Origin: Pseudomonadota bacterium
GTDB lineage: Bacteria > Pseudomonadota > Gammaproteobacteria > UBA4575
Assembly: GCA_039182865.1 (NCBI GenBank)
Contig: JBCDBX010000001.1
Span: forward strand, 2,239 to 66,238
Direction: 5' to 3'
Length of the DNA stretch: 64,000 nt
This document shows, one piece after another, positions 1-64,000 of the stretch. The stretch's first letter is position 1. Each line of letters starts with the position of its first letter. The notes beneath the pieces were generated by a model. That model searched no databases. It worked only from the letters and a program-made list of their open reading frames with translations, and had not been told where the DNA came from. The position numbers and the translations under genes are program-made.

Positions 1-1
1 C

Positions 2-493
2 GCAAGTTGCCTAAGTACACAAGAATTTGTCGACGGAGAATTTTGCACGATCTATTTATCACCACGTGACTATCATCGCGTTCATATGGCTTATGACGCA
101 GAGCTGTTAGAAATGATCTATGTGCCAGGTCGCCTGTTTAGTGTTGCAGCTTACGCACCAAAAACAATTGATAAATTGTTTGCACGCAATGAGCGAGTAA
201 TTTCAATATTCAAATGCAAACATGGATACATGGCATCTGTCATGGTGGGAGCAGTTAATGTTGCCGCGATCGAGATGGTCTGGCAAGGTTTAATCACCCC
301 ACCACATTTAAGTACCGCCGTGCATTACAACTACACTGATAAGTCGATAAAGCTTCACAAAGGCGATCACATGGGCACATTTAATATGGGTTCGACTGTC
401 GTATTATTATTTTCAAAAGATTTCGCTAAATTTAGTGAGAATTTACATGTCGACCAAGCAGTAAAAATGGGCGAAACCATCGCAGCAAATTAA
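2..493 (+). CDS. psd: Phosphatidylserine decarboxylase proenzyme, C-terminal part; the 5' end lies upstream of the window
   Basis: The frame is open back to the window edge and reads ...IYLSPRDYHRVHMAYDAE.... That covers the Psd signature around the DYHR motif. The C-terminal FNMGSTVVLLF matches the Psd LGST self-cleavage region. Confidence 0.85.
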   Translation, partial: ASCLSTQEFVDGEFCTIYLSPRDYHRVHMAYDAELLEMIYVPGRLFSVAAYAPKTIDKLFARNERVISIFKCKHGYMASVMVGAVNVAAIEMVWQGLITPPHLSTAVHYNYTDKSIKLHKGDHMGTFNMGSTVVLLFSKDFAKFSENLHVDQAVKMGETIAAN

Positions 494-582
494 CTCAAAT
501 AATCTGCGTAAATTTAGAACTATTTCCAAATGGTGCTGTCGTATTTTATATGCACATTAATTCTACTAATAAGGAGAGCACC

Positions 583-663
583 ATGAAAGATAGCACAGCA
601 TTTCTTTATATGATCATCGCATTATTTTTAGTTGCGTTTGCTATTGGCTTTACGGCTGCGTAA
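583..663 (+). CDS. Small hydrophobic 26-aa ORF (MKDSTAFLYMIIALFLVAFAIGFTAA) with a strong Shine-Dalgarno sequence
   Basis: AAGGAGAG sits 7 nt upstream of the ATG. The ORF is a single predicted TM helix. It is too short for the ORF track. Confidence 0.3.
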   Translation: MKDSTAFLYMIIALFLVAFAIGFTAA

Positions 664-832
664 CAAAACTAACCTAATCTAGTGGGATGATTAGCATGCC
701 ACTGAATTCAATTTGAAATTTAATCCATCAAAATAAGGTCTATTTCTACAGCCAGTGCATTCACTTAGAATGCGCTGGCTTTTTGCATTATTTTCCCTAA
801 ATAGCCTTCAAATTTGTCAGAGGATTTCTGAA

Positions 833-1648
833 ATGAGTGATTGTAGTAATTCTAGCAATGTCGAAAATGATCGAGTTCGCAACAAAGTGCGTGAACGTTA
901 TGGAAAAGTCGCGGAAACTGGGCACTCAGATCTAGGAGGTTACTCTACCTCTAATTCATGTTGCGGCACACCTGATGTCGATGCCACATCAAAAGCCTTG
1001 GGTTACTCATTAGAAGAATTAGCCGCTGTGCCTGGTGGTGCAAACTTAGGCTTGGGCTGTGGCAATCCACAGGCAATCGCATCTATTAAGAATGGCGAGA
1101 CAGTACTTGATCTAGGTAGTGGTGCAGGTTTTGATGCTTTTCTAGCTGCCAAACAAGTTGGAGACGTGGGTCAAGTCATTGGTGTTGACATGACACCTTC
1201 CATGATCAGCAAGGCAAGGAACAATGCAAACGAAAGTAGTTTTACTAATGTTGATTTTCGTTTAGGAGAAATTGAAAACCTACCAGTCGCTAATGATGCA
1301 GTTGATGTGATTATTTCAAACTGCGTTATTAATTTATCGCCCAATAAACAACGAGTGTTTACGGAGGCATTTCGCGTTCTAAAACCTAAAGGACGATTAG
1401 CTATTTCTGATGTAGTGGCAACTGCCGAGCTTCCTGATGAAATGAAGAGTGATGTAGATTTATTAACGGGTTGCATGTCGGGAGCTTCGTTAATTACTGA
1501 TTTAGAATCAATGATTCAAAAGGCTGGATTCCAAGATATTAAAATTCAGCCAAAAAACGAGAGTAAAGAGTTTATAAAAGAATGGGCGTCCGAGCATAAT
1601 GTGACAGATTATGTTGTCTCCGCCACTATCGAAGCGACAAAAGCATAA
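833..1648 (+). CDS. arsM: Arsenite S-adenosylmethionine methyltransferase-like (ArsM/UbiE family)
   Basis: VRERYGKVAE N-motif; SAM-binding VLDLGSGAGFD; ArsM-type conserved cysteines (SCCG, ISNCVINLS, LTGCMSGA). The likely start is M27 of the ORF, with a GAGGA RBS upstream. The longer ORF from 755 is probably not translated. Confidence 0.6.
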   Translation: MSDCSNSSNVENDRVRNKVRERYGKVAETGHSDLGGYSTSNSCCGTPDVDATSKALGYSLEELAAVPGGANLGLGCGNPQAIASIKNGETVLDLGSGAGFDAFLAAKQVGDVGQVIGVDMTPSMISKARNNANESSFTNVDFRLGEIENLPVANDAVDVIISNCVINLSPNKQRVFTEAFRVLKPKGRLAISDVVATAELPDEMKSDVDLLTGCMSGASLITDLESMIQKAGFQDIKIQPKNESKEFIKEWASEHNVTDYVVSATIEATKA

Positions 1649-1690
1649 CAGTTATCAAACCAGTATATCTGGGAGTACTGGCTAACTTAT

Positions 1691-2383
1691 TTACTGAGCA
1701 GTAAAATACATATCACCATAATTTGCACTTGCACTTAGGCCAGTATTATCTGCATCAGTCATTACTGCTACACCATTAATTTCTTTTACATCAAAACCAA
1801 GATATTTTTTAATATCTTCATAGACATTAACTTTTTCCGTAAACCAAACTTGATGAGAATCTTCGCTTGATTTGATAGGGATCATGACTGCATTTTTTGT
1901 AAAAGCATTTGGCCAACTCTCATCAGGACTGTTATTACTTGACCAAATATAGTTTAACGCATAAGTATTCCAGGGAAATGCGCCACGCTTCATTACAACA
2001 TATACACGTGCCACATAATCATCACCTAATTTAGTCTCCTCATTCAGAGAGTTGTATTTTGAATTAGCCTTCCATGACCAATTCAGATAGGGATACTCTT
2101 GGATATTCACTTTCACTTTTTTATAAAAAGCCGAAGCTGATTGATTTGCCTCAGCTTGTAATGAGATTACGCCATCTTCATCTGAAAGTATGTACTGTGT
2201 ATTTCCTTCAAAGGATCTTGAATTCCAATCCATCAAATCATTTCCAGAAAAATTTCCAACAATAATTTTGTCATTATGTTTACTTGTACTACTAGCAGTT
2301 GGGGAAAAAATAAACAGAACCACAGCTACCAATAAGTAATAAATAAAGGCTTTCAAATATTTTTGCATTAATACTCCACTCAT
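1691..2383 (-). CDS. Secreted protein, DUF3047-like
   Basis: N-terminal signal peptide (LLVAVVLFIFSPTASS). A LNWSWKA segment resembles the DUF3047 LsWrWk motif. The family assignment is from memory only. Confidence 0.4.
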   Translation of the reverse strand: MSGVLMQKYLKAFIYYLLVAVVLFIFSPTASSTSKHNDKIIVGNFSGNDLMDWNSRSFEGNTQYILSDEDGVISLQAEANQSASAFYKKVKVNIQEYPYLNWSWKANSKYNSLNEETKLGDDYVARVYVVMKRGAFPWNTYALNYIWSSNNSPDESWPNAFTKNAVMIPIKSSEDSHQVWFTEKVNVYEDIKKYLGFDVKEINGVAVMTDADNTGLSASANYGDMYFTAQ

Positions 2384-2637
2384 TTAAGAATCACTCAGAA
2401 TAATTTTTGAACTACTAATGAGACCCGAAATATTAGAATTTGTTACAACTTATCTAATCACCATGGTTATAAAGGACTTAGTCAGTAGCAGAATTTAAGA
2501 CGAAAGATTAAATTTTTGTTACAAGTGACACTATTTTTGTCGATCCCGTCACAACTTCAAAAATATTTTGTGTCCAGGACAATATTTTCCATGCAGAATC
2601 TCAATCGATAAATTTTATTCAGAAAAAGGAAAGAGAA

Positions 2638-3396
2638 ATGCGAAAAACTATTTTTGCGCTGCTAGCATTGGCAGCATTATTAATAAGCACTGCCCAAGCG
2701 GCTACAACCCGGATTTATGATGTTACTTCTGCAGATGGTTCAGGCTCATCACATAGCCTTTGGTTTGCACCTCCAGGTGTACCAGGCTTAGGCCAAAACT
2801 TTCGATTTGATCCACCTTATTTACCTACAGGTGTTGGCACATTAGTTCTTGACGACATGGCAGAAACAGGCAAGCTAACCGGCAATGCTTTACATCCAAG
2901 CGAAGTAGGCACTGGTTGGATCATTGAATTCAACTATGACAAAAACTTCCCAGCCCCCTATGATCCGCCACAGTTTAAATCTGAAAATGGATCTGCTCCA
3001 GGCGCAGATATTGAATATTGGAACTTCTCAGGTGGCACATTGACTGGTGTCGGTTTGCTTGATGGCATCACTTTGGGTGTTTCATTATTGCCTGCGGATG
3101 GAAAATTTAACTTTCAAATTAGTTCAAGCATAGATGGTGTTAAACCAAGTGCTAACAATAAAAATACTAATTTTGGTGGCGCACATTGGGGTAAAGTCAC
3201 AAATGTAGAGATTAATCAGGACATTTGTTTTCAAAGCGCCTACTGCGAGGAAAATTTTGATGGTTTAAAAGAACTTCGCGGTCGACAAATTGATATCAAT
3301 GTGGATCTCACACCTGTCCCTGTTCCTGCTCCTCTTGCATTAATGCTTTCTGGCATTGCAGGTATGCTTGGATTTAGCCGTCGTAATAAGAGCTAA
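2638..3396 (+). CDS. Secreted protein with a C-terminal PEP-CTERM/VPLPA-CTERM-type sorting signal
   Basis: Signal peptide ending AQA-A. The C-terminus reads TPVPVPAP-LALMLSGIAGMLGF-SRRNKS, which is a Pro-rich motif, then a TM helix, then a basic tail. This is the architecture of exosortase-dependent sorting signals. Good RBS (AAAGGAAAGAG). Confidence 0.55.
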   Translation: MRKTIFALLALAALLISTAQAATTRIYDVTSADGSGSSHSLWFAPPGVPGLGQNFRFDPPYLPTGVGTLVLDDMAETGKLTGNALHPSEVGTGWIIEFNYDKNFPAPYDPPQFKSENGSAPGADIEYWNFSGGTLTGVGLLDGITLGVSLLPADGKFNFQISSSIDGVKPSANNKNTNFGGAHWGKVTNVEINQDICFQSAYCEENFDGLKELRGRQIDINVDLTPVPVPAPLALMLSGIAGMLGFSRRNKS

Positions 3397-3415
3397 ATCT
3401 ACAACTCATTTAAAC

Positions 3416-3455
3416 AAAAAAAAGCAGAGTATTTACTCTGCTTTTTTGTTTTTAG
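3416..3455. terminator. Bidirectional rho-independent terminator between convergent genes
   Basis: Perfect 8-bp stem GCAGAGTA/TACTCTGC (3424-3441), with an A-run on the left and a T6 run on the right. Confidence 0.7.
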
Positions 3456-3474
3456 CATGGCTTAATTTTTTTGC

Positions 3475-4134
3475 TTAATCTGAATTGATTTTCTGAGGTT
3501 TCCAACCGAGCTTCCAGTGGTTTTTCTTAACAATGACTGGTGGTCGACCATTATCGTAAAACCAGGAATCCACAACAAATTCTTCGTCTGATTCTTTTTC
3601 TTTAATTAGCACTGCAGTATGTGGATAACCAGCGGAGAAGCCTACTCGAGAAATGTAACCTTCTATAGTGTGCCATTTAAGCATATTTTCGCTCTCAAGT
3701 ATGCGCAAATAAGTATATGTATTTGATGATTCATCTATGCAGTCCATCTGATTGCTCTTAGATCTTTCTAACCCAAAGAGACTTGCATATGAACCCCCAA
3801 CATCAAACTGTGTATCCGTCATTCTACCCACTATAATTTCAAATTGGGCAACATATTCTGCAATTTGAATTCTTTCATGAGCAGCACTTAAATTGTTTAA
3901 CTCCCAATCAGAGGTCAACTTCTTCCATTCATTTCCAGTTAACGAGACTGATTGAATTTGCCGACAACCATGCTGATAACAAATCTTAAACTCCTCATAA
4001 CTGACTTCATTGGAAGATAAATCTAATGAGCTGTTTTGATAGCGCACAAAATTGGGCGACTTTGAAAAGACCAAAAAAGGAAAGCATAAAAGTAAAATAC
4101 TTAAAACTATGTATCGAATATTTAGTTTAAACAC
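3475..4134 (-). CDS. Periplasmic BTLCP-family (LapG-like, transglutaminase-like) cysteine protease
   Basis: Signal peptide. Cys-His-Asp triad in the characteristic BTLCP contexts and spacing: MDCIDES (versus GDCEDYA), PHTAVL (versus HAVL), VVDSW. The C-H gap is about 40 aa and the H-D gap is 16 aa. Confidence 0.55.
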   Translation of the reverse strand: MFKLNIRYIVLSILLLCFPFLVFSKSPNFVRYQNSSLDLSSNEVSYEEFKICYQHGCRQIQSVSLTGNEWKKLTSDWELNNLSAAHERIQIAEYVAQFEIIVGRMTDTQFDVGGSYASLFGLERSKSNQMDCIDESSNTYTYLRILESENMLKWHTIEGYISRVGFSAGYPHTAVLIKEKESDEEFVVDSWFYDNGRPPVIVKKNHWKLGWKPQKINSD

Positions 4135-4142
4135 TGAAATGA

Positions 4143-5135
4143 TTAATCAAGTAAATGAAGTTTTAAAAACTCTTTTGTATCAAGCAAGGCTTGGCTTGCC
4201 GCTTGCTTATTATATCCCGCCTTACCTTTGTATTGACTGCAGGCCTCTAGCACCTCAGCGACATTATCTTGGTAGATAGGCTTATTATTATAGATTTCAT
4301 AGAAATTATTTCGACTTTTTTCTTCAATCTTACAATTCGCAGGAACTTGAGCAGTGAGCGAAATTGGAAATGGGACTCTCGACAAAATAGGGTGATCAAA
4401 TGCATGTCGCGCTTTAGAATATTCTTTAATAGTAAATGTTGACTGATCTGCTTGACTAAAATCTTCAGTAATTAATTCTCTACAAGCCTTTAATGGTGTC
4501 ACAATATCTTTAGCTCCTGCCTGTATCAATACTGGTGCTCCTGTAGTCTTCATATTATTTATCGCCATTCCACACCATGGATAATAAGCAATATGTGCAT
4601 TAAATCTTAAATCAGTGTTCGTTGAAGCTGCTCTAACTTGATCAATGACTGAGTACATAGCAACAATCCCACCTTTAGAAAACCCCATAACTGCTACTTT
4701 GTTTTCATCAAACTCTGGATTAGTAGAAATATATTCGAGAGTTGCATAGGCATCTTTAATCATAGAGGCACTTGATACTAGCGTTTGATCACGTGATGTC
4801 TTACCTACATCACGTGGAGAAAAGCTATCAATTGCTAATGTAGCAATCCCCATATCTTTAAATTCGTTAGCGTATAGCCACTCTTGACTGCTTAAGCCCC
4901 ATGAACTATGCAATAGAACAATCGCAGGGTATGGAGGAGAGAAATACTGAGGATTAGGTAAGGTCAGCAATATATCGATCTCGCGTTCACTGACTGCATC
5001 ACCATAAAGCAATTGATCAATAAACTTGTAATCATGACTAACCACAGTAAAGATAGCATCGCTTTGCTCTTTAATTGGAGAACTACAAGCCACAATCAAC
5101 AATACGATGGATAATATCAGTATTCGAAAGCTCAT
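4143..5135 (-). CDS. Lipoprotein alpha/beta-hydrolase (dienelactone hydrolase / S9-like)
   Basis: Lipobox LLIVAC. Nucleophile elbow GFSKGG. His near the C-terminus (ARHAFDHP). The start codon is 2 nt after the epmA stop. Confidence 0.6.
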   Translation of the reverse strand: MSFRILILSIVLLIVACSSPIKEQSDAIFTVVSHDYKFIDQLLYGDAVSEREIDILLTLPNPQYFSPPYPAIVLLHSSWGLSSQEWLYANEFKDMGIATLAIDSFSPRDVGKTSRDQTLVSSASMIKDAYATLEYISTNPEFDENKVAVMGFSKGGIVAMYSVIDQVRAASTNTDLRFNAHIAYYPWCGMAINNMKTTGAPVLIQAGAKDIVTPLKACRELITEDFSQADQSTFTIKEYSKARHAFDHPILSRVPFPISLTAQVPANCKIEEKSRNNFYEIYNNKPIYQDNVAEVLEACSQYKGKAGYNKQAASQALLDTKEFLKLHLLD

Positions 5136-5137
5136 AT

Positions 5138-6076
5138 CTAAAAACTAAAACTAATTGAATCTTTTATATCAGACGAATTGATTATTAACATTAATACGCG
5201 ATCTAAACCCACAGCCACACCCGCACAATCAGGCAAGCCATGTTGTTGCGCTACAATGAGCCGATAATCTACGTCAATTTCGGGAAGCTTACGTTGCTTT
5301 CTAATATCCAGATCTGTTTGAAAACGATCAAGCTGTTCTTTATGATCCGTGAGCTCAACATAGCCATTCGCCAGTTCTAATTCACCACAAAAGATTTCAA
5401 ATCGCTCAGCTGTTTGCGGATTGTCTTGAGTTATTTTTGCAAGAACCGCCTGTGATGAAGGATATTGATATACTATTGTTAGTGAATTTTTATCAAAAGT
5501 TTTTGTAACACAACGTGTAAACACAAAATCTAATAATTGATCTTTAGAAAAAGACTGTTGGATTTGCAGACCATGTTCGGATGCAATAGATTTAAGTTTC
5601 TCATGAGTAAGCTCAGATAAACTTAAATCCATTACCTGCATACATGCTTGCTCATAGCTAATATAGCTGGGCTGATCTAACCTTGTAACAAGCAAACAGA
5701 TTAAGTTTGCTGCTTCTTGCATAATTTCCTGCAAAGAAAAAGTTTTTCGATACCACTCAAGCATGGTGAATTCAGGATTATGCAAAGGACCTTTTTCACT
5801 TTTACGAAATGATTTGCAGATTTGATAAATATCGGGACTTCCTGATGCAATTAAACGCTTCATAGCATATTCAGGTGAGGTTTGCAGATAATACTTTTCA
5901 TCACCTATCATCACCTCAAATGATTCGATATTGGGGTCCGTTACTGTATATCTATCAAGCAAAGGAGTTTCGACTTCTAGCAGGCCACGTTCAAGAAAAA
6001 ACTCGCGCACTTGCATAAACATTTGAGCTCGCAGCCTGAGGGTTTCTAATGTGGTATTCGGCTGCCAATTTTGCAT
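5138..6076 (-). CDS. epmA: EF-P--(R)-beta-lysine ligase (truncated class II LysRS paralog)
   Basis: 312 aa. MQNWQPNTTLETLRLRAQM...FLERGLLEVETPLL matches GenX/PoxA throughout. Confidence 0.9.
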   Translation of the reverse strand: MQNWQPNTTLETLRLRAQMFMQVREFFLERGLLEVETPLLDRYTVTDPNIESFEVMIGDEKYYLQTSPEYAMKRLIASGSPDIYQICKSFRKSEKGPLHNPEFTMLEWYRKTFSLQEIMQEAANLICLLVTRLDQPSYISYEQACMQVMDLSLSELTHEKLKSIASEHGLQIQQSFSKDQLLDFVFTRCVTKTFDKNSLTIVYQYPSSQAVLAKITQDNPQTAERFEIFCGELELANGYVELTDHKEQLDRFQTDLDIRKQRKLPEIDVDYRLIVAQQHGLPDCAGVAVGLDRVLMLIINSSDIKDSISFSF

Positions 6077-6172
6077 ATTAATTAAACTTGACGAGAGTCA
6101 CGATTTTTTAATTAAATTCTGAAACTCGATTTATTTTAGGGTCATAGCAAATATTAGTCGAGATAGAAAGAT

Positions 6173-6742
6173 CTATTCTTTTACACGCGATACATATTCA
6201 CCTGTTCGCGTGTCAATCTTGATCACTTCACCTTCTTCAACAAATAGCGGGACTTTCACCATAGCACCTGTTTCTAGCGTGGCGGGTTTTGTTGCGCCTT
6301 GGGCCGTATCCCCTTTCACCCCAGGATCGGACTGTGTGATTTTAAGTTCAACAAAATTTGGTGCACTCACGGATAGTGGTGCACCGTTATATAAAGTGAC
6401 AGTGCATACATCATTATCCTTCAACCACTTTGCAGAATCGGCTACTGCAGTGGCATCCGCTGCATGCTGTTCATAGGTCTCTGGATGCATGAAATGCCAT
6501 TGCTCGCCATCGTTATACAAGTACTGCATATCAGTTTCCATGACATCGGCACCTTCGACACTATCTCCGGACTTGAATGTGCGATCAACTACACGACCAG
6601 TTTTTAAATTGCGCACTTTCACGCGATTAAATGCCTGACCTTTACCGGGCTTGACGAATTCATTTTCGACGATTGTGTAGGGATCGCCATCCAACATGAT
6701 TTTCAAACCTGACTTGAATTCATTTGTACTGTAGCTAGCCAT
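6173..6742 (-). CDS. efp: Translation elongation factor P
   Basis: 189 aa. Near-identical motifs to E. coli EF-P, including KPGKGQAF, which carries the beta-lysylated Lys. Confidence 0.95.
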
Positions 6743-6771
6743 AGAGATACTTCTAAATTGAAAGACGCGCT

Positions 6772-7758
6772 ATGATAGCGCGCATGCAAAGCTTGGAACA
6801 TACCCCTGACTGGAAAAAAATATTCGCAAGCGAATATGTTGGCATGACTAATCTCGATTATTCATGTCTGGATATTAGTCAAGATGAACTTAAAGATATA
6901 AACACCCTCTTTCCAGTTCAACTCACGCAATCACTTTTAAGAAATCATTCCGCTAACAGCAAAGTACTGCGACAGTATTTACCAAGCAGACAAGAATTGA
7001 TTAACCCTGTTGGCTACAATATTGACCCAGTTGGTGATCAACAGGCAACTCAACAAGATGGCATCATTAAAAAGTACAAAAATCGAGTCTTGTTGATAAC
7101 AACACATACCTGTCCAGTTCATTGCAGATACTGTTTTCGAAAAGATTACCCTTATGTAAAAGATAACCCAAACTCACATCACTTTAAAAATGCTATATCT
7201 TTTATTGAAAAAGATTCCAGCATAAATGAGGTAATACTAAGTGGAGGAGACCCGCTCAGCTTACAAGATGAGATGCTCTCACAATTATTCAAGACCCTTG
7301 AAAATATTCCTCACGTAAAGACTATTCGGATACATACAAAATTTCCCTCTATCATTCCTGAAAGACTTACCAATAAATTTTTAACTATGCTAGAAAAATG
7401 TAAGATAAATACAATCTGTGTATTTCATATCAATCATCCAGAAGAAATTACTAATAAGTTTTTTATCGTAGCTAAAAATATTCAAGCAACTGGAACAATC
7501 ATGCTGAATCAGTCTGTATTATTAAAAGACGTTAACGACGATCACAAAATTTTAATTGAGCTGTCACATAAATTATTTTCTGCAGGGACACTCCCCTATT
7601 ACCTACACATGCTTGACCCAGCGCGTGGCACGCATCATTTTCACGTAGAGAAGCGACAAGCAGAAGCAATTCTAGATTGTATGAAAAAAGAACTTCCTGG
7701 CTATTTAGTGCCCAAACTTGCTCAAGAAATAGCCGGAGAAATGAGCAAAATCTATTGA
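6772..7758 (+). CDS. epmB: EF-P beta-lysylation protein, lysine 2,3-aminomutase-like radical SAM enzyme
   Basis: CPVHCRYCFR radical-SAM CxxxCxxC motif. Divergent from efp, as in E. coli. Confidence 0.9.
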   Translation: MIARMQSLEHTPDWKKIFASEYVGMTNLDYSCLDISQDELKDINTLFPVQLTQSLLRNHSANSKVLRQYLPSRQELINPVGYNIDPVGDQQATQQDGIIKKYKNRVLLITTHTCPVHCRYCFRKDYPYVKDNPNSHHFKNAISFIEKDSSINEVILSGGDPLSLQDEMLSQLFKTLENIPHVKTIRIHTKFPSIIPERLTNKFLTMLEKCKINTICVFHINHPEEITNKFFIVAKNIQATGTIMLNQSVLLKDVNDDHKILIELSHKLFSAGTLPYYLHMLDPARGTHHFHVEKRQAEAILDCMKKELPGYLVPKLAQEIAGEMSKIY

Positions 7759-7922
7759 ATCTAACTTACTATTTCTTAGATGTTTATCCAAAACTCTTAC
7801 TATCTCATCACCCAGAATTTGTTGCTTAAACCGTCATTTTTTTGTTTATCTCGATAGGCGGACAGCCTCATCCGATAGGTAGCTAAGGTTCCTGCCGCTT
7901 TTTCAAGGGTCACACTATAAAA

Positions 7923-7944
7923 TTGATGAACAGGAACACATCAA
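7923..7944 (+). promoter_or_regulatory. Inverted repeat TTGATG-N10-CATCAA 17 nt upstream of the 7961 start codon (candidate operator)
   Basis: The 6-bp arms are perfect reverse complements. It overlaps a TATAAAAT -10-like element (7916-7923), and an AAGGGAA RBS follows it. Confidence 0.3.
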
Positions 7945-7960
7945 AATTTAAGGGAATATC

Positions 7961-9706
7961 ATGCTTCTGGATATGCAAATCTATATACCAAGTCAGGACC
8001 CGTTGGCTCATGAAGATTTCGCATTGACACCTCGAAAAGTTAAAAAGTGGATTAAGTCAGCATCACTTGCTGATCCGCAAAAAGCAAGCACGGAATTAAT
8101 CGAACTTATCTCCAATAGCAACCGTGTTACATTCCCAAGCAAGCAGCGCTACGCCTCATTAGAAATATTGGCGCCAATTTGTAAATCAATTTTAGCCCAA
8201 CATAGTAAATCTTTATCTCATCAGACGTTTCCTCTATCAGGAAATGCCGTAAAAAGTCATAATTTTCAGCAATCAATTTTAGCTGAAATAGCAATCTCTT
8301 ATAAGATTATTATTGCTGAAGCTGTGCATGGTGATAACAGTCTCAATCAGAAGAAATTACTATTATCACTTTTCAAGGCTATTTGTTGTTTAAAACAAGA
8401 ATATGTTTCGAGCTTACTAACATATCAAAAAATCTCAGAAAACATCTGGCCTGATATCTGTCAGCTCTATCGTGTTGCAGAATTTTATGATTTTCAAAAT
8501 CGTGTTGTTCAAGATAGAGAGCTTTCAGAAAAAACAACAATCGCAAATATTTTTAAGTATCTATGCTCACTGACCATGATTTCATTCAATAAACTAAGGC
8601 AAGGTGAGGCAAGTGCTATTATAAAATTTTTAAACAAAAACTGTCAGCTAATCGAAATTCAAAGTAATCTTGAGACATTTACTGAAGATTATATTTATCT
8701 TGCTAATTTAGCGACTGGCAAACCGCCTTCGTACTACATACCTAGAGAAGTTCCCATATCTTCAGAGAACCGTTTTGTGCTTTATTCTTTATTCATAAAT
8801 AAACTTTCTGAATTAAAGCAAAAGTATGTGCAGTCTCATTCATACTATCTACACTCTGATGATGAGATTGATCCAGATCTTGCCAATCGTTTAATCGAAA
8901 TGATAGGCAAGCCTACACAAAGAAGCAAAAAGCGCCTAAAAAGCAATCAAAAAGTTAAAGCTATTATTTGCCTAGATAAGATTTTAGAGACTTTAAATCC
9001 TGAACAAGATGAGCCTGATCCCTTAGCTGAAGATTCTTATATTCTACATAGCATGGCCTTGTTACCGATTGAAGAAAAATCAAAAATTATTTTTGATGAA
9101 TCAAAGACAGGAGACAGTCAATGTCTAGATATCTCTCAAAATCTTTCAGATATTTGGGAACATGACTCAGAATTGAATTCTAAGAATGAACAACCTGAAG
9201 AAATAAAAAATAATGATGCCAATGAAACGGGAACCTGGAAAATCGATAACTATAGCTCAGGTGGGTTTTGCCTCACTTATGACACAGATGGAAGTTGCAA
9301 AACACGCGTTGGTGAAATCATCGCTATTCGTGACACAAACAACGCAGATCAAACCATTCAATGGTTAACCGGAACAATTCGGTGGATGCAATGTGATCCA
9401 CAGCATTCAAACCGAATTGGCGTTGAACTATTTGGTGCTGAATGCGCATTTATTACAATACATACTAATAATAATGATTCGACTAAATATCATGGTCTTT
9501 TACTTAAGAAAATTGAAGATAATGAAAAGAAATTTAGCTTGTTAGTCCCTACTCGAGTAAGTTTTGATTCAAATGACATAGTTATACGTGGCAAGAAAAG
9601 TGAACGTAGTGCGATTCTAGGACAAACACTTGAAAAGACTAGCTCTTTTACACATTTTGAAATACTTGAAATAGCGACACAGAATCAAGTTTTAAATAAT
9701 TTATAA
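7961..9706 (+). CDS. 581-aa protein: an approximately 420-aa N-terminal region of unknown function plus a C-terminal non-canonical PilZ domain
   Basis: Residues about 425-500 read KIDNYSSGGFCL ... RVGEIIAIRD ... GTIRWMQ ... RIGVELFG. This matches the PilZ (D/N)xSxxG motif and the beta-barrel core. No RxxxR sits at the canonical -20 to -30 position. The nearest is RSKKR, about 105 aa upstream. Confidence 0.55.
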   Translation: MLLDMQIYIPSQDPLAHEDFALTPRKVKKWIKSASLADPQKASTELIELISNSNRVTFPSKQRYASLEILAPICKSILAQHSKSLSHQTFPLSGNAVKSHNFQQSILAEIAISYKIIIAEAVHGDNSLNQKKLLLSLFKAICCLKQEYVSSLLTYQKISENIWPDICQLYRVAEFYDFQNRVVQDRELSEKTTIANIFKYLCSLTMISFNKLRQGEASAIIKFLNKNCQLIEIQSNLETFTEDYIYLANLATGKPPSYYIPREVPISSENRFVLYSLFINKLSELKQKYVQSHSYYLHSDDEIDPDLANRLIEMIGKPTQRSKKRLKSNQKVKAIICLDKILETLNPEQDEPDPLAEDSYILHSMALLPIEEKSKIIFDESKTGDSQCLDISQNLSDIWEHDSELNSKNEQPEEIKNNDANETGTWKIDNYSSGGFCLTYDTDGSCKTRVGEIIAIRDTNNADQTIQWLTGTIRWMQCDPQHSNRIGVELFGAECAFITIHTNNNDSTKYHGLLLKKIEDNEKKFSLLVPTRVSFDSNDIVIRGKKSERSAILGQTLEKTSSFTHFEILEIATQNQVLNNL

Positions 9707-9718
9707 GCAGTATGCAGT

Positions 9719-11794
9719 ATGGATGAAGTATTAAAATTATTAGTACTTAGCAATAATGCTAACAATGCAGATGATATTATCAGAACTGCCAAGTCTTCAG
9801 GGTTTGCAGTTCGTGATACTATTGTGTCATCCAAAGATGAGTTTTCTGACATATGCTCTTTTGTAGAACAATTCCATATTGCCATTATTTCTGATGACTT
9901 TGACCAGCTTAGCATTAATGAAGTTAGCTCTAGCCTCAAAAGTGATGAACATTATGTATCACTCATTGCACTCAGCAATAATATTGCAGAGACTCAAGCT
10001 GAATCGATGTCAAATGGAGCTGATGCCGTTATCCCTGCAGATGATAAATCACAGCTGACACATGCAATTACACAAATTGCAAAAACTGAATTATATATTC
10101 AGAATCTGCAATCCAAATCAGATGCATATGAGGATTTAAATCAACGCTACCAAAAAATTCTTAATATTTCGCAAGACGCTATTTGTTATATCCATGAAGG
10201 CTTGCACACCTATGTTAATAAATCCTACCTGAAATTATTTGGCATTGAGGATATGGAAGATGCAAGCGCTCTTTCGATTCTTGAACTTGTCAGCCCTGAG
10301 GATCATGATAACTTAAAAAATATTTTAAAAGACGTCCATAAAAATCAAAACTCAGGCGACACTAAGCTAAATTTTAAAACTCAAAATAAAACACAGATTC
10401 TTCAAGCAACTTATGACCCAGTACTTGTTGAAGGAGAAATTTGTGCACAATTTGTTATTCATTGGGAAATAGAAAGCTCTGAAGAGTTGCAGGAACAGAT
10501 TAGTTATATCTCTGAAAGAGATCTTGAGACTGGCTTCTTTCATAGAAAGTCTATCATCGATAAATTACAAGAAGTTTTAAAACCAGACCGCAGTGAATTA
10601 GTCACACACACATTTGTACAAATCGATATAGCAAACCTTGATTACATTCAAGACCAACAAGGCGTTATTGCATTGGACCAGCTTAGCACACATATTGCGG
10701 ATACACTTCAGTCATCTTGTGATGGTGAAGATCTGCTAGCAAAAATCACGGACAAGTCTTATGGCATCCTCACGGATATTACTGACAGTGAGCAGTTAAT
10801 TTTATTTGGAGAGAAATTACGTGAGAGATTTGATGATAATCCTTTAAAAGTTAATGGCATCACCATCGAGCCTAAATTTTATATTGGTGCTGTTCATTTA
10901 GATGAAATGATCGAACAAGCCTCAGATGCGCTTGCTGCCTCTAAGCAGGCTTGTGACCACGCTAGCGAGCATGACCTTAATGAACTCTATTTATATCAAA
11001 GAGACCCTGCAACACTCACAGGAACAATGCTTGATCAAAAATGGGCAAATGAATTACAAGAAGCTATTGATGAGAATCGACTTAAACTTCAATTCCAACC
11101 GATTATTAGTACCAATAACGATAATATTGATCGCTATCAAGTTTATACTCAACTAATTAGTAGAGAAGGCACCAAAATTTCAGTTGCTGGGATTTTGCCC
11201 AGTATTGAACGCTCTGGTGTCTCTTCCATGTTTGATCGATGGGTCGTTGATTTATCATTGATCAAACTTGCCGAGCATACGCAACATAATCCGAATTCAC
11301 AGTTCTTTGTTAAGTTAACCGCAGGTGCGGTATCTGATGCTTCATTTATTCCATGGCTTAGCAAAAAGTGTACTAGTCGAGGCGTTGATCCTGAGAGAGT
11401 GATATTTGATTTGCGTGAAGATGTGGCTATCAATAATTTAAAAGAAACGAGATCATTCTCTACAGAACTCAAGAAACTTGGTTTCCAAATTGCAATTGAT
11501 TCATTCGGCATTGGGCAAGACCCCAGCAAAATACTGACCATGGTTCCTGCGGCTTATTTAAAACTAAGCTTTCAGTTAGTCTCTGGGATTAAAGACAATG
11601 ATGAGGAAAAAATTCAAGCCATCAGAAATATCTGCGAGGCCGCGAGTAATTCCGGTACCAAGATAGTAGCGCAGTTTGTAGAAAACGCAGAAGTCTTATC
11701 ACAATTATGGACAATGAATATTGACTATATAAGCGGTGATTTTTTCTGCAAAGTGGGTGCAAGCTTAGAGTACGACTTTTCAAGCGCTGCCTAG
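9719..11794 (+). CDS. FimX-like degenerate c-di-GMP protein: REC-like / PAS / GGDEF-like / EAL-like
   Basis: 691 aa. REC-like N-terminus with the acidic pair replaced (LLVLSNN). PAS (ICYIHEGLHTYVNKSYLKLFGIE). GGDEF fold starting ERDLETGFFHR, with the A-site GG(D/E)EF position reading TDKSYG. EAL fold (LQFQPIIS...) with EAL replaced by QVY and DDFGTG replaced by DSFGIG. The C-terminal (V)AEGVE and QGY positions read VAQFVE and SGDFF. Confidence 0.75.
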   Translation: MDEVLKLLVLSNNANNADDIIRTAKSSGFAVRDTIVSSKDEFSDICSFVEQFHIAIISDDFDQLSINEVSSSLKSDEHYVSLIALSNNIAETQAESMSNGADAVIPADDKSQLTHAITQIAKTELYIQNLQSKSDAYEDLNQRYQKILNISQDAICYIHEGLHTYVNKSYLKLFGIEDMEDASALSILELVSPEDHDNLKNILKDVHKNQNSGDTKLNFKTQNKTQILQATYDPVLVEGEICAQFVIHWEIESSEELQEQISYISERDLETGFFHRKSIIDKLQEVLKPDRSELVTHTFVQIDIANLDYIQDQQGVIALDQLSTHIADTLQSSCDGEDLLAKITDKSYGILTDITDSEQLILFGEKLRERFDDNPLKVNGITIEPKFYIGAVHLDEMIEQASDALAASKQACDHASEHDLNELYLYQRDPATLTGTMLDQKWANELQEAIDENRLKLQFQPIISTNNDNIDRYQVYTQLISREGTKISVAGILPSIERSGVSSMFDRWVVDLSLIKLAEHTQHNPNSQFFVKLTAGAVSDASFIPWLSKKCTSRGVDPERVIFDLREDVAINNLKETRSFSTELKKLGFQIAIDSFGIGQDPSKILTMVPAAYLKLSFQLVSGIKDNDEEKIQAIRNICEAASNSGTKIVAQFVENAEVLSQLWTMNIDYISGDFFCKVGASLEYDFSSAA

Positions 11795-12675
11795 TTTTTT
11801 TCAAGAGCGGCAATTCTTTGCTCCAGTGGTGGATGCGACATCAATAAGCTTTTTAAGCCACTTGCGATTCCACCTGAAATTCCAAATGCTGCCATCTCTC
11901 CTGGCAAATCTTGAGGCTCGTGCACAGACTGTAAACGTCGCAACGCACTGATCATCTTCTGCTTACCTGCCAAACTAGCACCTCCAGCATCCGCACGAAA
12001 CTCACGTTTACGAGAGAACCAGCTCGCAATGATCGCGGCAACAATTCCCAAAATTAACTCTGCAACAATACTACCAATGAAATAACCAGGCCCAATCCCT
12101 CTCTCAACCTTAAATACGACGCGATCAACCAACATGCCAATAATGCGTGAGAAGAAAATGACGAATGTATTTAGCACACCTTGTAGTAACCCCATCGTTA
12201 CCATATCTCCGTTCGCTACATGGCTAACTTCGTGACCAAGTACTGCCTCAACTTCATCTTGATTCATGGATTGCATGAGTCCCGTACTGACTGCAACGAG
12301 TGCATCATTCTTTTTCATCCCAGTAGCAAATGCATTAGGTTGCGGTGAATCAAACACTCCAACTTCTGGCATACCGATACCTGCCTGTTCTGCTTGGGTT
12401 TTAACCGTATCTAATAACCAACGTTCAGTATTATTTTTCGGCGTTTCAATTATTTGAACACCCATGCTTTTCTTAGCCATCCATTTAGATGCTGCTAAAG
12501 AAATAAAGGACCCACCAAATCCGAAGATCAAAGCCATAATTAAGAGACCGTTCATTTGCCCCATCATGCCTTGTTCAGCAAGCCATTGATCCAAACCTAG
12601 TACGCGCGCGGAAACGCTAAGCACCGCAAGCACACTAAAGTTTGCTAATAAAAATAAGCCTATTCTTGAAAACAT
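11791..12675 (-). CDS. htpX: Zn-dependent heat-shock protease HtpX
   Basis: HEVSHVANGD HExxH motif, four TM segments, and HtpX-like throughout. Confidence 0.9.
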   Translation of the reverse strand: MFSRIGLFLLANFSVLAVLSVSARVLGLDQWLAEQGMMGQMNGLLIMALIFGFGGSFISLAASKWMAKKSMGVQIIETPKNNTERWLLDTVKTQAEQAGIGMPEVGVFDSPQPNAFATGMKKNDALVAVSTGLMQSMNQDEVEAVLGHEVSHVANGDMVTMGLLQGVLNTFVIFFSRIIGMLVDRVVFKVERGIGPGYFIGSIVAELILGIVAAIIASWFSRKREFRADAGGASLAGKQKMISALRRLQSVHEPQDLPGEMAAFGISGGIASGLKSLLMSHPPLEQRIAALEKN

Positions 12676-12752
12676 GATTGCCCCTGTAACAGATCCATAG
12701 CACTATAAGATAATGACTAAATTTTACAATTCAATAACACAGGTAGCATGGT

Positions 12753-15014
12753 TTATTCTTCATGCATATCGACAATAATGCGGTCCACTGCACGATAACC
12801 ACGTGGCAACTTCAAACCACGACGTCCCCGCTCACCTGCATACTCATCAACTTCTTCACCTTTCATCACTTTATACTTCTTACCGCAGTATAAAGTAATC
12901 GGCTCATCATCCTGTACAAGCACAACATGAGTTACGGTTTCCTCACCCGCTTTTAATTTTGCAGCGGGTATGTTGATGAATTTAATGCCTTTACCTTTAG
13001 ACATCAATGGGAACTCAGCAAGTTCTGTCACTAACATATAACCCTCAGAAGCAATTGCCACAATCCAATCATCTTCATGAGAACGAACTCTCACAGGAGG
13101 AAGTACTGTTGCGCCAGCTGGTACATTCAGCACACGCTTACCTGCTTTATTGCGTGAATATAAATCCTCTAATTTGCAGATGAATCCATAGCCAAAGTTA
13201 GTCGCTAAGAAATATAGACTGTCCGGTGCGCCTAGCATGGCTCCGACAAAAGACGCTCCATCGGCTGGATTAAAACGAGCTGTTAAAGCTTCTCCTTGCC
13301 CCCGCGCAGAAGGCAAGCTATGTGTTGCTAGCGTATAAGCTTTACCTTGTGAATCTAAAAATACGGCTTGCTGATTACTCTTGCCTAATGCATGAGCCTG
13401 GTATTCATCACCTGATTTATAATTCATTGCAAGAGGGTCAACATCATGGCCTTTTGCAGCTCTCACCCAACCACGTTGGGATAAAATAACAGTACTTAGC
13501 TCCGCTGGCATTAACTGAGTTTCGTCTAATTGTTGCGCGACAGGCCTTTGAGCTAACCCAGAACGCCTATCATCACCATAAGTCTCAGCATCTTCTAACA
13601 ACTCTGTTCGAACTAATTTTTTAAGCCTTATTTTAGAGTTTAATGTTTTCTCTAGAGTGTCTCGTTCCTCAGCGAGCTCCTTAGCTTCTGATTTAATTTT
13701 GATTTCTTCGAGTTTAGCTAGACGACGTAACTTTATTTCTAAGATTGCTTCAGTCTGGATATCACTTAATTTAAACCGCTTCATCAAGACAGGCTTTGGC
13801 TCATCTTCAGATCGTATGATAGCAATGATCTCATCTATATTGAGATAAGCGATCAATAAGCCCTCCAGAATATGCAAACGCTCATTGACACGATCCAAGC
13901 GCCATTGCAATCGACGCGTCACCGTGGCGGTACGAAACTCCAACCATTCTTTTAATAAACTGCGCAGATCTTTTACTTGTGGCCGACCATTAATACCAAT
14001 GACATTAAGATTAACGCGATAAGTTTTTTCCAGATCAGTAGTCGCAAACAAGTGCAGCATTAAAGCTTCCACATCAACACGATTGCTACGAGGTACAATG
14101 ACTAGGCGAACAGGATTTTCATGATCAGACTCATCACGCAAGTCATCCACCATAGGCAGCTTCTTAGAATTCATCTGCTGAGCAATTTGCTCTTGTACAC
14201 GCGCACCTGATACTTGATATGGCAGCGCAGTAATGACTATTCCATCAGTTTCTTTTTCGTAAATTGCACGTGCTCGCACTTGCCCTGTGCCTGTCTCATA
14301 TATAGCACGAATTTCTTCAGGGCTCGAAATGATTTCTGCTTGCGTCGGGTAATCAGGCGCCTGGATATGCTCACACAACTCTGCAATCGTGGATTTAGGT
14401 GCATCTAATAAACGCACGCAAGCCGACACAACTTCGCGAATATTATGCGGAGGAATGTCGGTCGACATACCAACTGCAATACCCATTCCTCCATTTAATA
14501 AAATATTAGGCAAGCGTGCAGGCAACACAACGGGTTCTTCTAGAGTCCCGTCAAAGTTTGGTACCCAATCAACTGTGCCTTGACCTAGTTCTTGTAACAA
14601 TGATTTTGCATAAGGCGTTAGCTTTGATTCTGTATAACGCATGGCGGCAAAAGATTTAGGATCATCCGTTGAACCCCAATTACCCTGACCATCAACTAAG
14701 GGATAACGATAAGAAAAAGGTTGCGCCATTAACACCATCGCTTCATAGCATGCAGAATCACCATGCGGATGAAACTTACCAATGACATCGCCGACTGTGC
14801 GTGCTGATTTTTTTGGCTTTGATGTGGCAGACAAACCAAGCTCAGACATTGCATACACAATTCTTCTTTGTACCGGTTTTAATCCATCTCCTATTTGCGG
14901 TAACGCGCGATCCAATATCACATACATCGAATAATCGAGGTAAGCTTTCTCAGAGAAATCACGTAATGGAAGTCGCTCTATGTCACCATAATCGAATTCT
15001 AGATTTTCACTCAT
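12753..15014 (-). CDS. parC: DNA topoisomerase IV subunit A
   Basis: 753 aa, colinear with E. coli ParC. The catalytic Tyr region is ...AAMRYTE.... Confidence 0.95.
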
Positions 15015-15032
15015 AATAATTGCTCTTTAGTT

Positions 15033-16964
<1,932 letters not shown>

Positions 16965-16993
16965 CTATCCGATAACGAAATATCTATCTAACT

Positions 16994-19900
16994 ATGTCAA
17001 TTTTAGACGCGTCAACTCACCCAAAACAAAATGCAAACATATTTGCATCGGCAGGATCAGGTAAGACATGGTTACTAATTACACGTATTTGTCGTCTATT
17101 GCTTGACGGTGTCGAACCACAGCATATTTTAGCCATTACCTTCACACGAAAAAGTGCGGCGGAAATGCGCGCAAGGCTCTTCGAAAAATTAGCCTTTTGG
17201 GCTACGTGCAATGAGCATGAATTACTAGAAGATCTGAAAAATATTGGCGAGCAGTCCCGCACGCAAAATATCATGACCGCAAGGTCTTTATATGAGAAGT
17301 GCTTATTCTACGATCAATCGATTCGTATCAGCACATTTCATTCATTTTGTGAAGAAGTCATACGAGCATTTCCACTAGAGAGCGAATTGCCCAATTCATT
17401 CGAGTTAACAGAACATTATCAGCTCTATGCTAATCAGGCATGGCAACAACTTTTAAAAGCAAGTGAAAAGAATGAAAAGCTGAAAGATGCCTTACAAACT
17501 TTATATAAATATTGTTTTGGCTTAAAAGGTGCTCAAAGAGCATTAATGTGTTTCTTGGATACTCGCAGCGAATGGCACGCGTACACACAAAGACATGAAG
17601 ACCCTGCAAACTTCGCTTACCAGACATTGTTAAGCGTGATTGGGAACGAAAAAGAAAATGAGGGTAACCTCTTCATCAGCAACAAGTGCAAAACTGATTT
17701 ACAGCGTTATCAACAGATTTTACGTACCAGCCCGACAAAAACATATTTATCTTGGGCTGATAAACTGGAACAATATTTCGATCTTAAGCTCACTGATCAG
17801 TCAGTATGCTTGAAGAAACTTACAGAAATACTTCTAACAGCCAAAAATGAATTACGCAAACTCACTATTAGCAAGAAATGGCAATCATTGTTGAGTGAGG
17901 ATGATTACTTACATCTAACAGATACGCATAGCCATATAGGCGCAATTCTACTAAATGCTATAGAAACTCAAAAACATAATGAATTACTTCATGCTAATAA
18001 AGCATGGTTTTACGCCGGCGAGCAACTACTCAAGCATTATCAACACGTCAAGTTCTCGCAAGGAGTAATTGACTTTAGCGATCTTGAATGGGAAACCTTC
18101 CGCTTATTGCAATTCGAGCATAATGTAGAATGGATACACTATAAATTAGGTCAAAGAATTCGGCATTTCTTAGTCGATGAATTTCAAGACACCAATCCGA
18201 TTCAATGGCATTTACTAAAGCCTTTAATTGAAGCCTCACAGGAGCAATACGAAGGTGACTCTAATAGTCTATTTTTAGTAGGTGATATTAAACAATCCAT
18301 CTATCGCTTTCGAGGCGCTAACCCTGAAATCCAAAGTCTTGCATCGCAGTGGTCACAATCCGCGCTGAACAGCAACGAGCTTAACAACAATCATTCCTGG
18401 CGATCCTCTCCTGCGATAATAAATCTTGTTAACGAGATATTCTCTTCTGAGTTAATGAAAAAATCTTTTCCATCTTTCCAACCTCATAGCTGTGAGCATG
18501 AGAATCGTTGGGGAATGATAAAAATCTTCCCGTTAATTCCAATTGAACAGCAACAAACTCAAGAAAAATTTCGCAATCCTTTAACGACGCCTTTTAAAGA
18601 CAACGAAGAGACCGTACATTTCCATGAAGGTTGCCTGATTGCTGAAGAAATTCAGAAATTAATTGCCGACAAAACACCAATATATGACGAAAATTCAATT
18701 TACTCAGCAAGCTATAGCGATATACTCATTCTCACACGCAATCGCTCACATCTAAAAGATATTAAAGCAGGATTGCTCCAGGCACATATTCCATTTAATA
18801 GTCGAGATGGCAATTATCTACTCGAATATCTGGAAGTCAAAGACATCTTGTCATTGCTGCAAGTATTGATAGATCCTTATAATGATTTAAAGCTTGCGCA
18901 AGTATTGCGATCCCCTATTTTTAGCATATCTGATGAAGATTTAATTGCGCTTAGAACAGCCGAAGCCGAAATCTGGATGGATAAGCTTGTACAAATTGCT
19001 GAAACGAAAGAATCAAATCATCCTCTCCACACAGCTATCTCTAAAATTAAAGACTGGCAAAATTTAGTCGACCACATTCCTGTGCATGATTTAATGAGTC
19101 ATATATTTAAATCCAGAGACATCATAAGTCGCTATCGAGATAGTGTTGATCAATTTGAAGCTGAACACGTAAGTAGTCGACTGAATCAATTGTTACATCA
19201 GTGTCTGGAGCTAGACAGTGGAAGATATTCAAGTGTTTCACGATTTCTACATAAAATAAAAATGATCAACCCTGAAGTGATACTGGATTCAGGTGAAGAT
19301 TCTATCAATAGAGTTGAAATAATGACGGTACATGGCGCTAAGGGTCTGGAAGCACCGATTGTTTTTATTGCGGATATTGGCCCTAATCACGAACGACCCG
19401 AGCAATTCAGAGCCTTATCCAACTGGCCTGCAGAATCAAATGCACCACTCTCTATCATGTTAACCACCAGCAAAAATAATATGAGTGAAGCAGCTTTATC
19501 ATTTAAAAATGCTATTGAACAAAATGATGAGGATCTAAACTTGTTGTATGTTGCACTGACACGCGCTAAACAAATCATGATTATGACCGGATCACAATCG
19601 AAAAGAGCAACTCCTTGTTGGTATGATCAACTAAGCCAGGCATTAAATCTAGCCGATGATGAAATTTACCAAAAAGAACATCTATCAAAACCGCCGCTCA
19701 CTCAAACAACACCAACAATCACTGAGAGTAAAACTATAGAAATTTCAAATAGATTACTCCAGCCTATTTCTGAGCCTTTAAAAAACAAATCTGCTATTTT
19801 GAATACAAATACATCTACACGTGAAGGCATCATTATTCATAAATTACTTGAGATACTTTCGACTACTCATGACTTAAATGACCAAGGACTACTTAACCGG

Positions 19901-20293
19901 ATTTCTCTAGACACAAACTTAGAATGCGATTTTGACGAGTTAAAAATATATAAAACTGAAGTGTTTAATTGCCTAAACGACGAAACTATTAAATCAATAT
20001 TTGAGTTAGAACCAAATCATCAGGCTTATAATGAATTTGCAATTGCTACTACTAGCAAGCATCAGAATATTAATATCATCGATCGATTAATTCTCAGCAC
20101 TGAAACTGCTTGGATTATCGATTTCAAAACTCAACATGATGTAGATGAAAATAATGTGATGGAAGTAGCTACAACTCATCAGCAACAACTTAGCCGATAT
20201 AAGACAGCGATAAGCTCACTCTATCCTAATTTATCTATTCGATGTTCTATAGTATTTACCAAAATACCCAAACTAGTTGATATCCAAATATAA
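16994..20293 (+). CDS. AddA/RecB-like SF1 helicase with a C-terminal RecB-family PD-(D/E)xK nuclease
   Basis: UvrD-family helicase motifs I (ASAGSGKT), Ia (ILAITFTRKSAAEMR), II (VDEFQDTN), III (GDIKQSIYRFRGA), V (VHGAKGLE) and VI (LLYVALTRAK). The C-terminus carries RecB nuclease motifs (IDRLILS ... IIDFKTQ ... QQQLSRYKTA). Confidence 0.8.
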   Translation: MSILDASTHPKQNANIFASAGSGKTWLLITRICRLLLDGVEPQHILAITFTRKSAAEMRARLFEKLAFWATCNEHELLEDLKNIGEQSRTQNIMTARSLYEKCLFYDQSIRISTFHSFCEEVIRAFPLESELPNSFELTEHYQLYANQAWQQLLKASEKNEKLKDALQTLYKYCFGLKGAQRALMCFLDTRSEWHAYTQRHEDPANFAYQTLLSVIGNEKENEGNLFISNKCKTDLQRYQQILRTSPTKTYLSWADKLEQYFDLKLTDQSVCLKKLTEILLTAKNELRKLTISKKWQSLLSEDDYLHLTDTHSHIGAILLNAIETQKHNELLHANKAWFYAGEQLLKHYQHVKFSQGVIDFSDLEWETFRLLQFEHNVEWIHYKLGQRIRHFLVDEFQDTNPIQWHLLKPLIEASQEQYEGDSNSLFLVGDIKQSIYRFRGANPEIQSLASQWSQSALNSNELNNNHSWRSSPAIINLVNEIFSSELMKKSFPSFQPHSCEHENRWGMIKIFPLIPIEQQQTQEKFRNPLTTPFKDNEETVHFHEGCLIAEEIQKLIADKTPIYDENSIYSASYSDILILTRNRSHLKDIKAGLLQAHIPFNSRDGNYLLEYLEVKDILSLLQVLIDPYNDLKLAQVLRSPIFSISDEDLIALRTAEAEIWMDKLVQIAETKESNHPLHTAISKIKDWQNLVDHIPVHDLMSHIFKSRDIISRYRDSVDQFEAEHVSSRLNQLLHQCLELDSGRYSSVSRFLHKIKMINPEVILDSGEDSINRVEIMTVHGAKGLEAPIVFIADIGPNHERPEQFRALSNWPAESNAPLSIMLTTSKNNMSEAALSFKNAIEQNDEDLNLLYVALTRAKQIMIMTGSQSKRATPCWYDQLSQALNLADDEIYQKEHLSKPPLTQTTPTITESKTIEISNRLLQPISEPLKNKSAILNTNTSTREGIIIHKLLEILSTTHDLNDQGLLNRISLDTNLECDFDELKIYKTEVFNCLNDETIKSIFELEPNHQAYNEFAIATTSKHQNINIIDRLILSTETAWIIDFKTQHDVDENNVMEVATTHQQQLSRYKTAISSLYPNLSIRCSIVFTKIPKLVDIQI

Positions 20294-20325
20294 AAAAGGC
20301 CGCTTGCATTCAACAAGCGGCCCTT
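20292..20325. terminator. Bidirectional rho-independent terminator
   Basis: 9-bp stem GGCCGCTTG/CAAGCGGCC with a 7-nt loop. An A6 run precedes it, which reads as a T-run on the minus strand. Confidence 0.7.
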
Positions 20326-20350
20326 AATAAAATTAATCAGCAAATTTTAA

Positions 20351-21088
20351 TTAGCTACCTTGATCAGCTTTTGCTTGATTCATGTGGTCTAAGCGTTGTG
20401 CTAGTTCTTTAGCTGGCAAGTAACCTGGCATTAATTCACCACTTTGGGTAAGAATAGCAGGCGTACCAGTTACGCCGATTTTATTCCCAATCTCAAACTG
20501 CTCAGCCACGGGGTTTTGACAAGTTTTCTCATCGATTGGCTGACCATTTTTCGCTTTAGTCAGCGCCTCTTCTTTGTCGTCACTACACCAAACATTGACT
20601 GACTTTACATAACTAGGACTATTGAGTCCATTACGCGGAAACAATAAGTAATTCACTTTAATTCCATAACTCGCATATTGATCCATCTCAGCATGTAATT
20701 TTCTGCAGTAGCCACAATCGATATCTGTAAACACGGTCACAGTATATTTGGGTTGTTTTGCGCCAAAAGAAATGGGCTCTTGATCAAAAACATCAGACAT
20801 TAGTGCTTGACGTGCACGACCTGCTGATACTTCTGTCAGGTTTCGCCTACCATCATCAAGATCCATTAATACACCTTGGAATAAATATCTCCCATCCTCT
20901 GAGATATAAATCGCCTGCGTGCCATACATGACCTCATACCATCCATCAACAGGTGACTTAGATACTGAATCAGGTGTATGCGTGGGAAATGTATCAACTA
21001 ACTTCTTCTTTAGTGCTTCTGACTCGTCTGCCTGCACAAGCAAAGGTAATATTAATAGTACGCAAAAAATCAATGTCCTTTTAAACAT
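20351..21088 (-). CDS. dsbC: Periplasmic thiol:disulfide interchange protein DsbC
   Basis: Signal peptide, CGYC active site, and a C-terminal second disulfide pair (WCSDD...TC). Adjacent to xerD, as in E. coli. Confidence 0.85.
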   Translation of the reverse strand: MFKRTLIFCVLLILPLLVQADESEALKKKLVDTFPTHTPDSVSKSPVDGWYEVMYGTQAIYISEDGRYLFQGVLMDLDDGRRNLTEVSAGRARQALMSDVFDQEPISFGAKQPKYTVTVFTDIDCGYCRKLHAEMDQYASYGIKVNYLLFPRNGLNSPSYVKSVNVWCSDDKEEALTKAKNGQPIDEKTCQNPVAEQFEIGNKIGVTGTPAILTQSGELMPGYLPAKELAQRLDHMNQAKADQGS

Positions 21089-21164
21089 GCTGATTCCTTA
21101 AATTTTAGAAAAGTAAAAAGTAGACCGGAAAAAAGTTAATTCTATCCCAAATTTAAAATTACTT

Positions 21165-22088
21165 TCATCCTCTTGGATGGTGTTCGCGATGAAGCTCCTG
21201 TAGCCGGGCTTGAGCAATATGTGTGTACACTTGAGTTGTAGACAAATCACTATGTCCAAGCAACATTTGAACAACCCTCAAATCTGCACCATGATTTAAC
21301 AAATGGGTCGCAAAAGCATGCCTTAATGTATGCGGGCTCAAATGCTTATCAATACCCACAGCTTTTGCATGGCGCTTAATAACATGCCAAAAAGCTTGTC
21401 TAGTCATCCCCAATCCACGATTAGAAATAAATAGTACACTGCAATCATGCCCTTCCTTTAGCAATGCTGGACGAGCTTGATCCAAATACCGCTCTAACCA
21501 CTCGCCGGCTTGCTCTCCAAAGGGAACTAAACGCTCTTTATTCCCTTTTCCTATAATTCTAATGACACCCGCACGAATATTGATTTGGTGTAACTGAAGA
21601 TTTATTAATTCTGAAACTCTCAAACCACAAGCATACAAGACTTCTAGCATAGTTCGATCACGAATTCCTTGAGCCTTATGAATATTTGGTGCACCTAAAA
21701 GCTTTTCAACATCATCTTCAGTCAGCACCTCGGGTAATTGACGACCTAATTTTGGAAATTCTATCTTCTCAGCCGGATCAACTTCGAGTAAGCCCTGACG
21801 TATTTGATATTTATAAAAACGTCGAATACTTGATAATAATCTTGCGCCTGACCTTGGCTGCATCCCTTTTGATACTCGAAATGCAAAATACTCTAATAAG
21901 TCCTCATGTTTAGCATCAGCTATACTCGTCTTAGATTTCCCAAGCCACTTAACTAAATTTAACAAGTCATTACGATACGCGCTTAAAGTATTTTCGCTTA
22001 AACCATATTCCATCCAGATGTTGTCTAAGAAAGATTCTACAATTGTATTGTCTTGATCAAAATGGATTGTAGCGGCATTAGCAACCAT
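21165..22088 (-). CDS. xerD: Site-specific tyrosine recombinase XerD
   Basis: The R...HxxR...Y catalytic residues are present (HTLRHAFATHLL, LGHSDLSTTQVYTH). Confidence 0.9.
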   Translation of the reverse strand: MVANAATIHFDQDNTIVESFLDNIWMEYGLSENTLSAYRNDLLNLVKWLGKSKTSIADAKHEDLLEYFAFRVSKGMQPRSGARLLSSIRRFYKYQIRQGLLEVDPAEKIEFPKLGRQLPEVLTEDDVEKLLGAPNIHKAQGIRDRTMLEVLYACGLRVSELINLQLHQINIRAGVIRIIGKGNKERLVPFGEQAGEWLERYLDQARPALLKEGHDCSVLFISNRGLGMTRQAFWHVIKRHAKAVGIDKHLSPHTLRHAFATHLLNHGADLRVVQMLLGHSDLSTTQVYTHIAQARLQELHREHHPRG

Positions 22089-22305
22089 AATTCAGTGAGT
22101 AGAGGCAAAGATAATATGAAGCGAAGTGTGTTGCGCTTTACAGAGTGAGTTCGAAACTATTTGCGAAGTATTTAAACTGTTACAATCAAGCATAGACATA
22201 TATTTTAATAACTTAACATTAGTGTAAATGTTTTTTAAACAATAATCACCTTTTTGTCAAAAATTTATACCACTCATCTATTTAAACAATAGCACCATTC
22301 AAATA

Positions 22306-22737
22306 ATGAACACCATTAACAATCCAGTTGGACTAATAAAACGTTTCATTATTATGATCTATGATGCAATCTTACTTATTGCTGTTCTATTTTTTGCAGC
22401 TATTATTATCTCGGTGCCGTTAAATATTACTTTTGGTGATCCACTATATCCACTGTTCATAATTTATATTTATTGCATAGGCTTTTTATTTCTTGGTTGG
22501 TGTTGGACTCATGGTGGACAAACTTTGGGGCTAAAAACATGGAGAATAAAGCTTGTATCGACGTCCGGCAACGAAGTCAGTTGGAAAGAAGCATTAATTC
22601 GTTATCTCGCATCGCTACTATGTTGGGCAAGTCTGGGAATTGGATTTTTATGGTGCTATACCAACAAAGAAAGATTGGCTTGGAATGATATGCTCTCTAA
22701 AACTCGTTTACAGAAAATACCAAACACTAACGTGTAA
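22306..22737 (+). CDS. RDD-family membrane protein
   Basis: 143 aa with three TM segments. RDD/YckC-like organisation (KRFIIMIYDAILLIAV...). Low-information call. Confidence 0.45.
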   Translation: MNTINNPVGLIKRFIIMIYDAILLIAVLFFAAIIISVPLNITFGDPLYPLFIIYIYCIGFLFLGWCWTHGGQTLGLKTWRIKLVSTSGNEVSWKEALIRYLASLLCWASLGIGFLWCYTNKERLAWNDMLSKTRLQKIPNTNV

Positions 22738-23803
22738 ACTTAAAAGCGAATATAGATAATCCAAAAATTATCAGAGCAGGCAAAAATGTACCAATTAATG
22801 GTGGAATCTGATAGACCACGATTGCATTATTAAAAGCTTCAATAACGACATATGCAATCAAAGCAATGACAACTCCCATAAATAACCTTTGACCTACACC
22901 CCCCAACTGACGTGGACGAAAAACTAATGGTAACGCTAACATCATCATTGCCAAGCCCGTAAGAGGCACTGCTAATTTCTTAAATAATGCGACATAATAA
23001 ACGGATGCATCCAGGTGATTTTCCTCAAGAGAGTCAATATATGAGGTCAGACGGTTTATTGAGAGTTTAAAAGGATCCGTATTAATCGACTGCAAAAAGT
23101 TAGTTAAAAATCCTTGTTGCCACTCAAGCGTCTGTTCCTGCTCAGCAATTACTTGGTCCTCAGCAAACGTAGAGCGACGAAAATTTTCTAACAACCAGTG
23201 CTGATCTTTACGTATAGCGGTATCAGCTTGTGCAATCCAACTTATTTTTCCCTGCTCGTCAAAGCTATAAATTGATACTTGATTTAATAGATCTTTAGAG
23301 ATTGCACTTCCTACATGAACAAATCGCTCATTATCTCTTACCCAGTAACTTTCATCTGACGCCATGAGTACCGAGCTATCAGTAGTTTGTTGTTCAAGTT
23401 TTAATAAATATCTATCTCCAAGCGGTGCATATATTTCAACTAAGACGCTCAATGTGATAATCACCACAAGTCCCACTAGACAAGATGTTATTCCGACGCG
23501 TAATCGGCTATAACCTCCAGCACCAATAGCTGTGAGCTCAGAATTAGCTGCAAACTGTCCCAAACTTAGCAATGTGCCGATCAATAGTCCGCTCGGTAGA
23601 AATTCAAATAATTTGAACGGGATATCTAACAAAGTAAGGGCAAAAACATCACTAAACTGACCATCGTCTTTTAAGCGACCAACTTGATAAAAAAGATCAC
23701 CCAACCAATCGATTGCCACGATGACAGTTATCGCTATCAAAACACCAAAAAATACAGAGCGCGCCAAATAAAGATCGAGCACCTTCATCATTGAGGAGCC
23801 CAT
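22727..23803 (-). CDS. lptG: LPS export ABC permease LptG
   Basis: 358 aa, YjgP/YjgQ permease topology. Paired and overlapping with lptF. Divergent from pepA, as in E. coli. Confidence 0.85.
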   Translation of the reverse strand: MGSSMMKVLDLYLARSVFFGVLIAITVIVAIDWLGDLFYQVGRLKDDGQFSDVFALTLLDIPFKLFEFLPSGLLIGTLLSLGQFAANSELTAIGAGGYSRLRVGITSCLVGLVVIITLSVLVEIYAPLGDRYLLKLEQQTTDSSVLMASDESYWVRDNERFVHVGSAISKDLLNQVSIYSFDEQGKISWIAQADTAIRKDQHWLLENFRRSTFAEDQVIAEQEQTLEWQQGFLTNFLQSINTDPFKLSINRLTSYIDSLEENHLDASVYYVALFKKLAVPLTGLAMMMLALPLVFRPRQLGGVGQRLFMGVVIALIAYVVIEAFNNAIVVYQIPPLIGTFLPALIIFGLSIFAFKFTR

Positions 23804-24873
23804 TTACGTTTAATTCCTCGTATCAAACGATCGTCATACATGAGATACGTAACAAACAAGACTAGAGCATGTACCAAAAACAATGAAACATAACCAATAG
23901 TTTCCTCACGCTTAATCCAGCTACAACTCAATACCACTAAATTCAAATACAATACATAGATTAATGCTGCTAAGCCCATGCGTGCAAAACGACTCGTATT
24001 TGGCTGCACTTTACTTAATGGGATAGCTAACAACATCAATAAAATAGTTGATATTATAATCGAATAACGCTGCCACAATTCCGCGCTGTATCTTGGATCA
24101 TCAGAATCCAATAATACATGAATATCCTGATACTCTTCGCGATTAATTTTGCGTGAGAAATCGGTTTGTGGTGGATATAAACGGTGTTCACGATAAGTCG
24201 AATTTGAATAATTTGCTTCCCCTGGAATACCCTCTAAGACACGACCATCTTCAAGCACAAATATTTGGGCCCTATCCTTATCGCGCTTGATACTTGCAAC
24301 CCTTGAAGTTTCAACAATCAATTTGCCATCTTGTTCGCGCTGCATAAAGACATCATGCAATTCATTAGTATCGGGATCTTGTGATTCAACATAAATCACC
24401 CAACCCGAGCTTTCCAATTCAAAAAACTTTCCTGGAGATAACTGTCCAAGCACCATACTTTGTTCTGTGACACTCTCAATCGTAGCCGATAATCGACTTG
24501 CCCAAGGCGACACATAGGAAACTAAAAGATATAAGACAATTATGATGGGTATTCCAATCATCATAACGCCCTGTACAAACACTTGGCTACTTGCGCCACC
24601 TGCTTTGGCCGCGTTTACTTCGCTATCCTTATACATACGACTTATCACCATAATAATGGCCATAAAAAATGAAAAAGGCAGCAAAATGACTAAATATCGA
24701 ATCAAGCCAAGCAATAAGACCGTACCCAGCATGTCGGCACTAATCGAACCATCCAACACTTTATCGAGCAACTGAATAAACAACTTGCCAAGAATAATAA
24801 GCAACAAGATGATCGCAACGGACGCAATAGCTGCCACGACATCACGCGCGATATACTTGGAGAGAATTGTCAT
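23788..24873 (-). CDS. lptF: LPS export ABC permease LptF
   Basis: 361 aa, YjgP/YjgQ family, upstream partner of lptG. Confidence 0.85.
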   Translation of the reverse strand: MTILSKYIARDVVAAIASVAIILLLIILGKLFIQLLDKVLDGSISADMLGTVLLLGLIRYLVILLPFSFFMAIIMVISRMYKDSEVNAAKAGGASSQVFVQGVMMIGIPIIIVLYLLVSYVSPWASRLSATIESVTEQSMVLGQLSPGKFFELESSGWVIYVESQDPDTNELHDVFMQREQDGKLIVETSRVASIKRDKDRAQIFVLEDGRVLEGIPGEANYSNSTYREHRLYPPQTDFSRKINREEYQDIHVLLDSDDPRYSAELWQRYSIIISTILLMLLAIPLSKVQPNTSRFARMGLAALIYVLYLNLVVLSCSWIKREETIGYVSLFLVHALVLFVTYLMYDDRLIRGIKRKWAPQ

Positions 24874-24968
24874 GTATTTTTGCTGAAGATAAGAGAAATT
24901 AAAAAGTTGAATCCAAATTTTTGAACCATGTAGAATTCATTGATACAAAACCCTATCAGGAGAATAAA

Positions 24969-26462
24969 ATGGAGTATCTCGTAAAACGCACCTCAATTAC
25001 TAGCGAAAAAACGGCTTGCGCAGTGGTCGCCGTGTTTGCAAATAAGCGTTTAAGTGACGAGGCTCAGCAATTAGACAAAAAATATCGCGGTATTATTTCA
25101 GCCGCCGTAAAAAGTGGAGATATTTCCGGCAACACTGGCCAATCCCTTTTACTTCATACGCCCAAAACTGCAACCCATAAGCGCATACTTTTGATTGGTT
25201 GCGGAAAACCAAGCGACTTAAATATTCAGAATTACAAGAAAATAATCCGCGCTTGCGCGACTAGCTTAAAAGGTTTAAGCGCAAATGATGCCATTAGTAC
25301 ATTAAATTCTCTTGCTATTAAAGACAGTGATATGGAAACACTAACACGCTTACATATCATTATTAGCGAAGATGTATTTTATCAATATGATGAGACTTTA
25401 TCGAAAAAGAAATCTGCCTCAAAACTTAAGCGAATTAAATTTTTAGCTAGCGACGCAAATCAATTAACGATAATCAAAAAAAACATCATACAAGGTAAAG
25501 CCATCGCTAGCGGAATGATGGCCACGAAAGAACTCGGCAATCTCCCAGGCAATATTTGCACACCTACTTATCTGGCTAAATGTGCTCATGAAATAAATCG
25601 AGGACAAAATAAATTATCACTACAAGTACTTGATGAAGCCGAAATGAAAAAACTAGGGATGGGTGCCTTGTTATCAGTATCCGCTGGCAGCGCACAACCC
25701 GCCAAAATGATCATCCTGAACTACAAGGGTGCTGCTAAATCTGAAAAACCCATTGTACTTGTTGGCAAAGGTATCACTTTTGATACAGGTGGCATCTCAT
25801 TGAAGCCAGGAGCTGCTATGGATGAAATGAAATTCGATATGTGCGGCGCTGCAACAGTTCTTGGCACTATGCAGGCGATTAATGAAATGGAGTTACCTCT
25901 AAATGTTGTCGGTATTGTTGCTAGTGCAGAAAATATGCCAGGTGGAAAAGCGACTAAACCGGGTGATGTTGTGACTTCAATGTCAGGACAAACAATTGAG
26001 ATTCTAAATACAGATGCTGAAGGACGTTTAGTATTATGTGATGCACTCACCTATGCAGGTCGCTTTGATCCTGATGTCGTCATTGATATGGCGACATTAA
26101 CAGGCGCTTGCCTTGTCGCATTAGGTCTTGAATGTAGTGGTTTAATGAGTAATTCCGATGAACTGAGTGAAGATTTAATCAGCGCAGGTCAGACCACTGG
26201 AGATCGCACCTGGCGTCTCCCTATTTGGGATGAATATCAACCGCTAATTGATAGCAACTTTGCAGATATAGCGAATATTGGAGGCCGTTGGGCAGGTACG
26301 ATCACTGCAGCATGTTTTCTTGCACGCTTCACCAAGGAATATAATTGGGCTCATTTAGATATTGCCGGCGTGGCTTGGAACATGGGCGGAAAAAACAAAG
26401 GGGCTACTGGACGACCTGTCCCCATGCTGACGGAATACTTGATGCAACGCGCTAAAGACTAG
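24969..26462 (+). CDS. pepA: Leucyl aminopeptidase (M17)
   Basis: MEYLVKRTSITSEKTACAVVAVF parallels the E. coli PepA N-terminus. NTDAEGRL M17 signature. The start is taken at the internal Met, which has a CAGGAGAA RBS. Confidence 0.9.
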   Translation: MEYLVKRTSITSEKTACAVVAVFANKRLSDEAQQLDKKYRGIISAAVKSGDISGNTGQSLLLHTPKTATHKRILLIGCGKPSDLNIQNYKKIIRACATSLKGLSANDAISTLNSLAIKDSDMETLTRLHIIISEDVFYQYDETLSKKKSASKLKRIKFLASDANQLTIIKKNIIQGKAIASGMMATKELGNLPGNICTPTYLAKCAHEINRGQNKLSLQVLDEAEMKKLGMGALLSVSAGSAQPAKMIILNYKGAAKSEKPIVLVGKGITFDTGGISLKPGAAMDEMKFDMCGAATVLGTMQAINEMELPLNVVGIVASAENMPGGKATKPGDVVTSMSGQTIEILNTDAEGRLVLCDALTYAGRFDPDVVIDMATLTGACLVALGLECSGLMSNSDELSEDLISAGQTTGDRTWRLPIWDEYQPLIDSNFADIANIGGRWAGTITAACFLARFTKEYNWAHLDIAGVAWNMGGKNKGATGRPVPMLTEYLMQRAKD

Positions 26463-26881
26463 TGCCCCAAGTAGATTTTTATGTAGTAGAAGACAACGCG
26501 CATAACGCGTGGCTGCGTTATGCATGTCGTCTTATAGAAAAAGCTTATACTATGGGTTTACATATCCACATTCAAACACCTGACGAATCTATGACAAAGC
26601 AAATGGATGATTTGCTTTGGACTTTTCGTGATCGCAGTTTTATACCTCACCAAAGTGCCTGTGAAGCAAATGAGCTCTGCGCTGTCACACTTAATCATGA
26701 AACTCCAAATGAAACTCGTGAGGTACTTGTTAATCTATGCCCCAACGTTCCTGACAATTTCCAACTCTACAAACGAATTGTCGAAGTCGTCGCCAATAAT
26801 GACGCCATGAAACAAACCGCGCGCGAAAGATTTAGATTCTATAAAGATCATGGTGAAGCACCAACACACCATCAGGTCTAA
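26462..26881 (+). CDS. holC: DNA polymerase III chi subunit
   Basis: 139 aa, HolC-like. GTG start overlapping the pepA stop (TAGTG). pepA-holC-valS synteny. Confidence 0.75.
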   Translation: MPQVDFYVVEDNAHNAWLRYACRLIEKAYTMGLHIHIQTPDESMTKQMDDLLWTFRDRSFIPHQSACEANELCAVTLNHETPNETREVLVNLCPNVPDNFQLYKRIVEVVANNDAMKQTARERFRFYKDHGEAPTHHQV

Positions 26882-26915
26882 CTAGTTCATAAATGCTCAC
26901 CAAATATTTCAGATA

Positions 26916-27542
26916 ATGAATCGTCGTCATTTTTTAAAAGCAGGCGTTATTGCAGGTTTAGGATTTACAGATGCCTCTGCAAATCGCAGCTATCATCCCA
27001 CACCTGCCGAGGTCAAAGGTCCCTTCTACCCTCTCGCCGGTCAGAAAGATAAAGACTTTGACCTCACAAGAATTGGCGATACTAATAAAACTGCATCAGG
27101 ACAACATATCACTGTCATAGGCTGTGTGTTGAATGCAAATGGAGAGCCTGTTGAGGAAGCGATGGTTGATATATGGCAAGCCAATGCAGCAGGCAAATAT
27201 GCTCACTCTTTTGATTCAAACCCTGCACCAGTTGATAGTAATTTCCAGGGTTGGGCCATCGTGTCTAGCGGTAAACGCGGAGAGTTTAAATTCAAAACTG
27301 TTTACCCTGGCGCCTATCCTGCAAGCCATAATTGGACACGACCGCCTCATATACACTTCAAAATATTTAAACAAGGTTATAAAGAATTAATCACGCAAAT
27401 GTATTTCCCTAATCACCCCCTAAATGATATCGATCGACTACTTCAAGCAAAGACTCTTGAGCAACAACAACTCATGATTGCCGAAAAGTCTATCGGCTTA
27501 CCCCATACTTACCATTATCAAGTCGTCATACAAAAAGCATAA
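26916..27542 (+). CDS. Tat-exported intradiol ring-cleavage dioxygenase-like protein
   Basis: Twin-arginine signal NRRHFLKAGVIAGLG. Dioxygenase_C-like core (EVKGPFYP ... GCVLNANGEPVEEAMVDIWQANAAGKY ... RPPHIHFKI). Confidence 0.65.
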   Translation: MNRRHFLKAGVIAGLGFTDASANRSYHPTPAEVKGPFYPLAGQKDKDFDLTRIGDTNKTASGQHITVIGCVLNANGEPVEEAMVDIWQANAAGKYAHSFDSNPAPVDSNFQGWAIVSSGKRGEFKFKTVYPGAYPASHNWTRPPHIHFKIFKQGYKELITQMYFPNHPLNDIDRLLQAKTLEQQQLMIAEKSIGLPHTYHYQVVIQKA

Positions 27543-27675
27543 AAGTTAGTGACTATATATAACCTATCTTATACTTAATCGCTAAAAAATTGGTTTAATC
27601 TCATCTAGCACATATTGCGCTTAAACTATAAAATACTCTTACAAGAAAAAATAAAACAAGGAAGAATGCCTCACT

Positions 27676-30435
27676 GTGGAAAAAGTCTACCAACCACACG
27701 ACATTGAAAAGCACTGGTATCAGGAATGGAAATCAAAAGGATATTTCCAACCTGGCAAAGAAAGTACTCAAAAATATTGCATCATGATTCCGCCACCGAA
27801 TGTGACGGGTACCTTGCACATGGGTCATGCTTTTAATAACACCGTAATGGATAGTTTATCTCGTTATCACCGAATGTGTGGTGACGATACGCTATGGCAA
27901 CCAGGCACTGACCATGCGGGAATCGCGACTCAAATGGTGGTTGAACGTCAACTTAATGCCGCCGGTACTTCACGTGTAGATCTTGGGCGTGAGAAATTTC
28001 TTGATAAAGTATGGGAATGGAAATCGGAATCCGGCAACTCGATTTCACAACAGCTCGAACGCTTAGGATCTTCAGTTGACTGGTCGCGTGAACGTTTCAC
28101 TATGGACGAAGGTTTATCAGAAGCTGTGCGCGAGGTCTTTGTTCGCTTATATGAGGAAGACTTAATTTATCGCGGTAAACGTTTAGTCAATTGGGACCCT
28201 GTTTTACACACCGCAGTGTCCGATCTCGAAGTTATCGCCAAAGAAGAAAATGGCCACCTTTGGCATATGCGCTACCCTCTTGCAGATGGTAGTGGGCAAT
28301 TAGAGGTAGCAACTACACGCCCCGAAACTATGCTAGGTGATACCGCGGTTGCAGTTCACCCAGAAGATGAGCGTTATAAGCACCTGGTTGGAAAATTTAT
28401 AAAGTTGCCATTATGTAACCGTGAAATACCTATAATTGCAGATGACTATGTCGACCCTGAATTTGGCTCTGGCTGTGTCAAGATTACGCCTGCACACGAT
28501 TTTAATGACTATGAAATGGGTAAACGACATGATTTACCTATGATAAATATATTAACGGACGATGCTAAGTTAAATGAAAATGCCCCTAGTGAATTTCAAA
28601 ACTTAGACCGTTACGATGCACGCAAGAAGATTATTACAAAGCTACAAGAACAGAACCTACTAGAAAAAATCGTCGATCATAAATTAATGGTGCCACGTGG
28701 CGATCGCTCGGGCACAGTCGTCGAACCTTATTTGACTGATCAGTGGTATGTAAAAATTGAACCTCTTGCTCAACCTGCGATAGAAGCGGTTGAAAAAGGC
28801 ATGATACGTTTTATTCCTGAGAGCTGGAGCAATACTTATTTTGAATGGATGCGCAACATACAAGACTGGTGTATCAGTAGACAGCTCTGGTGGGGGCATC
28901 GCATTCCTGCATGGTATGATGATCAAGGCAATATCTATGTTGCCCGCAATGAAGAGGAAGTGCGCACCAAACATCAACTAACTTCAGATATTAAATTAAA
29001 GCAAGATGAAGACGTGCTCGATACTTGGTTTTCTTCTGCATTATGGCCCTTCTCAACTTTAGGTTGGCCCAAGCAAACAGCCGAATTAAAGGCGTTTTAC
29101 CCCACATCAGTTTTAGTTACAGGTTTCGATATCATATTTTTCTGGGTCGCACGTATGATCATGATGGGATTGAAATTCATGGATGACATTCCATTCCATG
29201 ATATTTATATCCATGGGCTAGTGCGTGATGCTGATGGGCAGAAGATGTCAAAATCTAAAGGCAATGTATTAGACCCCATAGACTTGATTGATGGCATCAC
29301 ACTTGAAGCACTTGTTGAAAAGCGCACTAAAGGTTTAATGCAACCACAAATGGCCACAAATATTGAAGCATCCACTCGTAAACAATACCCAGATGGAATT
29401 CCTGCTTTTGGCACTGATGCATTGCGTTTTACTTTTGCAGCACTTGCTTCAACAGGTCGCGACGTAAAATTCGATTTACACCGTATTGAAGGTTATCGAA
29501 ACTTTTGTAATAAACTTTGGAACGCTTCGCGTTTCGCATTAATGAACTGTGAAGAAAAAGAAATCCCAGATGCCATTAATTTTGCAACCTTATCTGTCAC
29601 AGATAGATGGATTCTAAGCAGACAACAAGAATTAATTGATATAGTACATCATGATTTTCAAAACTATCGTTTCGATCTCGCAGCAAAAGCACTATATGAG
29701 TTCACCTGGAACGAATTTTGTGATTGGTACCTTGAACTTATCAAACCTACATTATTCTCAAATGATGAGGCAGCAAAGCAACAAACCTTACGTGTTTTAC
29801 TAGAAGTACTCGAAAATCTTTTAAGACTGTTACACCCCATCATCCCGTTTATTACCGAGGAAATCTGGCAAGCCATAGCACCAAAATTAGATAGAGCTCA
29901 TGGCTCTATCATGCTACAGCCTTATCCTCGAAGTTGTAATGACATTGTCGACGTCGAAAGCGCAAGCAGTATTGATTGGTTAAAAGAATTTATTATAGGT
30001 GTTCGCAAAATTCGTTCTGAACAGGATATTGCACCCAAAAAAGAAGTGCCTATTATTTTGCAAAAATGCTCTAACAAAGACTTAGAGTATCTAGATATCC
30101 ATCGAACTGCGCTGATGAAATTGGCTAAGCTAGAAAGTATTAGTGTGATAAAAAATGAAGAACCTCCCGAAGCCGCACTAGCTCTGGTTGGTGAAATGAA
30201 AGTCATGATCCCGCTAGCAGGTTTAATCGATAAGGAAGCAGAACTTGCCAGACTGAATAAAGATATCAGTAAGCTTGAATCAAATATCGAAAAAACACGC
30301 AATAAGCTCAACAATCCTAACTTTAAAGATAAGGCTCCTGCTGACGTCGTCAATAAAGAAGAGGAAAGATTAGCCGAACAGGAACAAGCTCTAAGAGAAT
30401 TAATACAGCAAAGAGTTAAAATAGATAAACTATAA
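27676..30435 (+). CDS. valS: Valyl-tRNA synthetase
   Basis: 919 aa. HMGH and KMSKS motifs, C-terminal coiled coil. GTG start with an AAGGAAG RBS. Confidence 0.95.
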
Positions 30436-30444
30436 CTACTCTAG

Positions 30445-30531
30445 TTAGCCTGTTACGATAATAACTCCTATAGCCAAAGCAAGTAGTACTAGCACGATTC
30501 CCATAGCAACAAATAGTAGGTCATCAGTCAT
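30445..30531 (-). CDS. Small hydrophobic 28-aa ORF (MTDDLLFVAMGIVLVLLALAIGVIIVTG), convergent on the valS 3' end
   Basis: Single TM helix. Weak AAGG RBS 9 nt upstream. Below the ORF-track length cut-off. Confidence 0.3.
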   Translation of the reverse strand: MTDDLLFVAMGIVLVLLALAIGVIIVTG

Positions 30532-30649
30532 ATTAATACCTTTTATATGTATATAACAATAAAGATTTTATCACCTATAAGATTTCGATCTATTCAGATA
30601 ATCCTATCTCACACATATAATTTATTTATTATTCCCTTAAAATTTTGAC

Positions 30650-31270
30650 ATGGGCGACATCACCAATATTATTTACTTTATAGTCGCTTCTTTCCTTTTC
30701 ACAATTGCCCCTGGTCCTGATATGATTTTTCTAGTCACCCAAACCTTTACCCATGGCCCCAGGGCAGGCGTTCCTACCGCAGTTGGTTTAACTTGTGGAA
30801 ACTTAATACACACATTGGCTGCAGTATTGGGTGTATCACTCATCTTTCAAACATCTGAGCTTGCTTTTGACATTGTCAAAGTTCTAGGTGCTTGTTATTT
30901 ACTGTATCTGGCTTATGAAATTATTTTTAAACAGAATACATCGTCGAGTAAAAGCAAAAATTTAACTAAACACTCTTTAGTCGTGCGTGGCATGCTAATG
31001 AATGTATTAAATCCCAAGGTTATGCTTTTCTATATCGCATTCCTGCCGCAGTTTGTTTCACCTAACTCTCAACAAATAGAGTTAGAAATGCTTTTTTTTG
31101 GTGTACTATTTTCAATAATTGTACTGATAACATTTGGAAGTATTGGTTTATTTGCGGGATATTTTCGAAATATCACACCAAATAAATTACTTACAACACC
31201 TTCTTTCAAATGGATCTTAGCAATAATCTATATGTTATTGGCTACTCGTCTAGTGTTTGAATCCATCTGA
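30650..31270 (+). CDS. LysE/RhtB-family amino-acid exporter
   Basis: 206 aa with six TM segments. N-terminal PGPD motif typical of the LysE family. Confidence 0.7.
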   Translation: MGDITNIIYFIVASFLFTIAPGPDMIFLVTQTFTHGPRAGVPTAVGLTCGNLIHTLAAVLGVSLIFQTSELAFDIVKVLGACYLLYLAYEIIFKQNTSSSKSKNLTKHSLVVRGMLMNVLNPKVMLFYIAFLPQFVSPNSQQIELEMLFFGVLFSIIVLITFGSIGLFAGYFRNITPNKLLTTPSFKWILAIIYMLLATRLVFESI

Positions 31271-31452
31271 GTTTTATCTCCGTCTATCTGTGTTATTAGC
31301 TCTTATGCCCAAAATTAATGTGAAATCCATCACAACATTTTGATTTAAATCGAAATAAATTAGCCCTCTTAATTGAGACTTTGAATCACTTCATAATTTA
31401 GAAATACAGGATTTGTACAATAGATATGAAGCTTTAGATCAGGGATATATTT

Positions 31453-33159
31453 ATGAAACTGCTACTTCCATTGTTACTAGTATCACTCTTATCGTCTGCT
31501 GCATTTGCCGACAAGAATAAGCACTCTACTAAAGAATTATTAGAAGAGGCAGAGCAGACTATGCAAAGCCCAGAAGTTTCACCTGTGCGAAGAATCGAAC
31601 CTAAATTCAACAAGAATAAAAATAAACAGCACAATATTATTTATCGGAATATTGATGGTAGTTTCAACAATATTATCGATGATCAAATGAATGTCACAGA
31701 TACACAATTGATACGAGTCGCTGATGAAACTTACGGTGATGGTATCAGTGCTATGGGAGGAACTGATCGACCAAACCCAAGAGCAATCAGTAATGCGGCG
31801 TTATCTCAGACAGAATTATCATTCGCAAGTACAGGGGCAAGTGATTTTTTATGGCAATGGGGTCAATTTTTGGATCATGATATTGATTTGACCGAGGGCG
31901 TACACCCTGCCGAAGAAGTCCCTATCTCCATTCCTGCTGGTGATATACATTTCGACCCAAATAATATGGGCAATGTCGTCTTAGCATTCAACCGTTCAAT
32001 ATATGATACAAATACGGGAACAGATTCCAGTAATCCGCGTCAGCAAAAAAATGAAATTACGGGTTGGATTGATGCTTCGAATGTATATGGCTCGGATGAT
32101 GAACGCGCTCAAGCTTTGCGCAGATTGGATGGTTCAGGAAAGCTAAAAACTAGCGATGGTCGCCTTCTACCATTTAATACTGATGGCTTAATTAATGCAG
32201 GCGGTCCTAGTGCTGAATTTTTCTTGGCAGGCGACCCTCGTGCGAATGAACAAATAGGCTTAACCGTCATGCATACTCTGTTCGTGCGAGAACATAACCG
32301 TCTTGCAAGAATAATCGCTAAAAAGAATCCATTTTACAGCGGCGAAAGAATTTATCAGACAGCTCGTCGAATCGTAGCGGCTCAAATGCAAGTCATCACT
32401 TACAATGAATTTTTACCGATACTACTTGGCAAAAATGCAATTCCTAAATATGAAGGCTATGATCCTAATATAGACGCACGTATTGCAAACGAATTTTCAA
32501 CAGCGGCGTACCGACTCGGCCATAGTTTGCTATCACCACAAATTCTACGTATATATAAAAAACGTAAAAATTTCGACAATAGTGAAATCTCTTTACGCGA
32601 AGCTTTCTTTGCACCATTTCTTCTGACCAAAAAGAATAACATTGGCTCTATATTGCGCGGCTTAGCTTCTCAACAGTGTCAAGAACTTGATGTGTTCGTT
32701 ATTGATGACGTACGTAATTTCTTGTTTGGTCAGCCCGGAAGCGGAGGCTTTGATCTTGCTTCATTAAACATTCAACGTGGGCGAGATCATGGTCTTGGAA
32801 GCTACAATCAAACACGTATTGCACTTGGTTTACCTGCTGCTACTTCATTTGAAGATATTTCTTCTGACCCTGACATCCAAGCTAGACTTTCCAATGCTTA
32901 CGACAACGTAGACTTAATCGACCTCTGGGTGGGGGGATTAGCTGAAGATAAAGTTGATGGCGCCATGGTCGGACCCGTATTTTATGAGATTCTTAGAGAT
33001 CAATTCATACGCTTACGTGACGGAGATCGATTTTGGTACGAAAACGATATGAGTAAGAAAGAAATAAGGAACATTAAGAAAACAACTTTAGCAAAAATAA
33101 TTCGGCGCAATACAGGAGTTGGCAGAGAATTACAAAACAATGTTTTCTTGGTTAAGTAA
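31453..33159 (+). CDS. Secreted animal-type heme peroxidase (peroxidase-cyclooxygenase superfamily)
   Basis: Signal peptide. Distal His/Asp motif WGQFLDHDID. RANEQ heme-linking Glu motif. Proximal His in TLFVREHNRLA. Distal Arg in FSTAAYRLGHS. Confidence 0.8.
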   Translation: MKLLLPLLLVSLLSSAAFADKNKHSTKELLEEAEQTMQSPEVSPVRRIEPKFNKNKNKQHNIIYRNIDGSFNNIIDDQMNVTDTQLIRVADETYGDGISAMGGTDRPNPRAISNAALSQTELSFASTGASDFLWQWGQFLDHDIDLTEGVHPAEEVPISIPAGDIHFDPNNMGNVVLAFNRSIYDTNTGTDSSNPRQQKNEITGWIDASNVYGSDDERAQALRRLDGSGKLKTSDGRLLPFNTDGLINAGGPSAEFFLAGDPRANEQIGLTVMHTLFVREHNRLARIIAKKNPFYSGERIYQTARRIVAAQMQVITYNEFLPILLGKNAIPKYEGYDPNIDARIANEFSTAAYRLGHSLLSPQILRIYKKRKNFDNSEISLREAFFAPFLLTKKNNIGSILRGLASQQCQELDVFVIDDVRNFLFGQPGSGGFDLASLNIQRGRDHGLGSYNQTRIALGLPAATSFEDISSDPDIQARLSNAYDNVDLIDLWVGGLAEDKVDGAMVGPVFYEILRDQFIRLRDGDRFWYENDMSKKEIRNIKKTTLAKIIRRNTGVGRELQNNVFLVK

Positions 33160-33167
33160 TAGTATAT

Positions 33168-33584
33168 TTAGTGAGATATAAAAATATACTGAGAATCACG
33201 AAAACTCTTGAATTCCAAATAGTTCTGGCTGGGGTCTTGAATAAAAAAGGTTCTTTGTTCGCCAACTTGATCCTTAAAGCGGGTATAGGGTTCGATATAA
33301 AATTCAATATGATATGAACGCACTCGCTTAACAAGTTGGTGCCAGTCTTCCCAAGCTAGTATTGCGCCGAAATGTCTTGTGGGGACTGCTCTATTGTCCA
33401 CCTGATTGTAATTTTTACTCTCATCTTCTGCTAGATGGGCCGTGATTTGATGACCAAAGAAATTAAAATCAATCCAGCGCTCATCCTCTCTTCCAACATC
33501 ACAACCTAAAATTTCCACATAAAACCTTCGTGTTGACTTGATACTTTGGACGGGAAATGCCAAATGAAAGGGTGGAATACTCAT
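33168..33584 (-). CDS. VOC-family (glyoxalase / bleomycin resistance / dioxygenase) protein
   Basis: 138 aa. HLAFPVQSIKSTRRFYVEILGC N-terminal VOC motif. Confidence 0.65.
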   Translation of the reverse strand: MSIPPFHLAFPVQSIKSTRRFYVEILGCDVGREDERWIDFNFFGHQITAHLAEDESKNYNQVDNRAVPTRHFGAILAWEDWHQLVKRVRSYHIEFYIEPYTRFKDQVGEQRTFFIQDPSQNYLEFKSFRDSQYIFISH

Positions 33585-34258
33585 TATTTTTGATACGTGA
33601 CGTTATTTCTCAAATAAACTGGAAGTATATTTGAGGCGCCAAGCATTTCTCCAGACATTACTTTCTTTCGACCTAACAAGGCGGTGACTTTAGCCCTAGG
33701 TAATGCTTCAGCATTAATACATTCTTGATCTAAACGAGTTTTTTTTTGCAATATTGCAAAATAAGTTCCCCAGCCTGATCCCAGTCCAGACACAATGGAT
33801 CCCGCATTTACCTCAATCATCTCAGGCGCTTGTACTTTTTCTTCCACTACAAGCTCAACATCGAAATCAGATTTTTTTCGATAGACTGCCCAGTAAACTT
33901 CATTCATACGCGCATCAATCGCAGGTAAAACTAGTTCATCGCTAACAGTATCTACTTGGCATGCAAGATTGGCTAAAGTCGATATCGAAACTGCTGGCAA
34001 GTCATGCGCAAATGCGATTCCTTGAGCAACACCTGCAGCAATGCGTACTCCGGTAAATGCCCCAGGCCCACAACCAAACGCTATTGCATCCAATTGAGTT
34101 AGACTTACTTCTGACTCAGCCAGCACCTTTTCACACATGGGTAGTAGTAATTCATTATGTTGGCGTGGCGCTACTTGATACTGCTCAATGACCTCACCAT
34201 CAATTAATACCGCAGCAGAACACGCCTCGGTCGCAGCCTCAATTGCAAGTAATTTCAT
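33584..34258 (-). CDS. tsaB: tRNA t6A37 threonylcarbamoyladenosine biosynthesis protein TsaB (YeaZ)
   Basis: YeaZ-like N-terminus (MKLLAIEAATEACSAAV). Adjacent to yoaA, as in E. coli. Confidence 0.85.
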   Translation of the reverse strand: MKLLAIEAATEACSAAVLIDGEVIEQYQVAPRQHNELLLPMCEKVLAESEVSLTQLDAIAFGCGPGAFTGVRIAAGVAQGIAFAHDLPAVSISTLANLACQVDTVSDELVLPAIDARMNEVYWAVYRKKSDFDVELVVEEKVQAPEMIEVNAGSIVSGLGSGWGTYFAILQKKTRLDQECINAEALPRAKVTALLGRKKVMSGEMLGASNILPVYLRNNVTYQK

Positions 34259-36179
34259 GTTTTTTTATCCCATGTAAAAATGAAATAATTTGAAGTTCAT
34301 CTTCAGAAATTGTCATGGCTGGCAAACTTTTTAAAAACGATTTTCCATAGGCTTTTGTTTTAATTCTTGGATCCATCAACACAACAACACCACGGTCTTG
34401 CTCACCACGAATTAATCTTCCTACACCTTGCTTTAAGTTTAAGATTGCTTGAGGTATTTGATAAATCATAAATGGATTCTCTCCAGCCTCTTGCAATAGC
34501 CTAGAACGCGCTTGAACTAGTGGGTCACCTGGCGACATAAAAGGTAGCTTATCGATTATGACCAAGCGAAGTCGATGACCTTTAACATCGACACCTTCCC
34601 AAAAACTTTGCGTCCCTAGAAGCACACAATTTTCGGTGCTTTGAAATTGCTTAAGCAACTCTCGCTTGGCAGCATCTCCTTGAACTAGAACATTAAATGC
34701 TTCATCTTTCATTAAAGAAGCAGCACAATTTAAGGCTCTATGGCTTGTGAATAGCATAAATGCATTACCCTCGCTTGCTTTTAGCAACGGTAAAGCTCTC
34801 GCTATCACTTCATCAGTATAATTCGTTTCATTGGGTTGACAATTTAAATCGGGTAAATACAGTCTGGATTGAGTTTGGTAATCAAAAGGACTGTCGCACA
34901 TAACACATTCTGCATCTTGCAAGCCCAACTGATCGATAAAATGATTAAAACTTAGCCTAGCGGTTAATGTTGCCGAAGTGTATATCCATGAGCAATGAAA
35001 ATCTTTTGTTGCTTTCTGAAATGGCACTGCGGCATCTAAAGGAATACTTCCTAAGCGAAAACGCCTCCTACCTAACTCTACCCATTGTATGGTTTTATTA
35101 GTTGAATTGAGAAAATCATCTAATAAGCCATTAGCGCTACTCAATCGCTTATAGCATTGAGCCAATCCTGGCGATTCACCTGCAACTGACACTAATCGCT
35201 CTTCTAGAATAAGCAAAGAACTTATAAGCTTGGTGAACCCTTTATCGACATTTTTATCGCCAAGAATTTCTTGCCATAGTGAGCGTTGTTCATGCATTTT
35301 TTTAACTAACGCACTATTAAGTGCTTGGATATAATCCAATACTGCATAATAACTTTTACTTATTGTTTTAGAACTTGTAACTTGGGTCAGTTCTTTACTG
35401 ATATCATTAATCAAGTCTTGTAATTGACGGCTACCAATACTTTGTCCAAAGAAATTCGGTAGGATATCGGCAAACTGATGCGCTTCATCAATAACGAAAA
35501 CATCAACAGATGGAAGCAGTTCCCCAAACCCCTCTTCTTTGAGTACTAAATCAGCACCTAAAAGATGATGATTTATGACGACCAGATCTGCTTCTTGTGC
35601 ACGCTTGCGCGCTTTTAAGACATGGCATTTATTGTAGTCCGGGCATTCACCTCCCAAACAGTTATCGCGCGTTGATGTGACATGCGACCAAATACTCGAT
35701 TGCTCAGAGACCTCGTTGACCTCAGCGACATCTCCCGTGTTAGTCAGCTTAGACCATTCTTTAATTTCAATATATGGCTTGGTAAATTTAGGATAATCAG
35801 GTAACTCATACTCAAAATGCTCAAAGCGATATTTACATAAATAATTTGAACGTCCTTTTAAAATTGCTGCTTTAAGATTTAACCCTATTGCATTTTGCAG
35901 CACCGGCAGATCAGTATAATAAAGCTGGTCTTGCAGATGACGTGTCCCTGTGGAAACAATCACTTTCATGCCTGATAACATAGCAGGAACTAAATAAGCA
36001 AAAGTCTTGCCGACACCTGTCCCAGCTTCAACTACAAGTGTACTGGCATCATGAATAGTTCTTTCAACGGCTGACGCCATATCAAGTTGTTGAGGTCGAA
36101 ACTTAAATCCTTCGATATTTTTAGCAAGTTCACCTTGCTCAGAAAAATAATCATAGGTGCTGAGGTCTTCAACAGACAA
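34239..36179 (-). CDS. yoaA: DinG/YoaA-family ATP-dependent 5'-3' DNA helicase with an Fe-S cluster
   Basis: Walker A VEAGTGVGKTFAYLVP, DEAH box VIDEAHQ, and a four-Cys Fe-S insertion (CLGGECPDYNKCH). Confidence 0.85.
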   Translation of the reverse strand: MSVEDLSTYDYFSEQGELAKNIEGFKFRPQQLDMASAVERTIHDASTLVVEAGTGVGKTFAYLVPAMLSGMKVIVSTGTRHLQDQLYYTDLPVLQNAIGLNLKAAILKGRSNYLCKYRFEHFEYELPDYPKFTKPYIEIKEWSKLTNTGDVAEVNEVSEQSSIWSHVTSTRDNCLGGECPDYNKCHVLKARKRAQEADLVVINHHLLGADLVLKEEGFGELLPSVDVFVIDEAHQFADILPNFFGQSIGSRQLQDLINDISKELTQVTSSKTISKSYYAVLDYIQALNSALVKKMHEQRSLWQEILGDKNVDKGFTKLISSLLILEERLVSVAGESPGLAQCYKRLSSANGLLDDFLNSTNKTIQWVELGRRRFRLGSIPLDAAVPFQKATKDFHCSWIYTSATLTARLSFNHFIDQLGLQDAECVMCDSPFDYQTQSRLYLPDLNCQPNETNYTDEVIARALPLLKASEGNAFMLFTSHRALNCAASLMKDEAFNVLVQGDAAKRELLKQFQSTENCVLLGTQSFWEGVDVKGHRLRLVIIDKLPFMSPGDPLVQARSRLLQEAGENPFMIYQIPQAILNLKQGVGRLIRGEQDRGVVVLMDPRIKTKAYGKSFLKSLPAMTISEDELQIISFLHGIKKHEITCN

Positions 36180-36195
36180 TCAAGACACCTTCAAT

Positions 36196-36606
36196 CTATT
36201 TAGATGTAGTAGGACTTCGAAACACAATCCACTTTGATAAACAGAAAGTCACAATAACCGCAAAAAACGACCCAACAGCAACAGCGAGAAATGGCCATGT
36301 CTGCCAAAACACATCGTGTTCAATTAAACTTAGATAGATACCAATATTAAGCGTATGACTTATTACTTGGGTGACAACGTAAGTGAACTGTTGATATAAA
36401 ATTGAACTTTCTTTTGAATGCGCAAAAGTCCATCTGCGATGCCAATAAATAGCAAAAAAAGTTGCCGCACCAATCGCAACCAAACGCGCATAAAAGGGAT
36501 CAACTTCAAAGCCTTTAAACAGTAATGTTACTAATCCAGCATCGATAAGAAATGCCAGCCCACCCACTATAGCAAAGCGAAATACTTCTCTGCGCAAATT
36601 CTTCAT
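36196..36606 (-). CDS. GtrA-family membrane protein
   Basis: 136 aa, four TM segments, GtrA-like N-terminus (FRFAIVGGLAFLIDAGL). Confidence 0.6.
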   Translation of the reverse strand: MKNLRREVFRFAIVGGLAFLIDAGLVTLLFKGFEVDPFYARLVAIGAATFFAIYWHRRWTFAHSKESSILYQQFTYVVTQVISHTLNIGIYLSLIEHDVFWQTWPFLAVAVGSFFAVIVTFCLSKWIVFRSPTTSK

Positions 36607-36626
36607 GACTCAATACTTATTATAAT

Positions 36627-37100
36627 TCAAATATTATTTAACAGAGCAATTGCCATGGCTGCAATTCCTTCTTGCCTTCCAACAAATCCCATTTGTTCTG
36701 TCGTTGTTGCTTTAATATTAACCTGTGAAATATCGATATCTAAATCTTTGGCAATATTCTTACGCATTTGCAAGATATAAGGTGCCAGTTTAGGGGTTTG
36801 TAAGATTACCGTAATATCGACATTACTTACAAATAAATCATGGGCTTTTATCATTTCCAATGATTTAACAATAAATTCACGTGAATTACGGTTCTTATTG
36901 GTATCATCTTGATCTGAGAAATGAGTCCCAATATCACCCAGACCTGCTGCGCCTAGTAATGCATCACATAAAGCATGCAGCAAAACATCTCCATCCGAAT
37001 GTGCATCAATAGTTTTTTCATGCGGAATGGTGACTCCTCCAAGGATGATTTCGCTACCTTCGACAAAACGATGTGCATCAAAGCCTTGACCAATTCTCAT
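36627..37100 (-). CDS. ispF: 2-C-methyl-D-erythritol 2,4-cyclodiphosphate synthase
   Basis: MRIGQGFDAHRF...SDGDVLLHAL is a canonical IspF sequence. Confidence 0.95.
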   Translation of the reverse strand: MRIGQGFDAHRFVEGSEIILGGVTIPHEKTIDAHSDGDVLLHALCDALLGAAGLGDIGTHFSDQDDTNKNRNSREFIVKSLEMIKAHDLFVSNVDITVILQTPKLAPYILQMRKNIAKDLDIDISQVNIKATTTEQMGFVGRQEGIAAMAIALLNNI

Positions 37101-37113
37101 TTATTACACTCTA

Positions 37114-37812
37114 TTATTCAACACTCAGAAATTTTTCGGCAATTTTAAGATCTTGAGGTATGGTAATTTTAACTTTGGCTGAGTCCCCTCGCAAAACATT
37201 TACTTTTAAACCGATTTCCTCAATTGCACTCGCCTCGTCAGTAATTGAAATATTCTTATCAATACATTTTTTCAAAGCAGTAAATAATAAGTGATAGCGG
37301 AACATTTGCGGAGTGTAAGCATGCCATAAATCCGAACGATCTATGGTTTCAACGATAGTATTACCCTCAACTCTCTTAACAGTATCAGCGACGGGGCCTG
37401 CCAGAATACTGCCAACACCTAAATCAATTGTATTTTCGATCAATGCATTCAAGTCTTGATGACTTAAGCATGGTCGCGCAGCGTCATGCACTAATACAAA
37501 GTCACTCCTATCTAGCAGATTTTCAATCTCTATAAGCGCATTCAATACCGAATGAGCTCTTGTTTCACCACCTACTGTAGTTATGAATTGCTTGCTTGTC
37601 TTTATCTGTAAATTTGAAAAGTGATCGTCATGACTATTTAAAGCAACCGCAACACCCGTTATATTTTCATTTGTTAAAAATGGCTTTAATGCATGTTCTA
37701 AAATTGTTTTATCTGCAATTTTTACATACTGTTTTGGAATATTAGAACCGAAACGTTCACCAATTCCCGCAGCAGGAAGTATTGCCCAACAAGCAGTTTC
37801 ATTATTCATCAC
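37114..37812 (-). CDS. ispD: 2-C-methyl-D-erythritol 4-phosphate cytidylyltransferase
   Basis: AILPAAGIGERFG N-terminal motif. Upstream of ispF. Confidence 0.9.
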   Translation of the reverse strand: MMNNETACWAILPAAGIGERFGSNIPKQYVKIADKTILEHALKPFLTNENITGVAVALNSHDDHFSNLQIKTSKQFITTVGGETRAHSVLNALIEIENLLDRSDFVLVHDAARPCLSHQDLNALIENTIDLGVGSILAGPVADTVKRVEGNTIVETIDRSDLWHAYTPQMFRYHLLFTALKKCIDKNISITDEASAIEEIGLKVNVLRGDSAKVKITIPQDLKIAEKFLSVE

Positions 37813-38098
37813 TTTGTTTAGAATCAGACTTCTCTATGAACTGGAAAAATGTTTCACCGTGACGAATCATGCCAAGTTCCATTCGAGCGCGCTCTTCAAT
37901 CGCATCATAACCGGATTTCAGATCTTCCACTTCTGCAGCAAGCAGTTCATTACGTTCATACATATGTTGGTTTCTTGCTTGCTGATCTTCTATACGATCA
38001 TTTAGATGTATTAAACGTATGATACCGTCGTCATCTATCCATAACTTATATTGCAAGCCAATCAATACTACGACTAAGACTAGTACGAATGGCTTCAT
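37802..38098 (-). CDS. ftsB: Cell division protein FtsB
   Basis: 98 aa, N-terminal TM helix plus a coiled coil. ftsB-ispD-ispF synteny. Confidence 0.75.
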   Translation of the reverse strand: MKPFVLVLVVVLIGLQYKLWIDDDGIIRLIHLNDRIEDQQARNQHMYERNELLAAEVEDLKSGYDAIEERARMELGMIRHGETFFQFIEKSDSKQSDE

Positions 38099-38119
38099 GC
38101 TTGAGTTATAGCGGCCTTG

Positions 38120-40241
<2,122 letters not shown>

Positions 40242-40252
40242 TTTTGAGTGCC

Positions 40253-41998
<1,746 letters not shown>

Positions 41999-42032
41999 TC
42001 AAATGGAGCCAAAGCTCTCAATCCACGATTCG

Positions 42033-43304
42033 TTAATATCCTTCTTGAATCCAATATCCCCATACAAAGATTAGTGATTCATTTCTGTACAACAATGGAA
42101 TTCTATCTCTTAGCCAGGGCTCGACAGAAGCTTCCTGAAATAAGGTTTTAAGATCTTTGTGACAACCACGACCTCTAGGCTTGATAGTCTCTCCACCTTG
42201 ACGGAATTTCACCAGCAAGGTTTCTAATTGGTCACACTTCACACCATGTTCAAGCAGTTTTTCTTGCGTCAAAGTTAAACCTAATGAATCTATCTGCAGT
42301 GGCAGTTCAATATTCCACTCATACATCTGGTTTGAGTCATGCGCATTAAGTTGCTCCAGCAGATATAGTTTATTGCGATACTTTCTACATTCACAATGCT
42401 GCCATCTCACGCATGCTTCAGAATCTTGCGAACTGTTTATCACATCTGAAATGATGTGGTTAAGGATTTGAGCACTGGGCATAGGAAATTTATTTTCTCG
42501 CATCCACCAACGCAAAGCATTTTTCATGCTTGTGCTATCTAAGCATTTCAATTTTTTAATTGGGATTGGATTTTCTAGGACATCTGAAAATTCTAAATCT
42601 TGTTTTGCTAGACGATCCAATAAATAGGAAGACTCAGTTTGCCACTGACTCGATCTAGCAATCGTTTCACGTAATCCATGCCAACGCATATTTATTAAGG
42701 GTAACACTTCATGTCGCAAAAAATTTCGATCGTACTGAATTGATTTATTTGAAGGATCTTCTAACCAACTTAATTCATACGACTTCGCATATTCTTCTAT
42801 TTGTTGACGCGAAACTTCCAACAATGGTCTCAACATTTGTGCTTTACCCAAATCACGTTGCATGGCACAACCCGTTAGACCCTGAACGCCCGCACCACGA
42901 AATAATTGTAATAAAATCGTTTCAACTTGATCATCAGCATGATGCGCAGTCAATAAAATATCCTCAGACTCTAAAATATCTTCAAAAGCCTGATAACGAG
43001 CAATTCGCGCTGAGCCCTCAACACCTAATTCGGAAACATATTTTAGTTCTACAGAAATAGATCGATAAAAAACTGAAAGAATCCGGCATTGATTTTTACA
43101 AAACTCTGACCATTCTTTAGAGTCCTTATGAATCTGATGATCTATGTGAATCGCTTTTACTGTATGACCAGTATCTTTTGCAACTGAAGTTACCGCATGT
43201 AATAGAACTGCAGAATCAATACCACCACTAAATGCGATCCAAATAGTATTATTTTGATCGATTCGATCAAGTGCTGTTGTGATTTTTTTAATAATGACAG
43301 ACAT
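42033..43304 (-). CDS. tilS: tRNA(Ile)-lysidine synthetase
   Basis: PP-loop SGGIDS near the N-terminus, 423 aa. Confidence 0.9.
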   Translation of the reverse strand: MSVIIKKITTALDRIDQNNTIWIAFSGGIDSAVLLHAVTSVAKDTGHTVKAIHIDHQIHKDSKEWSEFCKNQCRILSVFYRSISVELKYVSELGVEGSARIARYQAFEDILESEDILLTAHHADDQVETILLQLFRGAGVQGLTGCAMQRDLGKAQMLRPLLEVSRQQIEEYAKSYELSWLEDPSNKSIQYDRNFLRHEVLPLINMRWHGLRETIARSSQWQTESSYLLDRLAKQDLEFSDVLENPIPIKKLKCLDSTSMKNALRWWMRENKFPMPSAQILNHIISDVINSSQDSEACVRWQHCECRKYRNKLYLLEQLNAHDSNQMYEWNIELPLQIDSLGLTLTQEKLLEHGVKCDQLETLLVKFRQGGETIKPRGRGCHKDLKTLFQEASVEPWLRDRIPLLYRNESLIFVWGYWIQEGY

Positions 43305-43320
43305 ACTTCTGCCAGAAGCA

Positions 43321-44277
43321 TTAATCTTTAAATACGCCGTAGGTTGTTAAACGAGTATACCGTTGCTCAAGCAATTGGCTAACATCTAGTTTACTAAAGC
43401 GCGAGATATTTTCTTGCAGGGAAACACGCAAGTTTTCACACGTTTTATCGAGATCACGATGCGCTCCAGACATAGGCTCCTCAATCACTTCATCAATTAA
43501 CTCTAATTCTAAGAGACGATCTGAAGTGATGCCTAATGCTTCTGCTGCATCTTTTGCTTTGTCTGCATTTTTCCAAAGAATTGAAGCACAACCCTCAGGA
43601 GAAATAACGGAATAAGTGCTATAACTTAACATGGCGAGATGGTCGCTCACGCCGATCGCCAAAGCACCGCCAGAGCCACCTTCTCCAATGACAGTTGAGA
43701 TGATGGGAGTCTTAAGTTCTGCCATACGATAAAGGTTCATCGCTATGGCTTGTGCTTGACCTCGTTCTTCTGCCCCGACTCCTGGATAAGCGCCTGGAGT
43801 GTCAATAAACGTTAATATCGGCAATTGAAATTTTTCTGCTGTTCCCATCACCCTTAACGCTTTTCGATAACCCTCAGGTCTTGGCATACCAAAATTACGT
43901 TTCAAATTTTCCTTAGTATTTCGACCTTTTTGATGGCCAATGATCGCAACAGGTTTTTGATTAAAACGTGCGATTCCACAAATAATTGCTGAATCGTCAG
44001 CAAATGCTCGATCCCCATGTAGCTCTTCAAAATCCGTAAATAACTTTGCAACATAATCAAGTGTATAGGGACGGCGGGGGTGGCGGGCGATTTGTGCGAC
44101 CTGCCAGGCTGAAAGGTTTTTATAAATTGATTCGGTCAAAGACTGACATTTAGCCTTCAATTTGGCGATTTCTTCGCCCAGTTGCATTTCATTATCAGAT
44201 TCTACACGACGCAGCTCTTCGATTTTTGCCTCTAACTCAGCAATTGGCTGTTCAAATTCTAAATAATCGGAAATCAT
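43321..44277 (-). CDS. accA: Acetyl-CoA carboxylase carboxyltransferase alpha subunit
   Basis: 318 aa, canonical AccA. Confidence 0.95.
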
Positions 44278-44344
44278 AGTCTAATAATTAAATTTTTAAT
44301 ATTATAGTCGGACTGGCGAACGATTTCAGAAAAGACTGCATTAA

Positions 44345-47300
44345 TTAGTACACCACGCGCGCTTCTCTAACTCCATTAAGTGTGCTCAAGCGGCGCAACA
44401 AATCTCGTTGCGGAACAACACTCCATTGTTTACCTAGCCGATATTGAGCTTCTACATTATCTGATTTATAACGAATATGTACTCGACACTCTCCATCTCG
44501 ATAGGGCTGTAACGTACTTTCTAGCTCTCCCAACAATGACTGCCTAGCGTCATCCACGCTTATAATAATACCTCTGCCATATTCAATTCGCGCATCCTCA
44601 AGACGCGTGATATTTTTTGCACGCACGCGTGGTTTACCATTGTAATCGTCAATGCTGATAACCCCTTCAACAATCAAAATTTGATCTTTGACTAACAAAT
44701 TTTTGAATTGGCTATAAGAATCAGCAAATACAGCGACATGAATACGAGCGGTATTATCATCTAGTGTTAAAAACGCAATGCGACCAGAAGGACTATTACG
44801 CAATCGCATCTCCACTAATAAGCCACCGACTTTAATTGAGTTAGAATCTCTATTGCGATAATTGTTTTCTACTGGTGCGATAGGAGTAGACAATCTATCT
44901 TTTAAAGTCTTACCCACAATGCTAATGAGTTCATCACGATACTGGTCAACAGGATGTCCAGAAAAATACAAACCTAAAGTTTCACGCTCAGCTGCCAGCA
45001 ATGTATCGTCGTCCCATTCAGGTTTTTCTTCAACTTTAGCTTCACGCGCAATCAATTTACCACCGCCAAACATATCATTCTGACCTAGGTCATCATTACG
45101 TTGATGTTGTTCTGCTGCTTGCAACGCACGTGGTAAATGATGCATTAAACTTGCGCGCGTGTGATTAAAACTGTCCAAAGCACCTGAACGAATCATAGCT
45201 TCCATACTGCGACGATTAAATTTTTGTGTTTCTAAACGCAAACACAAATCATGCAAGGATTTATAATTTCCTTGTTGTTCGCGATTTTGAATTAAGGATT
45301 CAATGGCCGACTCACCTACTCCTTTAATAGCTCCTAAACCATAAACAATCTTCTGATCTTTTGTTACAGTAAACCCATACTCAGACTCATTGGCATCAGG
45401 CGGCAATACATTCAGACCCATGGTTTTACATTCTTCTCGCAAATGAACCACCTTATCCGTATTATCCATATCCGCCGATAGCACTGATGCCATAAATTCT
45501 GCAGGATAATGCGACTTTAACCAGGCAGTTTGATAAGACAACATGGCATAAGCCACTGAATGTGATTTATTGAAGCCATAACCAGCGAATTTTTCCATTA
45601 GATCGAAAATATAGTTTGCTTTATTATCATCCACCCCACGTTCCGTCGAACCTTTTACAAATACCGATCGTTGCTTTGCCATTTCTTCAGGTTTCTTTTT
45701 CCCCATCGCACGACGCAAAAGATCTGCACCACCCAAGGTATAACCTGCTAAGACCTGTGCGATCTGCATTACTTGTTCTTGATAAAGAATGACACCATAA
45801 GTTTCACTTAGAATGGCTTCTAAATCTGGATGTGGATATTCGATACGCGCACCATGTTTACGATCGATAAAATCATCAACCATGCCGGACTGCAAAGGTC
45901 CAGGACGATATAGCGCTACCATCGCAACCACATCATCAAACTTGTCTGGCTTAAGACGACCCAAGATATCTTTAAGTCCTTCAGACTCTAATTGAAATAC
46001 AGCGGTCGTCTGTTGATTTTGTAACAACTTATAAGTGGCTTCGTCATCAAGGGGCAATGCATTTAAGTCCACAGGTTTTTGTCCTTCTTGGCTGCGACGT
46101 GCATTCACGCTTTTTAAAGTACGATCAATTATCGTTAATGTTCTTAATCCAAGAAAATCAAACTTCACTAAGCCTATAGCTTCAACATCATCCTTATCTA
46201 ACTGTGTAACAACATTAGCCCCACCTGCTTCACAATAGAGCGGTGTAAAGTCAGTTAACTTGGAAGGTGCAATCACGACACCACCTGCATGCTTTCCAGC
46301 ATTTCTAGCCATGCCTTCCAACTTCAAAGCCATGTCCATTAATGTCCCAACCTCTTCTTCTTCATCTACCATTTGTTTGAAATCTTTTTCACGCTCGAGA
46401 GCTTTCTCAAGCGTCATACCAACCTCAAATGGAATCATTTTGGCAATTCTGTCGACAAAACCATATGGATGCCCTAGCACACGACCCACATCACGCACCA
46501 CCGCTTTTGCTGCCATACTTCCATAAGTAATGATCTGACTCACTTTTTCACGGCCATAACGCTTAGCGACATAATCAATCACTCGATCACGACCCGCCAT
46601 GCAAAAATCGATATCAAAGTCAGGCATTGAGACACGTTCTGGATTTAGGAATCTCTCAAAAAGTAAATCGTATTGCATTGGATCGATATCAGTAATCCCT
46701 AAAGCATAAGCGACTAAAGAACCTGCACCTGAACCACGCCCAGGCCCTACCGGCACCTCATTATCACGTGACCACTGAGTGAAATCTGCAACAATTAAGA
46801 AGTAACCGGAATAACCCATGTTTTCTATGACGCCCAACTCAACTTCTAAACGCTGCTTATACTCTTCTTCATTAATATCTAAATTAATTGCACGTAATTG
46901 ACGAATACGATCTTGTAAGCGCTTTTCCGATTGTTGGCGTAAAAATTCATCTGTCGTTAAATCCCCAGTTGGAAATTCAGGCAAAACATTTTTACCAAAT
47001 TCCAATCTCACGTTGCAACGTTTAGCAATTTCAATAGTATTTGATATTGCAGATGGCACATCTTCGTAAAGCTCAATCATTTCCTCGGCGGATCGTAAAT
47101 ACTGCTCTTCACTGTACATTCTTGGACGACGCGGATCAGACAAAACACGACCTTGATTGATACATACGCGCACCTCATGTGCTTCAAACTCCTCCGGAAG
47201 CAAGAAGCGAACATCATTAGTTGCAACCACAGGCACTTGTTTTATTTCTGCCAAATTTAGCGCAAAATTATTATAGGCATCTTCTCTTTCACGGCCCGTT

Positions 47301-47809
47301 CTTTGCAGCTCAATATAATAACGATCTTCAAAATGATCCAACCATGCGATTAAACATTCCTCACTACGCTGACTATCTTCTTTGATTAGTAATTTACCTA
47401 AATCACCATCCGTGCCACCCGAGAGCGTGATTAATCCTGCATTACGTTCAAATATCCAGTCACGTTTTAAAGTAGGCAACCCCCCATGTTGGCCGTCGAT
47501 GTAAGCAAGTGTGAGTAACTCTGTTAAATTACGGTAGCCCTCATTATTCATGCATAATAAAGCCACTCTAAATTGGTCTTGATACTGAGGATCTGAGACC
47601 AATACATCGGCACCAATAATGGGTTTAATACCTTTCGCTAAAGCGCCACGATAAAATTTGACCAAAGCAAATAAGTTAGAAAAATCGGTTAGCGCAATTG
47701 CAGGCATTTGTAACTCAACCGCTTTATCCATCAACGCGGGAATACGCACTAACCCATCGACGATAGAATATTCGCTATGAATACGTAGGTGAATAAAGTT
47801 TGGATCCAT
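44345..47809 (-). CDS. dnaE: DNA polymerase III alpha subunit
   Basis: 1154 aa with PHP, pol III alpha core and OB domains. Confidence 0.97.
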   Translation of the reverse strand: MDPNFIHLRIHSEYSIVDGLVRIPALMDKAVELQMPAIALTDFSNLFALVKFYRGALAKGIKPIIGADVLVSDPQYQDQFRVALLCMNNEGYRNLTELLTLAYIDGQHGGLPTLKRDWIFERNAGLITLSGGTDGDLGKLLIKEDSQRSEECLIAWLDHFEDRYYIELQRTGREREDAYNNFALNLAEIKQVPVVATNDVRFLLPEEFEAHEVRVCINQGRVLSDPRRPRMYSEEQYLRSAEEMIELYEDVPSAISNTIEIAKRCNVRLEFGKNVLPEFPTGDLTTDEFLRQQSEKRLQDRIRQLRAINLDINEEEYKQRLEVELGVIENMGYSGYFLIVADFTQWSRDNEVPVGPGRGSGAGSLVAYALGITDIDPMQYDLLFERFLNPERVSMPDFDIDFCMAGRDRVIDYVAKRYGREKVSQIITYGSMAAKAVVRDVGRVLGHPYGFVDRIAKMIPFEVGMTLEKALEREKDFKQMVDEEEEVGTLMDMALKLEGMARNAGKHAGGVVIAPSKLTDFTPLYCEAGGANVVTQLDKDDVEAIGLVKFDFLGLRTLTIIDRTLKSVNARRSQEGQKPVDLNALPLDDEATYKLLQNQQTTAVFQLESEGLKDILGRLKPDKFDDVVAMVALYRPGPLQSGMVDDFIDRKHGARIEYPHPDLEAILSETYGVILYQEQVMQIAQVLAGYTLGGADLLRRAMGKKKPEEMAKQRSVFVKGSTERGVDDNKANYIFDLMEKFAGYGFNKSHSVAYAMLSYQTAWLKSHYPAEFMASVLSADMDNTDKVVHLREECKTMGLNVLPPDANESEYGFTVTKDQKIVYGLGAIKGVGESAIESLIQNREQQGNYKSLHDLCLRLETQKFNRRSMEAMIRSGALDSFNHTRASLMHHLPRALQAAEQHQRNDDLGQNDMFGGGKLIAREAKVEEKPEWDDDTLLAAERETLGLYFSGHPVDQYRDELISIVGKTLKDRLSTPIAPVENNYRNRDSNSIKVGGLLVEMRLRNSPSGRIAFLTLDDNTARIHVAVFADSYSQFKNLLVKDQILIVEGVISIDDYNGKPRVRAKNITRLEDARIEYGRGIIISVDDARQSLLGELESTLQPYRDGECRVHIRYKSDNVEAQYRLGKQWSVVPQRDLLRRLSTLNGVREARVVY

Positions 47810-48420
47810 TAAATAACTTCTGCGACCGGTTTAAAGCTTCTTCTATGATATTGGCATGCACCATATTGTTTTAAGGCAGCTAAATGTTGTGCTGTCGGAT
47901 ACCCTTTATGCTGAGCGAAACCATACTGCGGGAATGATTTGTCAAGATTAATCATTTCCGCATCGCGTGTAACTTTAGCAATTATAGAAGCGGCTCCAAT
48001 GGCGGGTACATGTTGGTCACCCTTGATTACCGCATAGGACTCAACGGATAACTCTGGACTAAACTTTCCATCCACTAATACCAATTCTATCTGTGTATCA
48101 AGCCCATCAAAAGCGCGTTGCATGGCAAGCAAACTCGCATTGAAGATATTATACCGATCTATTTCACATGCATTACACTGACCAATTGACCAAGACAGTG
48201 CATGTTCTTTGATCAGATTTGATAATTTTTCACGTTTTGCAGGTGATAATTTTTTTGAATCCTGAACTTCGTCCCAGCTCAAAGTATCGCCAAGCACGAC
48301 TGCCGCTGCAATAACTGAACCTGCCAGTGGCCCACGCCCTGCCTCATCAATACCCACATAAGTATTGATATCAACACTTATGCTTGAAAAATTAATAACC
48401 TTAGAGTGCTTCTTAATCAA
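47809..48420 (-). CDS. rnhB: Ribonuclease HII
   Basis: VGIDEAGRGPLAGSV catalytic motif. The true start is probably a non-ATG codon (TTG or GTG) near 48390-48420, not the long ATG-initiated ORF that runs to 48510. Confidence 0.85.
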   Translation of the reverse strand: MIKKHSKVINFSSISVDINTYVGIDEAGRGPLAGSVIAAAVVLGDTLSWDEVQDSKKLSPAKREKLSNLIKEHALSWSIGQCNACEIDRYNIFNASLLAMQRAFDGLDTQIELVLVDGKFSPELSVESYAVIKGDQHVPAIGAASIIAKVTRDAEMINLDKSFPQYGFAQHKGYPTAQHLAALKQYGACQYHRRSFKPVAEVI

Positions 48421-48510
48421 AATTCTTATCTGAATAATCTCAATCAAACTGCCAACAAATGCAATAGAATACGTATACTTAGAATTTTTATAACACATTA
48501 CGACAAGCAA

Positions 48511-49434
48511 ATGGGAATAATAAAAGCGGGAGTAGTTGGAGTCGGCTACTTAGGGAAATTTCATGCTGAAAAATACAACTCGCTCAAAAATTGTCACCTG
48601 TTGGGTGTCGTCGACACTAATGAATCCACAGCTATCAATGTAGCTAGAGATCTAACTAATGTTAGCGCATTTAAAAATTATCTAGATATTCTCGATCAAG
48701 TTGATGCGGTAAGTATTGTCACGACAACACCGGCACATTATGAAATTGCACGCGCTTTTCTATCTAAAGGAAAACATGTCTTACTCGAAAAGCCTATTAC
48801 ATCAACAACAGAACAGGCAGAAGAATTAATCTCTCTAGCCGATCAAAATAATTGCATTTTACAAATTGGACATATTGAACGTTTTAACCCTGCAGTACTG
48901 GCGATGGATGTATATCTACAGTCACCAAAATTTATCGAATCCCATCGCTTGTCGCCCTTTCGAGAGCGTGGAACAGACGTTGACGTTGTACTAGACCTCA
49001 TGATCCATGATATTGATATTATTCTTAGCATTGTGAATAGCGATATAGAAGACATACAAGCATCAGGCATGTGTGTATTGTCTGATGCAATTGATATCGC
49101 TAATGCGCGCATTACATTTAAAAATAATTGTGTTGCAAATGTAACAGCCAGTCGCGTAAGTAACAAAACCGAACGTAAACTACGTTTGTTTCAAGAAAAT
49201 GCTTACTTTTCAGCTGATTTAGCAAGTCATGATTTAAAAATTTATACTAGAGAAGAAAAAAAGATTGACTCACATAGCCTCACCTATGATAAATCTGATG
49301 CTTTACTCACGGAAATCAGTCAATTTTTAGATTGCATAGAGTCTAACTCTCAACCGTTAGTGACTGGCGCTGACGGGCTGCGTGCTTTGAGAACAGCCGA
49401 TATAATCAACCAAAAGATTCAACCTCAAAATTAA
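48511..49434 (+). CDS. gnnA: Gfo/Idh/MocA NAD-dependent oxidoreductase, GnnA-like (UDP-GlcNAc 3-dehydrogenase)
   Basis: N-terminal Rossmann motif MGIIKAGVVGVGYLGKFH. The start is placed at this Met, not the upstream ORF extension. Immediately followed by a DegT-family aminotransferase and lpxB. Confidence 0.7.
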   Translation: MGIIKAGVVGVGYLGKFHAEKYNSLKNCHLLGVVDTNESTAINVARDLTNVSAFKNYLDILDQVDAVSIVTTTPAHYEIARAFLSKGKHVLLEKPITSTTEQAEELISLADQNNCILQIGHIERFNPAVLAMDVYLQSPKFIESHRLSPFRERGTDVDVVLDLMIHDIDIILSIVNSDIEDIQASGMCVLSDAIDIANARITFKNNCVANVTASRVSNKTERKLRLFQENAYFSADLASHDLKIYTREEKKIDSHSLTYDKSDALLTEISQFLDCIESNSQPLVTGADGLRALRTADIINQKIQPQN

Positions 49435-50543
49435 TGTCTATGCCGATAACACCAATCCCTATGGTTGACTTGCGTACGCAATATCACACCTTAAAAGATG
49501 AAATCCAATCAGCCTTAAATGATACGCTAGAAAGTACTGCTTTCATTATGGGGCCTAATGTTCAAGCCTTTGAGAACGAAGCTGCAAAATATTTAAACTG
49601 CCAACATGCTTTAGGGTGTGCTTCAGGCACTGATGCATTGCATCTGGCTTTACGCGCACTTGAGATAACAAAGGATGATGAAGTAATTGTACCCTCATTT
49701 ACATTTGCTGCGACGGCAGAAGCAATTCGCTATGTCGGTGCAACACCCGTATTTGTAGACATTGAACTAGACTCACTCAATATCAATCCAGAAAAAATAG
49801 AACAAGCAATTAGTGATAAAACCAAAGCTATCATCGCAGTACATCTATTTGGATTGCCTGCCGATATTGGCGCTATTCAATCTATTATTGATGGCAAAGA
49901 TATTTATTTAATTGAAGATTGTGCGCAATCCTTTGGTGCAGAGTATAAAAAGAAAAAAACAGGAATACTAGGAGACATGGGATGCTTCAGTTTCTTTCCT
50001 AGCAAAAATTTAGGTTGTTATGGCGATGGTGGCATGGTCAGCACCGATAATGATGAACTTGCAGAAAAAGTTAAATTGTTTCGCAATCATGGCAGTCCTG
50101 TCAGATACGAGCATAGTATTATTGGTTTCAATAGTCGTCTTGATGAAATACAAGCAACAGTACTACGTATAAAATTAAAGTATATAGACAAATATAATCA
50201 AAATCGAAACCTAGCAGCAAAGAGATACACCCTGAAGCTTTCTGAATTAGGCATACAAACCCCTATTGAAAAATCTGAAAGCAGCCACGTTTTTCATCAA
50301 TACACTCTTTTAGATTTACGTCGCGACTCAATTTTTAAAGCGCTACAAAGAAATAATATAGCCTGCGCTATCTATTACCCCAAAGGCTTGCACGCTCAAG
50401 AAGCTTTCAAAGACAATTCTGTTATTAAAGACTTAGCCATCACAGAATATGCCACCTCTAACTGCTTATCACTTCCCATGTTTCCTGAACTATCAGAACA
50501 ACAGATAGATCGAGTTGTTGATATAATAAAAGAAGCTATCTAA
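49434..50543 (+). CDS. gnnB: DegT/DnrJ/EryC1-family PLP aminotransferase, GnnB-like
   Basis: 369 aa, DegT-family fold with the PLP lysine region (FSFFPSKNLG). Start overlaps the gnnA stop. Confidence 0.7.
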   Translation: MSMPITPIPMVDLRTQYHTLKDEIQSALNDTLESTAFIMGPNVQAFENEAAKYLNCQHALGCASGTDALHLALRALEITKDDEVIVPSFTFAATAEAIRYVGATPVFVDIELDSLNINPEKIEQAISDKTKAIIAVHLFGLPADIGAIQSIIDGKDIYLIEDCAQSFGAEYKKKKTGILGDMGCFSFFPSKNLGCYGDGGMVSTDNDELAEKVKLFRNHGSPVRYEHSIIGFNSRLDEIQATVLRIKLKYIDKYNQNRNLAAKRYTLKLSELGIQTPIEKSESSHVFHQYTLLDLRRDSIFKALQRNNIACAIYYPKGLHAQEAFKDNSVIKDLAITEYATSNCLSLPMFPELSEQQIDRVVDIIKEAI

Positions 50544-50549
50544 ACCTAA

Positions 50550-51656
50550 ATGGAAATCGTCATAAGCGCAGGTGAATCTTCAGGTGATATTCTTGGAGGA
50601 AAGCTTTGCGAAGAATTGCGACAGCTCGATAAAAATATCTCTCTCAGCGGTATTGGTGGACAAGCTATGCGCAAAGCCGGAGTTGATACATTGCATGATG
50701 TGAGTGAAACCGCAGTCATAGGCATCTATGAAGTTTTAAAACATTACCCTCGTCTACATAAAATATTATCCAATCTGAAAAGACACATCCAGCAAACACA
50801 ACCAAAGTTATTAATTTTAATAGACTATCCTGAATTTAACCTAAAACTCGCGGCTTATGCTAAATCTCTAAATATAAAAGTAATGTTTTATGTCAGCCCT
50901 CAAATTTGGGCCTGGCGTACAGGGAGGGTCAAAAAGATTAAACAGCGAGTTGACTTAATGGCAGTACTTTTCCCTTTTGAATTAGATTTTTACCGCAAAG
51001 AAAATATAAATAGTTGTTTAGTTAGACATCCATTATTACAGGAAGTTGAAAAATACATTCCTGTCAATTCGCTGCAAATGATGACTGTCGCCTTAGCACC
51101 GGGAAGCCGCAAAAGTGAAGTTAAAAAACTTTTTCCCATCATGTTAAAGGCTGCGGTTCTTCTGCATGATGAAAATCCCTCATTGAGGTTTATTGTACCC
51201 GTTGCACCTGGCTTCAATAAAAGCGACTTGATCAAACAATTAGACAACCTAAATATACCTATCACATTCGAAGAGAGTGATTTTTACAGCACTATTGATA
51301 AAAGCGATGTTGTAATGATTGCATCTGGCACCGCCTCTCTTCAAACCGCGCTAATGGGCAAAGCTATGGTAATAGTTTATAAGATTTCACCTATCACCTA
51401 TAGATTATTTGGTCATATGATAAAAGTTAAGCATATTAGTCTTGCGAATATTATTCTGAACAAGCGAGTCTTCACAGAACTACTGCAAAAAGAGGTGTCT
51501 CCAGAAAACCTTTACGAAGAAATAAAAATGCTACTCGATGACAATCAGAGACAGGACAAAATGAATGAGGTTCAAACACAGCTTTATAACATGCTTAATC
51601 AAGGATGCAACTCAAAGGAATTGGCAGAAAAAGCTATGCAACTAGCTGTTAACTAA
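50550..51656 (+). CDS. lpxB: Lipid-A-disaccharide synthase
   Basis: ISAGESSGDILGG ... SPQIWAWR ... PFE motifs match LpxB. Confidence 0.9.
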   Translation: MEIVISAGESSGDILGGKLCEELRQLDKNISLSGIGGQAMRKAGVDTLHDVSETAVIGIYEVLKHYPRLHKILSNLKRHIQQTQPKLLILIDYPEFNLKLAAYAKSLNIKVMFYVSPQIWAWRTGRVKKIKQRVDLMAVLFPFELDFYRKENINSCLVRHPLLQEVEKYIPVNSLQMMTVALAPGSRKSEVKKLFPIMLKAAVLLHDENPSLRFIVPVAPGFNKSDLIKQLDNLNIPITFEESDFYSTIDKSDVVMIASGTASLQTALMGKAMVIVYKISPITYRLFGHMIKVKHISLANIILNKRVFTELLQKEVSPENLYEEIKMLLDDNQRQDKMNEVQTQLYNMLNQGCNSKELAEKAMQLAVN

Positions 51657-52438
51657 CGAACCGTTCCTCGTTCACTATTCTCAATAAAATCGACCAGTAC
51701 GCGAACCTCTTCATACTCTTCGATCAAATCTGAAATTTTCTCTAGCTGCTCTGCTCTGGGGTTTTTAGAGATAATTAATTCTTTATACGCTTTATGTAAG
51801 ACCTGAATAAGTTTTTCATCAAAGCCTCTACGCCTTAAACCTTCCTTATTTAAACCGTAAGCCTTTGCCAAGTTGCCTGATGCTATTAGATAAGGAGGCA
51901 GATCTTTATTTAATGCAGAACCCATCCCACAAAATGAATGCATTCCGATGTGACAAAATTGATGGACTAAGGTGAATCCACCAAGCACAGCATAATCATC
52001 TACGACTACATGCCCAGCAATAGAGGCACCATTTGAAAAGATAGTATTGTTAGCAACAATGCAATCATGGGCAATATGCACATAAGCCATAATCCAGTTG
52101 CTATCACCAATTGTGGTCGCGCCCTCACCAAGCTCTGTGCCACGATTTATCGTACAAAATTCTCTAATTGTATTATTATCACCAATAATTAGTTTACTTT
52201 TTTCTCCTGCATATTTCTTATCTTGAGGTATCTCGCCAAGTGATGAAAATTGAAAAAGATGATTTTTTTTACCAATTTTAGTCGGACCCTGTATGACAAC
52301 ATGTGGCCCAATTTCTGTACCCTCATCTATTTCAACATAGGGGCCAATGATGCTATAGGGCCCAACCGTCACATTACTCGCCAACTCGGCACTCGGATCA
52401 ATAACAGCAGTTGAATGAATTTTATTTGAAGAAGACAT
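51653..52438 (-). CDS. lpxA: UDP-N-acetylglucosamine (or UDP-GlcNAc3N) acyltransferase
   Basis: Left-handed beta-helix hexapeptide repeats. The start is trimmed to the Met that gives the classic TAATG overlap with fabZ. Confidence 0.9.
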   Translation of the reverse strand: MSSSNKIHSTAVIDPSAELASNVTVGPYSIIGPYVEIDEGTEIGPHVVIQGPTKIGKKNHLFQFSSLGEIPQDKKYAGEKSKLIIGDNNTIREFCTINRGTELGEGATTIGDSNWIMAYVHIAHDCIVANNTIFSNGASIAGHVVVDDYAVLGGFTLVHQFCHIGMHSFCGMGSALNKDLPPYLIASGNLAKAYGLNKEGLRRRGFDEKLIQVLHKAYKELIISKNPRAEQLEKISDLIEEYEEVRVLVDFIENSERGTVR

Positions 52439-52887
52439 TAGAGATCTTTGAACATACACTTGAGTTCAGCACTTGCAGCCAACTCGTCACCCACGTATGC
52501 GTAGGTATCAAAGACACCATAATTTCTTTTCATGCGAGATAATTTCGATTCCAATCTCAATTGATCGCCTGGAACAACTGGACGTTTAAAGCGCGCATTA
52601 TCAATCCCAACAAACAGGAAAAGGCTCTCGTTTTCAGGTCGAGAATCGGGGTCACTCAGCACTAAAATACCTGATGCTTGAGCTAATGCTTCCAGAATTA
52701 AGACACCGGGGAAAACAGGTGTTTTTGGAAAGTGACCTTGAAAGAAGGCTTCATTAATCGAAACATTCTTGAGTCCAACTATCGATTCACCATGCTTACA
52801 CTCAAGCACACGATCAACTAATAAAAAAGGATAGCGGTGGGGAAGATACTGCATTATTTCATCAACGGACATTATATTGTTTTCCAT
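52438..52887 (-). CDS. fabZ: 3-hydroxyacyl-ACP dehydratase
   Basis: LPHRYPFLLVDRVLE hot-dog motif. Confidence 0.95.
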   Translation of the reverse strand: MENNIMSVDEIMQYLPHRYPFLLVDRVLECKHGESIVGLKNVSINEAFFQGHFPKTPVFPGVLILEALAQASGILVLSDPDSRPENESLFLFVGIDNARFKRPVVPGDQLRLESKLSRMKRNYGVFDTYAYVGDELAASAELKCMFKDL

Positions 52888-52890
52888 TTA

Positions 52891-53919
52891 TTATCCTTTT
52901 CGCTTGTCCGAAATATGCTTTTCTAAAGCCAATAATCTTTTAGCTATACTATCTAATTCTTTAAAACGCATTGCGTTTCTAATCCACTGCTTATTATCTT
53001 GTGCAGCTGTACCCGATGTGTAGACGCCAGGCTTATCAATAGATTGACTTATTTTAGTCATACCCATTACTTGAACGCCATCAGTAATTTCAATATGACC
53101 TTGAATACCTGCACCACCACCAATGGCGCAATATTTACCTATGATGGCGCTACCAGCAATTCCGACACATCCCGCAATTGCAGTATGTGCACCGATTTTT
53201 ACATTATGCGCAATTTGTATTTGATTATCGAGTTTCACTCCATCTTCTATGATGGTATCTTGTAAAGCGCCACGATCAATTGTGGTATTAGCACCGATCT
53301 CAACATCATTTCCAATTAAGACACGGCCTATCTGAGGAATTTTTTCCCATACACCATTATCATTGGCCAGACCAAATCCATCACTTCCAATCACAACACC
53401 AGGATGCACGATTACTCTTTTACCAATTAAGGTTGGACCTATAATTGTTACTCGCGGTAAAAATCTTGTGTTTGCGCCTATCCTGCAGCTTGCAGAAATC
53501 ACACTATTGGCGCCAATATAGACTTTACTTTCTATCTCACATTTCTCACTAATGACAACATTTGGTCCAATATAAACATTCTCAGAAATATTACATTCTG
53601 GATGAATAACTGCTGATGCATCTATACCTGGAACAAACTCTTCTTGCGGATAAAGCAACTGTGCTGCTCTCGCAAAGCTAAGGTAAGGATTTTTAGAAAC
53701 TAATTTAATTGCATTACCATAATTTTTTAATTCTGGAGTAACTATTACAGCAGTTGCATTAGTATGATTAAGACTATGTCTATATCGGGCAGAAACTGCA
53801 AAAGACAAAGCGCCTTGTCCCGCTTGATCAAGCTCAGCTATATGAGTTATTTCATGCTTTCCATCACCAATAATTTCAAGATCAATTTCATGAGCTAGCT
53901 CATCAATCGTATATGCCAT
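52891..53919 (-). CDS. lpxD: UDP-3-O-acylglucosamine N-acyltransferase
   Basis: 342 aa, hexapeptide repeats, lpxD-fabZ-lpxA order. Confidence 0.9.
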   Translation of the reverse strand: MAYTIDELAHEIDLEIIGDGKHEITHIAELDQAGQGALSFAVSARYRHSLNHTNATAVIVTPELKNYGNAIKLVSKNPYLSFARAAQLLYPQEEFVPGIDASAVIHPECNISENVYIGPNVVISEKCEIESKVYIGANSVISASCRIGANTRFLPRVTIIGPTLIGKRVIVHPGVVIGSDGFGLANDNGVWEKIPQIGRVLIGNDVEIGANTTIDRGALQDTIIEDGVKLDNQIQIAHNVKIGAHTAIAGCVGIAGSAIIGKYCAIGGGAGIQGHIEITDGVQVMGMTKISQSIDKPGVYTSGTAAQDNKQWIRNAMRFKELDSIAKRLLALEKHISDKRKG

Positions 53920-53933
53920 TTGTATACTTAATT

Positions 53934-54434
53934 TTATTTAGCATTTAATCTCTGTAAAACTTGATCAGTGATATCAACTGCTGGACTTGCATATAAAACA
54001 GGTTGTGTAAGCACTAAATCATATTTCTGTTGTTCTGCAAACTGTTTAATCACCTCATAGACTTTGTTTTGCAATGCACCAACTTCTTCGTTACGCCGAA
54101 TATTAATATCTTCACGATACTCATCTCGTTGACGATTATGATCACGCTTTTTCTGCAGGATATCCCGCTCAAGCTTGACACGATTTGCCTCGCTCATAAT
54201 ACTGCCATCATTTCTTAGCTTTTCTTCCATTTTTAAAATTGCATCACGTGACGATGCCAATTGTCTATCACGACTTGCAAATTCAGTTTCTAAAGCTTGC
54301 CTTACTGCCTGTCCTTGGGACGACTGCTCCATCAACTTTCCGAAATTAACATAACCAATCTTGGACTCAGCATATGCTGAGGAAGAAAATGATAATGTGA
54401 GTATAAATAAAATTAAAATATAAAATTTGTTCAA
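53934..54434 (-). CDS. skp: Periplasmic chaperone Skp (OmpH)
   Basis: 166 aa, signal peptide, coiled-coil rich. Between bamA and lpxD. Confidence 0.85.
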   Translation of the reverse strand: MNKFYILILFILTLSFSSSAYAESKIGYVNFGKLMEQSSQGQAVRQALETEFASRDRQLASSRDAILKMEEKLRNDGSIMSEANRVKLERDILQKKRDHNRQRDEYREDINIRRNEEVGALQNKVYEVIKQFAEQQKYDLVLTQPVLYASPAVDITDQVLQRLNAK

Positions 54435-54449
54435 GATGTTCCTCCTGAG

Positions 54450-56732
54450 TTAAAAGCTTGTTCCAAAATCAAACTGGAATAGTTGAGTATCGTCATCGTC
54501 ACCTTCATTCAATGGTGCCGCAAGACTCGCTGTAATGCCGCCTAAGCCAGTTATTAAATTCAGCTCTAAGCCAACGCTACCTCTAAGTTCGCTAGTTTCA
54601 AAATCTTCATATTTTGCAAAAACGTTACCCCAATCTGTAAAAAACCCCATTCTAAAACGTGAGCCATCTAGGAGTGATGGTATAGGGAAGTAAACCTGAG
54701 CACTAGCCGTTGTTAAAAAATTTCCTCCAAAAGGATCATCATTAGAGTCTCTAGGACCTAAAGTATTATCCTGATATCCTCTTACTGATCCAGCTCCACC
54801 CGCTCTAAATTTCTCAAAAAACGGCAAATCGGTCGTATCTCCAAACTTATCGCCATATCCTAGTTCTGAACGAGCCGAAAAAGTAAATGTATCCGAGAGC
54901 GGATAAAGCCAGATATTTCTGAAATCAAACTTATAAAACTCTAAATCGCTCAAAGGCATTGTAAATTCAATACTCGCTCGCTGGAAATAACCTTCAGTTC
55001 CAAAAGTTCGCCGATTTCTAGAATCATGTAAATGCGTGCCAATTATATTGAAATCAGTAAAGTCATCTCCATTCTCCTCAATAAATTCTTCAATTTCATT
55101 AGAAAAGTCGTCTCCTCTAATTGAGGTTTTACGAAGATCTAATGCCGCACTAACTCGATCGACCTCTGTAAGCGGTATCCCATAGTTAGTTCGAATACTA
55201 AACTGTTCTGAGTCAAAGTCCGACACGTCCGCCTCTCCAGCATTAGTATTAATATAACTAAAGCCAAAACCGCGACTAACACCATCAATGGTATAGTAAG
55301 GATTTGTATAAGAAAGATCATATATAGTAGTCACCTTACTTGTGTTTATTTCAAATGCAACGGACTTTCCAGTTCCCAAAAAGTTTTCCTGATCAACACT
55401 TGTCGTTAGAACAATACCTTGTGCATCAGAAAAACCAGCACCTATAGAAAAGCTTCCCGCAAGCCTTTCAACAACTGAGATCCTGAGATCAACAAAATCC
55501 TCTTCCTCAGGCAGTCTTATCGTTTCTATGTCTACTTCATCAACAAAGGGTAGTCTCTGAATTCGAAAACGGGTTGCTGTGACACCCGATTCAGAATACC
55601 ATCCACCTTCCAACTGTCTTAACTCTCTTCTATAGACTTCATCAATACTATAAGTATTACCTACTATCTCTATTCTTCGCACATAGACGCGTTTACCTGG
55701 ATCAATAAAATACGTCAGACTGACTGTTTTCGACTCTTCATCCACCGTCGGAACAGGATTTACTCTTGCAAATGCGTATCCGTCATTGCCAAAACGATTT
55801 GATATACGCTCTGATGAGGCAACTACTCGACTCCGTGAAAATATTTCTCCACTATTAACTTCAATTAAATCCCGTATTTCTTGTTCTGGAATATCGAAGT
55901 TACCTGCAATCTTTATCTCCGATAACCTATACTGATCACCTTCATCAACATTAATAGTAATAAAAATATCTTTTTTATCAGGAGTTATTGATACCTGTGT
56001 AGAGTCAATAGCAAAATTTAAATACCCTGTATCTAAATATTCAGAACGTAATGTTTCCAAATCACCTGACAAACTTTGTTTTGAATACTGGTCAGCACTA
56101 GACCAAAATTTCCACCAAGGTTTATTGCCTGATTCAAAGTCTTTCTTGAGTCTCTTATCAGTATAGATAGTATTACCAACAATATTGATATTTTGTATTT
56201 TAGCAGGCTTGCCTTCAGCAATTTGAATCTCCACGTCCACACGATTGCGATCCATTTCAGTCAAGATCGTATTAATCTGTACATTATATTTTCCACGCGC
56301 AAAATATTGTTGAAGTAACTCATTTTCCAGCCGATCTAATACGGATCGATTTAAAACTCTACCAGGAGCAACCCCAATATCGGTTAGTGCCTCAATTAAC
56401 TGTTCATCAGGAATATCTTTATTACCAATAATATCTAGAGATGCGATGCCAGGACGTTCTTTTACGACGACGATAAGGGCATTATCTTCACGTCTTAATT
56501 GAACGTCACTAAAAAGCTCAGTCTTGTATAATTCACGAATAATTGATGCCGAATCAGATGGACTAAACTCATCACCTACTTTAACTGTTATGTATGTAAA
56601 GACAGTACCTGGCTCAATTCGATCCAAGCCTTCAATTATTATATCGTCAATTTTAAATTCGTCCGCACTTGCAGATGTTGCAATCAAACTAAAAGTAATA
56701 ATGAATAGTAAATTTATTATTTTTATTATCAC
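54450..56732 (-). CDS. bamA: Outer membrane protein assembly factor BamA
   Basis: 760 aa, POTRA repeats plus a C-terminal beta-barrel ending in F. Confidence 0.95.
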   Translation of the reverse strand: MIIKIINLLFIITFSLIATSASADEFKIDDIIIEGLDRIEPGTVFTYITVKVGDEFSPSDSASIIRELYKTELFSDVQLRREDNALIVVVKERPGIASLDIIGNKDIPDEQLIEALTDIGVAPGRVLNRSVLDRLENELLQQYFARGKYNVQINTILTEMDRNRVDVEIQIAEGKPAKIQNINIVGNTIYTDKRLKKDFESGNKPWWKFWSSADQYSKQSLSGDLETLRSEYLDTGYLNFAIDSTQVSITPDKKDIFITINVDEGDQYRLSEIKIAGNFDIPEQEIRDLIEVNSGEIFSRSRVVASSERISNRFGNDGYAFARVNPVPTVDEESKTVSLTYFIDPGKRVYVRRIEIVGNTYSIDEVYRRELRQLEGGWYSESGVTATRFRIQRLPFVDEVDIETIRLPEEEDFVDLRISVVERLAGSFSIGAGFSDAQGIVLTTSVDQENFLGTGKSVAFEINTSKVTTIYDLSYTNPYYTIDGVSRGFGFSYINTNAGEADVSDFDSEQFSIRTNYGIPLTEVDRVSAALDLRKTSIRGDDFSNEIEEFIEENGDDFTDFNIIGTHLHDSRNRRTFGTEGYFQRASIEFTMPLSDLEFYKFDFRNIWLYPLSDTFTFSARSELGYGDKFGDTTDLPFFEKFRAGGAGSVRGYQDNTLGPRDSNDDPFGGNFLTTASAQVYFPIPSLLDGSRFRMGFFTDWGNVFAKYEDFETSELRGSVGLELNLITGLGGITASLAAPLNEGDDDDTQLFQFDFGTSF

Positions 56733-56753
56733 GAGACCTAAAAAGTTGGTGAA

Positions 56754-58118
56754 CTAGCTAAACAAGCGCTGAAAGTCGTTAAAAAACGCTAACGTCATTA
56801 AACCAGCCAACATAAATATACCTATCTTTTGTCCTGCAAGCTGAGTAGCTTCGGACACGGGACTTCCTTTTATCATCTCAATAATGTAGTACATTAAATG
56901 CCCACCATCGAGAATAGGAACTGGTAATAAATTAAGTATACCAATACTGATACTTATAATCGCTAAAGTGCTTAAAAAAGTCGCTAGTCCCAATTGTGCA
57001 GATATTCCAGCATACTCTGCAATAGTTATTGGACCACTAATGTTTTTTAGCGAAGCATCACCTACAATAAGTCTACCAAGTAGCTTGACAGTTAAGATGC
57101 TCATCTCATATGTCTTGACTGCACCTGCAGTTAAAGCAGGCCATAATCCCATAGTAACCGTGACCTGATATTTATCGACTTCGTCTTGATCAATCCATGG
57201 ATACACACCTATTCTTCCAATCGTACTTCCATTCAATTCAGCGACTTCAGGGACTAATTGAAGATTTAATCTTTCCGAACCTCGCAATACTGTAACGTTT
57301 ATAAGTTCATTAGGGTGGGCCTGAACTAATTCTACCCAACTTCTCCAGTCATTAATTAACTGATCATCAGCGAATAAGATTTCATCTCCTTCAAGGAAGC
57401 CTTGTTCTTTTGCAGCGCTATTGCCCACAAACTTCCCTAATTTTGCAGGAGGATTATAACGCCAAGGAGTAATACCGACTTTCTCTAGAGGACTACCTTC
57501 ATCTAACAAAGATTTAGTATCAGAAAGGTCAAGTATGGTATCTTTAACATTGCCCTGCTGGTCTTTAACTTTTAATCCAACTTCCCCTGTCTTTAATCCT
57601 TCATCAATAAGACGAATGCTCGCATCCTCCCAAGTATTAACCTGAGTATCATTTATTTGAAGAATAACATCACCATCAGACAATCCAGCTTGATATGCAA
57701 TGCTGTCATTATCAACTTTACCAATTTGAGGAACAATGCCTTGCACTCCTACAAAATACATCATTGCATAAGCAATAATGGCAAATATAAAATTAAACAT
57801 TGGACCGGCTGCTACTACAGCAAATCTGGTAGAGACAGGTTTTCGATTAAATGCACACTCAATTTCCTCAGGTGCAACTTCACCTTCACGCTCATCAAGC
57901 ATTTTCACATAACCACCCAAAGGAATGGCAGCTAAGACATACTCAATCCTACTTTTAGCAGACACATGTTTTATAAGAGGCTTACCAAAACCTACAGAGA
58001 AACGCAATACACGCACACCTAATGAACGCGCGACAATAAAATGACCAAATTCATGAACAGTTACTATTATGCCAACAGCAACGATGAAAGAGATAAGACT
58101 AATTAAAAACGTTTCCAT
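56754..58118 (-). CDS. rseP: RIP zinc metalloprotease RseP
   Basis: HEFGHF HExxH motif in TM1, PDZ domain, C-terminal LDGG motif. Confidence 0.9.
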   Translation of the reverse strand: METFLISLISFIVAVGIIVTVHEFGHFIVARSLGVRVLRFSVGFGKPLIKHVSAKSRIEYVLAAIPLGGYVKMLDEREGEVAPEEIECAFNRKPVSTRFAVVAAGPMFNFIFAIIAYAMMYFVGVQGIVPQIGKVDNDSIAYQAGLSDGDVILQINDTQVNTWEDASIRLIDEGLKTGEVGLKVKDQQGNVKDTILDLSDTKSLLDEGSPLEKVGITPWRYNPPAKLGKFVGNSAAKEQGFLEGDEILFADDQLINDWRSWVELVQAHPNELINVTVLRGSERLNLQLVPEVAELNGSTIGRIGVYPWIDQDEVDKYQVTVTMGLWPALTAGAVKTYEMSILTVKLLGRLIVGDASLKNISGPITIAEYAGISAQLGLATFLSTLAIISISIGILNLLPVPILDGGHLMYYIIEMIKGSPVSEATQLAGQKIGIFMLAGLMTLAFFNDFQRLFS

Positions 58119-58124
58119 ATTTAA

Positions 58125-59330
58125 TTAATGCGTCAAAGCCGAAATTTTCATTCTAGTTAATTCACGAGCTTGCTGATCAACAGCCAGAATCGTTTCGATA
58201 CTGTCAATGCTAACTGGTTCCATTGAATCTACAACATCAGAAACTATATGATGAATATCGGTGAATTTGATTTGTTGAGCTAAAAACTCCTGTACGGCAA
58301 CTTCATTTGCAGCATTCATAACCGCTGGCATTGACCGTCCTATCTGTAGCACTCTCATCGCAAGCTGTAAACATGGAAAACGTTGCAAATCAGGAGGGTA
58401 AAATTCCAAATTAGTACATTGCGTAATGTCTAACACTTCAACACCTGATTCAATTCTTTCTGGCCATGCTATTGCGTGTGCAATCGGGACTCGCATATCT
58501 GGAAAACCCATGTGTGCAACAACAGACCCATCTTTATATGAAACCATTGCATGAACAATAGATTGAGGGTGAATAACCACATTAACTTTCGAGATATTCA
58601 AATCAAATAACAGACAAGCTTCAATTAATTCTAATCCTTTATTCATCATTGTAGCGGAATCAATAGAAATTTTTCGACCCATATTCCAATTAGGGTGGGC
58701 ACAAGCTTGGATTGGCGTGACGGTTTTAAGGTCTTCTATCGGTGTATTTAAAAAAGGGCCACCCGAAGCCGTAAGCGTTACTTGATTAACACCACTTTTT
58801 GTATACTCATCTGGATTATTTGCCATACACTGAAAAACTGCATTATGTTCACTATCAATAGGTAATAAAGTTGCATTATTCTCATGCGCAACTCGAATCA
58901 ACAAATCACCAGACATCACCAATGCCTCTTTATTAGCAAGCAAAATGACTTTACCTGATCTTGCTGCCTGCAATGTGGAAGATAAGCCTGCAGCCCCAAC
59001 AATCGCTGCCATCACGCAGTCCACTTCCTTTAGTGATGCAATTTTTTCCAAGCCATGGTCACCGATTAATATATGCGGCGAATAATCTAGTTGATTGACA
59101 GATGATAAAAATTTTTCTGCAGCGTCCGAGTCAGTGATAGCAACATAAGACGGTTTAAATCGTTTTGTTTGATCAAGTAGCACATCAACAGATTTACATG
59201 CGCCCAATGCAACTACGCTAAACAAATCAGCATTTCTGGCAACCACATCCAAGGTATTTCGACCTACACTTCCAGTTGAACCAAGAATTGCTATATTTTT
59301 CTGTTTAGTATGCATATTTAATTGAGCCAA
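58125..59330 (-). CDS. dxr: 1-deoxy-D-xylulose 5-phosphate reductoisomerase
   Basis: ILGSTGSVG N-terminus, 401 aa. Confidence 0.95.
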   Translation of the reverse strand: MAQLNMHTKQKNIAILGSTGSVGRNTLDVVARNADLFSVVALGACKSVDVLLDQTKRFKPSYVAITDSDAAEKFLSSVNQLDYSPHILIGDHGLEKIASLKEVDCVMAAIVGAAGLSSTLQAARSGKVILLANKEALVMSGDLLIRVAHENNATLLPIDSEHNAVFQCMANNPDEYTKSGVNQVTLTASGGPFLNTPIEDLKTVTPIQACAHPNWNMGRKISIDSATMMNKGLELIEACLLFDLNISKVNVVIHPQSIVHAMVSYKDGSVVAHMGFPDMRVPIAHAIAWPERIESGVEVLDITQCTNLEFYPPDLQRFPCLQLAMRVLQIGRSMPAVMNAANEVAVQEFLAQQIKFTDIHHIVSDVVDSMEPVSIDSIETILAVDQQARELTRMKISALTH

Positions 59331-60136
59331 TACATACCAAGCGCAAACCCTGGCGCTGCCGCTATAATACTATCTACTCGATCAAGCACTCCTCCATGTC
59401 CAGGTATTAATGATCCACTATCCTTCGCACCAGCATTACGTTTTAACAGACTTTCAAATAAGTCACCCACCACAGAAATTAATGCGGTTAACACTGACAA
59501 AAATACAAAGTAAAGTGCCTGCATGAATGTAAGCTCAAACCACCAGGCTCCAACTAATGCTAAACATATTGTTCCAATTACTGCGCCTAATAAACCTTCT
59601 CGTGTTTTACCGGGACTTAATTGTTCGGCAAGTTTGCTTTTACCAAATCTTTTCCCAACAAAATAAGCTGCGGTATCTGCCATCCATGCAATTAAAAATA
59701 AAAATAATAGCAAAGCAGGCTTTTGTTGGTTCAATTTCACCATAGCTAACCAAGCAATGACAATAACAAAGTAGCCACTGTAATTTAAAAAACTTTGTAA
59801 CATATAATTGCCCAACCAATTAGGCTGGTAGAAAGCTAACATTAATAGCACCAACACCCAGAAAGCACTACCCATCAACATTAAAAAACGCACATGTTCT
59901 TCTGGCAATAAATTACCTGCCGCGAGAATTAATAAAACACAAATCAATACATAGATAAATTTAGTGATTAGCTTATCATCGACCAAAGACGCCCATTCCC
60001 ATGCCGCGGCACAAGCCACAAGTGCAATAAATATCGCAATCCAAAAACTTGGTAAATATAGCAAGGCAAGCACTACACTTGGCGCCATAATCAGACTCGC
60101 TATGACCCTTAACTTAAGCACTAGCTTTTCCATCAA
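59318..60136 (-). CDS. cdsA: Phosphatidate cytidylyltransferase
   Basis: 272 aa, multi-TM, C-terminal CdsA signature (SLLKRNAGAKDSGSLIPGHGGVLDRVDS). Confidence 0.9.
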   Translation of the reverse strand: MMEKLVLKLRVIASLIMAPSVVLALLYLPSFWIAIFIALVACAAAWEWASLVDDKLITKFIYVLICVLLILAAGNLLPEEHVRFLMLMGSAFWVLVLLMLAFYQPNWLGNYMLQSFLNYSGYFVIVIAWLAMVKLNQQKPALLLFLFLIAWMADTAAYFVGKRFGKSKLAEQLSPGKTREGLLGAVIGTICLALVGAWWFELTFMQALYFVFLSVLTALISVVGDLFESLLKRNAGAKDSGSLIPGHGGVLDRVDSIIAAAPGFALGMYWLN

Positions 60137-60854
60137 CCTGATCTTGCGTCAGACCAAACTTACGTTTGCGTTGACTATAACTGCTTAATGCCATGAGTAA
60201 TTGCTTCTCATCGAAGTCTGGCCATAAAGTGTCGGTGAAATATAGTTCGGTATAAGCAAGCTGCCATAGCAAAAAATTACTGATGCGCTCTTCACCTGCA
60301 GTGCGAATGAACAAGTCGGGCTCAGGTAATGGGTAGGTGCTGATAGCTTGCGAAAATACTTCTTCATTAATGTCTTGTATTGAGATGTTGTTATTTTGTA
60401 CGTTTCTACATATTTCTCTACATGCCTTAACAATATCCCAGCGACCACCATAGTTAGCAGCAATGTTTAAGACAAAATCAGAATTATTTTGCGTAAGCGC
60501 TATAGATTCTTTTATTTTAGCGACTAGCTTTTTATCAAACTGGTCTTGATCACCAATAAAATTTAGCTTTACACCATTCTTATTGAGTGTTTGGATTTCA
60601 TTTTCCAATGATGAGACAAAGATATTCATTAGTGCCGATACTTCAGCTTTAGGACGATTCCAGTTTTCGCTGCTAAACGCGAAAAGTGTCAGTATTTTTA
60701 CGCCTGATTTACCCGAAGCTTCGATAATATTTTTTGCGGCTTTGACACCTTCACGATGTCCTGCGGCCCTAGGCAGAAATCTTTTGTTCGCCCAACGACC
60801 ATTTCCATCCATTACGATTGCAATGTGTTTAGGTATTTGATCCTTTTTTGACAT
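60114..60854 (-). CDS. uppS: Undecaprenyl diphosphate synthase
   Basis: HIAIVMDGNGRWA motif. Confidence 0.95.
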   Translation of the reverse strand: MSKKDQIPKHIAIVMDGNGRWANKRFLPRAAGHREGVKAAKNIIEASGKSGVKILTLFAFSSENWNRPKAEVSALMNIFVSSLENEIQTLNKNGVKLNFIGDQDQFDKKLVAKIKESIALTQNNSDFVLNIAANYGGRWDIVKACREICRNVQNNNISIQDINEEVFSQAISTYPLPEPDLFIRTAGEERISNFLLWQLAYTELYFTDTLWPDFDEKQLLMALSSYSQRKRKFGLTQDQVDGKASA

Positions 60855-60875
60855 AAGCGAAGAATTATAAAAATA

Positions 60876-61439
60876 CTAGATTTCCATTAATTCTTTTTCT
60901 TTATCTGCTAGCATCTCGTCGATTATCTTGATGTGCTTATCCGTCAACTTCTGAACAAAATCTAATGCAGCATGCTCATCATCTTCCGAGATTTCTTTTT
61001 CTTTAACTAATTCTTTGAAGTCTGCATTAGCATCTCTTCGGATGTTACGAACTGCAACACGCCCTTGTTCTGCCTCCTGACGCACTAGTTTGACAAAATC
61101 TTTACGACGTTCTTCTGTTAACGCTGGCAGAGGTACTCGAATGACCTCGCCAGAAGTAACAGGATTCAAGCCCATATCGGAACTCATAATTGCTTTTTCG
61201 ATAGCAGGAACTAGAGATTTTTCCCAAGGCGAAACACTTAAAGTACGAGCATCTTCCACGGACACAGTAGCAGCTTGAGCAATGGGTACTTCAGAGCCAT
61301 AGTATTCCACCATCACATGATCGAGAAGGCTTACATTAGCCCGTCCAGTTCGGATCTTTGTTAACTCATTCTTTAATGAATCAATACTCTTACCCATCCT
61401 AATTTCAGCATCTTTTTTAATATCTTCTATCATATTCAA
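60876..61439 (-). CDS. frr: Ribosome recycling factor
   Basis: 187 aa, canonical RRF. Confidence 0.95.
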
Positions 61440-62155
61440 TCACTCACAACAGCGGTTCCGACATCTTCTCCCAGCGCAATACGCTTGAGATCACCCGGAT
61501 TAAACATATTAAATACGCGCAACGGTATTTTATTATCTCTACACATTACAATTGCAGTAGCATCCATTACACCCAATTTATCCTGCAAAACTTGATCATA
61601 AGTCAGTTGCTGATAACGTTTTGCATTCGGATCTTTTTTAGGATCCATATCATAAACACCATCTACCTTGGTAGCTTTCAGCATTAAATCAGCATTAATC
61701 TCTGTAGCACGCAAACTTGCGGCAGAGTCAGTCGTAAAATATGGGTTACCCGTTCCTGCAGCAAATACCACGACGCGACTTTTCTCCAGATGTCTAACAG
61801 CACGTCGTCGAATATAATCTTCACATACTTGATTTATTTTGATGGCTGACATCACACGACAATATTTACCTTCACGCTCAATGGCATCTTGTAATGCCAA
61901 ACAATTTATAACGGTTGCCAACATGCCCATTTGATCGGCAGTGACTCGATCGACACCACCTTGCGCTAGCCCAGCACCACGAAAAATGTTGCCAGCACCA
62001 ATCACAACTGCGACTTCAACTTTTAATTCAATCAACTCAATTATTTCTTTAGCAACGCGCGATATGACAGCAGGATCTATTCCGTAATCATACTCTCCCA
62101 TTAAAGCTTCACCACTTAATTTAAGCAGGATACGTTTATATTTAATGTCTTGCAT
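61436..62155 (-). CDS. pyrH: UMP kinase
   Basis: [13 protein letters not shown]-terminus. Confidence 0.95.
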
Positions 62156-62161
62156 AATATT

Positions 62162-62190
62162 GATAGAGTTAAATGAAAAACGGGGGCTAA
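62162..62190 (-). terminator. Rho-independent terminator after tsf, on the minus strand
   Basis: GC-rich 7-bp stem ACGGGGG/CCCCCGT with a 5-nt loop. On the transcribed strand it is followed by TTTTTCATTT. Confidence 0.65.
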
Positions 62191-62211
62191 GCCCCCGTAA
62201 TTGTTAAAATC

Positions 62212-63102
62212 CTAACTTTGGCTTACTTGTGCCATCACTTCTTCGGCAAAGTTCTCAGATTTCTTTTCAATCCCTTCACCTACTTCGTATCTTAAGAACG
62301 AAAGCACAGTTGCTGAATGTTCTTTCAATAACTTCTCAACACTCTTGTCAGGATCTTTAACAAAAGGCTGTCCCAGCAAAGTAACATCTCCAAGGAATTT
62401 CTTAAGCTTGCCTTGCACCATCTTTTCGATGATATCTGCAGGCTTTCCACTATCTTGTGCTTGTGCAATAAAAATCTCTTTCTCTTTCTCGAGCATTTCT
62501 GCAGGAACACTGTTTTCGTCGACACAAACGGGGCGACTCGCGGCAACATGCATCGCAATATCTTTACTGAGGTCATCGCTACCGTTTTCTAACTCAACTA
62601 AAACACCAATGCGGCTACCATGCATGTATTTACCTAAAGCACCGTTATCAGATGAAACTCGTGTAAATCTACGCACCTGTATGTTTTCGCCAATTTTACT
62701 CACCAGAGCTAAACGTGTAGCTTCAACCGTCTCCGAATCAGTTAATGCACGATTCATTAATGCTTCTACATCTGCTGGAGACTCATTCAGTACAACATTT
62801 GCAACATCGTTACTAAACTTTAGAAAGTTTTCATCTTTAGCAACAAAGTCAGTTTCACAATTGACTTCAAGTATGACACCTTGCTTACTATCGTCACTCA
62901 TTAAGATAACTATTGTGCCCTCAGCTGCAACACGAGACGCTTTTTTATCTGCTTTTGCTTGACCAGACTTACGCATCAACTCAATTGCAGCATCCATATC
63001 ACCACTGCATTCGCTTAATGCTTTTTTGCATTCCATCATGCCGGCGCCTGTTCTCTCGCGCAGCTCCTTAACCATTGACGCTGTTATTTGCATTTCAATC
63101 AC
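62212..63102 (-). CDS. tsf: Elongation factor Ts
   Basis: [24 protein letters not shown] matches the EF-Ts N-terminus. Confidence 0.95.
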
Positions 63103-63121
63103 CTATAAAAAATTTGAAAAT

Positions 63122-64000
63122 CTATTCTTCGGCGGTTCCAGTATCACCAGCTGATGTATCTTCTTTAGGAGCGCTTTCTTCAGCTGCTTCGGTGGCATCT
63201 TCAGAGGCAGCCACTGCTTCAGCCTTAGGTTTGGCACGTGAACCCGCTTTCTTCTTAACAACTGCTTTCTTTTTAGCAGCTTTCTTTTTAGGTGCTTTAG
63301 CTGCAGGCGCCTCATTGACTTCAACGAACTCATCTTCATCACCCGTTAGTGTTGTTGCACTTGCTTTAGCTTCAATAATCGCATCTGCAACATTGGAAGC
63401 ATATAACTGGATTGAGCGAATCGCGTCATCATTCCCGGGGATAACATAATCAACACCATGTAGTGGATTGTTTGTGTCCACGACAGCAACGACTGGGATT
63501 CCTAACTTTACTGCCTCTTTGACCGCGATTTCTTCATAACCGACATCAACAACAAATAAAACATCCGGCAAAATGTTCATTTCTTTAATACCACCCAAAC
63601 TACGATGTAATTTTTCAAGTTCGCGTCTAAGTTGAAGAATTTCTCTCTTACCTAAACGCTCAGTGCCATTACCATCTAGCATTTGTTCAAGGTCATTAAG
63701 TCGTTTGATCGATTGTTTGACTGTGTGGAAGTTCGTCAACATGCCGCCCAACCAACGATTATTCACATAGGGCATACCACAGCGTTCTGCTTCACTTTTG
63801 ATTGTGTCGCGTGCCGAACGTTTCGTGCCGACAAATAATACTTTGCCGCCATTGGCTGCCAACTTTCCGAGATAATTAAGTGCATCGCCAAACATAGGTA
63901 ATGACTTTTCAAGATTGATAATATGGATCTTATTGCGCTCCCCAAAAATATAGGGGGCCATTTTTGGATTCCAATAACGGGTTTGATGCCCAAAGTGCAC
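63122..64000 (-). CDS. rpsB: 30S ribosomal protein S2, with its N-terminus beyond the window edge; carries a low-complexity KA-rich/acidic C-terminal extension
   Basis: [13 protein letters not shown]...IINLEKS matches the S2 N-terminal region, about 15 aa after the expected start. About 55 extra C-terminal residues read [20 protein letters not shown]...EE. Confidence 0.9.

Follow-up and report, generated by a model that had tools for sequence, protein, structure and literature searches.

Does an inverted three-gene block within an lpx cluster equip an uncultured gammaproteobacterium to build its lipid A on 2,3-diamino-2,3-dideoxyglucose (GlcN3N), and how did the block come to be inverted? These questions are raised by a 64,000-nucleotide stretch of DNA (hereafter, the window), in which genes designated gnnA, gnnB and lpxB run against their neighbours. 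GnnA and GnnB constitute the route from UDP-GlcNAc to UDP-GlcNAc3N (PMC5644692, PMC8036547, PMC3342949), and Legionella pneumophila is among the species with GlcN3N lipid A (PMC8036547). Such amide-linked lipid A shows greater resistance to chemical and enzymatic deacylation and, in the species studied, has been tied to weak TLR4 activation and to resistance to antimicrobial peptides (PMC8036547). As detailed below, the gnnA-gnnB-lpxB unit very probably confers the capacity for GlcN3N lipid A, a chemistry hereby predicted for an uncultured gammaproteobacterial lineage.

Gene organisation and transcription

The features of the locus are compiled in Table 1. ORF layout and family profiles bore out the original prediction that an oxidoreductase (Gfo/Idh/MocA) and a DegT aminotransferase are located directly upstream of lpxB, and the ORF coordinates placed the three genes, as proposed, on the strand opposite to rnhB and lpxA-fabZ-lpxD. 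All three are intact and enclosed between the minus-strand rnhB and the minus-strand lpxA-fabZ-lpxD. The pair had also been described as “fused” to lpxB, which is correct as to adjacency but not as to gene fusion. Matches to rRNA, tRNA or Rfam families were absent from the 64-kb window.

Table 1. Features of the gnnA-gnnB-lpxB locus (window coordinates).
Feature	Coordinates	Strand	Remarks
dnaE	44345..47809	-	
rnhB (RNase HII)	47809..48420	-	NF000596, 262 bits; points away from gnnA
rnhB/gnnA divergent spacer	48421..48510	.	AT-rich, ~90 bp
gnnA	48511..49434	+	307 aa; Gfo/Idh/MocA; ATG at 48511
gnnB	49434..50543	+	369 aa; DegT/DnrJ/EryC1; predicted PLP-dependent UDP-3-keto-GlcNAc 3''-aminotransferase
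lpxB	50550..51656	+	368 aa; lipid-A-disaccharide synthase; 6 nt after gnnB
lpxB/lpxA convergent stop overlap	51653..51656	.	CTAA
lpxA	51653..52438	-	UDP-GlcNAc(3N) acyltransferase; 261 aa from ATG, 268 aa if started at the GTG at 52459
fabZ	52438..52887	-	NF000582, 193 bits
lpxD	52891..53919	-	NF002060, 428 bits

The start of rnhB is uncertain: the TTG at 48420 yields 203 aa, which matches the relatives L084 and L085 (203 and 205 aa), and the maximal ORF extends to 48510. For gnnA, an alternative, longer GTG-initiated ORF from 48406 would enter the region upstream of rnhB. The gap equivalent to the rnhB/gnnA spacer measures 78–79 bp in L084 and L085, and the promoters of the rnhB and gnnA units are presumed, from the coordinates and these equivalent gaps, to lie within the spacer.

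The gnnA/gnnB junction reads TAATG and contains a 1-nt overlap at 49434 only if the first gnnB ATG is used, as the second ATG at 49440 would give a 5-nt gap. The choice by one gene caller of a later ATG at 49461 is unlikely to be correct, because an I-P motif preceding M-V-D-L, upstream of 49461, is conserved in all relatives. The TAA of gnnB ends at 50543 and is separated from the lpxB ATG at 50550 by a 6-nt spacer, so the proposal that starts and stops overlap throughout the block is valid at most for gnnA/gnnB and fails for gnnB/lpxB. At the far end, lpxB TAA (51654–51656) and lpxA TAG (51655–51653) share CTAA, and the predicted 4-nt convergent overlap is thus exact in the sequence.

The two junctions within the block, at −1 (or +5) and +6 nt, together with the absence of an internal terminator from the site scan, fit a single gnnA-gnnB-lpxB transcript, and the spacing suggests that the three genes form one transcription unit. 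No ribosome-binding site or promoter for this unit stands out in the sequence, and the consensus promoter scan returned 11 sites, fewer than expected from the shuffle mean of 15.4. At the lpxB/lpxA junction, no terminator-like site was detected, and neither strand folded into a better hairpin than shuffled sequence did (z 1.17 and 0.17). Across the window, the seven convergent ORF pairs show gaps of 42, 78, −4, 57, −11, 8 and −4 nt, which indicates that genes in this compact genome are generally packed closely where they meet tail-to-tail. As three of these seven pairs overlap, a special meaning of the 4-nt lpxB/lpxA overlap was rejected.

Synteny and origin of the inversion

Relatives were compared as the original prediction had suggested, and the flipped layout was found to recur in many genomes rather than to be peculiar to this window; likewise, comparison with the E. 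coli cluster verified that lpxB is inverted relative to the canonical order. The matches listed by the genome contig scan had at most 57% identity, and the closer relatives L084 and L085 were found by exact-protein look-up. The flipped layout is present in these two closest relatives and in at least 17 further genomes, such as those of Legionella quinlivanii and Simiduia; S. aestuariiviva CECT 8571 (locus L072) is a cultured carrier. Divergence of rnhB and gnnA at their junction was seen in at least 19 other loci, among them those of Legionella, Simiduia, Chromatiales and Thiohalomonadaceae. The flipped gnnA(-gnnB)-lpxB module is consequently widespread in Gammaproteobacteria. Of note, one close BamA relative (72% identity) is present in Tara Oceans data.

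At an Acidithiobacillus locus (L081), the same 15 neighbours are all on one strand, with gnnA-gnnB between lpxA and lpxB. The window order is lpxA | lpxB-gnnB-gnnA | rnhB, so that its genes from lpxA to rnhB are those of Acidithiobacillus in reverse. Since the same 15-gene neighbourhood exists on a single strand at that locus, the gnnA-gnnB-lpxB block is, judging from gene order, flipped in place relative to the collinear Acidithiobacillus arrangement, by an old inversion common to many Gammaproteobacteria. Flipping of the three genes would have caused the unit to be read from a promoter in the divergent rnhB spacer and to end tail-to-tail on lpxA.

Alternatively, lateral transfer might have brought in the block, which would have taken the place of an ancestral collinear lpxB in the opposite orientation. 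Its GC content of 0.37–0.38 is slightly under the 0.39–0.42 of the flanks, and LpxB is just 33–42% identical to other LpxB proteins, as such a gain might leave behind. The GC difference is small, however, and neither inverted repeats nor mobile-element genes were found at the two borders of the block, both of which were examined. Moreover, a single inversion suffices to account for gene content and order that are exactly those of Acidithiobacillus reversed, and the layout is shared with deeply diverged Gammaproteobacteria (BamA 40–58% identical), which makes the event ancient either way. Lateral gain is hence unlikely, and inversion in place is preferred.

Among the matches listed, 8 of 14 distinct flipped-layout loci have an lpxB/lpxA gap between −4 and +5 nt. 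It is highly doubtful that this flipped, terminator-less abutment of gnnA-gnnB-lpxB on lpxD-fabZ-lpxA represents a conserved regulatory device. If it did, convergent read-through would generate mutually antisense 3' ends and would couple expression of the genes for sugar amination and condensation inversely to those for the acyltransferases and FabZ, thereby tuning the GlcN3N content of lipid A.

Identity of GnnA and GnnB

GnnA matched Pfam profile PF01408 with 100 bits, as well as PF22725 and PF02894. Its best match in the PDB was 7bvj (2e-61, 211 bits), followed by an entry at 1e-17 and 67 bits, so that 7bvj is the sole strong relative of GnnA among solved structures. This entry is 97–99% identical to Acidithiobacillus proteins and, although its database label reads merely “Oxidoreductase, NAD-binding”, we take it to be the characterised GnnA, whose A. 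ferrooxidans structure is presumably that deposited as 7bvj/7bvk. Against Acidithiobacillus GnnA, BLASTP gave only 38% identity (E 2e-65), and motifs G10-x-G12-x-x-G15, E93-K94-P95 and D162-x3-H166 aligned with the same residues of 7bvj. The nearest NCBIfam model was an archaeal UDP-GlcNAc 3-dehydrogenase, matched with 210 bits and hence below its 450-bit cutoff; a model for bacterial GnnA or GnnB was absent from NCBIfam. GnnA is accepted here as a putative NAD-dependent UDP-GlcNAc 3''-dehydrogenase, an activity predicted from these matches.

GnnB matched PF01041 with 399.5 bits over 346 residues. Its predicted Schiff-base lysine, K191 in FFPSK, aligned with K185 of WbpE, and the best solved relatives in the PDB search were all sugar C-3 aminotransferases. 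The gnnA-linked neighbour from Acidithiobacillus was 48% identical (BLASTP, E 1e-120). A clade of gnnA-linked GnnB sequences, including those of Acidithiobacillus and the window, was monophyletic in 182 of 200 bootstrap replicates of a neighbour-joining tree, which is a distance method only and here comprised 53 sequences with few outgroups. WbpE, QdtB, DesV, 7B0D, 7N63 and one unlinked paralogue fell outside this clade. The aminotransferase thus sides with the gnnA-linked copies and not with the remaining sugar aminotransferases in this tree. E-values of 1e-60 to 1e-120 imply that neither the gene assignments nor the Acidithiobacillus matches arose by chance. Putative orthology of gnnA and gnnB with the Acidithiobacillus pair is therefore supported at the sequence level, and so is the proposed GnnA/GnnB pathway identity, through the 7bvj match, the identities to both Acidithiobacillus proteins, the GnnB clade and the position within the lpx cluster.

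Even if correctly identified, the pair could make UDP-GlcNAc3N (or a derivative, for example UDP-GlcNAc3NAc) that is destined not for lipid A but for another glycan, as in O-antigen, capsule or protein glycosylation, with adjacency to lpxB being incidental. Pairs of DegT and Gfo/Idh/MocA genes are common in surface-polysaccharide loci, and GnnB scores well against the PseC, ArnB and LegC models, yet below the cutoff of each; furthermore, the nearest dehydrogenase model in NCBIfam stems from archaea, which lack lipid A. Against this, gnnA is repeatedly linked to lpxB and/or lpxA, whether or not gnnB accompanies it, in genomes of Gammaproteobacteria, Acidithiobacillia and Desulfobacterota and in those of Geobacter type, and GnnB forms a monophyletic group with the lipid A enzyme of Acidithiobacillus. 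The pair is flanked by housekeeping lpx genes, bamA and dnaE, and not by genes for glycosyltransferases, flippases or polymerases. We thus consider a role outside lipid A very improbable.

It is scarcely credible that the pair acts in the manner of WbpB/WbpE on UDP-GlcNAcA, to initiate the 2,3-diacetamido-2,3-dideoxy-mannuronic acid pathway, because, although WbpE is sister to the GnnB clade in the neighbour-joining tree and matches GnnB with 271 bits and a common FFPSK...GCYGDGG motif, it lay outside the gnnA-linked clade in the same 182 replicates, no WbpB/WlbA-type structure was among the PDB matches of GnnA at E ≤ 1e-10 (7bvj, 2e-61), and no wbpA, wbpD or wbpI lookalike was present between dnaE and bamA.

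The lpx genes and the predicted pathway

LpxB matched TIGR00215 with 284.8 bits (cutoff 190.25) over residues 3–363 of 368, and PF02684 with 306 bits. LpxA (NF003657, 359 bits), FabZ, LpxD and RNase HII all exceeded curated cutoffs. LpxA aligned without gaps to the structures 1lxa (from E. coli) and 5dem (from P. aeruginosa), with His121 and His124 corresponding to E. coli H122 and H125, and Met172 at the hydrocarbon-ruler position, from which short, C10-like acyl chains would be predicted.

For GlcN3N lipid A, which is the favoured reading of the locus, GnnA would use NAD+ to oxidise UDP-GlcNAc at its 3''-OH, giving a 3''-keto sugar, which GnnB would convert to UDP-GlcNAc3N by means of PLP and an amine donor that is probably glutamate. 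The adjoining LpxA would then place an acyl chain on the 3-amine in place of the 3-hydroxyl, LpxC and subsequently LpxD would finish the diacylated monosaccharide, and LpxB, encoded by the third gene of the unit, would condense two such units.

The genes predict the capacity for UDP-GlcNAc3N, and lipid A that is exclusively GlcN3N or all-amide would go beyond that prediction. We know of no validated residue signature of LpxA for sugar selectivity. The window LpxA scored 288 bits against the Pseudomonas and 271 bits against the E. coli O-acyltransferases, compared with 189 bits against Leptospira LpxA (3hsq), which we take to be selective for GlcNAc3N. Owing to this closer relationship with the O-acyltransferases, the lipid A backbone could be mixed GlcN/GlcN3N rather than all-amide.

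Taken together, the observation was confirmed as real but ordinary: the pathway is the known GnnA/GnnB route, and the flipped layout is common to many related public genomes. The pathway, its enzymes and the lpx linkage have been known since 2004, and no new question is opened. The findings are of use for annotation of genes that are now named just “Gfo/Idh/MocA family oxidoreductase” and “DegT aminotransferase”.

Comparison with known systems

The E. coli cluster bamA-skp-lpxD-fabZ-lpxA-lpxB-rnhB-dnaE-accA shares its flanking genes and their order with the window, but it lacks gnnA and gnnB, and its lpxB is collinear and overlaps both lpxA and rnhB. P. aeruginosa WbpB/WbpE resemble the proposed GnnA/GnnB in catalysing C-3'' oxidation followed by PLP-dependent transamination, and WbpE (3nu7) is the nearest solved outgroup. 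They differ in their uronic acid substrate (UDP-GlcNAcA), O-antigen product and genomic context, and a WbpB-type dehydrogenase is not detectably close to the window GnnA among PDB matches at E ≤ 1e-10.

In Legionella quinlivanii (L039), as in the window, rnhB(−) and gnnA(+) diverge from one another, with lpxB(+) lying beyond gnnA. Unlike in the window, gnnB is not placed between gnnA and lpxB in L. quinlivanii or in two Legionellaceae metagenome-assembled genomes (L016 and L048), and the 8-kb flank downstream showed no lpxA-fabZ-lpxD.

The closest parallel is Acidithiobacillus. GnnA and GnnB were reportedly described in A. ferrooxidans by Sweet, Ribeiro and Raetz in 2004, with gnnA/gnnB said to lie between lpxA and lpxB. 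Acidithiobacillus and the window share the order gnnA, gnnB, lpxB, the neighbourhood from cdsA to tilS and the catalytic motifs. The Acidithiobacillus lpxD-fabZ-lpxA-gnnA-gnnB-lpxB-rnhB-dnaE cluster is collinear, with gnnA overlapping the lpxA stop, whereas in the window, from an uncultured gammaproteobacterium, the three genes point away from rnhB and meet lpxA tail-to-tail.

Gene content and junctions of the locus

All gene names at the locus were borne out by profile searches (see table). The original prediction of a gnnA–gnnB pair ahead of an inverted lpxB agreed with the ORF list and profile searches in coordinates and gene description, save for the internal overlaps and the term "fused", as no gene fusion links gnnA, gnnB and lpxB.

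Coordinates of genes and convergent gene pairs in the window
Feature	Position	Strand	Evidence or spacing
EpmA-like class II tRNA-synthetase paralogue	5138–6076	−	
efp	6173–6742	−	
epmB	6772–7758	+	TIGR03821, 343 bits, just below 369-bit cutoff
EAL protein/M48 peptidase convergent pair	11791–11794		4-nt overlap
RDD/lptG convergent pair	22727–22737		11-nt overlap
Peroxidase/glyoxalase convergent pair	33160–33167		8-nt gap
dnaE	44345–47809	−	ORF list
rnhB (RNase HII)	47809–48510 (maximal ORF)	−	Profile score above curated cutoff
gnnA (Gfo/Idh/MocA oxidoreductase)	48511–49434	+	ORF list; PF01408, 100 bits
gnnB (DegT/DnrJ/EryC1 aminotransferase)	49434–50543	+	ORF list; PF01041, 399.5 bits
lpxB	50550–51656	+	TIGR00215, 284.8 bits against cutoff of 190
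lpxA	51653–52438/52459	−	Profile score above curated cutoff
fabZ	52438–52887	−	Profile score above curated cutoff
lpxD	52891–53919	−	Profile score above curated cutoff
skp, bamA	Beyond lpxD, same side as lpxA–fabZ–lpxD	−	ORF list

In the sequence, gnnA and gnnB meet at TAATG, giving a 1-nt overlap with the first ATG or a 5-nt gap with the ATG at 49440, and a 6-nt spacer separates gnnB from lpxB. Of the overlapping starts and stops proposed for the block, the first is therefore possible and the second is absent. One public gene call placed the gnnB start at 49461. This was rejected because it would exclude the I-P preceding M-V-D-L; every relative keeps these residues, as does the Acidithiobacillus gene, and the start is therefore placed upstream. 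The rnhB start is most likely TTG 48420, yielding 203 residues as in relatives and thus a divergent rnhB/gnnA spacer of ~90 bp. The promoter of gnnA–gnnB–lpxB is presumed to lie in this spacer, where a consensus promoter scan gave support neither for nor against one. From the spacing and the absence of internal terminators, we infer that the three genes are co-transcribed.

The convergent 4-nt lpxB/lpxA overlap at 51653–51656 proved exact, with CTAA common to the lpxB TAA and the lpxA TAG. The stop-to-stop distance is likewise −4 nt in L085 and 0 in L084, the closest relatives fetched, 2–5 nt in loci L010, L023, L025, L035 and L068, 46–167 nt in L062, L079 and L006, and 514 nt to 3 kb in L008, L069 and L072. 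Neither an intrinsic terminator nor an unusually stable hairpin was found at this junction. Since some other convergent pairs of the window are also tight (gaps of 42, 78, −4, 57, −11, 8 and −4 nt across all seven pairs), terminator-less tail-to-tail packing is general in the genome rather than locus-specific; antisense regulatory coupling across the junction has a low probability.

Identity of GnnA and GnnB

GnnA had a single strong match among solved structures, namely PDB 7bvj (E 2e-61, 211 bits; runner-up 1e-17), which we take to be the characterised Acidithiobacillus enzyme. The 7bvj sequence, rebuilt from the GnnA alignment and used as query, was 97–99% identical to Acidithiobacillus-named proteins, and its Rossmann GxGxxG, EKP and D-x3-H motifs are kept in the aligned window protein. 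Compared with the Acidithiobacillus locus L081, identities were 38% for GnnA (2e-65), 48% for GnnB (1e-120), 44% for LpxA, 41% for LpxD and 33% for LpxB.

The top solved relatives of GnnB (7b0d, QdtB, 7n63, DesV and WbpE) are all classed as sugar C-3 aminotransferases, and its PLP lysine, K191 within FFPSK, aligned with K185 of Pseudomonas aeruginosa WbpE. A neighbour-joining tree was computed from 53 sequences: 47 were gnnA-linked copies taken from the loci fetched, five were PDB entries and the last was an unlinked paralogue. All gnnA-linked copies, including those of Acidithiobacillus and the window, formed one clade (182/200 bootstrap replicates), with WbpE as its sister and the remaining outgroup sequences outside; grouping with unrelated sugar-nucleotide pathways was not seen in this tree. 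The 7bvj match and the clustering with the Acidithiobacillus copy uphold the GnnA/GnnB assignment.

LpxA and the proposed lipid A route

The GnnA/GnnB pathway is established in Acidithiobacillus, according to passages citing Sweet et al. 2004 in PMC5644692, PMC8036547 and PMC3342949, and orthology and synteny suggest that it operates in the window organism. GnnA with NAD+ would convert UDP-GlcNAc into the 3''-keto sugar, from which GnnB with PLP would form UDP-GlcNAc3N, to be N-acylated at position 3 by LpxA. LpxC and LpxD would act thereafter, followed by pyrophosphatase cleavage of part of the pool and, finally, condensation of the two halves by LpxB. This LpxA may accept UDP-GlcNAc3N alone or both sugars, and the backbone could be all GlcN3N (2,3-diamino-2,3-dideoxyglucose) or mixed.

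Window LpxA (51653–52438) aligned without gaps to the E. coli and P. aeruginosa proteins, with the catalytic histidines kept (H121 and H124, corresponding to E. coli H122 and H125) and Met172 facing E. coli G173 and P. aeruginosa M169. Position 172 is the "hydrocarbon ruler" site, reportedly the subject of work by Wyckoff et al. in 1998, with M169 being C10-selective and G173 C14-selective. Met172 suggests that the 3-hydroxyacyl groups carried on positions 3 and 3' are short and C10-like.

Simiduia aestuariiviva (L072, 14285–15830) carries two tandem lpxA copies, 52–53% identical to window lpxA, and Methylococcales L004, L030, L042, L066 and L076 have a divergent lpxA-like gene (33–37% identity) just upstream of gnnA. 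These may be sugar-specific LpxA paralogues, as proposed for hybrid-backbone species in a passage of PMC3342949.

Other features of the window and its organism

A 568-residue protein (31453–33159, +) matched PF03098 ("animal haem peroxidase"; E 3e-162) along its whole length, and had no NCBIfam model. Among solved structures it was closest to 8s6c, "Lactoperoxidase" (E 4e-164), with peroxinectin A, myeloperoxidases and dual oxidase next. This superfamily has few bacterial members. At 5138–7758, the EF-P beta-lysylation genes are grouped as a complete set. Three ORFs lacked a Pfam match: 7961–9706 (+, 581 aa), 3475–4134 (−, 219 aa) and 2638–3396 (+, 252 aa), the last with only a weak C-terminal PEP-CTERM-like NCBIfam match (E 3e-6, below cutoff).

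No rRNA or tRNA was found in the window. Among the best 120 BamA matches (76% down to 57% identity), the named relatives were all uncultured "Gammaproteobacteria bacterium", and one match (72%) was also present in Tara Oceans data.

Gene order and inversion

Layouts were sorted for 86 sequences, comprising 85 loci and the window. The divergent rnhB(−)/gnnA(+) junction occurred in at least 21, or at least 19 without the window and its duplicate L083. Carriers among the loci listed include Chromatiales, Thiohalomonadaceae, Granulosicoccaceae, Legionella quinlivanii, Simiduia aestuariiviva, several "Gammaproteobacteria bacterium" MAGs and one "Pseudomonadota bacterium" MAG (L078); L085 and L084 (the latter on a 2.7-Mb contig), the closest relatives fetched, with GnnA 76% and 71% identical, have a layout identical to the window. 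The flipped layout is thus not peculiar to this contig. At least 24 other loci, of Acidithiobacillus, Geobacter-type, Desulfobacterales-type and Methylococcales (with the divergent lpxA paralogue), are collinear, with lpxA(+) immediately upstream of gnnA.

In the flipped-layout gammaproteobacteria L025 (12060–13132), L035 (7350–8263) and L008 (4460–5467), fabZ is followed almost at once by skp, leaving no space for lpxD, which must lie elsewhere in the genome; the window, unlike these, keeps lpxD in place. Separately, gnnA is directly followed by lpxB in L016, L039 and L048 (Legionella/Legionellaceae), L063 (Coxiella endosymbiont) and Desulfobacterales-type L060, L065, L067, L074, L075 and L080. 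With gnnB missing there in many lineages, the aminotransferase must be encoded elsewhere, and gnnA–lpxB is the more constant linkage.

Overall, the original observation was confirmed and its GnnA/GnnB interpretation supported. The window organism, itself uncultured, is probably one more carrier of this known pathway towards GlcN3N lipid A. The arrangement is already present in many public gammaproteobacterial genomes; the result is not surprising, and its value lies in annotation.

E. coli K-12 has the single-strand order bamA-skp-lpxD-fabZ-lpxA-lpxB-rnhB-dnaE-accA, and Acidithiobacillus L081 has the same order with gnnA-gnnB placed ahead of lpxB (cdsA-dxr-rseP-bamA-skp-lpxD-fabZ-lpxA-gnnA-gnnB-lpxB-rnhB-dnaE-accA-tilS, all on one strand). 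Relative to both, the inversion of lpxB is real. As the neighbours on either side are the same genes as in Acidithiobacillus and only the gnnA–gnnB–lpxB segment is reversed, one in-place inversion of exactly three genes accounts for the window layout. No inverted repeats were found at the borders of the block and no mobile-element genes are present nearby, which, together with the many gammaproteobacterial loci sharing the flipped layout, indicates that the inversion is old and widely inherited within Gammaproteobacteria.
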